Shown here: positions 1 to 64,000 of the stretch, in pieces | How the letters are laid out: every line of letters begins with the position of its first letter | Position numbering within the stretch: position 1 is the first letter of the stretch | Source: TPA_inf: Saccharomyces | Taxonomy: Eukaryota | Assembly (NCBI GenBank): GCA_000146045.2 | Contig: BK006940.2 | Span: forward strand, 96,001 to 160,000 | DNA length: 64,000 bases | Reading direction: 5' to 3' | The notes under the pieces: generated by a model | What the model was told of the DNA's origin: nothing | The model's input: only the letters and a program-made list of their open reading frames with translations | Databases searched by the model: none | Made by a program: the position numbers and the translations under genes

Positions 1-1498
1 CCCTGTTCTGTTCATCGCATGTGCATATATATATATAGATATATATATACATTGTACACGGTGCACGGTAGTGAACATAACTATGAGCACGAACAGAGTC
101 CCGAACCTCGACCCGGACTTGAATTTAAACAAAGAAATCTGGGACCTGTACTCGAGCGCCCAGAAAATATTGCCCGATTCTAACCGTATTTTGAACCTTT
201 CTTGGCGTTTGCATAACCGCACGTCTTTCCATCGAATTAACCGCATAATGCAACATTCTAACTCTATTATGGACTTCTCCGCCTCGCCCTTTGCCAGCGG
301 CGTGAACGCCGCTGGCCCAGGCAACAACGACCTCGATGACACCGATACTGATAACCAGCAATTCTTCCTTTCAGACATGAACCTCAACGGATCTTCTGTT
401 TTTGAAAATGTGTTTGACGACGATGACGATGATGATGACGTGGAGACGCACTCCATTGTGCACTCAGACCTGCTCAACGACATGGACAGCGCTTCCCAGC
501 GTGCTTCACATAATGCTTCTGGTTTCCCTAATTTTCTGGACACTTCCTGCTCGTCCTCCTTCGATGACCACTTTATTTTCACCAATAACTTACCATTTTT
601 AAATAATAATAGCATTAATAATAATCATAGTCATAATAGTAGTCATAATAATAACAGTCCCAGCATCGCCAATAATACAAACGCAAACACAAACACAAAC
701 ACAAGTGCAAGTACAAACACCAATAGTCCTTTACTGAGAAGAAACCCCTCCCCATCTATAGTGAAGCCTGGCTCGCGAAGAAATTCCTCCGTGAGGAAGA
801 AGAAACCTGCTTTGAAGAAGATCAAGTCTTCCACTTCTGTGCAATCTTCGGCTACTCCGCCTTCGAACACCTCATCCAATCCGGATATAAAATGCTCCAA
901 CTGCACAACCTCCACCACTCCGCTGTGGAGGAAGGACCCCAAGGGTCTTCCCCTGTGCAATGCTTGCGGCCTCTTCCTCAAGCTCCACGGCGTCACAAGG
1001 CCTCTGTCGTTGAAGACTGACATCATTAAGAAGAGACAGAGGTCGTCTACCAAGATAAACAACAATATAACGCCCCCTCCATCGTCGTCTCTCAATCCGG
1101 GAGCAGCAGGGAAAAAGAAAAACTATACAGCAAGTGTGGCAGCGTCCAAGAGGAAGAACTCACTGAACATTGTCGCACCTTTGAAGTCTCAGGACATACC
1201 CATTCCGAAGATTGCCTCACCTTCCATCCCACAATACCTCCGCTCTAACACTCGCCACCACCTTTCGAGTTCCGTACCCATCGAGGCGGAAACGTTCTCC
1301 AGCTTTCGGCCTGATATGAATATGACTATGAACATGAACCTTCACAACGCCTCAACCTCCTCCTTCAACAATGAAGCCTTCTGGAAGCCTTTGGACTCCG
1401 CAATAGATCATCATTCTGGAGACACAAATCCAAACTCAAACATGAACACCACTCCAAATGGCAATCTGAGCCTGGATTGGTTGAATCTGAATTTATAG
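1..1498 (+). CDS. GAT1: GATA-family zinc-finger transcription activator of nitrogen catabolite repression genes. The window starts inside the annotated ORF; the first in-window ATG is at 83, and the annotated start lies about 35 nt upstream of the window.
   Basis: Single GATA zinc finger [37 protein letters not shown]. Poly-Asn, poly-Asp and Ser/Thr-rich low-complexity regions. The in-frame upstream codons read [33 protein letters not shown], matching my recollection of the annotated GAT1 N-terminus. Position immediately left of PAU5 and LPD1. Confidence 0.9.
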
Positions 1499-3230
1499 AT
1501 CCCCCAAAAAAAAAAAAGTACTCGCTTCTTTCCATGTCCGCTTCATATATATATACACATACTAATCAAACTCTATGTATACATAGAATAAAAAGAAGAA
1601 CACTATATTTATTTCATAAAAAAAAAAAAAAAATAACAAAAAAAGTGCAACATTTATCAAAAGCTCAGTGTGCGTTATGCTTCCATGTGACCCAACATCT
1701 ATTGCGGCGGTGACAGAATAGTTGAAAGGCGCAGGGCTCACACACAGGAATGGCCCTCCCAAATTTAAAAGAGAACTAAACCAGTTATCCTAGGCAATTA
1801 CTTTATTTGAGTCTTATATGACGTCACTAGAAGCTCAGTAAGAGCAACCGAGACCTGAACATCCTTTTTTTTTTGCTTCTTTATTTGGCAGCATTTTTCA
1901 AAAATAATAAAATGGAAGCCGCGAGTACGAACAATGATGTGTTCTGGGAATACCTCGTCAAAACAAGACAATGGCAAGGATTTTCTTTCATCAGGCAGAA
2001 AGATCTGGATCTGAATGGCATCATTTTGTGATGTGTAAAAGCGGGACCTTGTTATTTCGACTTTTTGCATCATGTTGATGCAATTTGCTACTTTTCCGAC
2101 GGTGCGCTCCAACGGATGGGTATTTCCTTAATAACAAGGCATTTCTCTGGAAGTTGGCTTACTGTTTGAAATCACAGCCGGTCACAAAATAAAGTAAAAA
2201 AACTATCTCTCTCCACAAGAAGTAATTACAGGTTGTATACTACATATGATCGTATTTCTTTATGAACACTAAGGAGTTTCCCGCTGTGTACCGCAATATC
2301 CACACAAAAGGAAGGAAGAAACTTCTGTGGCTTGACAGATAAATAACTGCAGTAGTCGGTGCGTACTAATTGTTTGGTCGTGTCTGAAAAATCTTGAATT
2401 TTCAGAAAAGAATAAGCCCCAAATGTCAGTGATGGTAGTAGCAGTACTCCCCTACGATTTTAGATACTTTAGAGAGCCCACCTTCAGAATCGGAAGGAGG
2501 ATAATTTTGTAAAGCCCTTCTGTTTTTTCTCTTGCATAACTTATATTTCCACATCAAAAAGTAGTGTGCTAAGAAAAAGGAGACGAGAAAAAGGATTACG
2601 GCACTCTCTGCATCTAGACATATACCAAAAGTTGGGTTTGCTCACGAAAATACCATAATTGTGGTGTCAAAAAAATCCTGCCTCATAATACCACTGCAGC
2701 AATTGTGGATGACTAAAAAATAACTTGCATTCCACGATGTTATTTTACTTTATAAAGCACCTGCAATTTTTTTTTTTGTATTAACTCATCGAGTATGTCT
2801 GATGTGTAAACTGAACCAGGCTTAATATCGTTTCTAATTCTTGTTGTGAGAAAACTTTCCTGCCTAGTGTATTTCGTCAGGGCGAACCTTCGGATAGGCA
2901 CCGAACTCCGAGATTCTTGCTCCAATTTAAGAAATAAGCTTTTTCCGTCCCAATACAATAGAACATTATTAAAGTTAATAATAAAAATGGCACGGCACCA
3001 GTTGGAAGTTAAATCCCAACATTTGCTGCAAGAATAGAAAAGAAGTCATAACAAATTTGCATATTACTTACGGCTTCAAAAAAGCACCGAAACTAATCGA
3101 GAAAGCTTATAATATCGGTATACATTTGAATGTATTTTAACTATTTCTATATCAAAAAAAAAAAAAAAAATTGTATATTTTTCGTTATTCTCTAATTCGT
3201 ATCACATTTTATCCCTAAGGGAATCTATCT

Positions 3231-3599
3231 CTAATTTGCAATAGTGTAGATACCGTCTGCGGATAGAGCGCTAGAGATAGCTGGCTTTAATCTGCTAGAG
3301 TACCATGGAACACCAGTGATAACTCTGGTAACTTGGTCGGCGGGAATACCAGTCAACATGGTGGTGAAATCACCGTAGTTGAAAACAGCTTCTGCAATTT
3401 CAACTGGATAAGTTTCAGTTGGGTGGGCAGCTTGGAAGGAGTAGTATTCAGCCAAATGAGCTCTGATATCGGAAACATAGACACCTAATTCAACCAAATT
3501 AACTCTTTCGTCAGATTGAGATAGTGTAGTGGTTGCTGCAGCGGAGGCACCAGCGGCAATGGCGGCGACACCAGCGGCGATTGAAGTTAATTTGACCAT
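3231..3599 (-). CDS. PAU5: Seripauperin (PAU family cell-wall mannoprotein), 122 aa.
   Basis: [53 protein letters not shown]... is the canonical PAU/seripauperin sequence, with a signal peptide and conserved core. Confidence 0.93.
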
Positions 3600-4580
3600 T
3601 GTATTTGTTGTTTTTTGGGTTGTTGCTTAGTGGAGATATAAGCTTAACTGGAAGGAAAAGAACAGAGAAATGTCTCAAACAAAGCTGATCAAACCGCTGT
3701 ATTTATATAAATTTTTTGAGCAATTACATCCCAAACAGGCTATTACTGGTCACTCATTTTGCACTCATATCTCACATATTCTAATTCCTGGCCACTTAGC
3801 CATTATTACTATGGGGGTGTATTTTCCTTGAACGATGCTGCACTTCGTATAAGAAACACGCTTCATATTCCCCATATCTTCGTATGTTTAGAGCGCAAGA
3901 ATGTTCCTTACAGTAAAGGTGCCTTTCGACCTGCAGACACAATGTTAGCCAAGTAATAGAAGCAAAGCCAATATTGTCTTGGCCTCGTTCAATTGCCTAA
4001 CCCTTGGCACTAAACGGTTGCTAGGAGAAAAAACACGGACCTTTTCCCAAATTAGAAACACTAAAAAATGTTAATATGGTACTAGTCGTCGTACCCTGCT
4101 GAAATCATAAAAACCTTACGCCATCTGTGGGACTCGTCATAGGGTTTAGTGTATATTGAATGTTGGAAAATCTCTCGTTCTGATATGCCCAACAAACCAA
4201 CAATGTACAATGTGAGGTTTCTACAAATCAACAACTATGGTTTCCCCTAATTCACTTGGATTGATTGGTTCTAGTGAAAACTTTACCTGTTACAAAGTTT
4301 TGAATCATTTTAATTAGATATCGTGTACCGAACAGTATCTGATTCGTATAAAAAAAGGAATATTGAAGGTCAGTTATCCTAGTGACAGGTGAAAAAAAAT
4401 TGATATGTATGCCCTTTGTATTATCTTTGGGGTGGAAAGAAGTGAAAACAGAAGCAAATTGGTTTTGCAGTAAGTTTAGTCTTTTGACCTGTAACTGGTT
4501 AATTTCGAAATGACTGGTGGAGCCTGACTCGAATATAGAGCAAAGGGAGTCTTTAGTAGTATATCTTCTTACTTCGATGA

Positions 4581-4905
4581 TATTTGAATAAAGTTCAACT
4601 ATCATCTACCGATTAGTATTCATATTACTACTATATTATAATATGGGTGTGAGAATATGGCGTAACGTTTGAGAGATAGTCTCAGGTGTAGTGGAAGCTG
4701 AAATTCAGGGGAATGATGTTGTAATGGAATAATTAATGACAGGATATGAGATGGAAGGAAATTTAATTATATTATTACATAGAAATATCGATTTCCTTTT
4801 GTGAATTTCTATATCCTCGAGGAAACTTTCTGGTATACTTTGTATACTAAATTTTATAGCCTTTGACAACAACGAAATCCCAAAAAGTATTTCATAATTC
4901 ATGTA
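4581..4905 (+). mobile_element. Diverged solo delta (Ty1/Ty2-type LTR), about 325 bp, roughly 470 bp upstream of tP(UGG).
   Basis: It aligns by eye to the Ty2 LTR at 41913: ...gaataaagttcaactatcatctaccgattagtattcatattac... versus tgttggaataaaaatcaactatcatctactaactagtatttacgttac. The internal gtagtggaagctgaaattcagg and tatatcctcgaggaaactttctggtatac blocks, and the 3' end ...caacaacgaaatcccaaaaagtat..., also match delta. The dubious small ORFs at 4252..4605 (the 117-aa minus-strand ORF, probably SGD's dubious YFL019C) and 4705..4902 overlap it. Confidence 0.6.
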
Positions 4906-5375
4906 CTTACGAGAAGAAAAATCATTGCCCTGCTAGTGCTTCAAAAAATATAATTGGGAGCAACTAAAATCTCCTTGCAATGAGTTACAAGGAACAGATT
5001 CTTACCGGTAGTCCTGGTGAGCAAAAGACTTAACCATGTGGCAGCCGTTGTCTAATATCCACTAGCTATACACTTACATGGAATATTGGTTGCTGAAATA
5101 ATTAGACTTAATGGTAGCAAACGTAGTGGTCATCCATATGAATATATGAGCAAGAAATAAACGTGAACATGTAAAATAGTAATACAGACACCATAATGTA
5201 CAGGTTAATCCTGATATGTTTCTCGAATGAAATCGGGAAGACTAATAGGAGGCTCAATTCTATATTCACTCACGTTATGCGCCTGAATTTGAATGGATAT
5301 TGTTGATAGAAGATTCCCTTTAATCACTCTCCTATATAAATATTTCTGTTTTTCTTATTAACGCAACAATAATTC

Positions 5376-5478
5376 GGGCGTGTGGTCTAGTGGTATGATT
5401 CTCGCTTTGGGCGACTTCCTGAATAAACAGGAAGACAAAGCATGCGAGAGGCCCTGGGTTCAATTCCCAGCTCGCCCC
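5376..5478 (+). tRNA. tP(UGG)F: tRNA-Pro (anticodon UGG) with a 31-nt intron, followed by a T7 RNA polymerase III terminator.
   Basis: gggcgtgtggtctagtggtatgattctcgctttggg[cgacttcctgaataaacaggaagacaaagca]tgcgagaggccctgggttcaattcccagctcgcccc. Removing the bracketed segment gives a 72-nt cloverleaf with A-box tggtctagtgg and B-box gggttcaattccc. The run ttttttt follows at 5481-5487. Confidence 0.9.
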
Positions 5479-5627
5479 CTTTTTTTTGCATATCTGGTCA
5501 TAATATCTTATCTGATCGACTAGTAGTTTCCTCATATATTAATTCCTTGTGCAATTTTTTTTTACTTACTCAATACTAAGCGGTTCTTCATAAATATATA
5601 TACTATACTGTTTATTATTTCCTGTTT

Positions 5628-7127
5628 TCAACAATGAATAGCTTTATCATAGGCAGCCATGTTAGCTTCCTTAAATGCTTCGGACAAAGTAGGATGAGCA
5701 TGGCAGACCCTAGCAACATCTTCTGCGGAAGCGCCATATTCTAAGGCTAAGCCAGCTTCAGCAATCATTTCACCGGCATTTGGACCGATAATGTGAGCCC
5801 CCAAAATACGCTCGGTCTTGGAATCGATCAAAATCTTCACGAAACCTTCAGTGTCTTGGTTGGTCTTGGCTCTTGAATTGGCCGCAAAGGGGAACTTACC
5901 AATTTTATAGTCAATGCCGGCTTCTTTCAATTGCTCTTCGGTTTTACCAACCCATGCTACTTCTGGGTGAGAATACATGACCGAAGGAATGTTGTTATAG
6001 TTGACATGACCGTGACCAGTTTTCAACATTTCGACAGCTGCAATACCTTCCTCTTCGGCTTTGTGAGCCAGCATTGGACCAAATGTAACATCTCCTACCA
6101 CTTTAATGTGTGGGAACTTGGAATTAAATTGGTCATCAATGACTAGGCGTCCCCTTTTGTCTACTTCTAATCCAATCTTTTCAGCCCCTAAGCCAGCAAT
6201 GTAAGGTCTTCTACCAACAGCAACCAGCAAAACTTCAGCTTCCAAATTTTCTTGCTTATTCGTTTTAGTATCTTCTACAACAATTTCGACGACGTTCTTG
6301 TCGTCGTTTCTCTTTGCAGAAATAACTTTGGTGCTTAATTTGAAGTCCAAACCTTGCTTTTTCAAGAACTTTTGGGTGGCTTTGGCAACCTCGCCGTCCA
6401 TAGATGCACCAATTTGAGGTTGAAATTCTACTACAGTAACCTTGGAGCCTAATCTAGAGTAAACTGAACCCATTTCCAATCCGATGATTCCTCCACCAAT
6501 GATGGTTAATCTTTTGGGAATTTCCTTTAACGAAAGAGCACCTGTTGAAGAGACAATTTTTTCCTCATCTATTTCAATACCGGGGAAGGGTGTAACTTCA
6601 GAGCCCGTGGCGACTATGATGTTCTTAACATCTAGTATGTGGTCTTCCTTGACAGTGCCTTCCAACCCATCAACGGGAGTTACTCTGATCTTCGTTTCGT
6701 CTTCGAATGAACCATTACCTTTATAATAGGTGACCTTATTTTTCTTGAACAGAAGCTCAATACCTCCAGTTAATTGCTTAACAGCGTCATCCTTAGCCTT
6801 TTGGAAGTTTGCTACGTTAATTTTGATATCACCGTTGACGTCAATACCTCTCTTTTGCGCTTCCGTATGCATTTGGTGGAATAAATGAGAATTATTTAGA
6901 AGTGCTTTGGAGGGGATACATCCAACGTTAAGACAGGTACCGCCTAATTTGCCTCTTTTTTCTACACATGCAGTGTTAAATCCCAATTGAGCAGCTTTGA
7001 TAGCAGCCACGTAACCAGCAGGGCCACCACCGATGATGACTACATCATGTGACTTGTTAATGGTCAATGTCCTGACTGTGGACGAAAAGGCACGCTTATT
7101 ATTTAGGAGTGATCTGATTCTTAACAT
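5628..7127 (-). CDS. LPD1: Dihydrolipoamide dehydrogenase, the E3 component of the pyruvate dehydrogenase, 2-oxoglutarate dehydrogenase and glycine cleavage complexes. It carries a mitochondrial presequence. 499 aa.
   Basis: FAD-binding GGGPAGY motif, redox-active disulfide motif [12 protein letters not shown], and NAD-binding GGGIIGLE motif. The N-terminus [21 protein letters not shown] is a matrix-targeting sequence. Confidence 0.97.
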
Positions 7128-7234
7128 TGTGAACTGTTAGTATGTTCTTTGATGGTACGACAGAGACAATCGAACAAAACCGTATATATATAAATATACG
7201 TTATATGTATATATATATCTATATATATTCGAGG

Positions 7235-7241
7235 TGAGTCA
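7235..7241. promoter_or_regulatory. A perfect Gcn4/AP-1-type element, TGAGTCA, 108 bp upstream of the LPD1 ATG. A CCAAT box lies at 7324-7328.
   Basis: gaggTGAGTCAaagg read directly. LPD1 is known to respond to general amino-acid control and to HAP2/3/4; I assign these particular sites by inference. Confidence 0.45.
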
Positions 7242-7698
7242 AAGGGTACGAATTATCATCAAATTGTTTATTAGCATTATAATACACTAAGTTTCCATTA
7301 AGTTGCTCCGCGGAGACTTCTCGCCAATGAGGGAACAGCCGTTCGAGATGATAAAGTATTCTAAAAACGAGTCATCATTAAAAACGATTCACGTGATATT
7401 CACGTGCATAAACCATTAGTAAGTATATATTTTTAGTGGGATATATGAGGGTACATTGCATCATGACTATTCGTGGTAGTCACGCATACGTTTGTCAGTG
7501 GCATTGTTCGAGTATTCCTCTGTTCTTCATTTCCCTTTTTTCCTATAGCCTCGCCTACGCTCTTTCACGTTTGTGCTGATAGAAACAATGTGGTAAGAAA
7601 AATTAAATCTCTAAAGGTGCAATGAATGTATAAGAAAGTACAACGCATATAGAGTATCCGGCATAGGACAGGATTACGCAAACACACGCACAGATACA

Positions 7699-7932
7699 AT
7701 GGTTTCTACCCCTGAACTGAAGAAATATATGGACAAGAAGATATTGCTGAATATAAATGGATCTAGGAAAGTGGCAGGAATTTTGCGAGGCTACGATATT
7801 TTCTTAAACGTCGTTCTTGATGATGCAATGGAGATAAATGGTGAAGACCCTGCCAATAACCACCAGCTAGGCTTGCAGACCGTCATTAGGGGCAACTCCA
7901 TAATATCCCTAGAGGCTCTAGATGCCATATAA
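7699..7932 (+). CDS. SMX2: Sm-G core snRNP protein, 77 aa.
   Basis: Sm fold, with the Sm1 and Sm2 motifs LLNINGSRKVAGILRGYDIFLNVVLDDA and IRGNSIISLE. Confidence 0.9.
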   Translation: MVSTPELKKYMDKKILLNINGSRKVAGILRGYDIFLNVVLDDAMEINGEDPANNHQLGLQTVIRGNSIISLEALDAI

Positions 7933-7982
7933 AATTATATATATATATATATATGTCGACCTCTATGTACTATACAGCAATA

Positions 7983-8462
7983 CTATTTTCTAATTTGCAT
8001 TTCCACGCCTGCGTTGCTAAACCCACATTTTTCATAGAATTTGACATTTTTCTCATCGCAATCTAAAATAATCTTATAACAACCGTAGTCAAAGCCGATA
8101 GTTACCAATTGATCAATCAAGAGCTTGCCCAAACCTTGGCCCTGATACTTGGAGTTTACTGCAATGTCCTCGATGTGGCCACATAGCCCCAGTTCATGAA
8201 TGATCTTTCTTTCGATGATGATATTCCCCGTAGCGGCAACCGTCTCGGTGCGCTTGTCCACAATCACCATGGGGTTATATTGCATTATTTTTTTATCTTC
8301 GTTATCATTCCATACTGTGGCTTCATTCCAGTATTTTATGAGTTTGCTGAAGGATTCGGGGGTAATAGTGCCCACGGTGGTCAAAACCTTTAGCGTCTCA
8401 GTGACCTGTTCCAAATCCCCCTCTTCCATTCGCCTTATATAAAATCCATCGGGTAAGCTCAT
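7983..8462 (-). CDS. GNA1: Glucosamine-6-phosphate N-acetyltransferase (GNAT family), 159 aa.
   Basis: GNAT motif A at VNSKYQGQGLGKLLIDQL, and overall identity with GNA1. Confidence 0.92.
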   Translation of the reverse strand: MSLPDGFYIRRMEEGDLEQVTETLKVLTTVGTITPESFSKLIKYWNEATVWNDNEDKKIMQYNPMVIVDKRTETVAATGNIIIERKIIHELGLCGHIEDIAVNSKYQGQGLGKLLIDQLVTIGFDYGCYKIILDCDEKNVKFYEKCGFSNAGVEMQIRK

Positions 8463-8700
8463 TATTTTATGTTGATATCCAGCTTCCGTTCGTCAACTAT
8501 TCTCTCGAGCTCAGTTTTGGGTTTTGGCATGTAAACAATGCCTTCGCTTGTATTACGCAAAAAAAAAAAAAATAAATAAAAAAAAAAAAAAAAAAATAAG
8601 GTATAAATCGTTGGTTCTTTTATGCACAATTATTTAACTATAGTTATCTATTTACGTAAAGGCTTCTATTTTTCCTTATCTACAAGAAATTGCATGAAGT

Positions 8701-10236
8701 TTAATTTTTTTTGTCACCTTTGATCTTCCTGAATGTGTTGGTAATGAAATTTTCTAGTCTCTTCAAAGTGTTGTCGTCATCCTTTTTTGCGTGTTTTTCC
8801 TCTTCTTGTTTTTGTTTCTTCAGTATCTCTTCATTAATGGCTGTACCCGCGGCTGTGCCCGGTTGCATGGTTTTCTTGGCCATGTCATCGTTGGTGACAT
8901 CTGCCAGTGCCTCCCACAAGCATTTTTCTGCCAGCGATTGCGGTTTCTTAACAACGATCTTGTACTGGACTTTCATATCACCGCGAATGGTTGATGTTTT
9001 AGGAACACCCATGTTAGGAATGGATATCACTTGATTGTATTGAGTCCCTGGAGCGACCTTTATCCTGATCTTTTGTCCCTCCACAGTGGGGATAGTGACA
9101 GTACCACCAAGTGCAGCTGTGGTTATAGGAATCTCCTTGTCGTACCAAATATCGTACTTGTTCTTTATCGAAAAGTTGGGATCCTTGTCGACACGAATTC
9201 TCACCAAAATATCACCTCTTGATAACTTGACTGAATCTTTCAAGTCCGCCTCTACAGCGATGTCAGGGTATGAGCCTTGGCCAGGGATCCTGACCACGTC
9301 GCCGTCCTGTAATCCATGTGGCAAGTCCACCGTAATTGTCTTTGCCCTGTTGACCTGAACACCCTCACCATGGCACTTGGTACAATTGTCCTGAGGCCGT
9401 TTCATGGTACCTTCACCGTTGCAAGTAGGACAAGTCGACATCATCTGAAATCCGCCCCTAATGTGAACAGTGGTTCCTGTTCCGTGACAAGTGCTACAAC
9501 TGACCTTATGCGTGTTTGGTTTCATTCCCGTCCCTGAACAGGTACTACAAGGGTCCAGCGCAGAGAATCTTAACTGAACGTTCTTGGACCCAAACACTGC
9601 GTCCTTGAAAGACACTTTATGGACAATCTCGATTGGGTCGCCCCTATATTGTCTGAACATAGATGACGACCTGCTTGCGCCACCGCTACCGCGGCCACCA
9701 CCACCAAATGCAGCACCAAACAGGTCTTCAAAATTGATACCGCCAAATGGCGAGCCGCCTGCACTGGTGAATCCTGAGAAATCATGAAATTGGGAACCAA
9801 AGGGAGAGCCACTACCACCACCGGCACCTCCAGCGGCACCGCCGCCGCCGAAGGCAGCGGGCCCAAATTGATCGTACTGCTGCCTCTTCGTTTCGTCTGA
9901 CAGAATTTCATAAGCGTTCTGTAAATCGTGGAATTTCTTCTCAGCATCCGGTTCCTTGTTGATATCCGGGTGGTACTTCTTTGCCAGTTTGTAGTATGCT
10001 TTTTTGATTTCCGCACCTGTAGCAGATTTCTTCAAGCCTAAAGTATCGTACGGGTCCTTGAATGCTTCGTTGTTTCTGATTGCAGAAGTATGGAAGCTAG
10101 ATTTTGGTATTCGTGGAGCGATGGATGCAAACGCGATGGCATGTCTATAAAGAATATTATTGATATGGCGAGAATGTCCCACATGGTGTCTAAAGACACC
10201 GGAACACCTTGACAATACACCTTGTTGGAAAGCCAT
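8701..10236 (-). CDS. MDJ1: Mitochondrial type I DnaJ/Hsp40 co-chaperone, 511 aa.
   Basis: J-domain with the HPD motif (KKYHPD). A Gly/Phe-rich linker. Four CxxCxGxG zinc-finger repeats: [24 protein letters not shown] and CTKCHGEG. Confidence 0.95.
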
Positions 10237-10576
10237 TGTTATGTTATGTTTAGAGTATGATATAGGACTTCTCTCTCTTTTTTTTTTTTTGTCCAGGTGG
10301 AGTGCGATTTGTTCGTTATATGCCTCATTCCTTAATTTTTATCAGTCAGAACGTTATTTCGCGCTGCAAGTTCCTTACTTTTCCATAGAGTTCCACAGGA
10401 TGTAAAGAAAAATAATGATAAAAAAAAGCAGAACATATTACCCTTCTTTTGGAGCGTACTTCCATCTGTTACCCGCTCATCCAAATGCACATTCTGTTAC
10501 CCTCTTGTTCGGTATTTTTCGGAGTTCTCCTTTTCTCCTTCTTTTCCTCTTGATACACAGAAAAGTGGGAGAAGGT

Positions 10577-11070
10577 AGGGGGAGTCAGAGAATGAAGAAA
10601 AAAAGGGGACGCGCAAATCCAAGTGAAAATCTCCGGGAGCGGGCGGATCCCACTAACGGCCCAGCCGAAAATGGAAAAAAAGGGTCGGTGATGTGTGGGT
10701 GCCAGCTGGCGGTAGCAATGACGACGTGTTGACGGGCCCTTGGCTCTTGGGACAAGGACTAGAAGCCAAAAGCCAGAGGCGGTAAAAATAGCAAGACTAG
10801 AATATTGCTGGCATCTGTTAAGGGGATATGTTGCAACTTGCAGGGGGCGGCACAAAATAACATAGAAACGTAGTAAAGAGGGGAAAAGGAAAAGGAAAAG
10901 GAAAAGGAAGGAAAAAAACCCATTGACGTAGAAATTGAAAGAAGGAAAGGTATACGCAAGCATTAATACAACCCACAAACACAGACCAGAAGCACTCTAG
11001 ACGGAGAGTAACTAGATCTACAGCCCCTGGAAAATCGTTTGGTCAACTTTGAGGTTCCGGTCGTCCCCCT
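10577..11070. promoter_or_regulatory. Cluster of six STRE elements (AGGGG/CCCCT, the Msn2/4 stress-response site), plus the TATA box TATAAATA at 11111-11118, upstream of HSP12.
   Basis: AGGGG at 10577, 10821, 10852 and 10879. CCCCT at 11024 and 11066. A (GGAAAA)n microsatellite lies at 10880-10905. HSP12 is the classic STRE-driven gene. Confidence 0.7.
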
Positions 11071-11255
11071 CTTGATCTGAAAGGTCTTTCTCTAAATCTA
11101 TATTAAAACGTATAAATAGGACGGTGAATTGCGTTCTACTTCCTCAATTGCGTTTGATCTTATTTAATCTCTCTCTAATATATAGAAAAAAAAACCATCT
11201 GATTATTCGATAATCTCAAACAAACAACTCAAAACAAAAAAAACTAAATACAACA

Positions 11256-11585
11256 ATGTCTGACGCAGGTAGAAAAGGATTCGGTGAAAAAGCTTCTGAA
11301 GCTTTGAAGCCAGACTCTCAAAAGTCATACGCTGAACAAGGTAAGGAATACATCACTGACAAGGCCGACAAGGTCGCTGGTAAGGTTCAACCAGAAGACA
11401 ACAAGGGTGTCTTCCAAGGTGTCCACGACTCTGCCGAAAAAGGCAAGGATAACGCTGAAGGTCAAGGTGAATCTTTGGCAGACCAAGCTAGAGATTACAT
11501 GGGAGCCGCCAAGTCCAAGTTGAACGATGCCGTCGAATATGTTTCCGGTCGTGTCCACGGTGAAGAAGACCCAACCAAGAAGTAA
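11256..11585 (+). CDS. HSP12: Small hydrophilic LEA-like membrane-stress protein, 109 aa.
   Basis: MSDAGRKGFGEKASEALKPDSQKSYAEQGKEYITDKADKVAGKVQPEDNKGVFQGVHD... is the exact HSP12 sequence. Confidence 0.97.
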   Translation: MSDAGRKGFGEKASEALKPDSQKSYAEQGKEYITDKADKVAGKVQPEDNKGVFQGVHDSAEKGKDNAEGQGESLADQARDYMGAAKSKLNDAVEYVSGRVHGEEDPTKK

Positions 11586-11851
11586 ATCTTTCGGAACTCT
11601 TTGTAGTTACATGGTTTTTTCTTTATGATGTGTGATGTTCCTTAATATTATATTCAATGAATAGCAGAGTAATAAAAAAATTCTAAAAAAAAAACGCTTA
11701 AATCGAGGTGGAATATATAAACTTAAGTACGCATATACTCTAGTTCAGTTTAAAAATTAGCTGTTTTTTTAAAAAAAAAAATTCTCTTTCTTTACAAAAT
11801 GTTCTTAAATGTATGTATGTGTGTGTGTGTGTGTGTGCGTATTGTTCTATT

Positions 11852-13930
11852 TCACTCCAGCTTAAACATGGCGGTTGCTTCTTCGTCATCAATTTCCGCG
11901 CGTTCGATTTTATTTAAAAGTACTTTCTTTGAAGCGCCGAGATTTTTCATGAAATCCGTCTCAAATCCAAGCAAATTATCTTTGAATTTCTTTCTCTTTT
12001 TACCGCGAATCCCAAGCACTGACGCTACGGGGATGTCTTCAAATTCATTGAATATCTTGATTAACCCAATATCGCGTCTTTTCAACCTGTTTGGCACCTG
12101 GGATTTTTTCAAATCGGCGAGAAACTCCTCTTGTGTCTTACCATTTTCTGACACATGCTTGTTCAGATCTAGCGATATTAGCTTGTCGACCTTGTTTACC
12201 GTAGCCGAACTATTGTATTTTTTCAATGGTGTTAGATTTAAATCGTTTTTGTCAATGATAGCAGCGGAGGTGATTTCTTCTTCTGTTTCTGTTGGTGCTG
12301 CTGGCGTTACTTTGGGCAGTTGTGGTGTGACTTTTTTCCTGTTCAATGTCATGGGTGAAGAAGATTCCAGTATGGGCGTAGGCGTCAAAAGTGATCTAGT
12401 CTCCTCTACAGTCTCCTCGCTCTTGTCATCTTCCCCTTCACCGTCCTCTTCACTCTTGTCACCACCGATACTGGGCTTTTTCACCTCTGTAACATTGGTA
12501 CGCTCGCGCTTCCTACCCTCCTCCATCTTACTCATGAATTCTCTTCTCTTGATGCGTTGGTTGGCTCCGAACTCTAATTCATCTTCAGGATCCGTGTCGT
12601 AACTGCGTTCCGTACACCTTAAAATGAACTTTCCAGCAGGTGCACCATCTTCCAATCCATTGAAAAATCTTACTGATTCTTCGACCTCCTCCTGGCTTAA
12701 GTTTGTCTCCAAATGAATATATAGCAGCCAAATCAATATGTTTGATCTATCCTTTGGCTCGTATTTCGAATAGTCCAGTATATCAAATAATGTTGTTGCA
12801 TAAGCTGCTTTTGATTCTTGTTTTTCATTTTCCGCTTCCGTTTCTTTTACTTCATTCTGTTCATCTACCATATCTTGCTCCTGAGCTTTCGATTCGACTT
12901 CCACATACTTGGAAAGAAACCTCTTGTCAATTAGGCCGGAATTATCACATATGCTAAACAACATATTAATAATGTTAAATTTGTTAACGGTGTCCACTTC
13001 ACCATCATTTTGGTCGACCTTTTTGTAAGTCTCCATCAATGAGAGTTGCTCATTGCCCCACGGCAGATTTTTCAGAATAGATTTCAGTCTAGGTGTATCC
13101 TGCAAAAGTTTCGGATCATTGGCATGTAATTGTAAAACTGGCACGGAGTGAAAAGTTCTCAATTGCGATGTCATTTCTAAATAAAAATTTATAGTGGTGT
13201 TCAACCTACCAATGTTGACCAATAACGCTAAAACACAAGTAGAAAATGCTACTTGTTGGTCTAATAATAGTTTATCTCTGAGAATTTTGGAACATTTGAT
13301 AGAAGTGGCTATTGTCAACACATACAATTGTGCGAACGTCAATTTATCGTTAAATACAAATGTCCTTGCATCGTACTCTTTGTCGGTCACGTTGATTGAT
13401 AATTTATCGCCATCGATATTAATGGGTACAATAGAGTTCTTGTATAGGGGTTTTAGAACATTAGTGAAGATTTGCCTCTTGTCCATCAACAGTTCTTGCA
13501 TGAAACTGAACTGAATGTCCTTTCTATTGAATGGCTCGCCGTCAGGTTTCTTCAAATGACGATTGTATTTACTGGCATTGCTTTCTTTGGGTTTCCTTCT
13601 AACAGTGTTAGTTGTCACTGGCCCCGTTGCCGTACTTGCTCCTGTTGCTTCAGGCACTGTAGAAGGTTCGAAGTTGAGCAAGATGTTGGTATTTTCTTCT
13701 TCACTTTGCGTGGAGTCATCATCATTTTTATCGTCGATTTCAATCTCGTGTATAACTGGAATGCTTTTTGTAGTCACAGTCTCGGTCTCTGATTGAATGG
13801 AGCTTGGGGATGCTTCTTCTTGTGATCCCGATTTTACAGATTGCATTGGAGAATCTGCTTTTGTTTCGTCAGAATTGTCTTCTCGTAGTTGGAAAGTATC
13901 ATGAATTGGATCGTATACTCTCTTCCCCAT
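11852..13930 (-). CDS. IES1: Subunit of the INO80 chromatin-remodelling complex, 692 aa, acidic and Ser-rich.
   Basis: A 692-aa ORF at the expected position between HSP12 and YFL012W. It has acidic, Ser/Thr-rich low-complexity N- and C-terminal regions. I recognise it by position and length rather than by a catalytic motif. Confidence 0.85.
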
Positions 13931-14646
13931 CTTTAATTAGAGTGTCGCCTTTATTTAGCTTTCGATTTTACTTAGTTAATCATGAACTGTTTCCAATACC
14001 ATATCAGCATTCATTGGGCGTTCTTTACTTACTTGTACCGTTACCGCATTCGAGGGTAACCTGTTTTTCGTTGTACACGATATGCTACAGAATTGTCTTA
14101 ATATGGGCTAAGAAAAAAAAAAGTCTGATTATTTCTGATACTGCAAAATATATACTGGCTTGGTTAAGAAAAGTGTTGCTTTAGTTCCTTTACATCAAGA
14201 GTCGTTAAATTGTTTTGTGTCATAACAGTAGTGGTCTTTTGAGACATCAATCGACTCTCAGGTTTTCCTTCTGTTCATCTTCTTGTTTTCGGTAAAGGTC
14301 AGCCAGCATATTTCAATTCTCTCTTTTTTGAAATAACATTATGTAATCTTTCAATCCTTTCTATCCAACGTCTGCTAAATAATTTATTCAAATGACATGT
14401 AGACCAGAAAATCGAACGTTGGATAATTTTTCATCCTGAATCATGTTGGTCTCAACTAGAGCAATTTTTTCACGTCCTCTGACACAAAACTCGATAAACT
14501 GTCGCATCAGTTTAAAAAAATATGTACGTGTATAATAACTGAATTTAAAAGGATAGTAAATAATTTTTGCATTTTATGGAATGTCAAAATACTAATAAGT
14601 CGCAAATATAGCTATCAAATACCATAATTTAGCTACTTATAGAAAG

Positions 14647-15093
14647 ATGCCCAAATCCCGACCAAAAAGGACCATTGCGTCTTCCTCGTCAGTTTTTTAT
14701 GGAAGTTCACCTTTCCAAAATGATGGCTACATCAAAGTAATGGAACTCGTATCACACATTGTCATTGAAATAAATCATTCACCTACCGCAACAACGGATG
14801 AAACGAGAAAGCAGAATAATCCGGAGCTGAAAGTGAAAGAACCAGTTTGTAACCTCAAGAAGTGGGAAAATAACACTAACTTTATATTGGAAGATCATAC
14901 GAAGAATAAAACAAAACTTTCTAGCACAGATAGGATACGTAAGTGGTTTAGAAGACATATATTAAAGGAAGAGATCGAAATCCTTTCCCATGGAAAACAA
15001 TTGAGTAGTATTGATGAGGATTATTGCCCTTCAAATGTTCTTGTAGGATGTTCAAGAGATCTAAATAAACTCAGATCATTTCAAAATTTTTAG
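14647..15093 (+). CDS. YFL012W: Uncharacterised 148-aa protein.
   Basis: The ORF length and position (between IES1 and HXT10) match YFL012W. It has no recognisable domain. Confidence 0.6.
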   Translation: MPKSRPKRTIASSSSVFYGSSPFQNDGYIKVMELVSHIVIEINHSPTATTDETRKQNNPELKVKEPVCNLKKWENNTNFILEDHTKNKTKLSSTDRIRKWFRRHILKEEIEILSHGKQLSSIDEDYCPSNVLVGCSRDLNKLRSFQNF

Positions 15094-16344
15094 GAATATA
15101 AAATTTCTCAGTAAGAAAAAGAAGATGAATGCGTTTATAGTATTTTAAGTTGTTCAATAGAATATCTTCAATATGTTCATATGTGGACTAAAAGAAGATT
15201 TTGGTATATGTCTATAAATTTATTGTTGGTAAACGCCATTAAGCAGCTTTCCAAGAATATGTTATCATTGAGGAGAAGTACGAAAACTGATTATGCACGA
15301 TTAGGAAAAATTCTGCAAGGAGTATTAAAAAATGGCCTTCGAGAAGAAATGAAATCTCTTTCGATGAGCAATGGTCTTATGGATAATTTGATAGACATAT
15401 GAAAAAGTCAAAAGTTTTTTTGGCCATATGCAGTAAAAACTTACCCTTCAAATTGCAAAACCATTAGTTTTATTATATTTTTTTTTTTTTCTTTCATTGA
15501 AGTATACACGAAATCCCATACGCAAATAAACAGTCGTTGTATCATCAATTTCGGCTGTCTGGATGGCGACTACGAGAGGAAGCTTGCTTGCCATGATAGG
15601 ACCAATCTCAATTTTTAATTTTTCATTAACTAGCTAATTTTCTATAATGCTCTAAGTTTCCTTTTTCGTTTTGTTTCTTTATAGTGATGATGCTGTTATT
15701 GTGACGCTATCAAATCATATACTGTCATCAATCCTCATCTCATCGGCTCCGGAACGCGTTGAATATGTTGTTAAACAAGCTCTTTATAGCTAGCTATAGT
15801 AGAAAAGGAAGGAAAGAAGTCTAATCGCTGTATTATCGACTGACAAGGGTTGTCAGTTGCCTTCTTTTATTTTTTGTACTCCCCTGAATCGAGCGGATGT
15901 ATTTTTTAACAAAGTATTCAGAATTGTTTTTGTATAATCAAAATTTGTCGACGCTAAGAAAATGACGGACGTCGTAATTCCGCTACTAGGTTTTGTGTGC
16001 TCATCGATATTTGACACCTATTTTCGACACTTTTAAGGTTATATACTTTGTTTCGGATGTGGGGTACACTCAGTTGACTGATTATGAAAGATATGGCGTA
16101 GCCGTTGGGTTAGGGTTATTACACAGAAATGAATTATACCAGTGAAATTATTCTCTTTATGTTTGTTCCTACATGTTTTCCAATCAGAAGGAATTGTTAT
16201 ATAAGGACACAAGAAATGTGTTGGTACGCTCTGCGCCTCAATGACGGTTTATCTATCTAAAACTATTTCTTTCTCGTAATAAAAATACAATAAATAATTA
16301 ATAATAATATAGTTGATCGATATAACAAAAAAATAACAGCGAGG

Positions 16345-17985
16345 ATGGTTAGTTCAAGTGTTTCCATTTTGGGGACTAGCGCCAAGGCATCCACTTCTCT
16401 AAGTAGAAAGGATGAAATTAAACTAACCCCTGAAACAAGGGAAGCTAGCTTGGACATTCCATACAAACCCATTATTGCATACTGGACGGTGATGGGTCTC
16501 TGTCTGATGATTGCCTTTGGTGGATTCATTTTTGGTTGGGATACAGGAACCATTTCAGGGTTTATTAACCAAACAGATTTCAAGAGAAGGTTTGGTGAGT
16601 TACAAAGGGACGGCAGTTTTCAACTATCAGATGTCAGGACAGGGCTAATTGTCGGTATCTTCAACATAGGTTGTGCTTTAGGTGGCCTAACGCTGGGACG
16701 CCTGGGCGATATTTATGGGCGTAAAATCGGCTTAATGTGTGTTATACTGGTGTATGTTGTTGGTATCGTGATCCAGATTGCTTCCTCTGACAAATGGTAT
16801 CAATATTTTATTGGTAGAATTGTTTCTGGAATGGGTGTTGGAGGTGTTGCTGTGCTGTCGCCAACTTTGATCTCAGAAATTTCCCCAAAGCACCTAAGAG
16901 GCACTTGTGTCTCTTTTTACCAGCTAATGATTACCCTTGGAATTTTCTTGGGCTACTGTACCAATTATGGTACAAAGAAATATTCAAATTCAATACAGTG
17001 GCGGGTTCCCTTGGGTTTGTGTTTTGCGTGGGCAATCTTTATGGTGATTGGAATGGTTATGGTTCCGGAATCGCCCAGATATTTAGTAGAAAAAGGTAAG
17101 TATGAAGAAGCTAGAAGGTCTTTGGCCAAATCAAACAAGGTCACAGTTACTGATCCAGGCGTTGTTTTTGAGTTTGATACTATAGTTGCAAATATGGAAT
17201 TAGAAAGGGCTGTTGGAAATGCCAGTTGGCACGAACTCTTCTCAAATAAAGGAGCAATTCTACCAAGGGTAATAATGGGAATCGTTATCCAGTCACTGCA
17301 ACAGCTTACTGGCTGTAATTATTTTTTCTACTACGGCACGACCATTTTCAATGCTGTTGGAATGCAAGACTCTTTCGAGACTTCCATTGTCCTTGGGGCT
17401 GTTAATTTTGCTTCTACATTTGTTGCACTATACATTGTGGATAAATTTGGGCGTCGAAAATGTTTATTGTGGGGGTCTGCCTCGATGGCAATTTGTTTCG
17501 TCATATTCGCCACCGTTGGCGTCACTAGATTATGGCCACAAGGGAAAGACCAACCTTCTTCGCAAAGTGCTGGTAATGTTATGATCGTTTTTACTTGTTT
17601 CTTCATTTTCTCTTTTGCCATTACTTGGGCTCCTATCGCCTATGTCATTGTGGCAGAAACTTATCCATTAAGAGTTAAAAATCGTGCCATGGCCATTGCG
17701 GTTGGTGCGAACTGGATGTGGGGTTTCTTGATTGGATTTTTCACACCCTTTATCACTAGATCCATAGGATTTTCTTATGGCTATGTTTTCATGGGTTGCT
17801 TAATCTTTTCGTACTTCTACGTTTTCTTCTTTGTTTGCGAAACAAAGGGATTAACTCTGGAGGAAGTTAATGAAATGTACGAAGAAAGAATAAAGCCATG
17901 GAAGTCCGGAGGTTGGATTCCCAGTTCTAGAAGAACACCACAACCAACAAGCAGTACACCATTAGTTATTGTTGATAGTAAATAA
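16345..17985 (+). CDS. HXT10: Hexose transporter of the major facilitator superfamily (sugar porter), 546 aa, 12 TM segments.
   Basis: Sugar-transporter signatures [23 protein letters not shown] and [14 protein letters not shown] (PETKG-type), with the HXT-family layout. Confidence 0.93.
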
Positions 17986-18989
17986 TTTCTAAATATTCTT
18001 GTACTCTGGTAAACAGAAATAACAACAGATAATGGATTGATGCTTTACTTCTATTTCATGGAGATTGGTTTTATATAATAGCCTTTATTAATGGCGTCAC
18101 AAATTGAAAAAAAAATTAAAAAAAATAAGACGGACACATTTGCGACGCCGGTGAATAAATGCATATAAGTAGTTTATAAGCTAGCTACTACTCAGAAATA
18201 ATTTCAAAAAAAAAAAGAAGTGGGCACTTTAAAATGAAGATTAGCTATAGTAAATTACTGTAGTATAACAACTACCTGCTATCTTTCTGAAAAAATCAGG
18301 CAATGTAAGGTCAAACTTGTACCATCGACATATATAATGTTTTGAGATATAAGTAACTAGAGACCAGTTTATACAGGATCTTACCTCTTTTTACCGTTAT
18401 GAAAGCTTTATTACTGCGTTGTTAGTAAACACACATATTATTTTCGGGTAGTCCTGTCGATGTTCCAAGGCTTTGCATTTATCATTGTTTCCGCTTCATC
18501 GGTGGTATTAGTTAGTGTATCTGTATGTGAAGTATGTGGATAGGTGCTTCTATTATTGGAACAAAACACCTTAAACGCGCACTAGGTTATAGGAAAGGGT
18601 CCATTATTCAAAGAACGGCTTATTGAAAAGTATGTTGTAAAGCTCGGTCATATCGCGCATAGCCACGATAAGGCGTGGTGCTGCTTCATAGATTGAGAGG
18701 CGCAGTCAATACACAACCATACCGGTAGTTTGATAAATGATACTATCATTCCGGAAGCTCTCTAGTAAGCTGTAGGTGGCATATACGGTATCTATCATCT
18801 AGTAATAGCTATTGATTTTTTTCTCGACTATGCTATATGTGTTGTGATGGTTCACTTAGAAGTGAAAAAGTAGCAATAAATTAGACAGACAGAAGTAATT
18901 GAAGCTACATTCAACAACATGGCTAAGTAAAAAAGCGTAGAATATCATGATGGGTTTTTTTATCTTTTAATTGCTTTCTATGTAGTATA

Positions 18990-19274
18990 ATGGACCGATC
19001 TTTGCAAGTATATATCTGTATGTATCCATATTTAGATGGCAGCAAGCAATATAGATTTGATGAGCTTATATCATTTTATCGTCCTTGTCCAAAAAGTCTT
19101 GATAACATTAAAAGTCACTACCGTCAAATCCATCATCAAATCCGCCGTCGAACCCACCAGCATCATCAAATCCGCCGTCGGACCCACCAGCATCATCACC
19201 GTAGTAATTGTTCTCGACAACGACAGTGTCTGGTCCGTCATAGTTGTGGTCGTCAAATGCGTGTTCTAGCATAG
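18990..19274 (+). CDS. AUA1: 94-aa ORF antisense to the 3' end of WWM1. It is annotated as AUA1, but its reality as a coding gene is doubtful.
   Basis: It lies entirely within or overlapping WWM1 on the opposite strand. Its odd HHQIRRRTHQHH repeat is the reverse-frame image of the WWM1 tandem repeat. Confidence 0.35.
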   Translation: MDRSLQVYICMYPYLDGSKQYRFDELISFYRPCPKSLDNIKSHYRQIHHQIRRRTHQHHQIRRRTHQHHHRSNCSRQRQCLVRHSCGRQMRVLA

Positions 19275-19743
19275 CTCCACCTAACAAACCCGCACCAACA
19301 CCAAGTAAACCACCCATCATGGCACCGCCGTGTCCACTACCTTTACTGGTGCTTGGCGCAGTTCCATAGTATGCTTGCTGTGGTGCTGCTGCTGGCATAG
19401 GGGCTTGTTGAGGATAGTAACGCTGCTGTTGAGGGTATTGAGGGTACTGAGGCTGTTGAGGCTGATAGTAACGAGGTTGCTGTGCTTGGGCCCCTGCTTG
19501 CACTTGCGGTGTTGATTGAGAAGAATAAGGTGGAGGAGCCTGGTCTGCCTGTTGACGAGAACTCTTCTCATTGTTAACACCTGGTGGAGGACCTTTGGGT
19601 CTTGGCCATGTTGTTCCCCTTGGTGGTTCCCACTGAGAGCTGTTCGTAGATAAATCTACATAATACCAAGTCTGGTATTCATCATCAAAAACAGCCTTCC
19701 AGCCAGAAGGCACTTGAGGAGGATTACTTTTACTTTGAGCCAT
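19108..19743 (-). CDS. WWM1: WW-domain protein, 211 aa, with a Pro/Gln-rich middle region and a C-terminal GGFDD repeat.
   Basis: WW domain LPSGWKAVFDDEYQTWYYVDLSTNSSQWEPP, a PPPY motif, and the C-terminal run DDAGGSDGGFDDAGGFDGGFDDGFDGSDF. Confidence 0.9.
   Translation of the reverse strand: MAQSKSNPPQVPSGWKAVFDDEYQTWYYVDLSTNSSQWEPPRGTTWPRPKGPPPGVNNEKSSRQQADQAPPPYSSQSTPQVQAGAQAQQPRYYQPQQPQYPQYPQQQRYYPQQAPMPAAAPQQAYYGTAPSTSKGSGHGGAMMGGLLGVGAGLLGGAMLEHAFDDHNYDGPDTVVVENNYYGDDAGGSDGGFDDAGGFDGGFDDGFDGSDF
19131..19200. repeat. Tandem 30-bp repeat of about 2.3 copies (catcatcaaatccgccgtcg[a/g]acccaccag) in the WWM1 C-terminal coding region.
   Basis: Read directly. The copies at 19131-19160 and 19161-19190 differ by one base, and a partial third copy follows. 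Confidence 0.85.
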
Positions 19744-20144
19744 TACTTTAAAATGTTTTGGGTTTTTTTATCGACTCTCTTGTAGTGAGTGATAAAAGCA
19801 ATTCAGAAAGAGTCTTTTGATTATCATGACTAAAGTAAACTTTTTCTTCCAGCTGCCGGCTCGGTCAGGTGGACGAAACAAAAAAGCCTGTTGAAATAAT
19901 ACTGAATACGTTAAAACGTCACAGCGCTTGTATATCTTGTGAGAGAAAGGCTATTACCACTGTTATATGAATATAGATTGCTCAACAAAGCGTGTCTTTT
20001 TCTGTGTGCTTAAAATATAGTGTCTTTTTTGGGAAAAAAACGTTTATTTACAGTATTCTCTTCTTCTTCTCCTCATTCAACTTGTTGCGGTTCGAAGAAA
20101 ATTACGCATAAAGAATCAAAGAAAGGCAAAAATTACGCTGTACG

Positions 20145-22484
20145 ATGGGGTCGTTTCCCTTAGCTGAGTTTCCATTACGTGATATCCCTGTTCCTTATAG
20201 CTACCGTGTGTCTGGCGGTATAGCTTCCTCAGGTAGTGTTACTGCGCTTGTTACTGCCGCTGGCACTCATCGAAACTCGTCCACGGCTAAGACAGTTGAG
20301 ACAGAAGACGGCGAAGAAGATATCGATGAGTATCAGAGGAAAAGAGCAGCTGGTTCTGGCGAATCCACTCCTGAACGCAGTGATTTCAAAAGGGTAAAAC
20401 ATGATAATCACAAAACCCTCCATCCAGTTAACTTACAGAACACCGGTGCAGCGTCTGTGGATAATGACGGTCTGCACAATTTAACAGATATATCCAACGA
20501 TGCAGAAAAACTTTTGATGTCTGTGGATGATGGTTCTGCCGCACCTTCTACATTGAGTGTAAACATGGGAGTGGCATCTCATAATGTTGCTGCTCCCACT
20601 ACCGTCAATGCGGCAACAATAACTGGCAGTGATGTTAGTAACAATGTTAATAGTGCTACTATTAACAATCCTATGGAGGAAGGAGCGCTGCCGTTATCAC
20701 CCACTGCTTCCTCTCCAGGTACCACAACTCCTTTAGCTAAAACTACGAAAACTATCAACAACAATAATAATATCGCCGATTTGATAGAATCCAAAGATTC
20801 TATAATCTCCCCTGAATACCTTTCTGATGAGATTTTCAGCGCAATAAACAATAATCTCCCTCACGCATACTTCAAAAATTTATTATTTAGATTAGTTGCC
20901 AACATGGATAGGAGTGAACTATCCGACTTGGGGACTTTAATCAAGGATAATTTAAAGAGGGACCTAATAACGTCTTTGCCTTTTGAAATAAGTTTGAAAA
21001 TTTTCAATTATTTGCAATTCGAGGATATTATAAATTCCCTTGGGGTCTCCCAAAATTGGAACAAAATAATTAGAAAATCTACATCGTTGTGGAAAAAACT
21101 TCTGATATCGGAAAATTTTGTGAGCCCAAAGGGTTTTAATTCTCTCAATCTCAAACTCTCCCAAAAATACCCAAAACTCTCACAACAAGATCGCCTTAGA
21201 TTATCTTTTCTGGAGAATATATTCATTTTAAAAAATTGGTACAATCCCAAGTTTGTACCACAAAGGACCACGTTAAGAGGCCATATGACGAGTGTTATTA
21301 CGTGCTTGCAATTTGAAGATAATTATGTCATTACGGGGGCTGATGACAAAATGATCAGAGTTTATGATTCGATAAACAAGAAATTTCTTCTACAACTATC
21401 AGGTCATGATGGTGGGGTTTGGGCATTGAAGTATGCCCATGGCGGTATTTTAGTCAGCGGTTCTACAGACAGAACGGTGCGAGTTTGGGATATTAAGAAA
21501 GGTTGTTGTACCCATGTGTTTAAAGGTCATAACTCTACGGTGAGGTGCCTAGATATAGTAGAATATAAAAATATCAAGTACATTGTTACTGGTTCGAGAG
21601 ATAACACTTTGCACGTTTGGAAATTGCCCAAGGAGTCCTCCGTTCCTGATCATGGGGAAGAACATGATTATCCATTAGTCTTTCATACCCCTGAGGAGAA
21701 CCCATATTTTGTTGGTGTTTTAAGAGGACATATGGCATCTGTAAGAACTGTCTCAGGCCACGGTAATATTGTCGTTAGTGGCTCCTATGATAATACACTG
21801 ATTGTGTGGGATGTTGCGCAAATGAAATGTTTGTATATTTTAAGTGGACATACGGATCGTATTTATTCGACAATCTACGATCATGAAAGAAAAAGGTGCA
21901 TCTCTGCCAGTATGGATACCACTATTAGAATTTGGGATTTGGAAAATATATGGAATAATGGAGAATGTTCCTACGCAACAAATTCAGCATCGCCATGCGC
22001 CAAAATACTTGGTGCTATGTACACTTTGCAGGGTCATACAGCTTTGGTCGGTTTATTAAGATTATCCGACAAATTTTTGGTCAGTGCCGCTGCAGACGGT
22101 TCAATAAGGGGTTGGGACGCAAACGACTACTCTAGAAAATTTTCCTACCATCATACCAATTTGAGTGCAATTACCACATTTTATGTATCGGATAATATTT
22201 TGGTGAGTGGATCGGAAAATCAGTTCAACATCTATAATCTACGGAGTGGGAAATTGGTCCACGCAAATATTCTAAAAGATGCTGATCAGATTTGGTCGGT
22301 TAATTTTAAGGGCAAAACACTTGTTGCAGCAGTTGAAAAAGATGGACAGAGCTTTTTAGAAATTCTGGATTTCAGCAAAGCTTCAAAAATTAACTACGTT
22401 AGCAATCCCGTAAACTCCTCGTCGTCGTCTTTGGAATCCATTTCTACTTCTTTGGGTCTAACGAGGACAACTATAATACCATGA
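20145..22484 (+). CDS. CDC4: F-box/WD40 substrate receptor of SCF(Cdc4), 779 aa.
   Basis: F-box LPFEISLKIFNYLQFEDIINSLGVSQNWNKII, followed by a seven-to-eight-bladed WD40 domain (GHDGGVWALKY..., VWDIKKGCCTHVFKGHNSTVRCLD... and further blades). Confidence 0.96.
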   Translation: MGSFPLAEFPLRDIPVPYSYRVSGGIASSGSVTALVTAAGTHRNSSTAKTVETEDGEEDIDEYQRKRAAGSGESTPERSDFKRVKHDNHKTLHPVNLQNTGAASVDNDGLHNLTDISNDAEKLLMSVDDGSAAPSTLSVNMGVASHNVAAPTTVNAATITGSDVSNNVNSATINNPMEEGALPLSPTASSPGTTTPLAKTTKTINNNNNIADLIESKDSIISPEYLSDEIFSAINNNLPHAYFKNLLFRLVANMDRSELSDLGTLIKDNLKRDLITSLPFEISLKIFNYLQFEDIINSLGVSQNWNKIIRKSTSLWKKLLISENFVSPKGFNSLNLKLSQKYPKLSQQDRLRLSFLENIFILKNWYNPKFVPQRTTLRGHMTSVITCLQFEDNYVITGADDKMIRVYDSINKKFLLQLSGHDGGVWALKYAHGGILVSGSTDRTVRVWDIKKGCCTHVFKGHNSTVRCLDIVEYKNIKYIVTGSRDNTLHVWKLPKESSVPDHGEEHDYPLVFHTPEENPYFVGVLRGHMASVRTVSGHGNIVVSGSYDNTLIVWDVAQMKCLYILSGHTDRIYSTIYDHERKRCISASMDTTIRIWDLENIWNNGECSYATNSASPCAKILGAMYTLQGHTALVGLLRLSDKFLVSAAADGSIRGWDANDYSRKFSYHHTNLSAITTFYVSDNILVSGSENQFNIYNLRSGKLVHANILKDADQIWSVNFKGKTLVAAVEKDGQSFLEILDFSKASKINYVSNPVNSSSSSLESISTSLGLTRTTIIP

Positions 22485-22741
22485 CCTTTCCCAGAGAATA
22501 AGCATTGACTCATACTTAGATAATATAGCTTAATAAGTAGTTATATAATCAGTAAAAAAGTACAATAACAACTTCGTACATTTTATTGAATATAAACTGC
22601 AGCTAAACTGCTTGTATGTTCAATTTTAATTGTGTTTACAAAAAGGGTGCCGTTTATTAATTAATGTTTCTTCCCTGAAAATATGGAAAGTACAAGTTTT
22701 TAGTTGAGAAGGGTTTAAGAAAGTTTTGAAAATGATCTAAA

Positions 22742-22752
22742 AAAATATAAAA
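22742..22752 (-). promoter_or_regulatory. Perfect 11/11 match to the ARS consensus sequence (TTTTATATTTT on the minus strand) in the CDC4-SMC1 intergenic region. It is a candidate replication origin, possibly ARS603.5.
   Basis: aaaatataaaa matches WAAAYRTAAAW. A/T-rich stretches flank it (tttttaaataatatatt at 22855). My recollection that an ARS lies near chrVI:118.6 kb is uncertain. Confidence 0.35.
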
Positions 22753-23077
22753 GCAATCAAAGAAATAAAAGCTGGAAAAATGCGTAATAACCGAAGTGAC
22801 TAAAATTTCTTTACGCGCCAAATAAGAAATCGATGCTCTTGAAAGTAGCAACCATTTTTTAAATAATATATTCCTGATGGTTCTTGGCCCAAGAGTTTTC
22901 TTGAACTTTTAACGTTAAGAAGTTGATTCTGCTGATTTTTTTCAAGTTATCAAGCGTTATGTTTTGAAACATCTGTTCCGTTTTCAGTTTTTCAAAAAGA
23001 TCGATATTCTCTTGAGAATTAGGAAGTTCTACGCTCAACCTCCCGTGGGCAGAAGAAATACAAAAGCTAATACAATT

Positions 23078-23190
23078 GTGTTAGAATAAAGTTCTAATAT
23101 TATCTAATTAGTAGTATTCATGTTACTAGTATATTATCACATGATATTTCTCAAATTGGACAATGTAAATAATGAGTGTTTTTATGACAC
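23078..23190 (+). mobile_element. Truncated, degenerate delta LTR relic (the 5' ~100 bp of a Ty1/Ty2 LTR) in the SMC1 upstream region.
   Basis: tgtgttagaataaagttctaatattatctaattagtagtattcatgttactagtatattatcacatga versus tgttggaataaaaatcaactatcatctactaactagtatttacgttactagtatattatcatatacgg. The similarity decays after about 110 bp. Confidence 0.4.
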
Positions 23191-23306
23191 AATCTTTATC
23201 GTTAGATGTTTCAACGTTCCAAGGCTTGGTTCTATCGCTCTTCTCTTCAAATTGTAATCGTTTGTCATGATAAACACGTACGGGAAAAAAAAAAAAAGTA
23301 TCAATA

Positions 23307-23312
23307 ACGCGT
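23307..23312. promoter_or_regulatory. MluI cell-cycle box (MCB, ACGCGT) 117 bp upstream of the SMC1 ATG.
   Basis: ataACGCGTaaag read directly. SMC1 is a G1/S, MBF-regulated cohesin gene. Confidence 0.55.
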
Positions 23313-23428
23313 AAAGTGAATAGAGTATTGGATTCTATAAGACCGAAGACGCTCATATCACATCTCATAAAATCACTTAAAGCAAGCATCCAGAGGCTAT
23401 TGATAAAAAGCAGGCACAAGGAGACGCA

Positions 23429-26400
23429 ATGGGACGTTTAGTTGGCTTAGAACTAAGTAATTTCAAGTCCTATAGAGGCGTTACCAAGGTAGGATTCGGC
23501 GAGTCGAATTTCACAAGTATTATCGGTCCTAACGGATCTGGTAAATCGAATATGATGGATGCTATCTCATTCGTACTCGGTGTGCGGAGTAATCATTTGA
23601 GGTCAAACATCTTGAAAGATTTAATCTATAGAGGTGTTCTAAACGATGAGAATAGTGACGATTATGATAACGAGGGCGCTGCCTCTTCGAACCCACAATC
23701 CGCATACGTGAAGGCATTTTATCAAAAAGGTAACAAACTGGTGGAGCTGATGAGGATAATTTCCAGAAACGGTGACACTAGTTATAAAATTGATGGAAAA
23801 ACTGTCTCCTATAAGGACTATTCTATATTTCTTGAGAACGAAAATATTCTTATCAAAGCCAAAAATTTTCTAGTGTTCCAGGGTGATGTTGAGCAAATTG
23901 CAGCACAATCTCCCGTAGAATTATCAAGAATGTTTGAAGAAGTATCAGGTTCTATCCAATACAAAAAGGAGTATGAAGAGTTGAAGGAAAAGATTGAGAA
24001 ATTAAGCAAATCTGCAACCGAATCTATAAAAAATAGGAGAAGGATCCATGGAGAATTGAAGACATATAAAGAAGGTATCAATAAGAACGAGGAGTATAGG
24101 AAACAATTGGACAAAAAAAATGAATTACAGAAGTTCCAGGCTCTATGGCAGTTATATCATTTAGAGCAACAAAAAGAGGAGCTAACGGACAAGCTGTCCG
24201 CATTAAACTCTGAAATATCGTCTTTAAAGGGAAAAATAAATAACGAGATGAAATCATTACAACGCTCAAAATCTTCCTTTGTTAAAGAAAGCGCAGTAAT
24301 TTCTAAGCAAAAAAGTAAATTAGATTATATCTTCAAGGATAAGGAAAAATTAGTCTCGGATTTACGGCTCATAAAGGTTCCTCAACAGGCAGCAGGGAAG
24401 CGAATTTCCCATATAGAAAAAAGAATCGAAAGTTTACAGAAAGATCTTCAAAGACAGAAGACTTATGTGGAGAGATTTGAAACACAACTAAAAGTGGTGA
24501 CCAGATCAAAGGAAGCTTTTGAAGAGGAAATCAAACAATCTGCTAGAAACTATGACAAATTCAAGCTAAATGAAAATGATTTAAAGACATATAATTGCTT
24601 ACATGAAAAATATCTGACTGAAGGTGGGTCAATCCTAGAAGAAAAAATTGCCGTTTTGAACAACGATAAGCGAGAAATCCAAGAGGAATTGGAGAGATTC
24701 AACAAAAGGGCAGATATTTCTAAAAGAAGGATAACGGAGGAGCTTTCTATAACAGGAGAAAAATTGGACACGCAATTAAACGATTTAAGAGTTTCTTTGA
24801 ATGAGAAAAACGCCCTTCATACTGAACGTTTGCACGAGCTGAAAAAATTACAATCTGATATTGAATCTGCTAATAATCAAGAATACGACTTAAATTTCAA
24901 GTTGAGGGAAACGTTGGTTAAGATCGATGACTTGAGTGCTAATCAAAGAGAAACAATGAAAGAAAGAAAACTAAGAGAAAATATAGCAATGTTGAAAAGA
25001 TTCTTCCCCGGAGTAAAAGGTCTTGTTCATGATCTTTGTCACCCAAAAAAGGAGAAATATGGCTTGGCAGTGTCTACCATCTTAGGTAAGAACTTTGATT
25101 CCGTCATTGTAGAAAATTTAACCGTAGCTCAAGAATGCATTGCATTTTTGAAGAAGCAACGTGCGGGCACTGCATCTTTCATACCACTAGACACAATTGA
25201 GACAGAGTTACCTACATTATCATTGCCTGACTCACAAGACTATATTTTATCAATTAATGCTATTGACTACGAGCCGGAATATGAAAAAGCGATGCAATAT
25301 GTGTGTGGCGATTCCATCATATGTAATACGTTGAATATTGCTAAAGATCTGAAATGGAAAAAGGGCATAAGAGGCAAATTGGTTACAATTGAAGGTGCTT
25401 TGATCCACAAGGCCGGTTTGATGACAGGTGGTATATCAGGAGATGCCAATAATAGGTGGGATAAAGAAGAATATCAAAGCTTAATGTCTTTAAAAGACAA
25501 ATTACTAATCCAAATCGATGAACTTTCCAACGGTCAACGCTCTAATTCAATCAGAGCAAGAGAAGTTGAAAATAGTGTTTCACTATTGAACTCGGACATA
25601 GCAAATTTGAGAACTCAAGTAACACAACAAAAACGCTCCTTGGATGAAAATCGTTTAGAGATTAAGTACCATAATGACTTGATAGAGAAAGAAATTCAAC
25701 CGAAGATAACTGAACTAAAGAAGAAGCTAGATGATTTAGAAAATACTAAAGATAATTTAGTGAAAGAGAAGGAGGCTTTACAAAATAATATTTTCAAAGA
25801 ATTCACTAGTAAAATTGGCTTTACAATCAAAGAATATGAAAATCATTCCGGTGAATTGATGAGACAACAATCTAAAGAATTACAGCAGTTACAAAAACAA
25901 ATTTTGACCGTTGAAAATAAGTTGCAGTTTGAGACAGACAGACTAAGTACTACTCAAAGAAGATATGAAAAGGCGCAAAAGGATTTAGAGAATGCTCAAG
26001 TTGAAATGAAGTCTTTGGAAGAACAGGAATATGCAATAGAAATGAAAATCGGATCAATAGAGTCTAAATTGGAAGAACACAAAAATCACTTAGATGAGTT
26101 ACAGAAGAAATTTGTAACGAAGCAAAGTGAATTAAATTCCAGCGAAGATATTCTAGAGGACATGAACAGCAACTTACAAGTCTTAAAAAGGGAAAGAGAC
26201 GGTATAAAGGAAGATATTGAAAAGTTTGATTTAGAGAGAGTAACAGCGTTAAAGAATTGTAAAATTTCTAATATAAATATACCTATATCATCTGAAACAA
26301 CGATAGATGATTTACCAATATCTTCCACTGATAATGAAGCAATTACAATTTCCAACAGTATCGATATAAACTATAAAGGACTACCTAAAAAATACAAAGA

Positions 26401-27106
26401 AAACAATACCGATTCGGCAAGGAAGGAGCTGGAGCAGAAGATTCATGAAGTGGAGGAAATATTGAACGAGTTGCAGCCCAATGCAAGAGCTTTGGAGAGA
26501 TACGACGAGGCGGAAGGAAGGTTTGAAGTGATTAATAACGAAACAGAACAACTAAAGGCCGAAGAAAAGAAAATATTAAACCAGTTCCTAAAAATTAAGA
26601 AAAAAAGAAAGGAACTGTTCGAAAAGACATTTGATTATGTGAGCGACCATTTAGACGCAATCTACAGGGAACTTACTAAAAATCCCAACTCCAATGTGGA
26701 ATTGGCCGGTGGTAACGCTTCTTTAACCATAGAAGACGAAGATGAACCGTTCAATGCGGGAATCAAATATCATGCCACTCCGCCTCTTAAAAGATTCAAA
26801 GACATGGAATATCTTTCTGGTGGTGAAAAAACCGTAGCTGCATTAGCTCTATTATTTGCTATTAATTCCTACCAGCCTAGTCCCTTCTTCGTGCTGGACG
26901 AAGTGGACGCAGCCCTAGACATTACTAACGTCCAGAGAATTGCTGCCTATATAAGAAGGCACCGTAATCCAGATCTCCAATTCATTGTCATTTCATTGAA
27001 GAACACCATGTTTGAAAAATCTGACGCTCTCGTTGGGGTTTACAGACAGCAACAAGAAAACTCGTCGAAGATCATAACTTTGGACTTGAGCAATTACGCA
27101 GAATAA
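23429..27106 (+). CDS. SMC1: Cohesin SMC ATPase subunit, 1225 aa.
   Basis: Walker A GPNGSGKSN, long coiled coils, a central hinge, ABC signature LSGGEKT, and Walker B/D-loop FFVLDEVDAALD. Confidence 0.97.
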   Translation: MGRLVGLELSNFKSYRGVTKVGFGESNFTSIIGPNGSGKSNMMDAISFVLGVRSNHLRSNILKDLIYRGVLNDENSDDYDNEGAASSNPQSAYVKAFYQKGNKLVELMRIISRNGDTSYKIDGKTVSYKDYSIFLENENILIKAKNFLVFQGDVEQIAAQSPVELSRMFEEVSGSIQYKKEYEELKEKIEKLSKSATESIKNRRRIHGELKTYKEGINKNEEYRKQLDKKNELQKFQALWQLYHLEQQKEELTDKLSALNSEISSLKGKINNEMKSLQRSKSSFVKESAVISKQKSKLDYIFKDKEKLVSDLRLIKVPQQAAGKRISHIEKRIESLQKDLQRQKTYVERFETQLKVVTRSKEAFEEEIKQSARNYDKFKLNENDLKTYNCLHEKYLTEGGSILEEKIAVLNNDKREIQEELERFNKRADISKRRITEELSITGEKLDTQLNDLRVSLNEKNALHTERLHELKKLQSDIESANNQEYDLNFKLRETLVKIDDLSANQRETMKERKLRENIAMLKRFFPGVKGLVHDLCHPKKEKYGLAVSTILGKNFDSVIVENLTVAQECIAFLKKQRAGTASFIPLDTIETELPTLSLPDSQDYILSINAIDYEPEYEKAMQYVCGDSIICNTLNIAKDLKWKKGIRGKLVTIEGALIHKAGLMTGGISGDANNRWDKEEYQSLMSLKDKLLIQIDELSNGQRSNSIRAREVENSVSLLNSDIANLRTQVTQQKRSLDENRLEIKYHNDLIEKEIQPKITELKKKLDDLENTKDNLVKEKEALQNNIFKEFTSKIGFTIKEYENHSGELMRQQSKELQQLQKQILTVENKLQFETDRLSTTQRRYEKAQKDLENAQVEMKSLEEQEYAIEMKIGSIESKLEEHKNHLDELQKKFVTKQSELNSSEDILEDMNSNLQVLKRERDGIKEDIEKFDLERVTALKNCKISNINIPISSETTIDDLPISSTDNEAITISNSIDINYKGLPKKYKENNTDSARKELEQKIHEVEEILNELQPNARALERYDEAEGRFEVINNETEQLKAEEKKILNQFLKIKKKRKELFEKTFDYVSDHLDAIYRELTKNPNSNVELAGGNASLTIEDEDEPFNAGIKYHATPPLKRFKDMEYLSGGEKTVAALALLFAINSYQPSPFFVLDEVDAALDITNVQRIAAYIRRHRNPDLQFIVISLKNTMFEKSDALVGVYRQQQENSSKIITLDLSNYAE

Positions 27107-27466
27107 TCTATGAAACCAACCTCTGCTATAACCCGTCAAATAACTAATAATATCTATATAGGTCAACTAGCTAGTGCAATATCATAGTAACAATAATATT
27201 AATAACGTCACTTTTTTTCCAGGGTAACCCAATTGTGGTGGGTGGCGGCCGAGGTATCCCTTAGAAAAGAATTTTTTAAGTTCTTTCTCATCTCTTACCA
27301 GTGGAGAAGTACACGATATTTGCAAAGTCTGTCATCAGGGCTTGATAATAAAGCTGCATTAGATCTTAGCAAAAACTACGAGAAGAACATTGAATATTGT
27401 AGCTGTATTTGCATACATAAACTTTATCATTGTTCGTTAGCTAGCTTTGCACATTAATTTTTCGAT

Positions 27467-30400
27467 TTGTTACCGCCAATGACCGCTAACAATGACGATG
27501 ATATCAAATCACCCATTCCCATTACTAACAAGACCTTATCCCAATTGAAGCGCTTTGAGAGAAGTCCAGGAAGGCCCAGTTCTTCTCAGGGCGAGATAAA
27601 ACGTAAAAAGTCTAGGCTATATGCCGCAGACGGAAGACCACATTCTCCGCTAAGAGCAAGGTCTGCTACCCCAACGCTACAGGACCAAAAACTGTTCAAT
27701 GGCATGGATTCCACTTCCCTTTTGAATGAAAGGCTACAGCATTATACGCTGGATTATGTTAGTGACAGGGCCCAGCATATGAAGAATATATATGACCCAT
27801 CATCTCGCTGGTTCAGCAGATCCGTGAGGCCTGAATTTCCTATTGAAGAGTTCTTACCATATAAGACTGAAAGTCATGAAGATCAAGCGAAATACTTGTG
27901 CCATGTCTTAGTTAATCTTTATATTGCGATCAGCTCATTAGATATACAAGGTTTGATTTCTATTTCCAGTAAAGATCTGGCTGATTTAAAGAAAGAAGTG
28001 GATGATTTAGCTCTTAAAACCGATCTTTTCAGGTTATCTAACAACACAGCGGAGAATGACTTACTTGGTAACGATATTGCTGATTATGACGATGCGGAAG
28101 GCCTGGAGGACGAATTGGATGAATACTTCGACTTAGCAGGCCCCGACTTTAATGCTACCGGAAAAATCACAGCTAAATCAGCTACTATTGTGAATGTAAA
28201 CCATTGGACTAATGAGCTCAAAAATTGTCTACATTTTGATTTTCCAGTAGCTTTAAGAAAGTCGCTAGCGACAGTTTATTATTATTTGTCTCTTGTTCAG
28301 GGCCAAAAGGTGTATAGACAAATGCATGTCGATATGTTCGAAAGATTAGTAAGCCTTGACGATGATAGGACAAATTTCACTGAACTGTTGCAAAAACAAG
28401 GTCTTTTGCTAGATCATCAAATCATGCTCAATTTCCTGTGCGAATTTCTACCTTATCCAGATCCCGACTATGCTCGTTATGAATTATCATCAAAGGAAGA
28501 TTTACAGTTATTTAGATTACTTTTGAAGCATGCACATAATGCAAAACCATTTTTCGATAAGTCAAAGGAAAGTTTGTTAGTTGATACGATGAATTTTCTG
28601 TTGTCTAGTCTTGCACCATCTACTATGATGGCTGTCATGCCTATCGTTACATCCGTTGTGCCCTATCATTATCATATCCATTCTAAGATCATCGATTATT
28701 TCCCGTTTTGCTATAGCATCTGGAGCTCAGTCAGCGCAAACGTGGCCATCGACACTCACATGTATGATTTTGTTGGGTCAATTTCCAAAGACGTTCATAA
28801 TAAGATTTTGAGTAGCGAGCATGAAAAGGATGTAGTTGGAGTGGAGTTTGGAGAATTCGGGATTTTTACTGATGATCAAATGACTTTTATGTTCAATAGG
28901 TTACAAGGCCATCTTAGAACAGACGGTCAAATACATTCGTATTCCCGCACAGTGAAGCCTTTTGTTTATGCTATAAACGGATCAAAAAAAGATAGGTTTT
29001 TTGAAAAACTTGTAAGTTTAGCCAAAGCAATCGAAACATTTATCCATCCCTCTAATAATGGGTTTTGGACCAAGCCAAATGCTAAATTCGTTCATGCATT
29101 TATAAAGTCTTACCACGGAAGGGTCAAATATGAAGAAGATATTTGTGCTAGGGGCGTCACAAATGGGATATGTTTAACTTCTTTTTGTCACGAAGAGATA
29201 GTTGAAATATTCTTAAATATTATCAGTCTGGGTTCACAGAATAAAAATCCTGATATTGCGAACTATTACATCTCTTGTTTCGCATATCTGTTAGAGCTGG
29301 ATCCTTCAAATGCATATTTAATTTATGACAAAATACTGATAGATTTGTACGATACGCTGGCTGACCAATTTATCAATTCGAGACACAGAATCATTTCCTC
29401 TTTGAAACAATTTACAAGAGTAATTCGGTTTATTGTGATGGATAAGCTATATCGCGTGCACATAACAAACGTCCTTTCGATGCTGGTCTCCAAACTTGAT
29501 ATGAACGATACTAATTTGACAAGCAACCTCATCAACGGTATTGTATCTATAGCCGCTTTCATTCCTATCCAAGACCTCACTGGGGAGGACGATTATATAT
29601 CGTTTGAATCGGATACTCTTCCTTTAGTTCAACAACATTTTTATCATATTAAGTGTGGCGAAAGTTCAAAGACCTTCCGAGTTGATGATGAACTGTTAAA
29701 TAACGCTTTCAAAGCTTCCACTACAGTTTTTCAAAGTATGCTAAAAGTATACGTAGAAAAAATTTTCCAATTGGTTGATGTAGACTTAGAGGACTCTTTG
29801 GTTACTAAAATAAACCAAACAACTATGATTTTACAAGAGTCTATGGACGATAAAATATTTAATTATTTTGCTTCTTTATTACAGAGAAACTTCTGGAGTA
29901 ATGACTCCTTCAAGGAAAAGGATCCAAACTATGAATTAGTTACTATCCCACTAGCGGCTTTAGTAAGAAGGAATAATGGTTTGAGTAAAGAGTTGGTCAG
30001 AACTCTTTTATTCCATATCAAAGAACAAATCAAAAGAGGCGCCGGGTCTGTAAGAAGTACTTCAGAGATTCAACAGAGGGATGTTAAGTTAGTTTTATAC
30101 TTAACTGCACTAAATGATGTCTTAAGGCAATGTCATGAATCTCTATTGGAGTATAGCGATGAGTTGATAACATTCATGAAATATTTATACGACAACGTCA
30201 CTAACCCGCCATTGGATGTTATCACATCTATTGTTATTCACAGTGCTTTAGCAACTCTATGTACAACCGAAATAACTGATTGTCGTCTATTCCCAGAGGA
30301 CTCTAAGATTCCGGAAAAAGACAGATGGGGAGGACTACAGTTCGATCCTCGAAGATTTGATAAACAGCATTTGAGTTTTCAGTGGCACGTACCTTCTAGT

Positions 30401-33400
30401 GACGAGATAACTTTATCCATAAGCATTCTAGAAAGCCTTTCCGAATACTGTATTAACAACGTAGAAGAACTGATGAAAGCTCCAAGACATGATTCCGAAT
30501 ATGGCGATATGATACAAAAATATGTTTTAGTTATGACACATACGCTTTCCGGGTCAAGTTTACTTTTTGATCCAGATTTTAACAAATATAGGACGCAATC
30601 AAACTTATCATACAGAGAGAAACTGATTTTATTAAAGAATATACGCGAAAATAATTGTGACCCTCAAGAACTGGATATTGATATTGAACAAATTCGTTCT
30701 GGCAAGGATGATGAAGACTATATTGAGAGTAAGGACATTGAAGCAGGGCTGAATGCAGGAGTTTCCGATGTTGTGCAGTTAAGAGATGAGTTTCCGGATG
30801 AATTAATTGTTGATGAAGAAGTAGTGTCTGAGATGCCATCTGGTGTAAATACCCCTATCGCGGGGACGCATGGCACGGACAATTCAGCTATGAGTTCGGA
30901 TCTAGCTTTCAGGGATTTAGATATTTACACCTGTAATTATTACTTCGGAAATACCACTGAGGAGAAGTTACAAAACCCACAATATTTACAAGTCCACAGA
31001 GTTAGAGCGCGCATTGGACATTTCTTTCACAAACTCTATGTTTTTTTATCTACAAACTTCGAAAACAACACCAACATGTTCCAAATTCTATTGCACGGAT
31101 TGAAAGTTTGGTTCACAGATCTGGGACAAGAAACGGTCTTCAATGAAGACCCAAATGCCTTCATTGACGTTGATTTCCTAGAAAACGTTCAATCTCTCTC
31201 ACACGTAAATGAGCCCTTCACGAGAACCAATTTTGCAATCAGAGCAAACAGTTTGCACCAGAGTAGAGTTCTATTACATTCAACAAATAGAAAAGCTTCC
31301 AAGCTGGAAAACCTATTGTTAGTTGACATCATACAGTTAGCGACATCCCTTTATCCTGATATTTATAAACCAGCACAGGGAACTTTGGTACACTGTATGA
31401 AACAATTAGTTGGGTCATATGGCGTAGTCATCAATAAAATTATTCCATCATTAGAGAAAGCGATTAAGGATCATGATTATATGAAAATCCAAGTTATTTT
31501 AAATGTTTTGTTAATTAAGAAAATCCATAGGAAGCTTATGACGGATTATAAAGACATCGGCAGATTGATATTTCTGCTTATTGAATGTTGTCGTGTGAAT
31601 GAATTAGAGATTGGTATGTATGCAGATAAAATCTTAACTGACATAGTGATTGGGATCAAGATTCCTTCTAGTGTATGTGTCATTTCCGATCAAGCTTTCT
31701 TACCTTTAGCACCTCCTGATGGTACTATTAATTTGCAAGTTGAAGCGGTAAAGCTTGCCAAAAAGAAAAAGCGTGAGTACTACCTCTCTCTGTTAGTGGA
31801 TTTGCAGGACAAACTTTTAGACAAATTAGATAATGAAAAAGATATGGGGTGGAAGATAAGAATGTTCATTTTACGTTTTGTTACACAAATCCAATCGAAC
31901 CTCGAAAGCAAACCCGATAAAAGAGCAGTATTTTCAATAATCTCCCAAATCTCCACAAAACATCCCGAAATCATACATTTGGTTGTAAAGTCATTGTTGT
32001 CGACGTGCAACAAGATAATATCTCTCTCTGACTATGAATATGACATCACCAGGGCCTATAAGAATGAATTCAATCCATCATTTGTGGAAATACTGGACAC
32101 TTCGACCACAAGCTTCCCTAAAACGTTTACTGAAGAAATGAATAACTTTGATAACCCCAAGTATTTTATCGATTTGAGGGCGTATGTAGGGTGGCTATGT
32201 TGGGGAAGGCTTATGTACGTCATGTCGCCGAAAGCTTTAAAGCTCAATTTACGTGAGAATGAACTGGAAGTCCTCAAGACAGCTGGTCATCTATTGACAA
32301 GAGAATTCCTGAGAGATGTTACAATGAATTTAGTCCAAGATAATGAAACTAGGGGTGTTTTTAGTAGTGGTAACGTGTCATTTTTCTCTTTAGTAATCCT
32401 TTTGATATCATCTGGTTTCTGCGAACTGAATATGTCGGATCTCTTTGAGCTATGTGAATCCTACTATAACAAAGACGATAAGGCTTCGATGATCATGTCT
32501 GTCGAGATAGTGGCTGGCTTAGTTTGCGGGAGTAAGTTTATGTCAGTCTCTGACTTGGACAAACGTGACACTTTTATCGAAAACTTCCTAGCCAAATGTT
32601 TAGATTATGAGTTGAACCATGACGCATTTGAAATTTGGAGCACCTTGGCATGGTGGTTGCCTGCAGTCGTTGATTTAAGAAGGTCTAAAACTTTTTTTTG
32701 CCATTTTATCAACGCCGATGGCATGTTTGACCGTGAATCTGATGCAGCCACACATCAAACCTCCAAAATTTACATGCTAAGAAGTATCTTGATGAGCATG
32801 GAATTTAGAGCCCCAGATGTTGGTAAGCTATTTGATGAGTTGGTATTTGATCACCCATACGATCAGGTTCGCCAGGCTGTCGCTAAACTATTGACGACCT
32901 TAGTTCAAAATCAAAGTAATCCGTCAATTTCAGATCCAACCACATTATTAGAAGCAGAACGGAATGATCCAGATGGATTAGGGTTACCATTAAAAAGCGT
33001 CCCAGAAAAGGTGGATGCCTATATTAAGAAGCAGTTTGAGATCATTAAAAATCTGGAAGATTCCGTTGTCGGCCTGAATCCTCAACAATTTATTAAGACA
33101 GACTATTTTTACAGGACATCCACAATATTTTATTGGATCAAAGAAATGGCGAGAGGGCCTAATAAAGTTTTGTTAGTTCCATATTTAGTCGATTATGTTT
33201 TACCATTTCTGATCGGATTAGTGAAACATAAAGATGTTTGTGCTCTTGCCAGTTTAGATCCTGTTCGATTGTATGCCGGCTTGGGCTATATGCCGATCAG
33301 AAAGAACCATGTTGCCGCCATTGTTGACTATGTTTGTTCGTCAAATGTAGCACTATCTTCAAACCAAACGAAACTACAGCTAGCTTTCATCCAACACTTT

Positions 33401-33910
33401 TTATCAGCGGAACTGCTTCAACTTACTGAGGAAGAAAAGAACAAAATTTTGGAATTTGTTGTCAGCAATTTGTATAACGAACAGTTTGTAGAGGTGAGAG
33501 TTCGTGCGGCATCCATTTTGTCTGATATCGTCCATAACTGGAAAGAGGAACAGCCGTTGTTGAGTTTAATCGAGAGATTTGCAAAGGGTCTCGACGTCAA
33601 CAAATACACGTCGAAAGAAAGACAAAAGTTATCCAAAACGGATATCAAGATTCATGGTAACGTTTTGGGTTTGGGAGCTATTATATCAGCGTTCCCCTAT
33701 GTTTTTCCCCTACCGCCATGGATACCCAAGCAACTAAGCAACTTATCCTCGTGGGCCAGGACTAGTGGTATGACTGGACAAGCTGCCAAAAATACTATTA
33801 GTGAGTTCAAGAAGGTGAGGGCCGACACTTGGAAGTTCGATAGAGCATCTTTCAATACGGAGGAACTGGAAGACCTGGAGGGTGTCCTATGGAGAAGTTA
33901 CTATGCCTGA
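27467..33910 (+). CDS. BLM10: Proteasome activator Blm10 (PA200 homologue), a giant HEAT-repeat protein of 2147 aa.
   Basis: Size, alpha-solenoid composition and the C-terminal HbYX-type tail ...SYYA. This single ORF spans the former YFL006W and YFL007W. Confidence 0.9.
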   Translation: MLPPMTANNDDDIKSPIPITNKTLSQLKRFERSPGRPSSSQGEIKRKKSRLYAADGRPHSPLRARSATPTLQDQKLFNGMDSTSLLNERLQHYTLDYVSDRAQHMKNIYDPSSRWFSRSVRPEFPIEEFLPYKTESHEDQAKYLCHVLVNLYIAISSLDIQGLISISSKDLADLKKEVDDLALKTDLFRLSNNTAENDLLGNDIADYDDAEGLEDELDEYFDLAGPDFNATGKITAKSATIVNVNHWTNELKNCLHFDFPVALRKSLATVYYYLSLVQGQKVYRQMHVDMFERLVSLDDDRTNFTELLQKQGLLLDHQIMLNFLCEFLPYPDPDYARYELSSKEDLQLFRLLLKHAHNAKPFFDKSKESLLVDTMNFLLSSLAPSTMMAVMPIVTSVVPYHYHIHSKIIDYFPFCYSIWSSVSANVAIDTHMYDFVGSISKDVHNKILSSEHEKDVVGVEFGEFGIFTDDQMTFMFNRLQGHLRTDGQIHSYSRTVKPFVYAINGSKKDRFFEKLVSLAKAIETFIHPSNNGFWTKPNAKFVHAFIKSYHGRVKYEEDICARGVTNGICLTSFCHEEIVEIFLNIISLGSQNKNPDIANYYISCFAYLLELDPSNAYLIYDKILIDLYDTLADQFINSRHRIISSLKQFTRVIRFIVMDKLYRVHITNVLSMLVSKLDMNDTNLTSNLINGIVSIAAFIPIQDLTGEDDYISFESDTLPLVQQHFYHIKCGESSKTFRVDDELLNNAFKASTTVFQSMLKVYVEKIFQLVDVDLEDSLVTKINQTTMILQESMDDKIFNYFASLLQRNFWSNDSFKEKDPNYELVTIPLAALVRRNNGLSKELVRTLLFHIKEQIKRGAGSVRSTSEIQQRDVKLVLYLTALNDVLRQCHESLLEYSDELITFMKYLYDNVTNPPLDVITSIVIHSALATLCTTEITDCRLFPEDSKIPEKDRWGGLQFDPRRFDKQHLSFQWHVPSSDEITLSISILESLSEYCINNVEELMKAPRHDSEYGDMIQKYVLVMTHTLSGSSLLFDPDFNKYRTQSNLSYREKLILLKNIRENNCDPQELDIDIEQIRSGKDDEDYIESKDIEAGLNAGVSDVVQLRDEFPDELIVDEEVVSEMPSGVNTPIAGTHGTDNSAMSSDLAFRDLDIYTCNYYFGNTTEEKLQNPQYLQVHRVRARIGHFFHKLYVFLSTNFENNTNMFQILLHGLKVWFTDLGQETVFNEDPNAFIDVDFLENVQSLSHVNEPFTRTNFAIRANSLHQSRVLLHSTNRKASKLENLLLVDIIQLATSLYPDIYKPAQGTLVHCMKQLVGSYGVVINKIIPSLEKAIKDHDYMKIQVILNVLLIKKIHRKLMTDYKDIGRLIFLLIECCRVNELEIGMYADKILTDIVIGIKIPSSVCVISDQAFLPLAPPDGTINLQVEAVKLAKKKKREYYLSLLVDLQDKLLDKLDNEKDMGWKIRMFILRFVTQIQSNLESKPDKRAVFSIISQISTKHPEIIHLVVKSLLSTCNKIISLSDYEYDITRAYKNEFNPSFVEILDTSTTSFPKTFTEEMNNFDNPKYFIDLRAYVGWLCWGRLMYVMSPKALKLNLRENELEVLKTAGHLLTREFLRDVTMNLVQDNETRGVFSSGNVSFFSLVILLISSGFCELNMSDLFELCESYYNKDDKASMIMSVEIVAGLVCGSKFMSVSDLDKRDTFIENFLAKCLDYELNHDAFEIWSTLAWWLPAVVDLRRSKTFFCHFINADGMFDRESDAATHQTSKIYMLRSILMSMEFRAPDVGKLFDELVFDHPYDQVRQAVAKLLTTLVQNQSNPSISDPTTLLEAERNDPDGLGLPLKSVPEKVDAYIKKQFEIIKNLEDSVVGLNPQQFIKTDYFYRTSTIFYWIKEMARGPNKVLLVPYLVDYVLPFLIGLVKHKDVCALASLDPVRLYAGLGYMPIRKNHVAAIVDYVCSSNVALSSNQTKLQLAFIQHFLSAELLQLTEEEKNKILEFVVSNLYNEQFVEVRVRAASILSDIVHNWKEEQPLLSLIERFAKGLDVNKYTSKERQKLSKTDIKIHGNVLGLGAIISAFPYVFPLPPWIPKQLSNLSSWARTSGMTGQAAKNTISEFKKVRADTWKFDRASFNTEELEDLEGVLWRSYYA

Positions 33911-34333
33911 TTCATATTAGTATAGGATATTAAGCACATATCTAGACATATATGTACATCTAAACAAATAGCTGGAGCTATCTGCTGATTAGTTTTACTC
34001 TAAAAGTAAGTTGTTAGTGTAACTATGATCACGGCTGCGTGCCGGGTAATAAATCAATTTTGAGGAAAACTGGAAGTTCACCACTGAGAATGATCAACGG
34101 CAGGGAAACGTTATACCAAACAAAGCATTCTACCTCTAGGGAAGCTGGAAACTTGAATTACCCACTATAGCTTGTCTTTTAGTGATCCATTATTCCAACC
34201 TATTGCAATTCCAAGAAAATAAACTAGGAACTTTTTTTTTTGGAAGAATAAGAAAAGGAGAAAAAGTAGACATACTGTATATACACGAGGGCGTATCGTT
34301 CACCAGAAAGAATATAAACATAACAAGATAAAC

Positions 34334-34981
34334 ATGTCAGGCTTGAGAACTGTTTCTGCTTCATCCGGTAATGGAAAGAGCTATGACTCTATTATGAAAA
34401 TTTTATTGATTGGTGATTCTGGTGTTGGGAAATCATGTTTATTGGTTCGTTTTGTTGAAGACAAATTTAACCCGTCATTTATCACCACCATTGGTATTGA
34501 TTTCAAAATAAAGACTGTCGATATCAACGGTAAGAAGGTAAAGCTGCAACTTTGGGATACCGCTGGTCAAGAACGTTTCCGGACAATCACCACAGCGTAT
34601 TATCGTGGTGCTATGGGTATCATTCTTGTATATGATGTGACAGACGAGAGAACATTTACTAATATCAAGCAATGGTTTAAAACCGTTAATGAGCATGCGA
34701 ACGATGAAGCACAGCTACTGTTGGTTGGTAACAAGAGCGATATGGAGACGAGAGTGGTAACAGCTGATCAAGGTGAAGCCTTGGCTAAGGAGCTGGGTAT
34801 ACCATTCATCGAGTCCAGTGCTAAGAACGATGACAATGTCAACGAGATTTTTTTCACCTTGGCGAAGTTAATCCAAGAAAAAATCGACAGTAACAAGCTT
34901 GTTGGCGTCGGTAACGGTAAAGAGGGCAATATTAGCATCAATAGTGGGAGCGGAAACAGTTCTAAATCAAATTGCTGTTGA
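34334..34981 (+). CDS. SEC4: Rab-family GTPase for post-Golgi secretion, 215 aa.
   Basis: P-loop GDSGVGKS, effector region FITTIGIDF, switch [16 protein letters not shown], and the C-terminal CC geranylgeranylation site. Confidence 0.97.
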
Positions 34982-35809
34982 AGAAAAGAAGATTTTTGCT
35001 TCTTTGAGAATTAATCGTGAACTGGAATTAGAGCTATAAATCGCTTGATTCTTTTTTCCCTTTTTCTCAATATTCGCAGGTTATTTTTCCTTTATATATA
35101 TACATTGTTTGTATCTTTTTTTGATTACCATACTTACTATTTTTATATTAGTCATATTAGATGTCACTTTTATATTATCTAAACAATTCAAACTTCTCAC
35201 ACTAACTTTTTCAGCATACTTCTACTGTTGTTCTCTGCTCTGGAAGGTATTTTCATCAGGCGATTGGTAAAAAATCAAGAAAGAATCTAAAAAATAGTGC
35301 AACAGGAAAACGAGGTTCCCAGTTTCCCTGGGAATTCTTATCCAAGTATATATTTTACTTTTAAGATTCAGCACTTTTATTTCGTTCTAATGTTTTTACC
35401 GGTAGTAAAGTTTTGCTTCTTGAATCCACTATTCAACTACTTGCGCTTATGTAAGGTTCCTGTATGGTTGCATAATCACTCAATTCGAAAAAAAAACCCA
35501 CGTGCTGCTTGGAAATGAATCCGCACTGCGGTATAGCACTTCCAGAAAGATACTGACTGCGAAATTCGCTTTATGGAGTGTTTAAGCAATTGGTATCTTA
35601 CCCATTAAGAGTCATTTCTTTCTTCTTGCCAACTTTTTTCCATCCTATTATGACCTCAAAAAAGGCAGGCTCTCTTCGTCTTATCTTTTCTATCGGAAGC
35701 GAATTACTGGGAAAGAGGCATAGGTATAAACAGATAAAATAGACGAAAAGAGTTTAGAAAAAAAAGTAGAAAGAACGACTACACCTCAACATAACGACAC
35801 TTTTTTGAC

Positions 35810-38296
35810 ATGCTGTTTGGAGTGAAGTTGGCTAATGAGGTTTATCCTCCTTGGAAGGGTTCTTATATTAATTATGAGGGCTTGAAAAAATTCCTGAAGG
35901 AAGATAGCGTGAAGGATGGAAGTAACGATAAGAAAGCACGCTGGGACGATTCAGATGAATCCAAGTTTGTGGAAGAGTTGGATAAGGAACTTGAAAAAGT
36001 CTATGGTTTTCAACTAAAAAAGTACAATAACTTGATGGAGAGATTGTCCCATCTGGAGAAACAAACAGATACGGAAGCAGCCATAAAGGCCTTGGACGCT
36101 GATGCATTCCAACGTGTATTGGAGGAACTGTTAAGCGAGTCTACCGAATTAGACAATTTTAAGAGATTGAACTTTACTGGGTTTGCTAAGATTGTTAAGA
36201 AACATGACAAGCTATATCCAAAGTATCCATCTGTTAAATCTTTGTTGGAAGTTAGATTAAAGGAATTGCCTTCCCATTCGGAAGAATATTCCCCATTGTT
36301 GTATCGTATTTCATTTTTGTACAACATTTTGAGAAGTAATTTTAACACTGCATCTGAACCCTTAGCCAGCGCTTCTAAGTTTTCTAGCATTGTCAGCAAT
36401 GACATAGACATGAATTTCAGAAGCTTTAAATTTTGGGTTCATAATGACAACTTAATGGAGGTCAAAACAAGAATCTTGAGACATCTTCCCGTGTTGGTCT
36501 ACGCCAATGTTCCCTCCGAAAACGATGACCTGGTCAATAGATTCGAATCAGATATATCAAATAATGATGAAATTGTGGGTAGTTCGAGCTCCACTAGTAG
36601 CGTAGAACATGGCTTGGGAGCGCGCTCCTTCGATCCATTAATCAACACGCTATATTTTGACAATGAGCATTTTGAATTATATAACGACAAGTTATTAAAG
36701 TTAAATTCAGCACCTACTTTAAGATTAAGGTGGACTGGCCAGTTATCTGATAAGCCGGATATTTTCTTGGAAAAGAAAACTCTTATTGAAGACGAAGCCA
36801 CTGGGAAGTCTGAATTTGATCTAACTAAATTGCAATTGAAACAAAAATTCATTAACGGGTTTATTTTCGAAGGTGATAAGAAATTTAAAGAACAAACTTT
36901 GAAAAAGTTAAAAGAAAGTGGTACGGCAGGGAGAGACCTGGAAAGGTTAGAAGAAGATTTCTCTGAGATTCAAAACTTTATTATCAAGAATGAATTGCAA
37001 CCAGTTTTTAGAACTGTTTACACCAGAACTGCTTTCCAGATTCCCGGCGATGACAAGATAAGAGTAACCATTGACTCTAATATTGTATTCATCAAGGAGG
37101 ATTCATTCGACAGAGAGCGTCCAATTAGAGACCCTAATACCTGGCATAGAACTGATATTGATGCCAATGTTGCAAATCCCTTGAAATTCCTGAGAGGAGG
37201 CGAGTATGCTAAGTTTCCTTATTCAGTAATGGAAATTAAAGTGAAAAGTTCATTAGATTCTTCGATGTCTGCCAGTTCTATGATTTCTAATGTAAAACTG
37301 CCTAAAAAGCATGGTCAATGGCTGAACGATTTGACAAATTCTCATTTGGTCAAAGAAATTCCAAAGTTTTCTATCTTTGTGCAAGGTGTGGCATCATTGT
37401 ATGGAGATGATGAAAAATTAGATATCTTACCATTTTGGTTACCAGATTTGGAAACAGATATTAGACAGGATCCTAAGCAAGCATATGAGGAGGAAAAGAA
37501 AAAACTGTTGAAACAAAAAGAGATACAAAAGAAAATTGATGGAATGAGAAGGCTTTCCAACTTAAAAGAGCCTCAACATCAAGCAGCAGTACCGGTATCT
37601 CAAGAGGAAAATGAGCGTATTACCTCTCAAGGTGATTTGGAGGCAGACGGTTCATCCGATGAGGAAACTGAGCAAGAACCTCATTCGAAAAGATCAAAGA
37701 AAGTTCGGAGAAGAAAACCCAAGGCCACTTTCTTGAGAATTTTGGCCGGTAGAGATCCAAAGTTAATGGGGGTGGATTCTGAAGAAGAAGAAATTGAATT
37801 GCCACCTGGTGTGAAAAAACCATTAAATTTGTTAAAAAATGCTGGTCCTGTAAACGTGGAGGCAAAGGTTTGGCTTGCCAACGAACGTACATTTAACAGA
37901 TGGTTAAGTGTCACCAGTTTATTGAGTGTTTTGACGTTCTCAATTTATAATTCTGTGAAGAAAGCCGAATACCCCACTTTGGCTAACTACATGGCATACG
38001 TATATTTTGGTCTAACGATATTCTGTGCTTTATGGTCCTATTCCATTTATATGAAAAGAGTTGATATTATTCAACAAAGAAGCGGTCAACATCTAGATGC
38101 ACCACTTGGTCCAGTTTTGGTTTCTATAGTTTTATTTGTCACTTTAGTGGTTAATTTTGTTATGGCGTTTAGAAATGCAGCAAAGTCTCGTCAAGAGTTG
38201 CAAATACAGAATTTAGAAGTTCCTGAAAGAATACCAGAAGTATTAAGGCCACTTCAAAATTATCTATTCAAGTTAATGGGGCCAAGCAGTGATTAG
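35810..38296 (+). CDS. VTC2: Subunit of the vacuolar transporter chaperone (polyphosphate polymerase) complex. N-terminal SPX domain, central domain, and three C-terminal TM helices. 828 aa.
   Basis: SPX N-terminus MLFGVKLANEVYPPWKGSYINYEGLKKFLKE... and the C-terminal TM cluster WLSVTSLLSVLTFSIY..., with the VTC-family architecture. Confidence 0.9.
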   Translation: MLFGVKLANEVYPPWKGSYINYEGLKKFLKEDSVKDGSNDKKARWDDSDESKFVEELDKELEKVYGFQLKKYNNLMERLSHLEKQTDTEAAIKALDADAFQRVLEELLSESTELDNFKRLNFTGFAKIVKKHDKLYPKYPSVKSLLEVRLKELPSHSEEYSPLLYRISFLYNILRSNFNTASEPLASASKFSSIVSNDIDMNFRSFKFWVHNDNLMEVKTRILRHLPVLVYANVPSENDDLVNRFESDISNNDEIVGSSSSTSSVEHGLGARSFDPLINTLYFDNEHFELYNDKLLKLNSAPTLRLRWTGQLSDKPDIFLEKKTLIEDEATGKSEFDLTKLQLKQKFINGFIFEGDKKFKEQTLKKLKESGTAGRDLERLEEDFSEIQNFIIKNELQPVFRTVYTRTAFQIPGDDKIRVTIDSNIVFIKEDSFDRERPIRDPNTWHRTDIDANVANPLKFLRGGEYAKFPYSVMEIKVKSSLDSSMSASSMISNVKLPKKHGQWLNDLTNSHLVKEIPKFSIFVQGVASLYGDDEKLDILPFWLPDLETDIRQDPKQAYEEEKKKLLKQKEIQKKIDGMRRLSNLKEPQHQAAVPVSQEENERITSQGDLEADGSSDEETEQEPHSKRSKKVRRRKPKATFLRILAGRDPKLMGVDSEEEEIELPPGVKKPLNLLKNAGPVNVEAKVWLANERTFNRWLSVTSLLSVLTFSIYNSVKKAEYPTLANYMAYVYFGLTIFCALWSYSIYMKRVDIIQQRSGQHLDAPLGPVLVSIVLFVTLVVNFVMAFRNAAKSRQELQIQNLEVPERIPEVLRPLQNYLFKLMGPSSD

Positions 38297-38520
38297 AATA
38301 TGTACTCTATCTACTGAGACCATGTGTTTTTATGTTTGTAATGTGTAGCAAAAAATTATCATCTGCTAACAATTGCTTACTTTTAGAAATCACATTTAAG
38401 GGGAAGTTTTAAATCATTCATAAATATCAATGCATTTACATAAACATCATTTTCTCCGGTTTTTGATAACTCTGTACAGAAATAATGGATTATAGTTTTA
38501 AGCTAAGCGGAAAAGCCAAA

Positions 38521-41157
38521 TTATTCTTCAAAATTTTCGATGAAGTCGGAGTTTATTTCTTTTAATTTCCCTAAAGTCAAGGGCTCTTTTTCATTTCCTG
38601 CACATTCTTTCAATATCGCTACAAGATTGTGTATTCTCTTCATTTGGTTTATGGTCTTTTGATCAACAACGCCATTTGAATCTTCGTTTTCAGTCCTTGC
38701 TTTTGCAATTTTCAAAAGCGAATGGATATTGTACGCTTCTGCAATAATATCCGGGTTGAATATTTTTTTTACCACCCTTATTCCACTATTCTCTATTGCG
38801 ACAGATTTCTGGGTCAACTGATAATTCATTTTGACAGAATTGTCATTGAGAAGGACTGCATCCATATGAAGATGGGAAACTGCTGGCTTCTTAGACATTA
38901 TTTTAGGAATGTCCTGGAAGTGTGTAGAAAGAAATACCGTTGCCTCCGTTCGAAGTAAATGTTCAGTTACTGCCAAAGACACACAAAACCCATCAGCGAT
39001 GCTTGAACCACGACCAAGTTCATCTAAAATTAACAGTGTTTCTGTATTTATGTCATCTAAAAAGTAAGCCATTTCTTTCATTTCAAAACCAAAATTTGAT
39101 GAGGTTAATTCCATACTGTCATTGCAGACTCTTGCATGTAGACGTTTAAAGACAGGAAAAGACCCATAAAGTGCCGGTATACCTGATCCCATTTGGGCCA
39201 TTATGCAAATAAGGGCAACTTGTTTTAAATAAACAGATTTTCCACTCATGTTGCATCCGGTTATGATTTGTAAGCTGGAGCTATGTTTTGTACTTGATAT
39301 GGTGTTAGGGACAAAATTTTTTAGTACCTTTTCAAGTAGTGGGTGTCTTGAATCTCGAATTAGTAGATTGTTTGTAAAAATCGGTATTGTGTAATTATTT
39401 TCTTTCAAATTATATGTGAATGAACAAACCAAATCCAGGATAGCCACTGCTTCTGCAATCATAAATAGTTCAGAAATATGGGTTGCAATTTTATCGAGCA
39501 GTTCATCAACTGTCTCTTCACTTAAAAGTAAAATCTCTTCCATAACTTCCTTCAACCTCGCATTTTTTTTTATTATATTTAGGGTTGTACATTCAATATA
39601 ATTTTTTTTTATTGTTCTTGAAATGAATACGTCTGGAAGTGTAGCGACGTCATCGGTAAATTCCTGTCTTTTTATTCTGAGATAAAAGCCTCGTGCAGAA
39701 TCGTAATTATGATCTAAATTGATTTTGTTTTTAGCGGTAAGATCTTCTACCTCACGAAAAAATTCCTCTTTTACCTCTTTGTAGATTTGTCTAGAAACAT
39801 CCAAAAGCCCATTGGAATCACTTTTCACAGCATATGAACGTTGGTTAAGTAGTTGTATAGCTGAGGATGCCCAGACACAGTCTTCATTTATACAACTATT
39901 AATTAATTTTTCAATTTCCATAATTGCGTCATTATTGAATATTTTTTTGGTCTCGCTAATTAAACGGCTTTGAATTAACTGATCATTAAGTGCGTCTTTC
40001 AATGACTTCACGCTTTGTAAAGTTTCCTTTAGCAACAAAACGTAATTAATTCTTTGGTCAGGTTTTATTGCAGAATGATTAATGCATAATAACCTTGAAA
40101 ATAACTTATCTAGATCAGGCAATGATTTCATTTCTAGCCTTAATTTTTGTAGAAGGTCATCATTGGCTTTCAATTCTTCTAGGGCCTCTAGTCTCATTTC
40201 GATACTGCCCCTATCAGTTAATGGCTGCAGTATACTGTTCCGAAGTGATCTTTGTCCCATTTTAGTGGACGTGGTATCCAAGAACTTCCATAGTGATATG
40301 CCATTCTTATCCAATTTATTTTCTACAAGTTCTAAACCTCTGACGGTTTTAGAATCAATCAGCATTGTATTTTCTGTTCCTTCAAACTGTATACGTAGTT
40401 TTCGAAACGCATTCAAATTTCGGCTGCTTTTGGATATAATCTCTTCCATGTAGCTTATCGCAGCAGATGCAGCACAAAGAGCAAACGTTTTATCTATAAT
40501 CTCCTCGATTTTCAAGTCCTTTTTTGTATCATCCATTAAATACTTTGTAATCGCCGCCAGTCCATCTTGGCTATTGAAGCACTTTCGTGAACCCTCTTCA
40601 ATTTTAACTGTCTCGGCCACATTAAATTTTATCATTGTCGCTAATTTTGATACTGTTGGAGCTAGAGAACTGCTTGGAATCAGTATTTCCGTAGGTTGGT
40701 AAATTTGGAGTTTATGAACTACACGAATGTAAATTTGTGAATCCATGAAATCTGAAAGATACATCTGTCCCGTGTTACAGTTGATAATACATAACCCAAT
40801 CCGCGTACTTATGTCTCTTGGCACTTCGTATATGCAACAAAGAACACAGTCAATACTAGGACCGAGGAGTGAAGCGTTGGTGCTGTATCGACTTAAGGAG
40901 GTTGCGGTCCTAGAGGCCATTGATCCAGTCATTAAGTAATGGCTATGTGTTGAATCTTTTTCATTGTTTTCCCATGTTGTCTCTGCTATTTGTAGCGTTT
41001 TCTTTTTGAGAGCCCAACTACTTATGTTAGTTGGCGATTTTTGGTTCCTGATACTCTTTTTCGTACTTGGCTTCGAAATAGAGTTTGAAGAATTAGCCGC
41101 CGACCTTAAATTGAAATAATTTGTACTGATAAAACTAGATAGATTAGATTCACTCAT
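38521..41157 (-). CDS. MSH4: Meiosis-specific MutS homologue involved in crossover formation, 878 aa from the ATG at 41157. The ORF track's 890-aa version starts at an upstream TTG.
   Basis: MutS domains with Walker A GCNMSGKSVYLKQ, the motif ...TLLILDELGRGSS (ST-x-DG-x-A family), and a helix-turn-helix. Plus-strand 41191-41193 is caa, i.e. a TTG, whereas 41155-41157 is cat, i.e. an ATG. Confidence 0.93.
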   Translation of the reverse strand: MSESNLSSFISTNYFNLRSAANSSNSISKPSTKKSIRNQKSPTNISSWALKKKTLQIAETTWENNEKDSTHSHYLMTGSMASRTATSLSRYSTNASLLGPSIDCVLCCIYEVPRDISTRIGLCIINCNTGQMYLSDFMDSQIYIRVVHKLQIYQPTEILIPSSSLAPTVSKLATMIKFNVAETVKIEEGSRKCFNSQDGLAAITKYLMDDTKKDLKIEEIIDKTFALCAASAAISYMEEIISKSSRNLNAFRKLRIQFEGTENTMLIDSKTVRGLELVENKLDKNGISLWKFLDTTSTKMGQRSLRNSILQPLTDRGSIEMRLEALEELKANDDLLQKLRLEMKSLPDLDKLFSRLLCINHSAIKPDQRINYVLLLKETLQSVKSLKDALNDQLIQSRLISETKKIFNNDAIMEIEKLINSCINEDCVWASSAIQLLNQRSYAVKSDSNGLLDVSRQIYKEVKEEFFREVEDLTAKNKINLDHNYDSARGFYLRIKRQEFTDDVATLPDVFISRTIKKNYIECTTLNIIKKNARLKEVMEEILLLSEETVDELLDKIATHISELFMIAEAVAILDLVCSFTYNLKENNYTIPIFTNNLLIRDSRHPLLEKVLKNFVPNTISSTKHSSSLQIITGCNMSGKSVYLKQVALICIMAQMGSGIPALYGSFPVFKRLHARVCNDSMELTSSNFGFEMKEMAYFLDDINTETLLILDELGRGSSIADGFCVSLAVTEHLLRTEATVFLSTHFQDIPKIMSKKPAVSHLHMDAVLLNDNSVKMNYQLTQKSVAIENSGIRVVKKIFNPDIIAEAYNIHSLLKIAKARTENEDSNGVVDQKTINQMKRIHNLVAILKECAGNEKEPLTLGKLKEINSDFIENFEE
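40037..40047 (-). promoter_or_regulatory. 10/11 ACS match (AATTACGTTTT on the minus strand) inside the MSH4 ORF. It is a candidate core of ARS605, the origin known to lie within MSH4.
   Basis: Plus strand aaaacgtaatt. The position, roughly the centre of MSH4, agrees with my recollection that ARS605 is intragenic. I cannot verify the exact ACS. Confidence 0.25.
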
Positions 41158-41485
41158 TGCATATAGTTTGCGTTGATCAGCTACAGATTTCAATGCTATA
41201 ACTAGTTATTTTTATATGTTTCACTTTAAGTAAAATCCAACTGCTCTTTTGCTATTCTTCGTTGATGCCTTATATGTATGAAAGCTGTACGTTCGGGATT
41301 TGAAAAGGAAATGAAGACGCGAATTAAAAAAAAATAATAAACTGGTTCATAGCAGAAAAGAGGAGACTAAATAAGATTTTGCTCTCATACAGATGCAACA
41401 CATAAAAACTTTAATCGATTTCAGTATGGAAAAAGATATGATACAATAAAATCTAAATCTTAGAAACTGATTTTGAATAAAAAAA

Positions 41486-41559
41486 CGACCCCAGTGAGGG
41501 TTGAACTCACGATCTTGCGATTAACAGTCGCACGCCTTAACCAACTTGGCCATGGAGTC
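41486..41559 (-). tRNA. tN(GUU)F: tRNA-Asn (anticodon GUU), 74 nt, no intron.
   Basis: The reverse complement is gactccatggccaagttggttaaggcgtgcgactGTTaatcgcaagatcgtgagttcaaccctcactggggtcg, with B-box gagttcaaccc. Confidence 0.93.
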
Positions 41560-42203
41560 AGTCACTTTTGAGTTCTGCAACTCTTAAAACGGAATAGACT
41601 ACGTAAAACAATGTCATCCCATACCAAAACAATCCTGATTTCTCAAAGGCATCGCAAACCTCTGGAATAAAAATCCACTATCATCTATCAACTAATAGTT
41701 ATTCAATATATTATCATATACAGTGTTAGATGATGACATAAGTTATGAGAAGCTGTCATCGAAGTTAGAAGAAGCTGAAATGCAAGGATTGATAATGTAA
41801 TAGGATAATGAAACATATAAAACGGAATAGTCTAACATTAGTATGTAGAAATATGGATTCCATTTTGAGAATTCCTAAATCCTCGAGGAGAACTTCTAGC
41901 ATATTCTGTATATGTTGGAATAAAAATCAACTATCATCTACTAACTAGTATTTACGTTACTAGTATATTATCATATACGGTGTTAGAAGATGACGCAAAT
42001 GATGAGAAATAGTCATCTAAATTAGTGGAAGCTGAAACGCAAGGATTGATAATGTAATAGGATCAATGAATATTAACATATAAAATGATGATAATAATAT
42101 TTATAGAATTGTGTAGAATTGCAGATTCCCTTTTATGGATTCCTAAATCCTCGAGGAGAACTTCTAGTATATCTACATACCTAATATTATTGCCTTATCA
42201 AAA

Positions 42204-43520
42204 ATGGAATCCCAACAATTACATCAAAATCCACATTCTCTACATGGTAGCGCCTATGCTTCGGTTACTTCTAAGGAAGTCCCATCAAATCAAGATCCGT
42301 TAGCCGTTTCAGCTTCCAATTTACCGGAATTTGATAGAGATTCCACTAAGGTTAATTCTCAACAAGAGACAACACCTGGGACATCAGCTGTTCCAGAGAA
42401 CCATCATCATGTCTCTCCTCAACCTGCTTCAGTACCACCTCCACAGAATGGACAGTACCAACAGCACGGCATGATGACCCCAAACAAAGCTATGGCCTCT
42501 AACTGGGCACATTACCAACAACCGTCTATGATGACGTGTTCACATTATCAAACGTCACCTGCGTATTATCAACCGGACCCACACTATCCGTTGCCACAGT
42601 ATATCCCACCACTGAGTACTTCCTCACCTGATCCAATCGATTCACAGAATCAACACTCTGAAGTACCTCAAGCTGAGACAAAGGTGAGAAATAACGTCTT
42701 ACCACCACACACTTTAACATCAGAAGAAAACTTTTCTACATGGGTTAAATTTTACATCAGATTTTTGAAGAACTCTAATCTCGGTGACATCATTCCAAAT
42801 GACCAGGGTGAAATCAAAAGTCAAATGACTTATGAAGAACATGCGTATATATACAATACCTTCCAAGCATTTGCCCCATTTCATTTATTGCCAACATGGG
42901 TAAAACAAATTTTAGAAATTAATTATGCTGACATCCTTACAGTCCTTTGTAAAAGTGTGTCCAAAATGCAAACTAACAATCAAGAATTAAAGGATTGGAT
43001 AGCTCTTGCCAACCTTGAGTACGACGGAAGTACATCTGCTGATACATTTGAAATTACAGTCAGTACGATCATTCAGAGGCTAAAAGAAAACAATATCAAT
43101 GTTAGCGACAGATTGGCCTGTCAACTAATACTTAAAGGTCTATCCGGTGACTTCAAATACCTACGTAATCAATATCGTACCAAAACGAACATGAAACTTT
43201 CCCAATTATTCGCTGAAATTCAGTTAATATATGACGAAAATAAAATCATGAATCTAAATAAACCGTCCCAATACAAACAACACAGCGAATACAAAAATGT
43301 TTCTCGCACATCTCCAAACACGACTAACACAAAGGTTACAACTCGTAATTATCATAGAACAAATAGTTCAAAACCAAGAGCAGCAAAAGCTCACAATATT
43401 GCTACATCTAGTAAATTCTCAAGGGTGAACAATGATCACATTAATGAATCAACCGTTTCATCACAATACTTAAGCGATGACAACGAACTTAGTCTTAGGC
43501 CAGCAACAGAAAGAATCTAA
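42204..43520 (+). CDS. TYA: Ty2 TYA (Gag) ORF, 438 aa, starting inside the 5' LTR.
   Basis: [36 protein letters not shown]... is a Ty1/2 Gag. Confidence 0.9.
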
Positions 43521-46500
43521 GCCAACACACACAATAGACTCGAATGACGAACTACCTGATCACCTTCTTATTGATTCAGGAGCTTCGCAAACGCTTGTCA
43601 GATCAGCCCATTATTTACACCATGCAACACCCAATTCTGAAATAAACATAGTCGATGCTCAAAAACAAGACATTCCTATAAATGCCATTGGTAATCTTCA
43701 CTTCAACTTTCAGAACGGCACCAAAACATCAATAAAAGCACTACACACACCAAACATAGCCTATGATCTATTAAGTTTGAGTGAGCTGGCTAATCAAAAT
43801 ATTACTGCCTGCTTTACCAGAAACACTTTAGAAAGATCGGATGGTACAGTACTAGCTCCCATAGTCAAACATGGAGACTTTTACTGGTTATCTAAAAAAT
43901 ACCTAATTCCTTCGCACATTTCAAAGCTAACAATAAACAACGTCAACAAAAGCAAAAGCGTAAATAAATATCCATATCCGTTAATACATCGAATGCTTGG
44001 ACATGCTAACTTCCGAAGTATTCAGAAGTCTCTTAAGAAGAATGCAGTTACATATTTGAAGGAATCGGATATTGAATGGTCTAACGCTAGCACATATCAA
44101 TGTCCTGACTGTCTAATCGGCAAAAGCACGAAACATAGACATGTCAAAGGATCACGACTAAAGTACCAAGAATCATATGAGCCTTTTCAGTACTTGCACA
44201 CCGATATATTTGGTCCTGTACATCACTTACCGAAAAGTGCACCTTCTTACTTTATATCGTTTACAGATGAGAAAACCAGATTCCAATGGGTGTACCCATT
44301 ACACGACCGTCGTGAAGAATCTATCCTCAATGTTTTTACATCGATATTAGCATTTATTAAGAACCAATTCAATGCTCGCGTTCTAGTTATCCAGATGGAT
44401 CGTGGCTCCGAGTACACTAACAAAACTCTTCATAAGTTCTTTACGAACAGAGGTATTACTGCATGCTATACAACCACGGCAGATTCTAGAGCACACGGTG
44501 TCGCTGAACGATTAAATCGTACTTTATTAAACGATTGTCGCACACTGCTTCATTGCAGTGGTCTACCAAATCATCTATGGTTCTCAGCAGTCGAATTTTC
44601 TACTATAATCAGAAATTCATTAGTCTCACCAAAAAACGATAAATCTGCAAGACAACATGCAGGTTTAGCTGGACTGGACATTACTACTATACTACCTTTC
44701 GGTCAACCGGTTATAGTTAACAACCATAATCCCGACTCGAAAATACATCCTCGTGGCATTCCAGGTTACGCCTTACATCCGTCACGAAACTCTTATGGCT
44801 ATATTATCTATCTTCCATCATTAAAAAAGACAGTAGATACTACCAATTACGTTATATTACAAGACAAGCAATCCAAATTGGACCAATTCAATTATGATAC
44901 ACTCACCTTTGATGATGATCTCAATCGTTTAACAGCCCATAACCAATCTTTTATTGAACAAAATGAAACGGAGCAGTCATATGATCAAAATACAGAATCT
45001 GATCATGACTATCAATCGGAGATTGAAATAAACTCTGATCCTCTAGTGAACGACTTCTCGTCCCAATCAATAAACCCTTTACAATTAGACAAGGAACCAG
45101 TCCAAAAAGTACGTGCACCAAAAGAAGTTGATGCCGACATATCTGAATACAATATTCTTCCATCTACTATACGATCTCGTACACCCCATATCATTAATAA
45201 AGAGAGTACCGAAATGGGTGGTACCGTTGAATCAGATACTACTTCACCTAGACACTCGTCTACCTTCACTGCACGAAACCAAAACCGACCTGGTAGTACC
45301 AATGAGATGATTGATTTGACCTCACAGGATAGAGTTAATTATGGACTTGAAAACATCAAAACTACACGTTTGGGTGGTACGGAGGAACCATATATTCAAC
45401 GAAATAGTGATACAAATATCAAATACAGGACTACAAATAGTACGCCCTCAATAGATGACCGTTCGTCCAACAGTGAATCCACTACTCCCATCATCTCCAT
45501 AGAAACAAAGGCTGTATGTGATAATACACCCTCCATTGATACGGATCCGCCAGAATATCGATCTTCTGACCATGCGACTCCTAATATAATGCCTGACAAA
45601 TCCTCAAAAAATGTTACGGCTGATTCTATTCTTGACGACCTCCCACTTCCTGACTTAACCCATAAATCTCCTACGGACACTTCTGATGTTTCAAAAGATA
45701 TTCCACACATACACTCTCGTCAGACTAATTCCAGTTTGGGTGGTATGGATGATTCTAATGTTCTGACTACTACCAAAAGTAAGAAAAGATCATTAGAAGA
45801 TAATGAAACTGAAATTGAGGTATCCCGAGACACATGGAATAATAAGAATATGAGAAGTCTGGAACCACCAAGATCGAAGAAACGCATAAATTTAATTGCA
45901 GCAATAAAAGGAGTGAAATCGATCAAACCAGTTCGAACGACCTTAAGATATGATGAAGCAATTACATATAATAAAGACAACAAAGAAAAAGACAGATATG
46001 TTGAAGCTTATCATAAAGAAATTAGCCAACTATTGAAAATGAACACTTGGGATACAAACAAATATTATGATAGAAATGACATAGATCCTAAAAAAGTAAT
46101 AAACTCAATGTTTATATTTAACAAGAAACGTGATGGTACACACAAAGCTAGATTTGTTGCAAGAGGCGACATTCAACACCCCGATACATATGATTCTGAT
46201 ATGCAATCCAATACCGTACATCACTATGCACTGATGACGTCACTGTCAATCGCATTAGACAACGACTATTATATCACACAGCTGGACATATCCTCTGCTT
46301 ACTTATATGCTGATATCAAAGAAGAATTATACATAAGACCTCCACCACATTTAGGTTTGAATGATAAATTACTACGTTTGAGAAAATCACTCTATGGTTT
46401 GAAACAAAGTGGTGCAAACTGGTATGAAACCATTAAATCATATTTAATAAATTGTTGCGACATGCAAGAAGTTCGCGGATGGTCATGCGTATTTAAGAAT

Positions 46501-47517
46501 AGTCAAGTAACAATTTGCTTATTCGTTGATGATATGATATTATTCAGCAAAGACTTAAATGCAAATAAGAAAATCATAACAACACTCAAGAAACAATACG
46601 ATACAAAGATAATAAATCTGGGTGAAAGTGATAACGAAATTCAGTACGACATACTTGGATTAGAGATCAAATATCAAAGAAGCAAGTACATGAAATTAGG
46701 TATGGAAAAATCCTTGACAGAAAAATTACCCAAACTAAACGTACCTTTGAACCCAAAAGGAAAGAAACTTAGAGCTCCAGGTCAACCAGGTCATTATATA
46801 GACCAGGATGAACTAGAAATAGATGAAGATGAATACAAAGAGAAAGTACATGAAATGCAAAAGTTGATTGGTCTAGCTTCATATGTTGGATATAAATTTA
46901 GATTTGACTTACTATACTACATCAACACACTTGCTCAACATATACTATTCCCCTCTAGGCAAGTTTTAGACATGACATATGAGTTAATACAATTCATGTG
47001 GGACACTAGAGATAAACAATTAATATGGCACAAAAACAAACCTACCAAGCCAGATAATAAACTAGTCGCAATAAGCGATGCTTCATATGGTAACCAACCA
47101 TATTACAAGTCACAAATTGGTAACATTTTCCTACTCAACGGAAAAGTGATTGGAGGAAAGTCGACAAAGGCTTCGTTAACATGCACTTCAACTACAGAAG
47201 CAGAAATACACGCAGTCAGTGAAGCTATTCCGCTATTGAATAACCTCAGTCACCTTGTGCAAGAACTTAACAAGAAACCAATTATTAAAGGCTTACTTAC
47301 TGATAGTAGATCAACGATCAGTATAATTAAGTCTACAAATGAAGAGAAATTTAGAAACAGATTTTTTGGCACAAAGGCAATGAGACTTAGAGATGAAGTA
47401 TCAGGTAATAATTTATACGTATACTACATCGAGACCAAGAAGAACATTGCTGATGTGATGACAAAACCTCTTCCGATAAAAACATTTAAACTATTAACTA
47501 ACAAATGGATTCATTAG
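43501..47517 (+). CDS. TYB: Ty2 TYB (Pol) frame, expressed as a TYA-TYB fusion by a +1 ribosomal frameshift at CTTAGGC (43494-43500). Domain order is protease, integrase, reverse transcriptase, RNase H.
   Basis: Protease active site [11 protein letters not shown]. Integrase HHCC zinc finger ([13 protein letters not shown]...CPDC) and DDE core. Reverse-transcriptase motif [10 protein letters not shown]. The heptamer CTT-AGG-C is in frame with TYA: 43494-42204 = 1290, which is 430 codons. Confidence 0.9.
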
Positions 47518-48515
47518 ATCTATTACATTATGGGTGGTATGTTGGAATAAAAATCAACTATCATCTACTAACTAGTATTTACGTTACTAGTATATTATCA
47601 TATACGGTGTTAGAAGATGACGCAAATGATGAGAAATAGTCATCTAAATTAGTGGAAGCTGAAACGCAAGGATTGATAATGTAATAGGATCAATGAATAT
47701 TAACATATAAAATGATGATAATAATATTTATAGAATTGTGTAGAATTGCAGATTCCCTTTTATGGATTCCTAAATCCTCGAGGAGAACTTCTAGTATATC
47801 TACATACCTAATATTATTGCCTTATCAAAAATGGAATCCCAACAATTACATCAAAATCCACATTCTCTACAGTATACATATTATTATAGCCTTAATCAAC
47901 AATGGAATCCCAACAATTATCTCAAAATTCACCAATATCTCAGAGACTATATCTGAAACAAACAAAGACGTATAGTCCAAAGCAATATTCAAGGAAACTA
48001 CAAAGTGAGATTAGCTACGTAGAAATAGGAGAAAAAGTATAAATTTAAAGTTAAATTCAGATCTCAAATTCTCTTAATATTTGAAATAAATCCGCTGCGT
48101 GACAAATCCCGTGATGATCTCGGAATATTTATATGTTACCATTTATACTTATGGTAGAATTATACTCACTAATGAATGTACGGTTACTATTTGGAACAAG
48201 TGGTCATCAATTGCCATAGTAACATTTTGAATGCTTGCATCGTGCATGAATACATACCGCATATATGTTTAAGTATGAATATACCTGTTAAAGAAAGTAA
48301 TGAATCTGTATTGAAGAACCGTAGGTTTGACATGATCTGGTCGTTATATATACGCGTAATATGACTAGTCAAACTAAATGTATGACAAGTTCCAGAACTA
48401 CTATTACATTGATCATAAGTAATAATACACAAATCAGCGTGTGTTTTATACTTCTCTTATATAGTATAAGAAGATCCATATTTAATCTTCATTAACACTA
48501 CTTCTTAACCTCTAA

Positions 48516-48860
48516 TTACCAACGGGTCAATGTTAGGATAATTGTTGGCATTCCATTGTTATTAAAGGGAATCAAAGTATATTAAAAATTCTTCCCAAGG
48601 ATGTAATAACCTAAAAAAGGAAGCCCATATTTCTATATAATGTTATTAATATTTTCTTTTTCATATTATTGTCGCCACTCTTTATTCCATTACATTATCA
48701 AGTCTTGCATTTCGGCTTCCATTAAATTTGATGATTATTTCTCAGTCTTTGTGCCATCTACTCACACTCAATTTTAATATAGTGTTAATATGAATACTAA
48801 TCAATGAGCGATCATTGGTTCCATTACAATAACGTTGTGATCGGAACTTATTTTGAAGTT
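48516..48860 (-). mobile_element. Diverged solo LTR (delta- or tau-like), about 345 bp, minus orientation, immediately right of the Ty2 and delta composite.
   Basis: The reverse complement gives ...gattagtattcatattaacactatatta...ttaatggaagccgaaatgcaagacttgataatgtaatggaat...aacaatggaatgccaacaattatcctaacattgacccgttggtaa. This is collinear with the delta blocks tagtggaagctgaaacgcaaggattgataatgtaatagga and aacaatggaatcccaacaattatctcaacattcaccc. I am unsure of the family and of the exact boundaries. Confidence 0.5.
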
Positions 48861-49113
48861 ATTCCTGTCGACTGCCTGATGTCAGTATTGAGGCTGTTTG
48901 ATTATTTCTGAACATAATATCCTTTTCCTGTTACAAGTACATGCTGAACAAGAGATATATATTATGCTTTAAGATGGAGTATAATGGTTTTAGAATATTT
49001 TAAATTAAGTATGCATACACAAATAATCTACTTACTCACTATGATGCTACAAGATCATCCATTGGTTAAGAATGTTGAGTGATTCTACGAACAAGGTAAC
49101 TTTTTTTCCATAA

Positions 49114-50934
49114 TTATAAGTCGTCAAAATTGCCTTGGATAGCTTTGCTGGAAACTTTCTTCCGTTTATTCTGTAAAACGATTTCTTTCCAATCCTCTTT
49201 AATACGCTCTTCTTCAGCATTTTCATCGAGCTCTTCTGCTTTCAATTCTTCCTCTATAGCCTTCCTTTTTAAACTCATCTTTTCCTTTCTCTCGAGTTTC
49301 CGTTCTTTCGTCAATGTTTTATCTGACCACGCTAAATTCTTCTTCTTCAACTCACTTTTCAGCTTCTTTTTATCATTAATCAGGCTTATATTTTTTAATG
49401 TTTCTTGTCTCTCCTTTTCACGTTTTTTGTCCTTGTATTTATATTCATCCATATTAACTGGGGGATCGACCAACCAATTCCCTGGGAAAATCCCTTCTTG
49501 TTTTTCGGTGGCTAAGTACTTTGTTATCTCAGGCATTCTAGGCAGGCGGAAAAGACCATACAATTTCGCAATACCAACATAATCTAAAGATTGAAGCCTA
49601 AAAATTGAAGTTGCGGAATGATTTGAGTAGTATTTAATAAAGGCAACATATGCTTTAACACCTTTATCAAATCTATCCCTATCTTCTAGTATCCAATTTC
49701 TAAAGTCCTCGTAAAAGTTTGTTGTTATGCCCTTTACTTCCAAATCAAGTTCTTCAAGTTCCACATTTTTAACTTGCATGAAAGGAATAAAATCCTCTTC
49801 TCTGCCTTCATTAAGAAACGTAATTGCTTTACCCACTCTATTTGCTCTACCAGTTCTACCACATCTATGCATGAACATATCAGTATTGGTAGGGGGATCA
49901 AGCTGGATGACGAGATCAACGTCGGGTATGTCAATACCTCTAGCAGCCACATCTGTTGTGAATAAAACAGAATTACTTAGCGAATCAGTAAAAGCTGTTA
50001 GAGTTTTTGTCCTTGCCGATGTTTGAAGTTTTCCATGCAAGGAAAATATTTCTACTTCATTCACGAGAATATTCCTCTTTCCCAAATACTGGATAAATGA
50101 GTAGAAGTAGGAGACTGACACACATGTTGGAAAATATACAATACATTTCTTGAATTTGTAGTTATTCAAAATGCTAACCAAAAGTTGTAGTTTTTCGGCA
50201 GGATTTACGACACAGTAATTTAATTTCAAAGAGGAGGGCGCCTGGTTCTTAGAGTTAACGGTAATCCTGACAGGATTTCTAAGCCCTGTCTTAAAGATAT
50301 CTGATCCGGCGCTACGCATAGTTGCAGAAAATAGACCCGTCCTTCTTTGTTTAGGCAATAGCCTCAGAATTTTTTCGGTATCCTTAATAAAACTCATATC
50401 CAACAATCTGTCTGCTTCATCCATAACTACCATACTGCATGCTGACGTCTTTACTGCTGGCATTTGTAAAAAGTCCAAAACTCTACCAGGTGTTCCAATC
50501 AGAATCTGCGGTCTATTCCGCAGAAAATTACTTACATCATCTCTAACTGTGGCTTCATTAGTACCAACCAGGAGCTGACATTTAATAGGGAACAAGTCGG
50601 AAGGATAATGTTCCAGAAATGATAGAACGACAGACTCAATTTGGCGTGACAATTCTCTTGTTGGAGCAATAATTAACGAGTGGAAGTGTGCTTTCTTGAA
50701 TTTTGATGTATTCGCTTCTTCCTTTACAACTTTTTCTAGTACAGGTATAACAAACGCAGCGGTCTTACCTGAGCCTGTTACAGAATCAACTACTACATCC
50801 TTGTTGCCAGCAAGCATGGGAATTGTCGATGCTTGGACTGGAGTCATGGTCTCAAAACCCATAACATCGAGTCCTGTCCTTATCCAGGGAAGTAAAGAAA
50901 ACCCGAGATTATCCCATTCCAATGACTTTGACAT
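49114..50934 (-). CDS. SPB4: Nucleolar DEAD-box ATP-dependent RNA helicase for 60S ribosome biogenesis, 606 aa.
   Basis: Q motif TPVQ, Walker A GSGKT ([10 protein letters not shown]), DEAD (VMDEAD), [11 protein letters not shown], and a basic coiled-coil C-terminal tail. Confidence 0.95.
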
Positions 50935-51130
50935 TGTTTTTATTGCTGCTGAGCTTTTAATATTATCTTACTACACCTCAAATCAATGGGCTCAGCTCAT
51001 CTTGAAAAGCTCACTTTGTTTTTCAGTGAAAAATTTTTGAAAGCGAAAAGCCGGCTCAAAATAAAGAATAATATAGTATTCTCGAGGTGCCCACATGCAA
51101 TCTTTACTGCCCTACTATAACCTCCCTTGA

Positions 51131-52459
51131 ATGAGTAATTTCATTAGAAGGCTAGTTGGGAAAATGAAAGCGATTTCAACAGGTACCAATGCTATTGTTA
51201 GTAAGAAGGACTCCATTTACGCAAACTGGTCCAAAGAGCAGCTAATACGAAGGATCACTGAACTAGAAAACGCAAATAAGCCACATTCTGAAAAATTCCA
51301 GCACATCGAGGATAACAAAAAGCGCAAAATTTCGCAAGAAGAGGTTACGAGAAGCAAGGCGAAAAAGGCTCCGAAGAAGTTTGACTTTTCTAAACATAAT
51401 ACCAGGTTCATCGCCTTGAGATTTGCCTATTTGGGATGGAATTACAATGGCTTAGCTGTTCAGAAGGAATACACACCGTTGCCTACAGTAGAGGGTACCA
51501 TTTTGGAGGCCATGAATAAGTGTAAACTTGTTCCCTCGATGGTTTTACAAGACTATAAATTTAGCAGATGTGGCAGAACAGACAAGGGAGTTAGCGCCAT
51601 GAACCAAGTTATATCGTTAGAAGTCCGTTCCAATTTAACAGATGAGGAACAGCGGGATCCGACCAACGACAGCAGGGAAATACCCTATGTTCACGTTTTA
51701 AATCAATTACTACCCGACGATATTCGTATATCAGCTGTCTGCCTCAGACCGCCACCTAACTTTGACGCAAGATTCAGCTGTGTTCACCGGCACTATAAGT
51801 ACATCTTTAATGGAAAAAACCTTAATATTGAAAAAATGTCTAAAGCCGCATCATATTTTGTTGGAGAGAGAGACTTCAGGAATTTTTGTAAGCTTGATGG
51901 CTCAAAACAAATTACCAATTTTAAACGAACAATAATAAGCTCAAAAATTCTTCCCCTTTCTGAAACTTTCTATTGTTTTGATCTCGTTGGTTCAGCATTC
52001 CTATGGCACCAAGTTCGTTGCATGATGGCCATTCTTTTCTTAGTTGGTCAATCACTTGAAGTGCCGGAAATTGTCTTGCGTCTGACTGATATTGAGAAAA
52101 CCCCTCAAAGGCCTGTTTACGAAATGGCAAATGATATACCATTATTGTTATATGATTGTAAATTTCCTGAAATGGATTGGCAAGAACCTACTGTAGATGA
52201 CTATAAGGCAATAAAATTCACGACAGCTACTGAAGCATTGACGTTACACTACGAACTTAAGGCCGCAGTATGCAATATTTTTAAAGATGTTTTGCCCACA
52301 GCAAATACAAACAACTTCTCAAAGACAATTATTAATTTGGGCGATGGAAGAGGTAAAGTAGTCGGTACCTATGTGAAACTAGAGGATAGAAGCGTTATGG
52401 AACCTGTCGAAGTTGTTAATGCTAAATACTCCAAGAAAAAGAACAACAAAAATAAGTAA
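51131..52459 (+). CDS. DEG1: tRNA pseudouridine synthase (Pus3; psi38/39), TruA family, 442 aa.
   Basis: TruA-family fold with the catalytic RCGRTDKGVSA motif. It ends 50 bp from CDEI of the centromere. Confidence 0.93.
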   Translation: MSNFIRRLVGKMKAISTGTNAIVSKKDSIYANWSKEQLIRRITELENANKPHSEKFQHIEDNKKRKISQEEVTRSKAKKAPKKFDFSKHNTRFIALRFAYLGWNYNGLAVQKEYTPLPTVEGTILEAMNKCKLVPSMVLQDYKFSRCGRTDKGVSAMNQVISLEVRSNLTDEEQRDPTNDSREIPYVHVLNQLLPDDIRISAVCLRPPPNFDARFSCVHRHYKYIFNGKNLNIEKMSKAASYFVGERDFRNFCKLDGSKQITNFKRTIISSKILPLSETFYCFDLVGSAFLWHQVRCMMAILFLVGQSLEVPEIVLRLTDIEKTPQRPVYEMANDIPLLLYDCKFPEMDWQEPTVDDYKAIKFTTATEALTLHYELKAAVCNIFKDVLPTANTNNFSKTIINLGDGRGKVVGTYVKLEDRSVMEPVEVVNAKYSKKKNNKNK

Positions 52460-52509
52460 AATAATATATAAACCTGTATAATATAACCTTGAAGACTATA
52501 TTTCTTTTC

Positions 52510-52627
52510 ATCACGTGCTATAAAAATAATTATAATTTAAATTTTTTAATATAAATATATAAATTAAAAATAGAAAGTAAAAAAAGAAATTAAAGAAAAA
52601 ATAGTTTTTGTTTTCCGAAGATGTAAA
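52510..52627. other. CEN6: Point centromere CEN6. CDEI is ATCACGTG (52510-52517). CDEII is 85 bp of more than 90% A+T (52518-52602). CDEIII is agtttttgttttCCGAAgatgtaaaa (52603-52627).
   Basis: The tripartite structure is read directly: a Cbf1 site, an A/T-rich spacer of canonical length, and the CBF3 site with its invariant CCG core. It lies between DEG1 and LOC1, as in the reference. Confidence 0.93.
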
Positions 52628-53103
52628 ATAGGTTGAAAGTTAGAAATTAGTATTATAATAGCAAAAAAAATTTAAAGTTAGAAATTAGAATTTAAGGCTC
52701 TACACACGTTTACGATGATATTGGACGACCGACACGAAAAGACAGTTTTAGGCTTTCTTTTGTCTTGCTCTTGCGTTGAAAGTACGTAATTTCCATTCGA
52801 TTACTTACTCAACACTTGATATAGAGACCAACTATAAAATAAACTGTTTGGGAAGGAAAGCAGAACTCTTGTAATTACCTCATCTCATTATCAAGAAGCA
52901 AAATTTTAACTATGTATTTTGACCTTATTTTTGTACTCCACTTTTTTTTTTTAGTTTTTTTTAGTTATTTTTTAATTTTGAAGTAACGGCGATGAGGTGA
53001 AGTTTTTTTTAAACTGAAAAAGAAGATCGAATGCAAACCATAAATTAGAGATCTAATTGAGGTAAAATTATAAGGTTAGATATCTGTAAATCTATACAAT
53101 TAA

Positions 53104-53724
<621 letters not shown>

Positions 53725-54015
53725 TTTGATTGACTAAACTAAATACGGATAAGTCTGTTGTATAATATATAACATCCTGAAGGCAAAGTCTTTGTAAAGA
53801 TTGTGCTTTATAGAACGGTCAATATCGTCATGGCTGATGCTACTCTGTTCATCACTTCTCTTCTTTATCGAAGACCGGGTAATAATAAATATCCGAATTT
53901 TTTTCAAATTTTGAAAACTCACTCACGTCTTCCTAGAAGATTTCAAATGCATTAATTCATCAAAATTCAAAACTTAACAACACTTGTGAAGAAAAGTCAC
54001 AAAGAAGTAAACGAT

Positions 54016-56535
54016 ATGCTGGAGACGTTGCGCGGAAATAAGCTGCATTCTGGCACCTCAAAAGGCGCCAACAAAAAGTTGAATGAACTCTTGGAATCGT
54101 CCGACAATCTACCATCAGCATCCTCTGAATTAGGTTCAATTCAAGTAAGCATTAATGAATTGAGAAGACGTGTTTTTCAATTGAGAAGCAAGAACAAAGC
54201 TAGCAAGGACTATACTAAAGCCCACTATTTATTGGCTAACAGTGGCTTAAGCTTTGAAGATGTTGATGCTTTCATCAAAGACTTGCAGACGAATCAATTT
54301 TTGGAACCAAATCCACCAAAAATAATTGAAAGTGAGGAATTAGAATTCTATATAAGAACTAAAAAGGAAGAAAACATTTTGATGTCTATCGAACAGCTTT
54401 TAAATGGCGCTACAAAAGATTTTGATAATTTTATTAATCATAACTTAAATCTTGATTGGGCTCAGCATAAAAATGAAGTCATGAAAAATTTTGGCATCCT
54501 TATACAAGATAAGAAAACTGTAGATCACAAAAAATCCATCAGTTCTCTAGACCCTAAGCTTCCAAGCTGGGGTAATAAGGGCAATAACATTTTAAATAGC
54601 AACGAATCCAGATTGAATGTCAACGAAAATAATATCCTTAGGGAAAAGTTTGAAAATTATGCCAGAATTGTGTTTCAATTTAACAATAGTAGACAAGCAA
54701 ATGGAAATTTTGATATAGCCAACGAATTCATCTCAATATTATCTTCTGCGAACGGAACAAGAAACGCTCAATTGCTAGAGAGCTGGAAGATTCTCGAATC
54801 GATGAAAAGTAAGGATATTAATATTGTTGAAGTCGGGAAACAGTACCTGGAGCAACAGTTTTTACAATATACCGACAATTTATATAAGAAAAACATGAAT
54901 GAAGGATTGGCCACAAATGTCAATAAAATCAAGTCATTCATTGATACGAAGTTGAAGAAAGCAGACAAATCATGGAAGATTTCTAATTTAACTGTTATCA
55001 ATGGTGTTCCAATATGGGCCTTAATATTTTATCTTTTAAGAGCAGGTCTAATCAAGGAAGCATTGCAAGTTCTAGTGGAGAATAAGGCGAATATCAAAAA
55101 AGTAGAACAATCATTCCTTACTTATTTCAAAGCATATGCTTCTTCAAAGGACCACGGCCTACCAGTGGAATATTCCACCAAGCTTCATACAGAATACAAC
55201 CAACACATAAAAAGTTCACTAGATGGTGATCCTTATCGTCTAGCTGTCTACAAGTTGATCGGAAGATGCGACTTGAGTAGAAAGAACATTCCTGCAGTTA
55301 CTTTAAGCATTGAAGATTGGTTGTGGATGCATCTCATGTTGATCAAAGAAAAGGACGCGGAGAATGATCCTGTTTATGAAAGATATTCCTTAGAAGACTT
55401 CCAGAATATAATAATATCGTATGGACCATCTCGCTTCTCAAACTATTACTTACAGACCCTTTTGTTAAGTGGGCTCTATGGATTGGCTATTGACTATACT
55501 TATACATTTAGTGAAATGGATGCGGTGCATTTGGCAATAGGGCTAGCAAGCTTGAAGCTATTTAAGATTGATAGCTCAACGCGCTTGACCAAAAAACCCA
55601 AAAGGGATATCAGGTTCGCAAACATACTAGCTAATTATACCAAGTCCTTTAGGTATTCAGATCCTAGAGTTGCTGTCGAATATTTGGTTTTAATAACTCT
55701 AAATGAAGGACCTACCGATGTCGAGTTATGCCATGAGGCGTTGAGGGAGCTAGTATTGGAAACTAAGGAATTTACTGTTCTTTTGGGTAAAATTGGACGC
55801 GATGGAGCTAGAATTCCGGGGGTGATCGAAGAAAGACAACCTTTATTACACGTTCGTGATGAAAAGGAGTTTTTGCATACAATTACAGAACAAGCAGCAA
55901 GAAGGGCAGACGAAGACGGCAGAATATATGATAGTATATTACTGTACCAGCTTGCTGAAGAATATGACATAGTTATTACCCTCGTCAATAGTTTATTAAG
56001 TGATACACTTAGTGCGTCAGATTTAGATCAACCATTGGTTGGACCTGATGACAATAGCGAGACGAATCCTGTCTTGTTGGCTAGGAGGATGGCGTCCATA
56101 TATTTTGATAATGCTGGTATATCGAGACAGATTCATGTTAAAAACAAAGAAATTTGTATGCTGCTCTTAAATATCTCCTCTATCAGGGAGCTATATTTCA
56201 ATAAACAATGGCAAGAAACACTATCCCAAATGGAGTTATTGGATTTACTTCCTTTCTCAGACGAGCTATCTGCTAGAAAGAAAGCACAAGATTTCTCTAA
56301 TTTAGATGACAACATTGTGAAAAATATTCCAAATTTGTTGATTATCACTCTAAGCTGTATATCGAACATGATTCATATCTTGAACGAAAGTAAGTATCAA
56401 TCGTCCACAAAAGGTCAACAAATTGATTCCTTAAAAAATGTTGCGAGACAATGTATGATTTATGCTGGTATGATTCAATACAGAATGCCAAGGGAAACGT
56501 ACAGCACTTTAATTAATATAGACGTCTCTCTATGA
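54016..56535 (+). CDS. NIC96: Linker nucleoporin of the nuclear pore inner ring, 839 aa from the ATG at 54016. The ORF-track start at 53986 is a GTG.
   Basis: MLETLRGNKLHSGTSKGANKKLNELLES... matches the NIC96 N-terminus, and the rest is an alpha-helical scaffold. Positions 53986-53988 read gtg. Confidence 0.92.
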   Translation: MLETLRGNKLHSGTSKGANKKLNELLESSDNLPSASSELGSIQVSINELRRRVFQLRSKNKASKDYTKAHYLLANSGLSFEDVDAFIKDLQTNQFLEPNPPKIIESEELEFYIRTKKEENILMSIEQLLNGATKDFDNFINHNLNLDWAQHKNEVMKNFGILIQDKKTVDHKKSISSLDPKLPSWGNKGNNILNSNESRLNVNENNILREKFENYARIVFQFNNSRQANGNFDIANEFISILSSANGTRNAQLLESWKILESMKSKDINIVEVGKQYLEQQFLQYTDNLYKKNMNEGLATNVNKIKSFIDTKLKKADKSWKISNLTVINGVPIWALIFYLLRAGLIKEALQVLVENKANIKKVEQSFLTYFKAYASSKDHGLPVEYSTKLHTEYNQHIKSSLDGDPYRLAVYKLIGRCDLSRKNIPAVTLSIEDWLWMHLMLIKEKDAENDPVYERYSLEDFQNIIISYGPSRFSNYYLQTLLLSGLYGLAIDYTYTFSEMDAVHLAIGLASLKLFKIDSSTRLTKKPKRDIRFANILANYTKSFRYSDPRVAVEYLVLITLNEGPTDVELCHEALRELVLETKEFTVLLGKIGRDGARIPGVIEERQPLLHVRDEKEFLHTITEQAARRADEDGRIYDSILLYQLAEEYDIVITLVNSLLSDTLSASDLDQPLVGPDDNSETNPVLLARRMASIYFDNAGISRQIHVKNKEICMLLLNISSIRELYFNKQWQETLSQMELLDLLPFSDELSARKKAQDFSNLDDNIVKNIPNLLIITLSCISNMIHILNESKYQSSTKGQQIDSLKNVARQCMIYAGMIQYRMPRETYSTLINIDVSL

Positions 56536-56656
56536 TTTTTTTAAATATTGTATATTTTTGTTTATATCTATATATCAGTATGCGCGCATACTTAGTAAAA
56601 GTATAAAAAGCCATTTGCTGCTTCATCGAATATTTTGGCTTTCGTTGTACAAAGCC

Positions 56657-57124
56657 TCAGTCCTTCTTTTCCTGCTGTTTTCGCCTGTATTCAGAATAAT
56701 CTGGTTGGATTTCATAAGCATTGGGGCTATATGACCTTTTTTTCTCAAGTTTACGATGGCGCCTTTCCAATCTTCTTTGTCTACGTTCGTTAAAGTCAAG
56801 ATCCTTCTCATTCTCAGATTCTGAAGAAGAGGATCCGGAAGAAGAGGATCCATCATCATCTGAATGATGGTTGCACTCTTCTTCATCCTCATTTTGTGGA
56901 TGAAAAATGCAGCATATCTTGGTCTTTTTTTTATTCATGTTTTCATTGTCAATCACATTTTCTTCCCATCTTACATTGTGCCTTGTAGGCATTGCCTCCT
57001 GGCTTCTTGGAGGATCTTGAGTTGCTCGAAGCTGCAAAACTGCGGGAACCTCTTCCACACTCACCGTTCGGGACCCTACGGTCTGTTGTTGTTCTGATCC
57101 CATAGCCATTTGATTTCCACTCAT
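56657..57124 (-). CDS. YPI1: Regulatory subunit of type 1 protein phosphatase (inhibitor-3 homologue), 155 aa from the ATG at 57124. The ORF-track start at 57157 is a TTG.
   Basis: [14 protein letters not shown]...[12 protein letters not shown]...KICCIFHP, where RVxF-like VRW is the PP1-docking motif, and an acidic Ser-rich tail. Confidence 0.88.
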
Positions 57125-57392
57125 CCTTATAGACTTAATTGAAGACTTAGCTCGCAACTCCTGGCAGTTATAAGCTCTTGGGACCCTTGACTCGAATTGT
57201 TTCTAAATGATAAATACGGCCCCTTGTTTATACTGAAACGCACGTCGCTGATGATTTCGGACCTCCAAGGTGGCAAATTCACAAGAAAAGCCTTTAAGCT
57301 AAGAAACGGTTTATGACCAGTATTAATATTGAGAAAGAAAAATAGCAGGTGATAACACAATTAAGAGGACTTAACAAGAAAGACGAGACATA

Positions 57393-58313
57393 ATGGAACG
57401 ACTACAGAGATTGATGATGAATAGTAAGGTGGGGTCCGCGGACACCGGCCGTGACGATACGAAAGAAACTGTTTATATTTCTTCGATTGCGCTTTTAAAG
57501 ATGCTAAAGCATGGTAGAGCTGGTGTTCCCATGGAAGTCATGGGGTTGATGTTAGGTGAGTTTGTCGATGATTATACGGTTAACGTTGTGGACGTGTTTG
57601 CGATGCCTCAATCGGGTACCGGAGTTTCTGTTGAGGCTGTCGATGATGTTTTCCAAGCGAAGATGATGGACATGTTAAAACAAACGGGCAGAGACCAAAT
57701 GGTCGTTGGCTGGTACCACTCTCATCCAGGGTTTGGCTGTTGGCTATCTTCTGTTGATGTTAATACTCAAAAATCTTTTGAACAACTAAACAGCAGAGCT
57801 GTTGCTGTCGTTGTTGACCCTATTCAATCCGTTAAGGGAAAAGTTGTCATCGATGCTTTTAGATTGATTGACACGGGCGCATTGATAAATAACTTAGAGC
57901 CTAGACAAACAACCTCCAACACAGGCTTATTGAACAAGGCCAACATTCAAGCCTTAATTCACGGTCTGAATAGGCATTACTATTCTTTAAATATTGATTA
58001 TCATAAAACCGCGAAGGAAACCAAGATGTTAATGAACTTACATAAAGAACAGTGGCAATCAGGTCTTAAGATGTACGATTATGAAGAAAAAGAAGAATCA
58101 AATTTGGCTGCTACAAAGAGTATGGTTAAGATAGCCGAACAGTACTCTAAGAGAATAGAAGAGGAAAAGGAATTAACCGAAGAAGAACTTAAGACAAGAT
58201 ACGTTGGTAGGCAAGATCCAAAGAAGCACCTTTCCGAAACAGCAGATGAGACACTAGAGAACAATATTGTTTCTGTGCTGACGGCGGGTGTTAATTCAGT
58301 GGCAATTAAATAA
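57393..58313 (+). CDS. RPN11: JAMM/MPN+ metalloprotease deubiquitinase of the 19S proteasome lid, 306 aa.
   Basis: JAMM motif E...[14 protein letters not shown] (HxHx7Sx2D), preceded by MPN-domain sequence. Confidence 0.97.
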
Positions 58314-58526
58314 ACAAATTTTATAAAGTCATTATGCATTAAATAACTAGAAAGCCCACTACATATATATTATATTGTATTTTTCTAAAAATTCTAATGA
58401 AGTAGTTAATGGAATGAATGGGAAAGAGAAAACGCGTTAGGAGGGAAAAGGCTCCTTAAATAACAGTAAAAATGAAATGGCTACTGGTAGTCCCAGTGCC
58501 AATTTTTTTTTTTACTTTCTTTTCTT

Positions 58527-59873
58527 TCACTCTTGCTTTTCCCATACTTGTATAAACGTTTCCTTCAAAAATAAAAGCTCGGCTTCTCTCTCTGTCGTAT
58601 TTATGCCATCTATTTCTATCCATTTTTCACTTTTGTTATCATACAGCTGAGTAATCCAATGGCTTTTTTCATCACCATTAAATGCGTTTCCATCTGTGGA
58701 TGGTTGTTTAATGACCACATGGACCACATTTGCTTTTAAGCGATACTTGACGTGCAAAATTTCAAGTTCACTGGAAAATTCCACCAACGTTTGGTTTCTA
58801 TTTTTGACAGGATGATCACTGTTACGGTCAAACCTATTGAAATGAAATATTAAAAACTGCGGTAATCGCGTTAGTTCAAAAACGGTGCTAGTAGAGGAGC
58901 TTCTTGACTTAGTAAATTTAGTCAATAATTTAGTGATATTTATTTGTGGGAGATCATCAACGCTGTTGCCATCTTCAAAGGGTGAAAACTCCGGCAAATC
59001 GAGAGTCAGAACCCAAAATGGTTTGACAATGACTTTTCCTGTAACAGACTCACTGGCCTCAGGCTTATTTTCAACTTTTGCTATCTTTACTTTGCCTTTA
59101 CAAGAATGGTTTAAAATTGACTTTAAGTCGTTCGAGGACGAGCAAATTTTATTGAATAGCCACAAAAGGAAGAGACGCGGGTCTATAGGATTTAAATTTA
59201 AACCTTCTCTAACTTTCAAATAGGATACAAAATCGTCAACTGAAAGATGATGTTTGAATAGTTTAGGGGACCAAATTTTCTTTACACATATGGATAACCT
59301 TTTGATAAATTCCCCTTGATTATCAAAATGATTCAGTAGGAAGTGGTCCCGCACTGGAACCATGTGCGATATCAAAAGCAATACACTATGCGCATAGTCA
59401 TAAGTTGCCGCATTGGTGAACCCTATAAATCCATTCAGATATGTGCGATTGCTCAAATCAAAACACTGTCTCGGAAAATCTTCTAGATCTTTTGGACAAT
59501 AAGTCGGATAAGCTGCAAATTTTATGCTGTTCAACAATTGAACCTCACCGTCATGTAAAATTTGGACATTTTGCGGCAACATGTAAAACTTCAAACTTGT
59601 CAAATTCAAGAAGACGTGATGGTTTTCATCAATTGAATGTATGAAAGCAGGACTCTTTTCATGTCTCCCCTGATAATAATGTCCACACACGAGGCAACAA
59701 TATACATTCAAAGGGGACAGAGTAATGCAGCAAATTTTCTCAGAATCGAAATCTAGTTTTTCTCTTACTACAGTCTCAAGATAGGCATAGTTTGGTTCCT
59801 GAGACTTTATCTTTTTTACTGCCTCCTGTTTTAACTCATCTTCTGAATGTCTCCTTTTGTTATCAACCTCCAT
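58527..59873 (-). CDS. SAD1: U4/U6.U5 tri-snRNP assembly factor with a zf-UBP domain and a catalytically inactive USP-like domain, 448 aa.
   Basis: zf-UBP CCITLSPLNVYCCLVCGHYYQGRHEKSPAFIHS, followed by a UCH-like fold that lacks the catalytic Cys/His context. Confidence 0.88.
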   Translation of the reverse strand: MEVDNKRRHSEDELKQEAVKKIKSQEPNYAYLETVVREKLDFDSEKICCITLSPLNVYCCLVCGHYYQGRHEKSPAFIHSIDENHHVFLNLTSLKFYMLPQNVQILHDGEVQLLNSIKFAAYPTYCPKDLEDFPRQCFDLSNRTYLNGFIGFTNAATYDYAHSVLLLISHMVPVRDHFLLNHFDNQGEFIKRLSICVKKIWSPKLFKHHLSVDDFVSYLKVREGLNLNPIDPRLFLLWLFNKICSSSNDLKSILNHSCKGKVKIAKVENKPEASESVTGKVIVKPFWVLTLDLPEFSPFEDGNSVDDLPQINITKLLTKFTKSRSSSTSTVFELTRLPQFLIFHFNRFDRNSDHPVKNRNQTLVEFSSELEILHVKYRLKANVVHVVIKQPSTDGNAFNGDEKSHWITQLYDNKSEKWIEIDGINTTEREAELLFLKETFIQVWEKQE

Positions 59874-60144
59874 TATAAACAGCGCTTTAGGTTAACGCCC
59901 ACTAAATGATGAACCATGAAGAGCATGGTTAGATTGCTGCCAATTTTTTTTCCTATTTCGTCATTTTTTTATCAAGATTTTCCAGTTTTTTTTTTTTTTT
60001 TGGCATTGCTTACTATACGCGAGGGAGGTTCAATTGACACTTTCCGCTACGGCGATTCTTCAGAAACTGTGTCATCTTTTTTCCAGGTCGAGCTGTAGGA
60101 AAACCTGGGAAATATAGGTATATACCTGATCTGTTGTTGGAGTG

Positions 60145-61752
60145 ATGTGCCTTGAACCAATCTCTCTTGTTGTTTTCGGATCCCTGGTGTTTTTCTTTGG
60201 CTTGGTGAAGTATTTCAAACGTGGAGAACGGCAAAGAACAAGAGGAATTTTACAGCCAGAGTACAAAGATAAGTATTATTACAGTAAAGAAAAAGGGGAA
60301 GAAATGGGCGAGGTAGCAAACGTAAATGAAATTCCGGTCAAGATAAGAAATCATAAGTATCCTGCGAAAGAACATAACTTGAGGGTTAAAGATTTGTTGT
60401 TAAATCGCAATCCGAAGCTATCAAAGATATCCACAGCATTTTTTATTGCTGGTGAAGAATTAGAGGGAAACAAGTATTGTGACACCAACAAAGATTTTAG
60501 ACAGAATAGATATTTTTATCATTTGTCAGGTGTTGATATACCTGCTTCGGCGATATTGTTTAACTGTAGCACAGATAAGCTGACATTGTTTTTGCCAAAC
60601 ATCGATGAAGAAGATGTCATATGGAGCGGTATGCCTTTGAGTTTGGATGAGGCAATGAGAGTGTTTGACATTGATGAGGCCTTGTACATATCTGATCTGG
60701 GGAAAAAATTTAAAGAATTGCAAGACTTCGCTATCTTTACAACCGATTTGGACAATGTTCATGACGAGAATATTGCAAGATCACTAATTCCTTCAGACCC
60801 TAACTTCTTTTATGCTATGGATGAAACTAGAGCAATTAAGGATTGGTATGAAATTGAAAGCATCAGAAAAGCTTGTCAGATTTCAGACAAGAGCCATTTG
60901 GCCGTTATGTCCGCGTTGCCCATCGAACTGAACGAGTTACAAATACAAGCTGAATTTGAATACCATGCAACCCGTCAAGGTGGTCGTTCTTTGGGCTATG
61001 ACCCCATTTGTTGTTCTGGACCGGCATGTGGCACTTTACATTACGTCAAGAATTCAGAAGATATCAAAGGTAAACATTCCATCTTAATTGATGCAGGTGC
61101 AGAATGGAGACAATATACAAGTGATATCACCAGATGTTTCCCAACTTCAGGCAAGTTTACTGCGGAACATCGTGAAGTTTACGAAACCGTTCTTGACATG
61201 CAAAACCAAGCAATGGAAAGGATTAAACCTGGTGCTAAATGGGACGATTTACATGCACTGACACACAAGGTTCTTATTAAACATTTCTTAAGTATGGGTA
61301 TTTTCAAGAAAGAGTTTTCTGAGGACGAAATCTTTAAAAGAAGAGCTTCTTGCGCTTTTTATCCCCATGGACTAGGGCATATGTTGGGGCTTGATGTACA
61401 CGACGTTGGTGGTAATCCAAACTATGACGACCCAGATCCAATGTTTAGATATTTAAGAATCCGCCGTCCTTTGAAAGAAAATATGGTTATCACTAATGAA
61501 CCAGGTTGCTACTTTAATCAATTTTTGATCAAAGAATTTTTGGAAAAGCACCCCGAAAGATTGGAAGTTGTCGATATGAGCGTATTGAAAAGATACATGT
61601 ATGTCGGTGGTGTTAGAATTGAAGATGATATCCTTGTTACCAAAGATGGTTACGAGAACTTAACTGGTATTACTTCTGACCCTGATGAAATTGAAAAAAT
61701 CGTTCAAAAAGGTTTGAAGAAACCCCGTTCAGGTTTCCACGTAATCGTTTAG
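60145..61752 (+). CDS. YFR006W: M24-family X-Pro aminopeptidase (the pita-bread fold), 535 aa from the ATG at 60145.
   Basis: Metal-ligand motifs DAGAEW..., HGLGHMLGLDVHD and NEPGCY...GGVRIEDD. Positions 60142-60144 read gtg, and the ATG is at 60145. Confidence 0.9.
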   Translation: MCLEPISLVVFGSLVFFFGLVKYFKRGERQRTRGILQPEYKDKYYYSKEKGEEMGEVANVNEIPVKIRNHKYPAKEHNLRVKDLLLNRNPKLSKISTAFFIAGEELEGNKYCDTNKDFRQNRYFYHLSGVDIPASAILFNCSTDKLTLFLPNIDEEDVIWSGMPLSLDEAMRVFDIDEALYISDLGKKFKELQDFAIFTTDLDNVHDENIARSLIPSDPNFFYAMDETRAIKDWYEIESIRKACQISDKSHLAVMSALPIELNELQIQAEFEYHATRQGGRSLGYDPICCSGPACGTLHYVKNSEDIKGKHSILIDAGAEWRQYTSDITRCFPTSGKFTAEHREVYETVLDMQNQAMERIKPGAKWDDLHALTHKVLIKHFLSMGIFKKEFSEDEIFKRRASCAFYPHGLGHMLGLDVHDVGGNPNYDDPDPMFRYLRIRRPLKENMVITNEPGCYFNQFLIKEFLEKHPERLEVVDMSVLKRYMYVGGVRIEDDILVTKDGYENLTGITSDPDEIEKIVQKGLKKPRSGFHVIV

Positions 61753-61915
61753 GTATTAACTTTTTTTTACTCGCTTCTAGAAGTTTAGTATATTCTTTTG
61801 TACACAGAATTGTATATTTTTTTTATAATCTTGGATTCACCATTTAACTAGATTTGGAAATATAAGGAATGGCACTGAAAAAATTAAGGACCAACCCCGA
61901 AGAGCAAAAAATGAA

Positions 61916-62007
61916 TGCGAATTCTGTGGATCGAACACAGGACCTCCAGATAACTTGACCGAAGTTTTTTCTTCAGTCTGGCGCTCTCCCAACTGAGCTA
62001 AATCCGC
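61916..62007 (-). tRNA. tF(GAA)F: tRNA-Phe (anticodon GAA) with a 19-nt intron, 92 nt.
   Basis: The reverse complement is gcggatttagctcagttgggagagcgccagactGAAga[aaaaacttcggtcaagtta]tctggaggtcctgtgttcgatccacagaattcgca. This is the classic yeast tRNA-Phe exon sequence interrupted 3' of the anticodon. Confidence 0.93.
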
Positions 62008-62359
62008 TTCTATTTATGAAAAATTCATTGTTACAGGAACTATAGGACTATAATAACTAGCTGCTAACACCTTTAAATGTGACTTTTCTCATAAGGAAAT
62101 CTAGCGATTCAGAATTCGAGAATTTTGCAGATTGCAAAGTTTTCTTTTTACCATAATATTTGAGAATGTTGTAAAACTTGAGATAATTATTCGGATGTCA
62201 TTGTTGATTGAAGATAGCATTCCTATGAGTCGCCCTCGAGGACTTGGATCGAAAAATCTACATAATATTAGTAATTACTATTATTGTTGGAATTGGATAA
62301 ACCGTCGTCCACCTATTTGAGAAATAGGTAATTATTATATGAGTTATTTGGTTCCTTTT

Positions 62360-62690
62360 TGTTAAAGTAATAATTTGAAATGCCATCCATTTGGTAATAT
62401 TCATGTTATTGGCATATTATCATATGCGGTTCAGGAAGATGACATAAAAGTTGAGAAACAGTTATCAACCCTAATGGAAGCTGAAATGCAAGATTGATAA
62501 TGTAATAGCATAATGAAACATATAAAACGGAATGGGGAATAATCGTAATATTATTATGTAGAACTACCGATTCCATTTTGAGGATTCCTACATCCTCGAG
62601 GAGACTTCTAGCATATTCTGTGTACATAATATTATGGTCTTGATCAACAATGCAATCCCAACAGTTATCAAATTATTCAGAAAATTGATC
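62360..62690 (+). mobile_element. Degenerate solo delta LTR upstream of tF(GAA), which is transcribed divergently.
   Basis: tattatcatatgcggttcaggaagatgacataaaagttgagaaacagttatc...ggaagctgaaatgcaagattgataatgtaatagcataatgaaacatataaaacggaatggggaataatcgtaatatta...cctcgaggagacttctagcatattctg...caacaatgcaatcccaacagttatc is collinear with delta. Confidence 0.65.
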
Positions 62691-63298
62691 ACATTTTCGA
62701 TAAATCTATTATGAAAGTAAAATTTTGACTCATACCTAAGTTCTCGTTATTCGTTAATCTTATGAACTCATTAACCTTGGCGTTTCAGCATCCGCTATGA
62801 TTACTAGTGCTTAAACCTTGTTATTCATGCCTCATAATTGATGCCATCTTCTAACCTCGAGCGTGATAAAATTTTTGTAATATGAACACCAATCGGCGGA
62901 AGATCATCCCAAAGCCACATATGATGGTGCCTTATAACATTAATAACAACTTCAACTGCTGCATACCGATAATATCTTGACGATTATGCATTCGTGTCCT
63001 GATAGCTAATGCCATGAAACAATTCTTTTCAATCGCACTTGCACCTTCGTGAAATAGAAGGGTTATCTGGGCTTATCAGACTTGTCCACAGTTTACATAT
63101 AATTTTTTTTCTGTATTAAATTTTGTGAGCTTTCTTTTTACTCAAACGAACTGTGTTATTTTTCGTTCATTAAATGCGTACCTTTAAGCATCATCAAGTA
63201 TTGCTCTTCGGGAAAAATGAAGTAACCTTGTTAGGTTAATTTCACTAGTACTATACATATTTTATCCTGTATCATACCAGAGGATCATTCTAGCCACA

Positions 63299-64000
63299 AT
63301 GGTCGATACGCATAAACTAGCAGACGACGTTCTTCAGCTATTGGATAACCGTATCGAAGATAATTATAGGGTTTGTGTTATCCTAGTCGGTTCTCCAGGC
63401 TCCGGTAAGTCTACTATTGCGGAAGAACTTTGTCAAATTATAAATGAAAAATATCACACATTTTTGTCAGAGCATCCAAATGTTATTGAGGTTAATGATA
63501 GGTTGAAACCTATGGTTAACCTAGTAGACTCTTTAAAGACGCTCCAGCCCAATAAAGTAGCTGAAATGATTGAAAATCAGGGGCTGTTTAAAGATCATGT
63601 TGAGGATGTTAATTTTCAACCAGTCAAGTACTCAGCCCTTACATCAAATAATGAAGAATGTACCGCAGTAGTTGCCAGAGGTGGTACTGCGAATGCCATA
63701 AGAATCGCAGCAGTTGATAATCCAGTCAATGTTAACAAGTTGGCCCAGGATAGTATCAATATAGCGCAAATAGTCCCAATGGATGGTTTTCACTTATCTC
63801 GCAGATGTCTAGACCTATTCAAAGACCCACAAACTGCCCATAAAAGAAGAGGTTCGCCCTCAACGTTTGACAGTAACAATTTCTTACAATTGTGTAAAAT
63901 TCTAGCCAAGACGTCCCTATGTAAGGTCTCCTCACATCATAAATTTTACTCCACTTCAAGCGTTTTTGAGAAGTTATCCAAAACTTTTAGCCAAACAATT
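63299..64000 (+). CDS. YFH7: P-loop kinase-like ATPase, 5' part only. The ORF runs off the window end, so it is missing from the ORF track.
   Basis: MVDTHKLADDVLQLLDNRIEDNYRVCVILVGSPGSGKSTIAEELCQIINEKYH... opens with an ATG at 63299 and contains the Walker A motif GSPGSGKST. Its position is right of tF(GAA). Confidence 0.8.
   Translation, partial: MVDTHKLADDVLQLLDNRIEDNYRVCVILVGSPGSGKSTIAEELCQIINEKYHTFLSEHPNVIEVNDRLKPMVNLVDSLKTLQPNKVAEMIENQGLFKDHVEDVNFQPVKYSALTSNNEECTAVVARGGTANAIRIAAVDNPVNVNKLAQDSINIAQIVPMDGFHLSRRCLDLFKDPQTAHKRRGSPSTFDSNNFLQLCKILAKTSLCKVSSHHKFYSTSSVFEKLSKTFSQTI

Follow-up and report, generated by a model that had tools for sequence, protein, structure and literature searches.

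HTS1 and SUC2 of yeast each yield two protein isoforms via alternative transcription starts. Initiation in yeast usually takes place ~40–120 bp downstream of a TATA box. VAS1 likewise produces two isoforms via alternative transcription starts (cited in Georis et al. 2015). Mapping of transcription start sites has also identified yeast ORFs with mis-annotated 5' extensions, such as YAL059W/ECM1 (Lu and Lin 2019, Genome Res, PMC6633255); GAT1 is not named in the main text of that study, and a literature search on the start codon of YFL021W returned no paper naming the gene. For GAT1 itself, three major 5' RACE clusters have been mapped, all downstream of the annotated ATG (ATG-M1), with one between M1 and M40 and two between M40 and M95 (Georis et al. 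2015, RNA Biol 12:824, PMC4615157). Amino-acid substitutions place the starts of Gat1 translation at M40 and M95 (Rai et al. 2014, J Biol Chem 289:2918, as cited in Georis et al. 2015). By the same second-hand account, alteration of ATG-M1 had no detectable phenotype and the full-length M1 protein was undetectable. An ORF from M1 is present in 14 of 25 S. cerevisiae strain sequences, and genome-wide isoform profiling noted in the same study includes transcripts that start upstream of M1 but are strongly under-represented (PMC4615157).

The evidence assembled here indicates, with a probability of about 85%, that positions 1–82 of the analysed DNA comprise the core promoter and a short leader of GAT1 rather than coding sequence, and that Met40 is the first real start. 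Annotated codons 1–39 are non-coding with near certainty. This is the interpretation reached in a preliminary description of the locus and it is supported; given the published RACE and methionine substitutions, it is both correct and already known, having been established experimentally in 2014–2015. It carries little scientific novelty, the mapping of the start sites and the mutation of the methionines being a decade old. What that description says of the literature, namely several published initiation sites including internal methionines, agrees with the reported M40 and M95, and the 5' RACE check that it proposed finds the published ends all downstream of the annotated ATG (PMC4615157).

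Reading frame and first AUGs of GAT1

The window, the whole 64-kb (64,000-nucleotide) stretch of DNA that was analysed, opens within the annotated gene (Table 1). Frame 2 is stop-free, equals residues 13 onward of the 510-residue Gat1p P0121, and its translation is 99% identical to the 510-residue S. cerevisiae Gat1 proteins P0001 and P0121. Since the stretch opens at annotated codon 13, ATG-M1 lies 35 bases before the window start (position relative to ATG-M1 = window position + 35), and the ATG at 83–85 is Met40; the frame-2 match thus bears out the assignment made in the preliminary description. The further claim that this is the first ATG holds for the frame, but an out-of-frame ATG precedes it on the plus strand at 19–21, where it opens a 54-codon ORF (19–183). 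It is true that the accompanying ORF list starts the frame at a GTG at 71. As a yeast start this GTG was rejected as an artefact: it results from the bacterial start-codon rule of the tool, combined with an ORF running off the window edge, and is meaningless in yeast.

The base at -3 is A for Met40, Met95 and Met102, G for M1 and C for the ATG at 19, which lies upstream of the mapped 5' ends. On the plus strand, no ATG occurs in any frame between the 39–47 start zone and 83, nor between 86 and 247. Each GAT1 mRNA would be translated from its own first AUG, Met40 or Met95; the two internal start zones yield mRNA with Met95 as first AUG. Given that the main 5' ends lie at 39–47, all DNA further upstream is promoter that the major mRNAs do not contain, and most of the annotated extension belongs to it. 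The earlier suggestion that the long N-terminus is mostly 5' leader was therefore right in taking it as non-coding but overstated the leader, which covers only ~36–44 nt before the ATG at 83. The 510-codon annotation is a product of the longest-ORF rule, as the reference number of AT repeats happens to put M1 in frame with Met40.

Table 1. Coordinates of features in and around GAT1 and elsewhere in the 64-kb window.
Feature	Position	Strand	Basis
GAT1, S. cerevisiae, without first 12 annotated codons	1-1498	+	translation match to Gat1p
Probable 3' end of GAT1 promoter segment, annotated as codons 13-20; contains out-of-frame ATG 19-21	1-24	+	
(AT)6-AG-(AT)5-AC tract, length-polymorphic AT microsatellite, TATA-like	25-50	+	TRF, TATAWAWR, alleles, species alignment
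5' RACE cluster +74..+82, start of mRNA with first AUG Met40	39-47	+	PMC4615157
Conserved 19-nt block, one T/C difference	55-73	+	four-species alignment
GAT1 coding sequence from Met40, 471 codons + stop	83-1498	+	orthologues begin here; codon-type evolution
5' RACE cluster +120..+126, short mRNA with first AUG Met95	85-91	+	PMC4615157
5' RACE cluster +170..+176, short mRNA with first AUG Met95	135-141	+	PMC4615157
GATA_AreA domain (PF08550)	137-220	+	Pfam, residues 46-73 of translated 2-1495
Met95 ATG, shorter-isoform start	248-250	+	sequence; isoform start from PMC4615157
Met102 ATG	269-271	+	
ACAAAC hexanucleotide repeat (Asn-Thr repeats) in GAT1 coding sequence	677-704		
GATA zinc finger (PF00320)	893-994	+	Pfam
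122-aa ORF downstream of GAT1	3231-3599	-	
tRNA gene	5376-5478	+	Rfam
30-bp tandem repeat, 2.3 copies, 97% matches	19131-19198		Tandem Repeats Finder
RUF20, full-length match, 456 bits	35061-35503	-	Rfam
tRNA-Asn	41485-41560		ARAGORN, sole tRNA reported by ARAGORN
tRNA gene	61916-62007	-	Rfam

Beyond GAT1, the window holds a point centromere at 52511–52619, with CDEI (TCACGTG), ~80 bp of very AT-rich DNA and a CDEIII core (TTCCGAA); this pattern has a single exact match, and was recovered in none of 100 shuffles. The two tRNA genes found with Rfam are 92–103 nt long, a length that suggests introns. The gene syntenic with the ORF downstream of GAT1 carries PF00660 (SRP1/TIP1, seripauperin family) in other loci.

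Species and strain variation between M1 and M40

The locus was compared with those of S. kudriavzevii (L001), S. uvarum (L002) and S. eubayanus (L004). S. paradoxus and S. mikatae, the nearest outgroups, formed no separate clusters in the protein search, were not among the members listed for the S. cerevisiae cluster, and lie outside this comparison. Gat1 of the three species measures 470, 469 and 475 residues respectively and starts at the Met40 equivalent, with in-frame stops upstream of its ATG in every case. An M1-like ATG is kept in all three, opening ORFs of only 37, 14 and 14 codons, which stop 8, 150 and 212 nt short of the Gat1 ATG (same order). Across the four-species alignment, the majority of pairwise gaps in the 300 nt that precede M40 have lengths not divisible by 3. 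Within the first 300 nt after M40, every gap length is divisible by 3, and variable columns fall 17, 12 and 49 times at codon positions 1, 2 and 3. The first conserved protein segment is GATA_AreA (IWxLYS...), which starts 18 residues past Met40, and the 39-residue extension was not found in any orthologue of a wider protein alignment. Conserved coding of codons 1–39, which the preliminary description had named as evidence against its own reading, was found in none of S. kudriavzevii, S. uvarum and S. eubayanus. Coding-type evolution begins exactly at M40, and the M1–M40 stretch evolves as non-coding DNA.

Variation within S. cerevisiae was followed in 12 GAT1 loci, picked via proteins of differing annotated length. 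M1 and M40 are separated by 117, 119, 123, 127 or 131 bp in these loci, which places M1 in frame 0 relative to Gat1 at 117 and 123 bp, in frame 1 at 127 bp and in frame 2 at 119 and 131 bp. The frame is not maintained among strains, as all three are present, and it is broken in 7 of the 12 loci, a count from which allele frequencies are unreadable given that the loci were chosen by protein length and not at random. All length differences lie inside the AT tract and consist of AT units gained or lost, with or without a G interruption; in one assembly (GCA_030036115.2), the two haplotypes carry different alleles, of 123 and 131 bp. The M1 alleles that are out of frame open ORFs of 24, 26, 39 or 75 codons. 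Gene-caller starts follow the allele: a start at M1 gives 508–514 aa, one at M40 gives 467–473 aa and one at the counterpart of the window-19 ATG gives 499 aa. The 499-residue protein P0131, which begins MCIYIYIYIY..., starts at this window-19 ATG, in frame at other AT-repeat lengths. The length behaviour of the M1–M40 stretch is that of a non-coding dinucleotide microsatellite. Because the ATG is never lost in the loci compared here, its frame shifts with AT length and it heads a separate short ORF in three species, the in-frame fusion of the reference looks accidental or derived rather than ancestral.

These data also bear on whether the 39-residue extension belongs to a genuine, conditional third isoform of Gat1, longer than the other two and particular to S288C-type strains. 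An open frame does run from M1 in the reference-type allele and in certain other strains (the 117- and 123-bp alleles), and rare long transcripts have been reported (PMC4615157). However, the frame is broken in the seven loci noted above and in all three other species, the extension is missing from all aligned orthologues, and the stretch includes a polymorphic dinucleotide repeat; in addition, M1-initiated protein was undetectable and mutation of M1 silent (as related in PMC4615157). A long isoform of this kind is extremely improbable. Given the rare long transcripts, it is conceivable that S288C-type strains, or cells in other conditions, make a trace of protein from M1.

The coding sequence downstream of Met40 also holds repeats, of another behaviour: the hexanucleotide repeat and an adjacent Ser-Ala repeat vary among strains only in 6-bp steps, unlike the upstream AT tract. 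Premature polyadenylation sites reported at +701..+708, corresponding to window 666–673, adjoin the hexanucleotide repeat (PMC4615157). Three proteins, P0004, P0136 and P0137 (strains BBF, CIH and AEL), show an in-frame deletion of ~80 residues (ASHNAS|VKPGS; ~window 530–760) that takes out the Asn-rich and premature-termination regions of Gat1, and P0136 additionally has a C-terminal frameshift.

AT tract and conserved upstream DNA

The preliminary description had compared the in-frame sequence YIYIDIYIH to a TATA element. The tract is real and reads so in frame, but the span given for it, 24–50, was off by one: the 26-nt string atatatatatatagatatatatatac occupies 25–50, and base 24 is C. Tandem Repeats Finder gives 12.5 copies of an AT repeat at 25–49 (91% matches), and TATAWAWR, the TATA consensus of yeast, has five overlapping matches, which begin at 26, 28, 30, 40 and 42. 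It is a 2-bp tandem repeat; allele lengths are 2, 6, 10 and 14 bp apart, with every difference inside the tract. In a scan of the 64-kb window, the seven further alternating-AT tracts that reach 9 nt or more were without exception intergenic, while ~69% of the window lies inside ATG-initiated ORFs of at least 150 aa; alternating-AT runs of 13 and 11 nt would thus be out of the ordinary in true coding DNA.

In all four Saccharomyces species aligned, a (TA)n run, five units or longer, stands directly 5' of the ACACGGTGCACGG block, and the tract keeps the same position in S. kudriavzevii, S. uvarum and S. eubayanus despite heavily diverged flanks. Besides the consensus match and this conservation, published starts lie 35–115 bp downstream: the RACE cluster at 85–91 is 35–65 bp and that at 135–141 is 85–115 bp beyond the tract. 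The third cluster, at 39–47, falls inside the tract at no such spacing, so that for this mRNA the tract is the initiation region and not its TATA box. On balance, this pattern of sequence, spacing and conservation inclines us to regard the tract as a TATA element. It would serve the starts at 85–91 and 135–141, with those at 39–47, and hence the Met40 mRNA, being served by a conserved TATA further upstream. That element, CACATATATATAGG, lies within CCAGCCACATATATAT(A/G)GG at ~window -75..-67 and is invariant in four species; it is ~105–120 bp from the 39–47 cluster, a spacing near the yeast norm, and ~155–215 bp from the two internal clusters.

The AT tract may instead be a merely neutral promoter microsatellite, with all three start clusters driven by CACATATATATAGG or by TATA-independent initiation. 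The free variation of its length and G interruption among strains suggests weak constraint on its exact form, and the invariance of the upstream TATA in four species points the same way. Against this, all four species have kept a (TA)n run, five units or longer, in the same place relative to the 19-nt block, although the flanks are heavily diverged, and the ~155–215 bp from the upstream TATA to the internal clusters exceeds the usual yeast range. Even with one RACE cluster inside the tract (PMC4615157), a wholly neutral tract is rather unlikely. The main text of that study holds no occurrence of 'TATA', and no AT repeat or frameshifts.

A further proposal is that the length of the AT tract tunes GAT1, through the spacing from TATA to start and through the status of the upstream ATGs (M1 and window 19). 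Repeat alleles would then switch these ATGs among short upstream ORFs, ORFs overlapping the Gat1 start and in-frame extensions, and could differ in Gat1 level or in the Met40:Met95 ratio, and thereby add to strain differences in nitrogen use. Such tuning is improbable.

In the four-species alignment, blocks upstream of Met40 are conserved as DNA, with neither frame nor distance to the ATG being kept. The most distant of those described here is a cluster of GATAAG repeats ~330–350 bp before ATG-M40, conserved in all four species; GATAAG is the type of site bound by Gln3 and Gat1. A second block contains M1 itself (CCCGGTATTAGCATGCACGTTTTCTTTCCTTyGCTyTTCCG, ~window -46 to -4; L007:603-645) and is nearly invariant in the four species. 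The 12 bases before the M1 ATG (CCCGGTATTAGC) are as conserved as the ~30 that follow, and the few substitutions lack a clear codon periodicity. Either a promoter element or a conserved upstream ORF could account for this block.

An upstream ORF headed by the M1 ATG would be regulatory, lowering Gat1 synthesis in the rare long transcripts, and would have become fused to Gat1 in S288C-type strains by chance. The four species show hardly any variation in the ATG and the ~30 bases after it (ATGCACGTTTTCTTTCCTTyGCTyTTCCG). A short ORF exists in each of the other species and in each out-of-frame S. cerevisiae allele (14, 14, 37, 24, 26, 39 and 75 codons), and rare transcripts from upstream of M1 are on record (PMC4615157). 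Yet equal conservation of the 12 bases before the ATG, together with the absence of clear codon periodicity, fits a promoter element acting at the DNA level, and neither the ORF length (14–75 codons) nor the peptide past ~residue 10 is conserved. The major mRNAs, moreover, do not include the M1 ATG, and its mutation was without detectable effect on Gat1 protein (in the account of PMC4615157). A regulatory upstream ORF at M1 is thus highly doubtful.

The third block, the 19-nt TACACGGTGCACGGTAGTG (TACACGGTGCACGGyAGTG), follows the TATA tract immediately on its 3' side and sits at the 5' end of the leader in the Met40 mRNA. The spacing between block and TATA tract is preserved across the species, while that between block and Gat1 ATG differs by ~40–70 bp. 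S. uvarum and S. eubayanus carry a pyrimidine-rich insertion of 40–70 bp between the block and the ATG, indicating that the position of the block is linked to the TATA tract rather than to the start codon. The block may serve as a conserved site of regulation where the leader begins. No match to the consensus sites of Reb1, Abf1 or Gcn4 was found in the M1 block or in the 19-nt block. The only exact match, a TGAGTCA of Gcn4/AP-1 type, occurs right after the 19-nt block in S. uvarum (approximately L002:1900-1915) and S. eubayanus (approximately L004:1875-1890); it is missing from S. cerevisiae, which has GTGAACA there, and from S. kudriavzevii.

Practical consequences and comparison with described systems

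The 510-residue model of Gat1 is carried in databases, structure predictions, tagging and residue numbering, and it almost certainly includes 39 residues that cells do not make. An N-terminal tag or a promoter swap at M1 would disrupt the real promoter.

Compared with other genes in which the choice of transcription start sets the N-terminus, GAT1 resembles VAS1, HTS1 and SUC2 in that the first AUG of each mRNA is used. The longer product of those genes has a targeting signal of clear function, whereas no distinct function has been established for the M40 and M95 forms of Gat1 (PMC4615157). As a promoter element, the GAT1 tract is like a canonical yeast TATA box (TATAWAWR) in its consensus, its conservation in four species and a spacing to the 85–91 and 135–141 clusters that is near the usual range. 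It differs in being a long, length-polymorphic (AT)n run with one start cluster inside it, and its TATA role is a predicted one.

The closest precedent is the work on the same locus, which, as far as the two reports are represented in the later one, came to the same conclusion: M1 is unused, the 5' ends lie inside the annotated ORF, and the isoforms start at M40 and at M95/M102 (Rai et al. 2014; Georis et al. 2015, PMC4615157). The two accounts part over the history of the first ATG, described there as 'progressively lost' from a once functional state (PMC4615157); here, the ATG is present at every locus and it is the frame that changes. The apparent loss of M1 among strains is a change of frame via the AT microsatellite, which, together with the separate short upstream ORF in three other species, argues against a once-functional M1 start. 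Finally, GAT1 shares with the YAL059W/ECM1-type cases of mis-annotation the presence of transcription start sites inside the annotated ORF, an extension missing from orthologues and a downstream in-frame ATG that is the real one; it goes beyond the cases of Lu and Lin (2019) in having two internal start zones that give two isoforms.

Follow-up and report, generated by a model that had tools for sequence, protein, structure and literature searches.

The closest described system is the AUA1/WWM1 gene pair of Saccharomyces cerevisiae S288C itself, which is listed among 13 overlapping 'verified' gene pairs (PMC3637596). AUA1 has been described as a de novo gene that is antisense to WWM1 and has no homologue beyond S. 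cerevisiae (PMC7841160, Blevins et al. 2021), a view restated by Montañés et al. 2023. Both the overlap and the classification of AUA1 as a de novo antisense gene restricted to this species have been published before. Treated alongside AUA1 in PMC7841160 are the pairs MDF1/ADF1 and VAM10/VPS5, likewise consisting of a young, species-restricted open reading frame (ORF) antisense to an older gene. A further comparable pair is HUR1/PMR1, whose dosage effect in gTOW overexpression was attributed to PMR1, the larger and conserved gene, just as that of the clone shared by AUA1 and WWM1 was attributed to WWM1 (PMC3561871). The screen credited WWM1 with the clone's low copy-number limit, given that the limit rose when WWM1 carried a frameshift; a frameshift mutant of AUA1 was unobtainable (PMC3561871). 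An SVM coding classifier scores AUA1 as non-coding (PMC3707884).

The locus described here is the same as the published one: product, synteny with CDC4, partial antisense overlap and species restriction agree, and no difference was found. It differs from the related pairs in three respects. VAM10 lies wholly inside VPS5, whereas AUA1 overlaps only the 3' end of WWM1 and reaches into its 3' flank. The overlapping part of AUA1 is a tandem repeat, unlike in MDF1/ADF1 and VAM10/VPS5. Finally, the small-ORF phenotype of HUR1/PMR1 belongs to the larger gene, whereas a corresponding transfer of the AUA1 ammonia phenotype to WWM1 is hypothetical. To the published account we add a substitution test by reading frame, an explanation of the open frame by the composition of the WWM1 tail, and a derived and recurrent change in the copy number of a 30-bp repeat.

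Within the window, i.e. the whole stretch of 64,000 nucleotides that was analysed, the WW-domain product, the neighbouring CDC4-type ORF, and a 94-residue product identical to Aua1p of S288C (NP_116645.1) identify the locus, as judged from the DNA, as YFL010W-A/YFL010C (AUA1/WWM1) of an S288C-like genome. The CDC4-type F-box/WD40 ORF (20145-22484) adjoins WWM1, and WWM1 is flanked by CDC4 on one side and an HXT-type sugar transporter gene on the other in S. cerevisiae, in a sister species (L003), in S. arboricola, and in S. uvarum. The features of the locus are collected in Table 1. The ORF listing and TRF confirm the original prediction that the two ORFs overlap on opposite strands and both cross a 30-bp repeat of 2.3 copies. 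The nesting of AUA1 within the last third of WWM1, which was part of the same prediction, did not hold: the overlap is only partial and comprises 167 of the 285 nt of AUA1, corresponding to the last 26% of the WWM1 codons, and AUA1 codons 1-39 (the first 118 nt) are located 3' of the WWM1 stop codon. The only tRNA gene found by ARAGORN in the window is a tRNA-Asn (GTT) at 41485-41560 on the reverse strand.

Table 1. Features of the AUA1/WWM1 locus. Positions refer to the 64,000-nucleotide window.
Feature	Position	Strand	Description
AUA1 (YFL010W-A)	18990-19274	+	94 codons and stop; S. cerevisiae-specific
WWM1 (YFL010C) CDS	19108-19743	-	211 codons and stop; conserved, selected gene
Stretch read in both directions	19108-19274	both	167 nt; AUA1 codons 40-94 against WWM1 codons 157-211 and stop
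30-bp tandem repeat	19131-19198		TRF: 2.3 copies, 97% matching, score 129
WW domain of WWM1, residues 12-41	19621-19710	-	PF00397, E = 8.2e-11
PPPY motif of WWM1, residues 70-73	19525-19536	-	P70 and P71 nearly invariant
Second antisense ORF, 77 codons	19036-19269	+	other frame; also uninterrupted in L003 (sister species; 64 aa) and S. arboricola (81 aa)
Conserved non-coding island with TATATA and TATGTA	19003-19042		40 nt; 66-105 nt 3' of the WWM1 stop
Poly-T run, T7 here	18955-18961	+	sets the extension of the AUA1 frame to an ATG at 18947

Our preferred reading, to which we assign a probability of roughly 75%, is that WWM1 is the only frame at this locus shaped by selection, that AUA1 is a proto-gene born in the S. 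cerevisiae lineage without detectable constraint on its protein, and that the repeat is a strain-variable duplication. The AUA1 protein would then be without function. The relative register of the two frames is informative in this respect. Codon positions 1, 2 and 3 of AUA1 face WWM1 positions 1, 3 and 2, respectively, therefore a synonymous third-position change in WWM1 always alters a second position of AUA1; conversely, a third-position change in AUA1 is always a second-position change in WWM1. Orthologous DNA was compared with the sister species (L003 and L004), S. arboricola (L010) and S. uvarum (L011). The sister species may be S. paradoxus, as the distance of L003 and L004 from S. cerevisiae (dS = 0.39) fits this species. 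Against the three species, full-length WWM1 has an omega of 0.11-0.13, and its overlapping part one of 0.035-0.10. The substitutions in the overlap are distributed over WWM1 codon positions 1/2/3 as 4/1/14 (sister species L003), 4/6/18 and 6/6/16. The first of these distributions departs from equal shares (binomial p = 4e-4), with 14 of the 19 substitutions on third positions of WWM1, that is, on second positions of AUA1. A reduced synonymous rate of WWM1 within the overlap, the sign of dual coding, was found neither in the three species comparisons nor in polymorphism: the dS values of WWM1 are 1.08, 1.92 and 1.34 in the overlap versus 0.29, 0.85 and 0.79 outside (L003 first). The original claim that only one frame is under selection, namely that of WWM1, is borne out by these values. 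As far as these comparisons reach, WWM1 appears to be the sole frame here that shows selection, and the AUA1 protein seems to have changed freely, which it could do because the third positions of WWM1 are its own second positions.

An alternative is that AUA1 encodes a functional young protein, an ammonia-responsive regulator of amino-acid uptake that has been selected since its birth, which would make the locus dual-coding. We consider this unlikely. Polymorphism was evaluated among 19 distinct S. cerevisiae haplotypes that were ascertained via distinct protein variants; the sample is not random. Four changes are synonymous in AUA1 (19043, 19088, 19220, 19235) and six are non-synonymous (19048, 19117, 19119, 19120, 19226, 19228). 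The two DNA SNPs at AUA1 third positions outside WWM1 (19043 and 19088) are both synonymous. A share of 4 synonymous changes in 10 is slightly above the neutral value of ~23%, as a functional protein would predict; with only ~10 SNPs, however, it amounts to no significant signature of selection (p = 0.18), and weak purifying selection on AUA1 could escape notice in a sample of this size. The WWM1 side of the overlap also argues against a second selected frame. WWM1-synonymous polymorphism is not depleted there (3 on ~26 sites, versus 5 on ~105 sites outside), hence these sites, which are second positions of AUA1, vary at least as much within the overlap as in the remainder of WWM1. The ratio of non-synonymous to synonymous polymorphism in WWM1 is 4:3 in the overlap versus 9:5 outside (p = 1.0). 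With no synonymous depletion and similar ratios inside and outside, AUA1 therefore casts no shadow on the variation of WWM1. A McDonald-Kreitman-style contrast for the WWM1 tail (fixed N4:S15 versus polymorphic N4:S3) was not significant (p = 0.15), and the pattern is not an effect of AUA1, because the ratio is similar in WWM1 outside the overlap. Every indel within the WWM1 CDS has a length divisible by three: 30 bp, or 9 bp in the case of L014. A common variant, 19235 C>T, present in 10 of the 19 sequences of the first sample, changes Gly170 to Glu in WWM1 and is synonymous in AUA1.

Coding tandem repeats with copy-number variation between strains are well known from yeast cell-wall genes such as FLO1. 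The 30-bp repeat of WWM1 resembles this type in a unit length that is a multiple of 3 nt, in its in-frame and recurrent gain and loss, and in its location within a low-complexity segment. It is unlike the FLO1 type in that only one or two copies are present, the protein is intracellular, and no length phenotype is known. The only mismatch between the units is an A at 19151 versus a G at 19181. Both peptide units named in the original prediction were found: the AUA1 frame reads HHQIRRRTHQ twice, and the WWM1 frame, which reads DDAGGS-DGGFDDAGGF-DGGFDD, contains the expected DGGFDDAGGF together with another unit that carries Ser188 where this one has Phe198. The comparison also agreed with the suspicion that copy number varies between strains. 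The repeat has 2.3 copies in 6 haplotypes, including that of the window, and 1.3 copies in 13 haplotypes as well as in the sister species L003; since the sister species carries 1.3 copies, the duplication in S288C is derived. The extra unit adds 10 residues to each product, resulting in 211 versus 201 aa for WWM1 and 94 versus 84 or 98 aa for AUA1. All long alleles share the G at 19181, which replaces Phe by Ser in WWM1 and is a synonymous change in an Arg codon of AUA1. Apart from its copy number, the short haplotype L029 agrees with the long haplotypes L025-27 in all variants across 1.1 kb, the linked T7 run among them, which indicates a secondary loss of one 30-bp unit. In other Saccharomyces, a 12-bp period (GGFD) is found at the same place in 3.2-5.5 copies, and the WWM1 tail is a generally length-unstable coding repeat. 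Among AUA1 variants on the contigs of a protein collection, the long allele accounts for ~16 versus ~430, in a sample that is not random and with gene calling that differs between alleles, which suggests that the long allele is in the minority, although these counts do not amount to an estimate of frequency. A plausible course is that the low-complexity, acidic (Gly-Gly-Phe-Asp)n tail of WWM1 drifts in length, presumably via slippage or unequal exchange, that a 30-bp block was duplicated in frame in a part of S. cerevisiae that includes S288C, and that one copy subsequently acquired the Phe-to-Ser change.

WWM1 varies at further sites. A 9-bp repeat of 4.4 copies (19425-19464) is located in the Gln/Pro-rich middle of the protein, and L014 (XXYS1_4/EM14S01-3B lineage) is without one 9-bp unit, corresponding to a WWM1 of 198 aa. 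This is a second length-polymorphic coding repeat within the gene. Two WWM1 residues are private to the window among the sampled haplotypes: Ser209 (19119; Gly in the others) and Gly84 (19494; Arg or Trp in the others).

The start of the AUA1 ORF is variable as well. The poly-T run upstream consists of T7 in the window and in four of the five other long-repeat haplotypes, and of T8 in L032; T7 is also found in L029, which is short but descends from a long haplotype. L028 has T5, and the other short-repeat haplotypes have T6. With T6, the AUA1 frame continues 14 codons further upstream to an ATG at 18947, resulting in an ORF of 98 aa. The annotated N-terminus of AUA1 is therefore not constant among strains, and the ORF comprises 94, 84 or 98 aa depending on poly-T length and repeat number, which is not the picture expected of a functional protein. 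A possible frameshift allele points in the same direction: in L028 (GCA_030035955.1), the A5 run at 19091-19095 is one nucleotide shorter, which would shift AUA1 into the other open frame and give an 82-aa chimera. This deletion may be a natural frameshift allele or a homopolymer error of long-read sequencing.

We note that the open AUA1 frame is a by-product of the composition of the WWM1 tail, which is rich in Asp, Gly and Phe. The codons for these residues form no stops when reverse-complemented, and the AUA1 frame is therefore automatically open. In 20,000 shuffles of WWM1 that kept both the protein and the codon usage, the mean open length of the AUA1 frame, counted from the WWM1 stop, is 72 codons; the actual value of 54 is the minimum seen in the shuffles, and the probability of reaching the observed value is 1.0. 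The antisense ORF thus does not exceed chance expectation, which the repeat exceeds by far. Across the WWM1 tail, 53 codons of a second antisense frame are likewise free of stops. The resulting 77-codon ORF is a useful internal control, as it shows that antisense frames opposite the WWM1 tail are open, and nothing suggests that this one is a gene. Elsewhere in the window, a 267-codon ORF (11799-12602, forward strand), far longer than AUA1, runs antisense within a 692-codon ORF (11852-13930, reverse strand), a reminder that such ORFs arise without being genes.

The last 55 codons of AUA1 are the reverse complement of the WWM1 tail, and the first 39 belong to its 3' flank. When reverse-complemented, codons for Asp, Gly and Phe yield His, Arg, Gln, Ile and Thr, which makes the basic HHQIRRRTHQ repeat the mirror image of the acidic tail. 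AUA1 residues 40-94 form a basic His/Arg/Gln tract (pI 12.0) that mirrors the acidic tail of WWM1 (pI 4.05). A speculative extension is that a working AUA1 and WWM1 constitute a length-coupled, charge-complementary pair that links stress and nutrient-transport functions. We give this idea very little credence; if it were true, each 30-bp unit gained or lost would lengthen or shorten both proteins together. In the 3' flank, the conserved island shows 82-88% identity out to S. uvarum, versus 29-64% in its own flanks, and supplies AUA1 codons 5-18. TATATA and TATGTA are known as yeast polyadenylation efficiency elements, and on this basis the island is probably a signal for 3'-end formation of WWM1. 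With the WWM1 tail on one side and the conserved 3' island on the other, both halves of AUA1 thus lie on sequence constrained for other reasons. Even the coding sequence of WWM1 is less conserved than this island.

With respect to age, 18 of the 19 haplotypes carry an uninterrupted AUA1 ORF that begins with the ATG at 18990; L028 is the exception. The intact haplotypes include basal Asian lineages (SX2/BAH and XXYS1_4/EM14S01-3B were sampled), and the retention of the ORF in all sampled lineages, the most divergent Asian ones included, is compatible with a functional AUA1. Intactness across strains was considered as a sign of selection in its own right and rejected, as ~10 SNPs in 285 nt lead to no expectation of a stop by chance. 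The ORF is closed outside S. cerevisiae. L003 and L004 possess the ATG, yet the third codon is TGA, a +1 indel occurs after 19050, and another two stops are located in the homologous frame; the ORF of S. arboricola and S. uvarum reaches only 22-23 codons. One stop in the AUA1 frame is common to L003 and S. arboricola, therefore the closed state is ancestral. No AUA1 homologues outside S. cerevisiae were found among 5.8 billion proteins, where the two clusters obtained are both from S. cerevisiae, and a Pfam scan of AUA1 found no family match. An ORF that is confined to S. cerevisiae, disabled in three other Saccharomyces species and devoid of outside homologues is in line with the original suggestion of an annotation artefact or a very young gene. 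Under our preferred reading, the upstream loss of a few stops together with a 1-nt indel would have linked an ATG to the open antisense frame, AUA1 would have been born in the S. cerevisiae lineage, and its protein would since have been altered as the WWM1-synonymous sites dictate.

Evidence on the products of AUA1 is mixed. A transcript of 59-118 TPM, doubled under oxidative stress, has been reported (PMC7841160), and citing papers such as this one relay, in part, a published phenotype and the 'verified' status of the gene. Both observations favour a functional AUA1. The expression values conflict with one RNA-seq study in which the FPKM of AUA1 is 0, and no translation or peptide evidence for AUA1 itself was found in the literature. 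A single-sequence AlphaFold model of AUA1 (pLDDT 60.5) consists of a single long helix running through the repeat, with no confident fold, which likewise speaks against a functional protein. Alternatively, the transcript might act as an antisense RNA that tunes the expression of WWM1, with the ORF being incidental. The transcripts of AUA1 and WWM1 are convergent and overlapping, and changes in sense and antisense expression tend to correlate positively, from which related functions have been speculated (PMC7841160). The promoter region of AUA1 (18871-18989) is, however, poorly conserved, with 63-74% identity even with respect to the sister species, and we regard a regulatory RNA as highly unlikely. 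An Rfam scan of positions 17900-20200 at E <= 1 returned no match and hence no sign of a structured RNA.

WWM1, in contrast, is the conserved gene of the pair. The original prediction had described the WW-domain protein as conserved, and this is reflected in orthologues in synteny, in the low omega (0.11), and in the columns of the WW domain, which are nearly invariant in the orthologue alignment. Orthologues are found throughout Saccharomycetes. The Pfam score of the WW domain is 42.2 bits versus a cut-off of 26.9, and the C-terminal residues of the protein are also nearly invariant. The PPPY motif, described together with its degree of conservation in PMC1557994, is a potential WW-domain ligand.

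These properties bear on a further explanation, namely that AUA1 is purely an annotation artefact and that its phenotypes result from damage to WWM1, which could act on the Rsp5-dependent down-regulation of Gap1 by ammonia. A disruption anywhere in codons 40-94 of AUA1 eliminates the conserved C-terminus of WWM1, whose residues are nearly invariant; the dosage phenotype of the shared gTOW clone was credited to WWM1 (PMC3561871); WWM1 possesses a WW domain and a conserved PPPY motif (PMC1557994); and the down-regulation of Gap1 requires the WW-domain ligase Rsp5 together with its adaptors Bul1 and Bul2 (PMC2192387). A direct link of WWM1 to Gap1 or Rsp5 was, however, not found in the open literature, in which only a 2006 survey of WW domains (PMC1557994) mentions WWM1 together with Rsp5, and the stranded AUA1 transcript reported in PMC7841160 is not expected of a pure artefact. 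We therefore consider this explanation possible, yet doubtful, although the original ammonia/Gap1 phenotype might belong to WWM1.

For yeast genetics, phenotypes of aua1 deletions in genome-wide screens are inseparable from a truncation of WWM1. The S288C reference allele of the locus is atypical, as it combines the repeat duplication and the T7 run with two WWM1 residues, Gly84 and Ser209, that are private to it. While the findings open no new question for the field, AUA1 is a case in which a 'verified' small gene can show no sign of selection at the protein level, and the locus is a small teaching case of how the low-complexity tail of an old gene hands a long open frame to the opposite strand.

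Follow-up and report, generated by a model that had tools for sequence, protein, structure and literature searches.

YFLWTy2-1, a full-length Ty2 element on chromosome VI of Saccharomyces cerevisiae, is very probably a recent, polymorphic copy that integrated into YFLWdelta2, an older solo delta located upstream of a gene for tRNA-Asn. The nesting is demonstrated beyond inference, as the exact empty junction is present at loci of other strains and the two halves of the delta are colinear with the LTR; no sequence evidence against the nested-Ty2 reading was seen. All positions given below refer to the window, i.e., the whole stretch of 64,000 nucleotides that was analyzed, which corresponds to the CEN6 region of chromosome VI of strain S288C. 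The Ty2 lies about 4.6 kb to the left of CEN6.

Results

The Ty2 element is located on the plus strand at 41913-47871 and has a size of 5959 bp. It is bordered by two direct LTRs of 332 bp on the plus strand (5' LTR, 41913-42244; 3' LTR, 47540-47871), which start with TG, end with CA and run TGTTGG...CTCTACA. The original prediction had described the LTRs as identical, and in the pairwise comparison 332 of the 332 positions agreed, with 0 mismatches. The predicted perfect 5-bp target-site duplication (TSD) is also present, with GTATA at 41908-41912 on the left and at 47872-47876 on the right; we estimate the probability of a random 5-bp match in the A+T-rich DNA of this region at about 0.002. 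The primer-binding site TGGTAGCGCC (42245-42254, plus strand) directly adjoins the 5' LTR, the polypurine tract GGGTGGTA (47532-47539, plus strand) directly abuts the 3' LTR, and both are intact, as had been claimed. From what is known for Ty1 and Ty2, the primer for minus-strand priming is presumably the initiator tRNA-Met. A second, internal copy of GGGTGGTA is located in the integrase-coding part (45738-45745, plus strand), and a repeat search aligned 45717-45747 with the region of the 3' polypurine tract at 47511-47541. In Ty1, a central plus-strand primer site known as PPT2 has been described, and the internal copy is a candidate for such a site. The direct TG...CA LTRs, the 5-bp TSD, the primer-binding site, the polypurine tract and the domain order are hallmarks of elements of the Ty1/copia type (Pseudoviridae).

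The TYA (gag) ORF (42204-43520, plus strand), which we take to be YFL002W-A, starts inside the 5' LTR and encodes, without an internal stop, a protein of 438 amino acids (aa) that matches the S288C "Transposon Ty2-F Gag polyprotein" exactly and the Pfam TYA model with E = 6e-202. The TYB (pol) frame (43477-47517, plus strand), presumably YFL002W-B, is uninterrupted over 1346 codons and covers protease, integrase, reverse transcriptase and RNase H. The sole copy in the element of the +1 frameshift heptamer CTTAGGC (43494-43500, plus strand) is located within the 44-nt overlap of TYA and TYB. When the A at 43497 is skipped, a 1770-aa TYA-TYB product is obtained that ends at the TAG at 47515-47517 and is identical, residue for residue, to the S288C "Transposon Ty2-F Gag-Pol polyprotein"; TYB is predicted to be expressed in this way, as a Gag-Pol fusion. 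Careful translation revealed no stop or frameshift mutation, which agrees with the prediction that the frameshift site, TYA and TYB are intact. On Gag-Pol, Pfam identified TYA (17-396), Pol_BBD (455-532, the protease barrel), gag_pre-integrs (583-641), rve (659-759) and RVT_2 (1296-1470), an order in which integrase precedes reverse transcriptase, as is the arrangement in Ty1/copia elements. The motifs DSG (457-459), HHCC (595-636), D,D35E (with D667 and E768) and FVDD (1440-1443) are present. An exact look-up with TYA and the 1346-aa TYB ORF as queries returned D50617.1 and one 6.2-kb metagenome contig only. The exact identity with Ty2-F Gag and Gag-Pol, the presence of the LTR in the Ty2-active alignment and the size of 5959 bp, which is also that of YBLWTy2-1 and YCLWTy2-1, assign the element at the sequence level to the Ty2 family and not to Ty1. 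Intact ORFs are compatible with a subtle defect or with repression by the host.

The tRNA-Asn(GUU) gene tN(GUU)F is located on the minus strand at 41486-41559 (Rfam tRNA model, 65.1 bits), and ARAGORN likewise reported a tRNA-Asn with anticodon GTT (41485-41560). The plus-strand A run at 41479-41485 forms a T-run terminator on the strand of tN(GUU)F, and the 5' end of the gene faces the Ty cluster. With the tRNA gene on the minus strand and the Ty2 on the plus strand, the two are divergent, as predicted. In the whole window ARAGORN found this tRNA gene alone, a count that is unreliable for this eukaryotic window and should not be used because Rfam showed two additional, intron-containing tRNAs that ARAGORN had missed. 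The proteins of the neighbouring genes MSH4, SPB4 and DEG1 match those of S288C exactly. An assembly artefact was rejected, since the 7956-bp MSH4-SPB4 interval is identical to that in D50617.1, a clone-based S288C chromosome VI record from 1995. Beyond the Ty2 lies the solo tau YFLWtau1, a Ty4 LTR at 48205-48523 on the plus strand (144200-144518 in Files S2/S3 of Carr et al., minus an offset of 95995), which was found at 98-100% identity in all examined other-strain loci and belongs, like the Ty2, to the Ty cluster on the upstream side of the tRNA gene. It is followed by the degenerate solo delta YFLCdelta6 (48539-48820, minus strand; 144534-144815 in Carr et al.), which gave inverted-repeat matches to the Ty2 LTR, with about 68% identity on the reverse strand and in the opposite orientation.

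The Ty2 interrupts YFLWdelta2, an older solo LTR of the Ty1 type. The 5' part of this delta (41660-41912, plus strand) is 253 bp long, includes the target GTATA at 41908-41912 and is colinear with LTR positions 1 to about 265. The 3' part (47877-47942, plus strand) consists of 66 bp and takes up the alignment to the LTR at the very point at which the 5' part ends. Rejoined, the halves give a 319-bp LTR that aligns end-to-end with the Ty2 LTR, with 85% identity over the aligned bases, and that matches the uninterrupted delta of two other-strain loci (L001 and L023) at 100% of its positions. The possibility that the pieces are unrelated delta fragments was rejected, as the delta is continuous in other strains. 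A 5-bp TSD of the host delta itself was not found: its flanks are CAAAC and GAGAC, which agree at 3 of the 5 positions. This is expected, since the insertion of the delta is old and has decayed; furthermore, the delta may itself be recombinant, because many strains carry at this place a tandem of delta positions 1-77 and 4-319. The distance of about 100 bp to tN(GUU) given in the original prediction holds for the start of the old delta; the Ty2 itself begins 353 bp upstream.

We compared the window with 17 loci of other strains, some of which have an MSH4 or SPB4 protein identical to that of S288C. The exact unoccupied junction, in which ...CTAGCATATTCTGTATA is joined directly to CATATTATTATAG... 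with a single GTATA, is present in 12 of the 17 loci (L001-L005, L008, L014, L015, L017 and L021-L023), confirming that the delta pre-existed the Ty2, and the intergenic lengths of the empty alleles and the window differ by 5964 bp, that is, 5959 + 5. At L009, L018 and L020, the absence of the 6-kb insertion follows from the alignment or from the length of the locus; L007 has an intact delta in a duplicated copy only, and at L006 the insertion site is deleted. Comparison of assemblies, the check that had been suggested for an empty site, therefore shows that the Ty2 is absent from all 17 loci (YFLWTy2-1 at GTATA, 0/17).

Three of the 17 loci (L006, L008 and L014) have different Ty insertions elsewhere in the same delta. 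L014 contains an inverted Ty2-like solo LTR at delta positions 173-177, with the TSD CTAAC, and L006 contains a Ty2 LTR after delta position 174 and a later Ty4 insertion, a tau-related element (75% identical) with its own TSD. At L006, the old delta lacks positions 175-253, and its 3' part overlaps with the match to the Ty2 LTR. The insertion in S288C is at delta position 253. The other-strain insertions directly support the predicted repeated use of one landing pad, to which the tau and the second delta just beyond can be added.

If a mutation rate of 1.67-3.3e-10 per base per generation is assumed, the 0 LTR differences (664 bp) limit the age of the Ty2 to at most roughly 1-3 x 10^7 generations, which is a loose bound. 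The 5' LTR of the element shows no difference from those published for chrVI_i7+_TY2 and chrVII_u15+_TY2. The members of this chromosome VI/VII pair have two LTR variants in common (..TTATCAAAAATGG.. and ..CTCTACA), and among the LTRs of the part of the alignment consulted only this pair has both together. The chromosome VII copy, YGRWTy2-2, shares with YFLWTy2-1 the 5' LTR (332/332 identical), the 438-aa Gag and the 1770-aa Gag-Pol, the latter two annotated on a contig of 1,090,940 bp; this comparison comprises the published 5' LTR alignment and the proteins. The two copies differ in their chromosomal site, and YGRWTy2-2 is apparently not nested, if the prefix "u" stands for un-nested, as judged from other entries of Carr et al. 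YFLWTy2-1 and YGRWTy2-2 would be sister or parent-daughter copies, and the chromosome VII copy, as the probable closest relative of YFLWTy2-1, supports a recent origin. The view that the Ty2 is young hence has the backing of identical LTRs, absence from the sampled strains and a second copy with identical 5' LTR and proteins. Alternatively, LTRs can become identical by gene conversion, either of one LTR by the other or by a further copy.

Discussion

Our results strongly support the following scenario. A Ty2 cDNA was inserted by its own integrase into the older, fixed Ty1-type solo LTR YFLWdelta2, whose start is 100 bp away from tN(GUU)F on the upstream side. GTATA, at a distance of 349-353 bp from the tRNA gene, was cut in a staggered manner, and repair of the cut generated the 5-bp duplication and left the delta split into pieces of 253 and 66 bp. 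The gene tN(GUU)F, transcribed by RNA polymerase III, would set the integration zone, and the insertion point, 353 bp from its 5' end, falls into the window of upstream nucleosomes that is typical of integration near Pol III genes. In the case of Ty1, integrase residues 617-622 (KNMRSL) bind AC40 and are required for targeting; Ty2 has been reported to share the motif, and the C-terminus of the Ty2 integrase has been reported to bind AC40 (PMC7459421, PMC10050235), based on two-hybrid assays in literature cited by PMC7459421. In the Gag-Pol analyzed here, KNMRSL (1214-1219) is located between KKR at 1193-1195 and KKR at 1225-1227, the two halves of a bipartite nuclear-localisation signal, which are separated by a 29-aa linker. 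Experimental proof of AC40 tethering exists for Ty1 only, where the motif links integrase to RNA polymerase III and thereby directs integration to the nucleosomes upstream of tRNA genes. In the case of Ty2, the reported interaction and the conservation of the motif suggest that the integrase may be tethered in the same way, and the same tether would account for the remnants of Ty1, Ty2 and Ty4 that are stacked at this locus. YFLWTy2-1 resembles Ty1 in gene order, primer-binding site, polypurine tract, the CTTAGGC heptamer, the KKR-29 aa-KKR arrangement with KNMRSL and the preference for sites upstream of Pol III genes; it differs from Ty1 in its 438-aa gag product, its 1770-aa Gag-Pol and its 332-bp LTR, which falls in the Ty2 clade.

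How the Ty2 arrived and how old it is could be explained differently. Ty cDNA is known to enter the genome also by recombination with a resident element (PMC7459421), recombination among Ty2 copies has been described (PMC3511429), and L006 may hold a recombinant between a Ty2 LTR and the old delta; the Ty2 might thus have entered by homologous recombination or gene conversion of Ty cDNA, or of a genomic Ty, with the resident delta or Ty. We consider this extremely improbable, because such an entry yields neither non-chimeric LTRs, nor a new TSD, nor a clean split at one point. What is observed is a pair of complete and identical Ty2 LTRs that share only about 85% identity with the host delta and are not chimeras of it, a perfect duplication of GTATA, which is single-copy in the empty alleles, and a host delta interrupted at a single point without loss of sequence. 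Integration being the preferred route, the insertion could still be an old and common allele whose LTRs were homogenised by gene conversion. In the low-coverage data used by Carr et al., 19 of the 27 SGRP strains were scored as carrying YFLWTy2-1, a frequency of 0.70, and at least 19 recombination events were detected among the 13 full-length Ty2 copies (PMC3511429); moreover, zero differences in 664 bp limit the age only to the bound given above. An old allele nevertheless appears improbable to us, given the 0/17 at loci of other assemblies, including some with an S288C-identical MSH4 or SPB4 protein, and the existence of a chromosome VII copy with identical 5' LTR and Gag-Pol. In addition, the Ty2 family is a recent arrival of very low diversity (PMC3511429), and different Ty insertions in the same delta could be scored as "present" at low coverage.

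With a recent integration as the favoured history, it can be asked whether the copy is still active. All sequence requirements for transposition are present (promoter-bearing LTRs, primer-binding site, polypurine tract, frameshift site, open gag and pol, and catalytic motifs), and YFLWTy2-1 is probably transposition-competent. On the other hand, silencing or a missense change that disables a protein might keep an element that is intact in sequence from being autonomous or active. An active Pol III gene is located 353 bp away from the 5' LTR and could dampen the LTR promoter by the effect called tRNA-gene-mediated silencing; also, in laboratory strains Ty2 transposes less often than Ty1. We regard inactivity as unlikely: canonical sequences were found for the catalytic motifs, the nuclear-localisation signal, the primer-binding site, the polypurine tract and the frameshift site, the identical protein set at a second locus indicates recent copying of one member of the pair, and Carr et al. 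placed the element in the active clade.

The published value of 19/27 in the SGRP strains and the 0/17 found here were obtained from different samples, and the former implies an older and commoner insertion. Other Ty elements inserted into YFLWdelta2 may have led to erroneous presence calls in the SGRP data. We tentatively propose, at slightly less than even confidence, that the 319-bp delta is a recurrent, strain-variable hotspot with at least three independent insertions of the Ty1/Ty2 type (S288C, L014 and L006), that the published frequency of 0.70 may be an overestimate caused by conflation, because low-coverage alignments could merge different insertions in one delta, and that the S288C insertion is nearly private to the laboratory lineage.

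The nesting, the active-clade status and the polymorphism of YFLWTy2-1 have been known since 2012. S288C has 13 full-length Ty2 elements, of the Ty1/copia type, and YFLWTy2-1 is one of them; Carr, Bensasson and Bergman list it as chrVI_i7+_TY2 (137908-143866), flagged "REannotate_1-nested", full, active and polymorphic (PMC3511429, Files S2 and S3). Its host, chrVI_st74+_TY1 or YFLWdelta2, is listed as solo, inactive and fixed in 30/30 strains, at 137658-137907 (5' part) and 143867-143937 (3' part) (PMC3511429). Published and window coordinates differ by a constant offset of 95995, and the proteins, the LTR, the D50617.1 interval and the "1-nested" flag show that the annotated element in YFLWdelta2 (SGD and Carr et al.) and the one described here are the same object, without any difference. 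A full-text literature search for the name YFLWTy2-1 returned no paper; the name is confined to the supplement of Carr et al. The small additions made here are that none of the 17 loci has this Ty2, yet three have other Ty insertions, and that the chromosome VII copy has the same 5' LTR and proteins. A parallel exists on chromosome II, where YBLWTy2-1, a full-length Ty2 of 5959 bp (29641-35599) scored as active and polymorphic, lies inside the span of YBLWdelta6 (29501-35793), a fixed solo Ty1 LTR (annotation of Carr et al.). This element, known to us from the published annotation, differs from YFLWTy2-1 in its locus and LTR variant.

YFLWTy2-1 is a textbook case of the anatomy of an LTR retrotransposon and of the stacking of Ty elements in the safe zone upstream of tRNA genes. 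The comparison with other strains reveals the empty site directly, together with repeated insertion into one small delta across lineages. It also serves as a caution on presence/absence calls from low-coverage data, and YFLWdelta2 could be used as a natural locus to study the choice of integration sites on a fine scale.

The Ty2 element and its surroundings

The Ty2 element (window 41913-47871, plus strand) has a total size of 5959 bp and is bounded by two LTRs of 332 bp each, both of the form TG...CA (41913-42244 and 47540-47871, plus strand), between which a pairwise comparison found no differences. It is flanked on both sides by the target-site duplication GTATA (41908-41912 and 47872-47876). 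The primer-binding site, TGGTAGCGCC, lies directly 3' of the 5' LTR, and the polypurine tract, GGGTGGTA, directly 5' of the 3' LTR. The polypurine sequence has a second exact copy at 45738-45745, within the integrase-coding region. For Ty1, an internal plus-strand primer site has been described, and by analogy the internal copy, which resembles it, is a candidate for such a site.

The TYA frame (42204-43520, plus strand; 438 codons) starts within the 5' LTR and overlaps the TYB frame of 1346 codons by 44 nt. The sole occurrence of CTTAGGC in the element (43494-43500, plus strand) falls in this overlap, and a +1 shift there generates a 1770-aa product that ends at the TAG at 47515-47517. Pfam analysis of the products identified TYA (E = 6e-202), a protease barrel, a pre-integrase zinc region, an integrase core and RVT_2, in the order typical of copia, and the Gag-Pol motifs DSG (457-459), HHCC (595-636), D,D35E (667..768) and FVDD (1440-1443) are all intact. 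Thus, every part of the element listed in the original prediction, including intact TYA and TYB, was found in its place.

The tRNA-Asn(GUU) gene tN(GUU)F is located at 41486-41559 on the minus strand, and hence the tRNA gene and the Ty2 diverge, as had been proposed. The proposed distance of about 100 bp upstream of the tRNA gene holds for the start of the old delta, YFLWdelta2 (100 bp), but not for the Ty2 itself, which starts 353 bp upstream. Between the tRNA gene and the old delta, a stretch of 26 nt (41576-41601, plus strand) shares 81% identity with positions 41809-41834 of the old delta; this may be all that is left of an even older LTR fragment, or the similarity may be due to chance.

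The nearest protein-coding genes are MSH4 (38524-41157, minus strand), SPB4 (49117-50934, minus strand) and DEG1 (51131-52456, plus strand), whose ORF translations match the S288C proteins exactly. Judging from their ORF translations, the genes to the left are BLM10, SEC4 and VTC2, and those to the right LOC1 and NIC96. The right end of the Ty2 is located about 4.6 kb left of CEN6 (52510-52619, plus strand), which lies between DEG1 and LOC1 and has CDEI ATCACGTG, a CDEII of 93% A+T and a CDEIII with ...TTCCGAA. Window coordinates equal chromosome VI coordinates (sacCer2) minus 95995, and the MSH4-SPB4 interval of 7956 bp is identical to that of the S288C chromosome VI record D50617.1. In the BLM10 region, this 1995 record (L019, 17248-22637) is annotated with two genes, of 254 aa and at least 1804 aa, whereas the window contains one ORF of 2143 aa (27467-33910), indicating that the window is the later, corrected reference sequence. 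Taken as a whole, the L010 locus also departs from the window, but its Ty2 interval does not. The Rfam search gave a full-length match between SEC4 and VTC2 (35061-35503, minus strand) to RUF20 (455.8 bits; RNA of unknown function 20), as well as two intron-containing tRNA genes missed by ARAGORN, by sequence tRNA-Phe(GAA) (61916-62007, minus strand) and tRNA-Pro(UGG) (5376-5478, plus strand). Solo deltas are listed upstream of these tRNA genes, YFRWdelta7 at about 62359-62671 and YFLWdelta1 at about 4580-4907 (Carr et al. 2012, PMC3511429).

Identity of the element

The 438-aa and 1770-aa products correspond residue for residue to the S288C proteins "Transposon Ty2-F Gag polyprotein" and "Transposon Ty2-F Gag-Pol polyprotein". 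The element is therefore YFLWTy2-1, whose ORFs are named YFL002W-A and YFL002W-B in the SGD annotation. The element was listed as chrVI_i7+_TY2 (chrVI:137908-143866; tag "REannotate_1-nested"), full-length, of the active clade and polymorphic, and its host YFLWdelta2 as chrVI_st74+_TY1 (137658-137907 and 143867-143937), solo, inactive and fixed in 30/30 strains (Carr, Bensasson and Bergman 2012, PMC3511429, Files S2/S3). The same listing contains a case of like architecture, YBLWTy2-1 in YBLWdelta6, in which a full Ty2 is located inside a fixed solo delta (PMC3511429). The nested Ty2 is thus a correct re-derivation of a known annotation: the observation is confirmed and its interpretation supported, but every aspect of the feature was already known.

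Insertion into a pre-existing delta

When joined, the two pieces of the old delta (41660-41912 and 47877-47942) form a sequence of 319 bp that aligns over its whole length with the Ty2 LTR (85% of aligned bases identical, 25 gap columns), and the join point falls between adjacent LTR positions. Decisive evidence came from an empty-site comparison, a check suggested in the original prediction. The empty site was sought in 17 loci from 16 other assemblies, together with D50617.1, found via contigs encoding the exact SPB4 and MSH4 proteins; this look-up covers distinct gene neighbourhoods from the longest contigs only. The MSH4-SPB4 interval measures 1989-1993 bp in loci L001-L005 and L023, versus 7956 bp in the window, and the difference between the window and L001 is 5964 bp, i.e., the 5959 bp of the element plus 5. 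The exact empty string TCCTCGAGGAGAACTTCTAGCATATTCTGTATA/CATATTATTATAGCC, in which GTATA occurs once, is present in L001-L005 and L008, and a 33-nt empty junction in L014, L015, L017 and L021-L023 (occupied-site junctions, CTAGCATATTCTGTATA/TGTTGGAATAAAAATC and ATCCACATTCTCTACA/GTATACATATTATTATAGC; empty-site string, CTAGCATATTCTGTATACATATTATTATAGCCT). Moreover, the uninterrupted delta of L001 and L023 is 100% identical to the 319-bp reconstruction.

The empty junction with one GTATA and the difference of 5964 bp show that the Ty2 landed in an LTR that was already there and that 5 bp were duplicated in the process, as the original prediction had held; integrase-mediated insertion leaves just this mark. 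Had the element come in by recombination with the old delta, its LTRs would be chimeric and a new duplication would be missing; neither is the case. As for the old delta, its own flanks in the window, CAAAC and GAGAC, form no clean duplication. Where S288C has one 319-bp delta, L008, L017, L018 and L020-L022 have a tandem of delta 1-77 and delta 4-319; recombination may have produced the S288C "solo delta", or an extra partial LTR may be present in the other strains.

The 5-bp duplication and the complete LTRs mark the insertion as integrase-type, and it falls within the upstream zone of a Pol III gene; the site would have been chosen by Pol III/AC40 targeting, as in Ty1. In Ty1 integrase, residues 617-622 (KNMRSL) sit in the 29-aa linker that separates two KKR nuclear-localisation motifs. 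They bind AC40, a subunit of Pol III, and targeting to the region upstream of tRNA genes both requires them and needs no other part of the integrase; the motif has been reported to be conserved in Ty2 and Ty4 integrases, and the C-terminus of Ty2 integrase to bind AC40 (PMC7459421; PMC10050235). YFLWTy2-1 Gag-Pol is alike, with KNMRSL (1214-1219) in a 29-aa linker between KKR motifs at 1193-1195 and 1225-1227.

Age and sister copy

Several observations agree with the proposal that this is a recent copy. The absence of differences in 2 x 332 bp provides only a loose bound on its age, roughly 1-3 x 10^7 generations if 1.67-3.3e-10 mutations per base and generation are assumed. Formally, gene conversion could also have caused the LTR identity. 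The insertion is absent from all 17 other-strain loci, including those of strains with S288C-identical MSH4 or SPB4. This differs from its published presence in 19/27 SGRP strains, among them SK1, RM11-1a and Y55 (PMC3511429, File S2). It should be noted that the samples differ, that the present one is confined to the neighbourhoods covered by the look-up, and that the published calls rest on SGRP alignments of low coverage, in which other Ty insertions in the old delta may have been scored as YFLWTy2-1.

The published 5' LTR of chrVII_u15+_TY2 is identical to the YFLWTy2-1 LTR (332/332). Within the part of the alignment covered, the variants TTATCAAAAATGG and CTCTACA, common to this pair, occur together in no other LTR; chrXII_u23 has neither of them, and chrX_st135 only one. 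In addition, a contig of 1,090,940 bp, which is the length of chromosome VII, has annotated Gag and Gag-Pol proteins identical to those of YFLWTy2-1. Based on the identical LTR, the joint variants and the identical proteins, the chrVI and chrVII copies appear to be sisters, or parent and daughter. The intact sequence and the identical sister copy also suggest that YFLWTy2-1 is competent for transposition. The Ty2 family as a whole has been reported to be a recent arrival of very low diversity (PMC3511429).

Reuse of the landing pad

The old delta has received different insertions in other strains. In GCA_029990745.1 (L014:7670-10000, reverse strand; intergenic 680-1012 in window orientation) it contains an inverted solo LTR with 98% identity to the Ty2 LTR and its own duplication, CTAAC (delta 173-177), and this is an independent hit on the 319-bp target. 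In GCA_029991225.1 (L006:11822-14378, reverse strand; intergenic 677-1385), a forward Ty2 LTR, whose first 80 bp are identical to the window LTR, follows old-delta position 174. An inverted tau-like (Ty4) LTR, flanked by the duplication GAAGA, has in turn inserted into this Ty2 LTR, resulting in a three-level nest; the allele lacks old-delta positions 175-253, suggesting that LTRs recombined with each other at a later stage. Locus L008 has one extra full-length solo delta. Finally, in L007/L016 (GCA_030036215.2), an inverted, truncated Ty1-like element (intergenic 704-4554), which shares about 85% identity with the 3' 2.2 kb of YFLWTy2-1, adjoins a further copy of both the tRNA-Asn gene and the old delta; the YFLWTy2-1 site has here been locally duplicated or rearranged. 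Further upstream of tRNA-Asn, the window itself contains YFLWtau1 (48205-48523) and YFLCdelta6 (48539-48820) (PMC3511429). Together, the other-strain insertions in the old delta and the tau and second delta in the window directly support the view that Ty elements have repeatedly used the same landing pad upstream of this tRNA gene.
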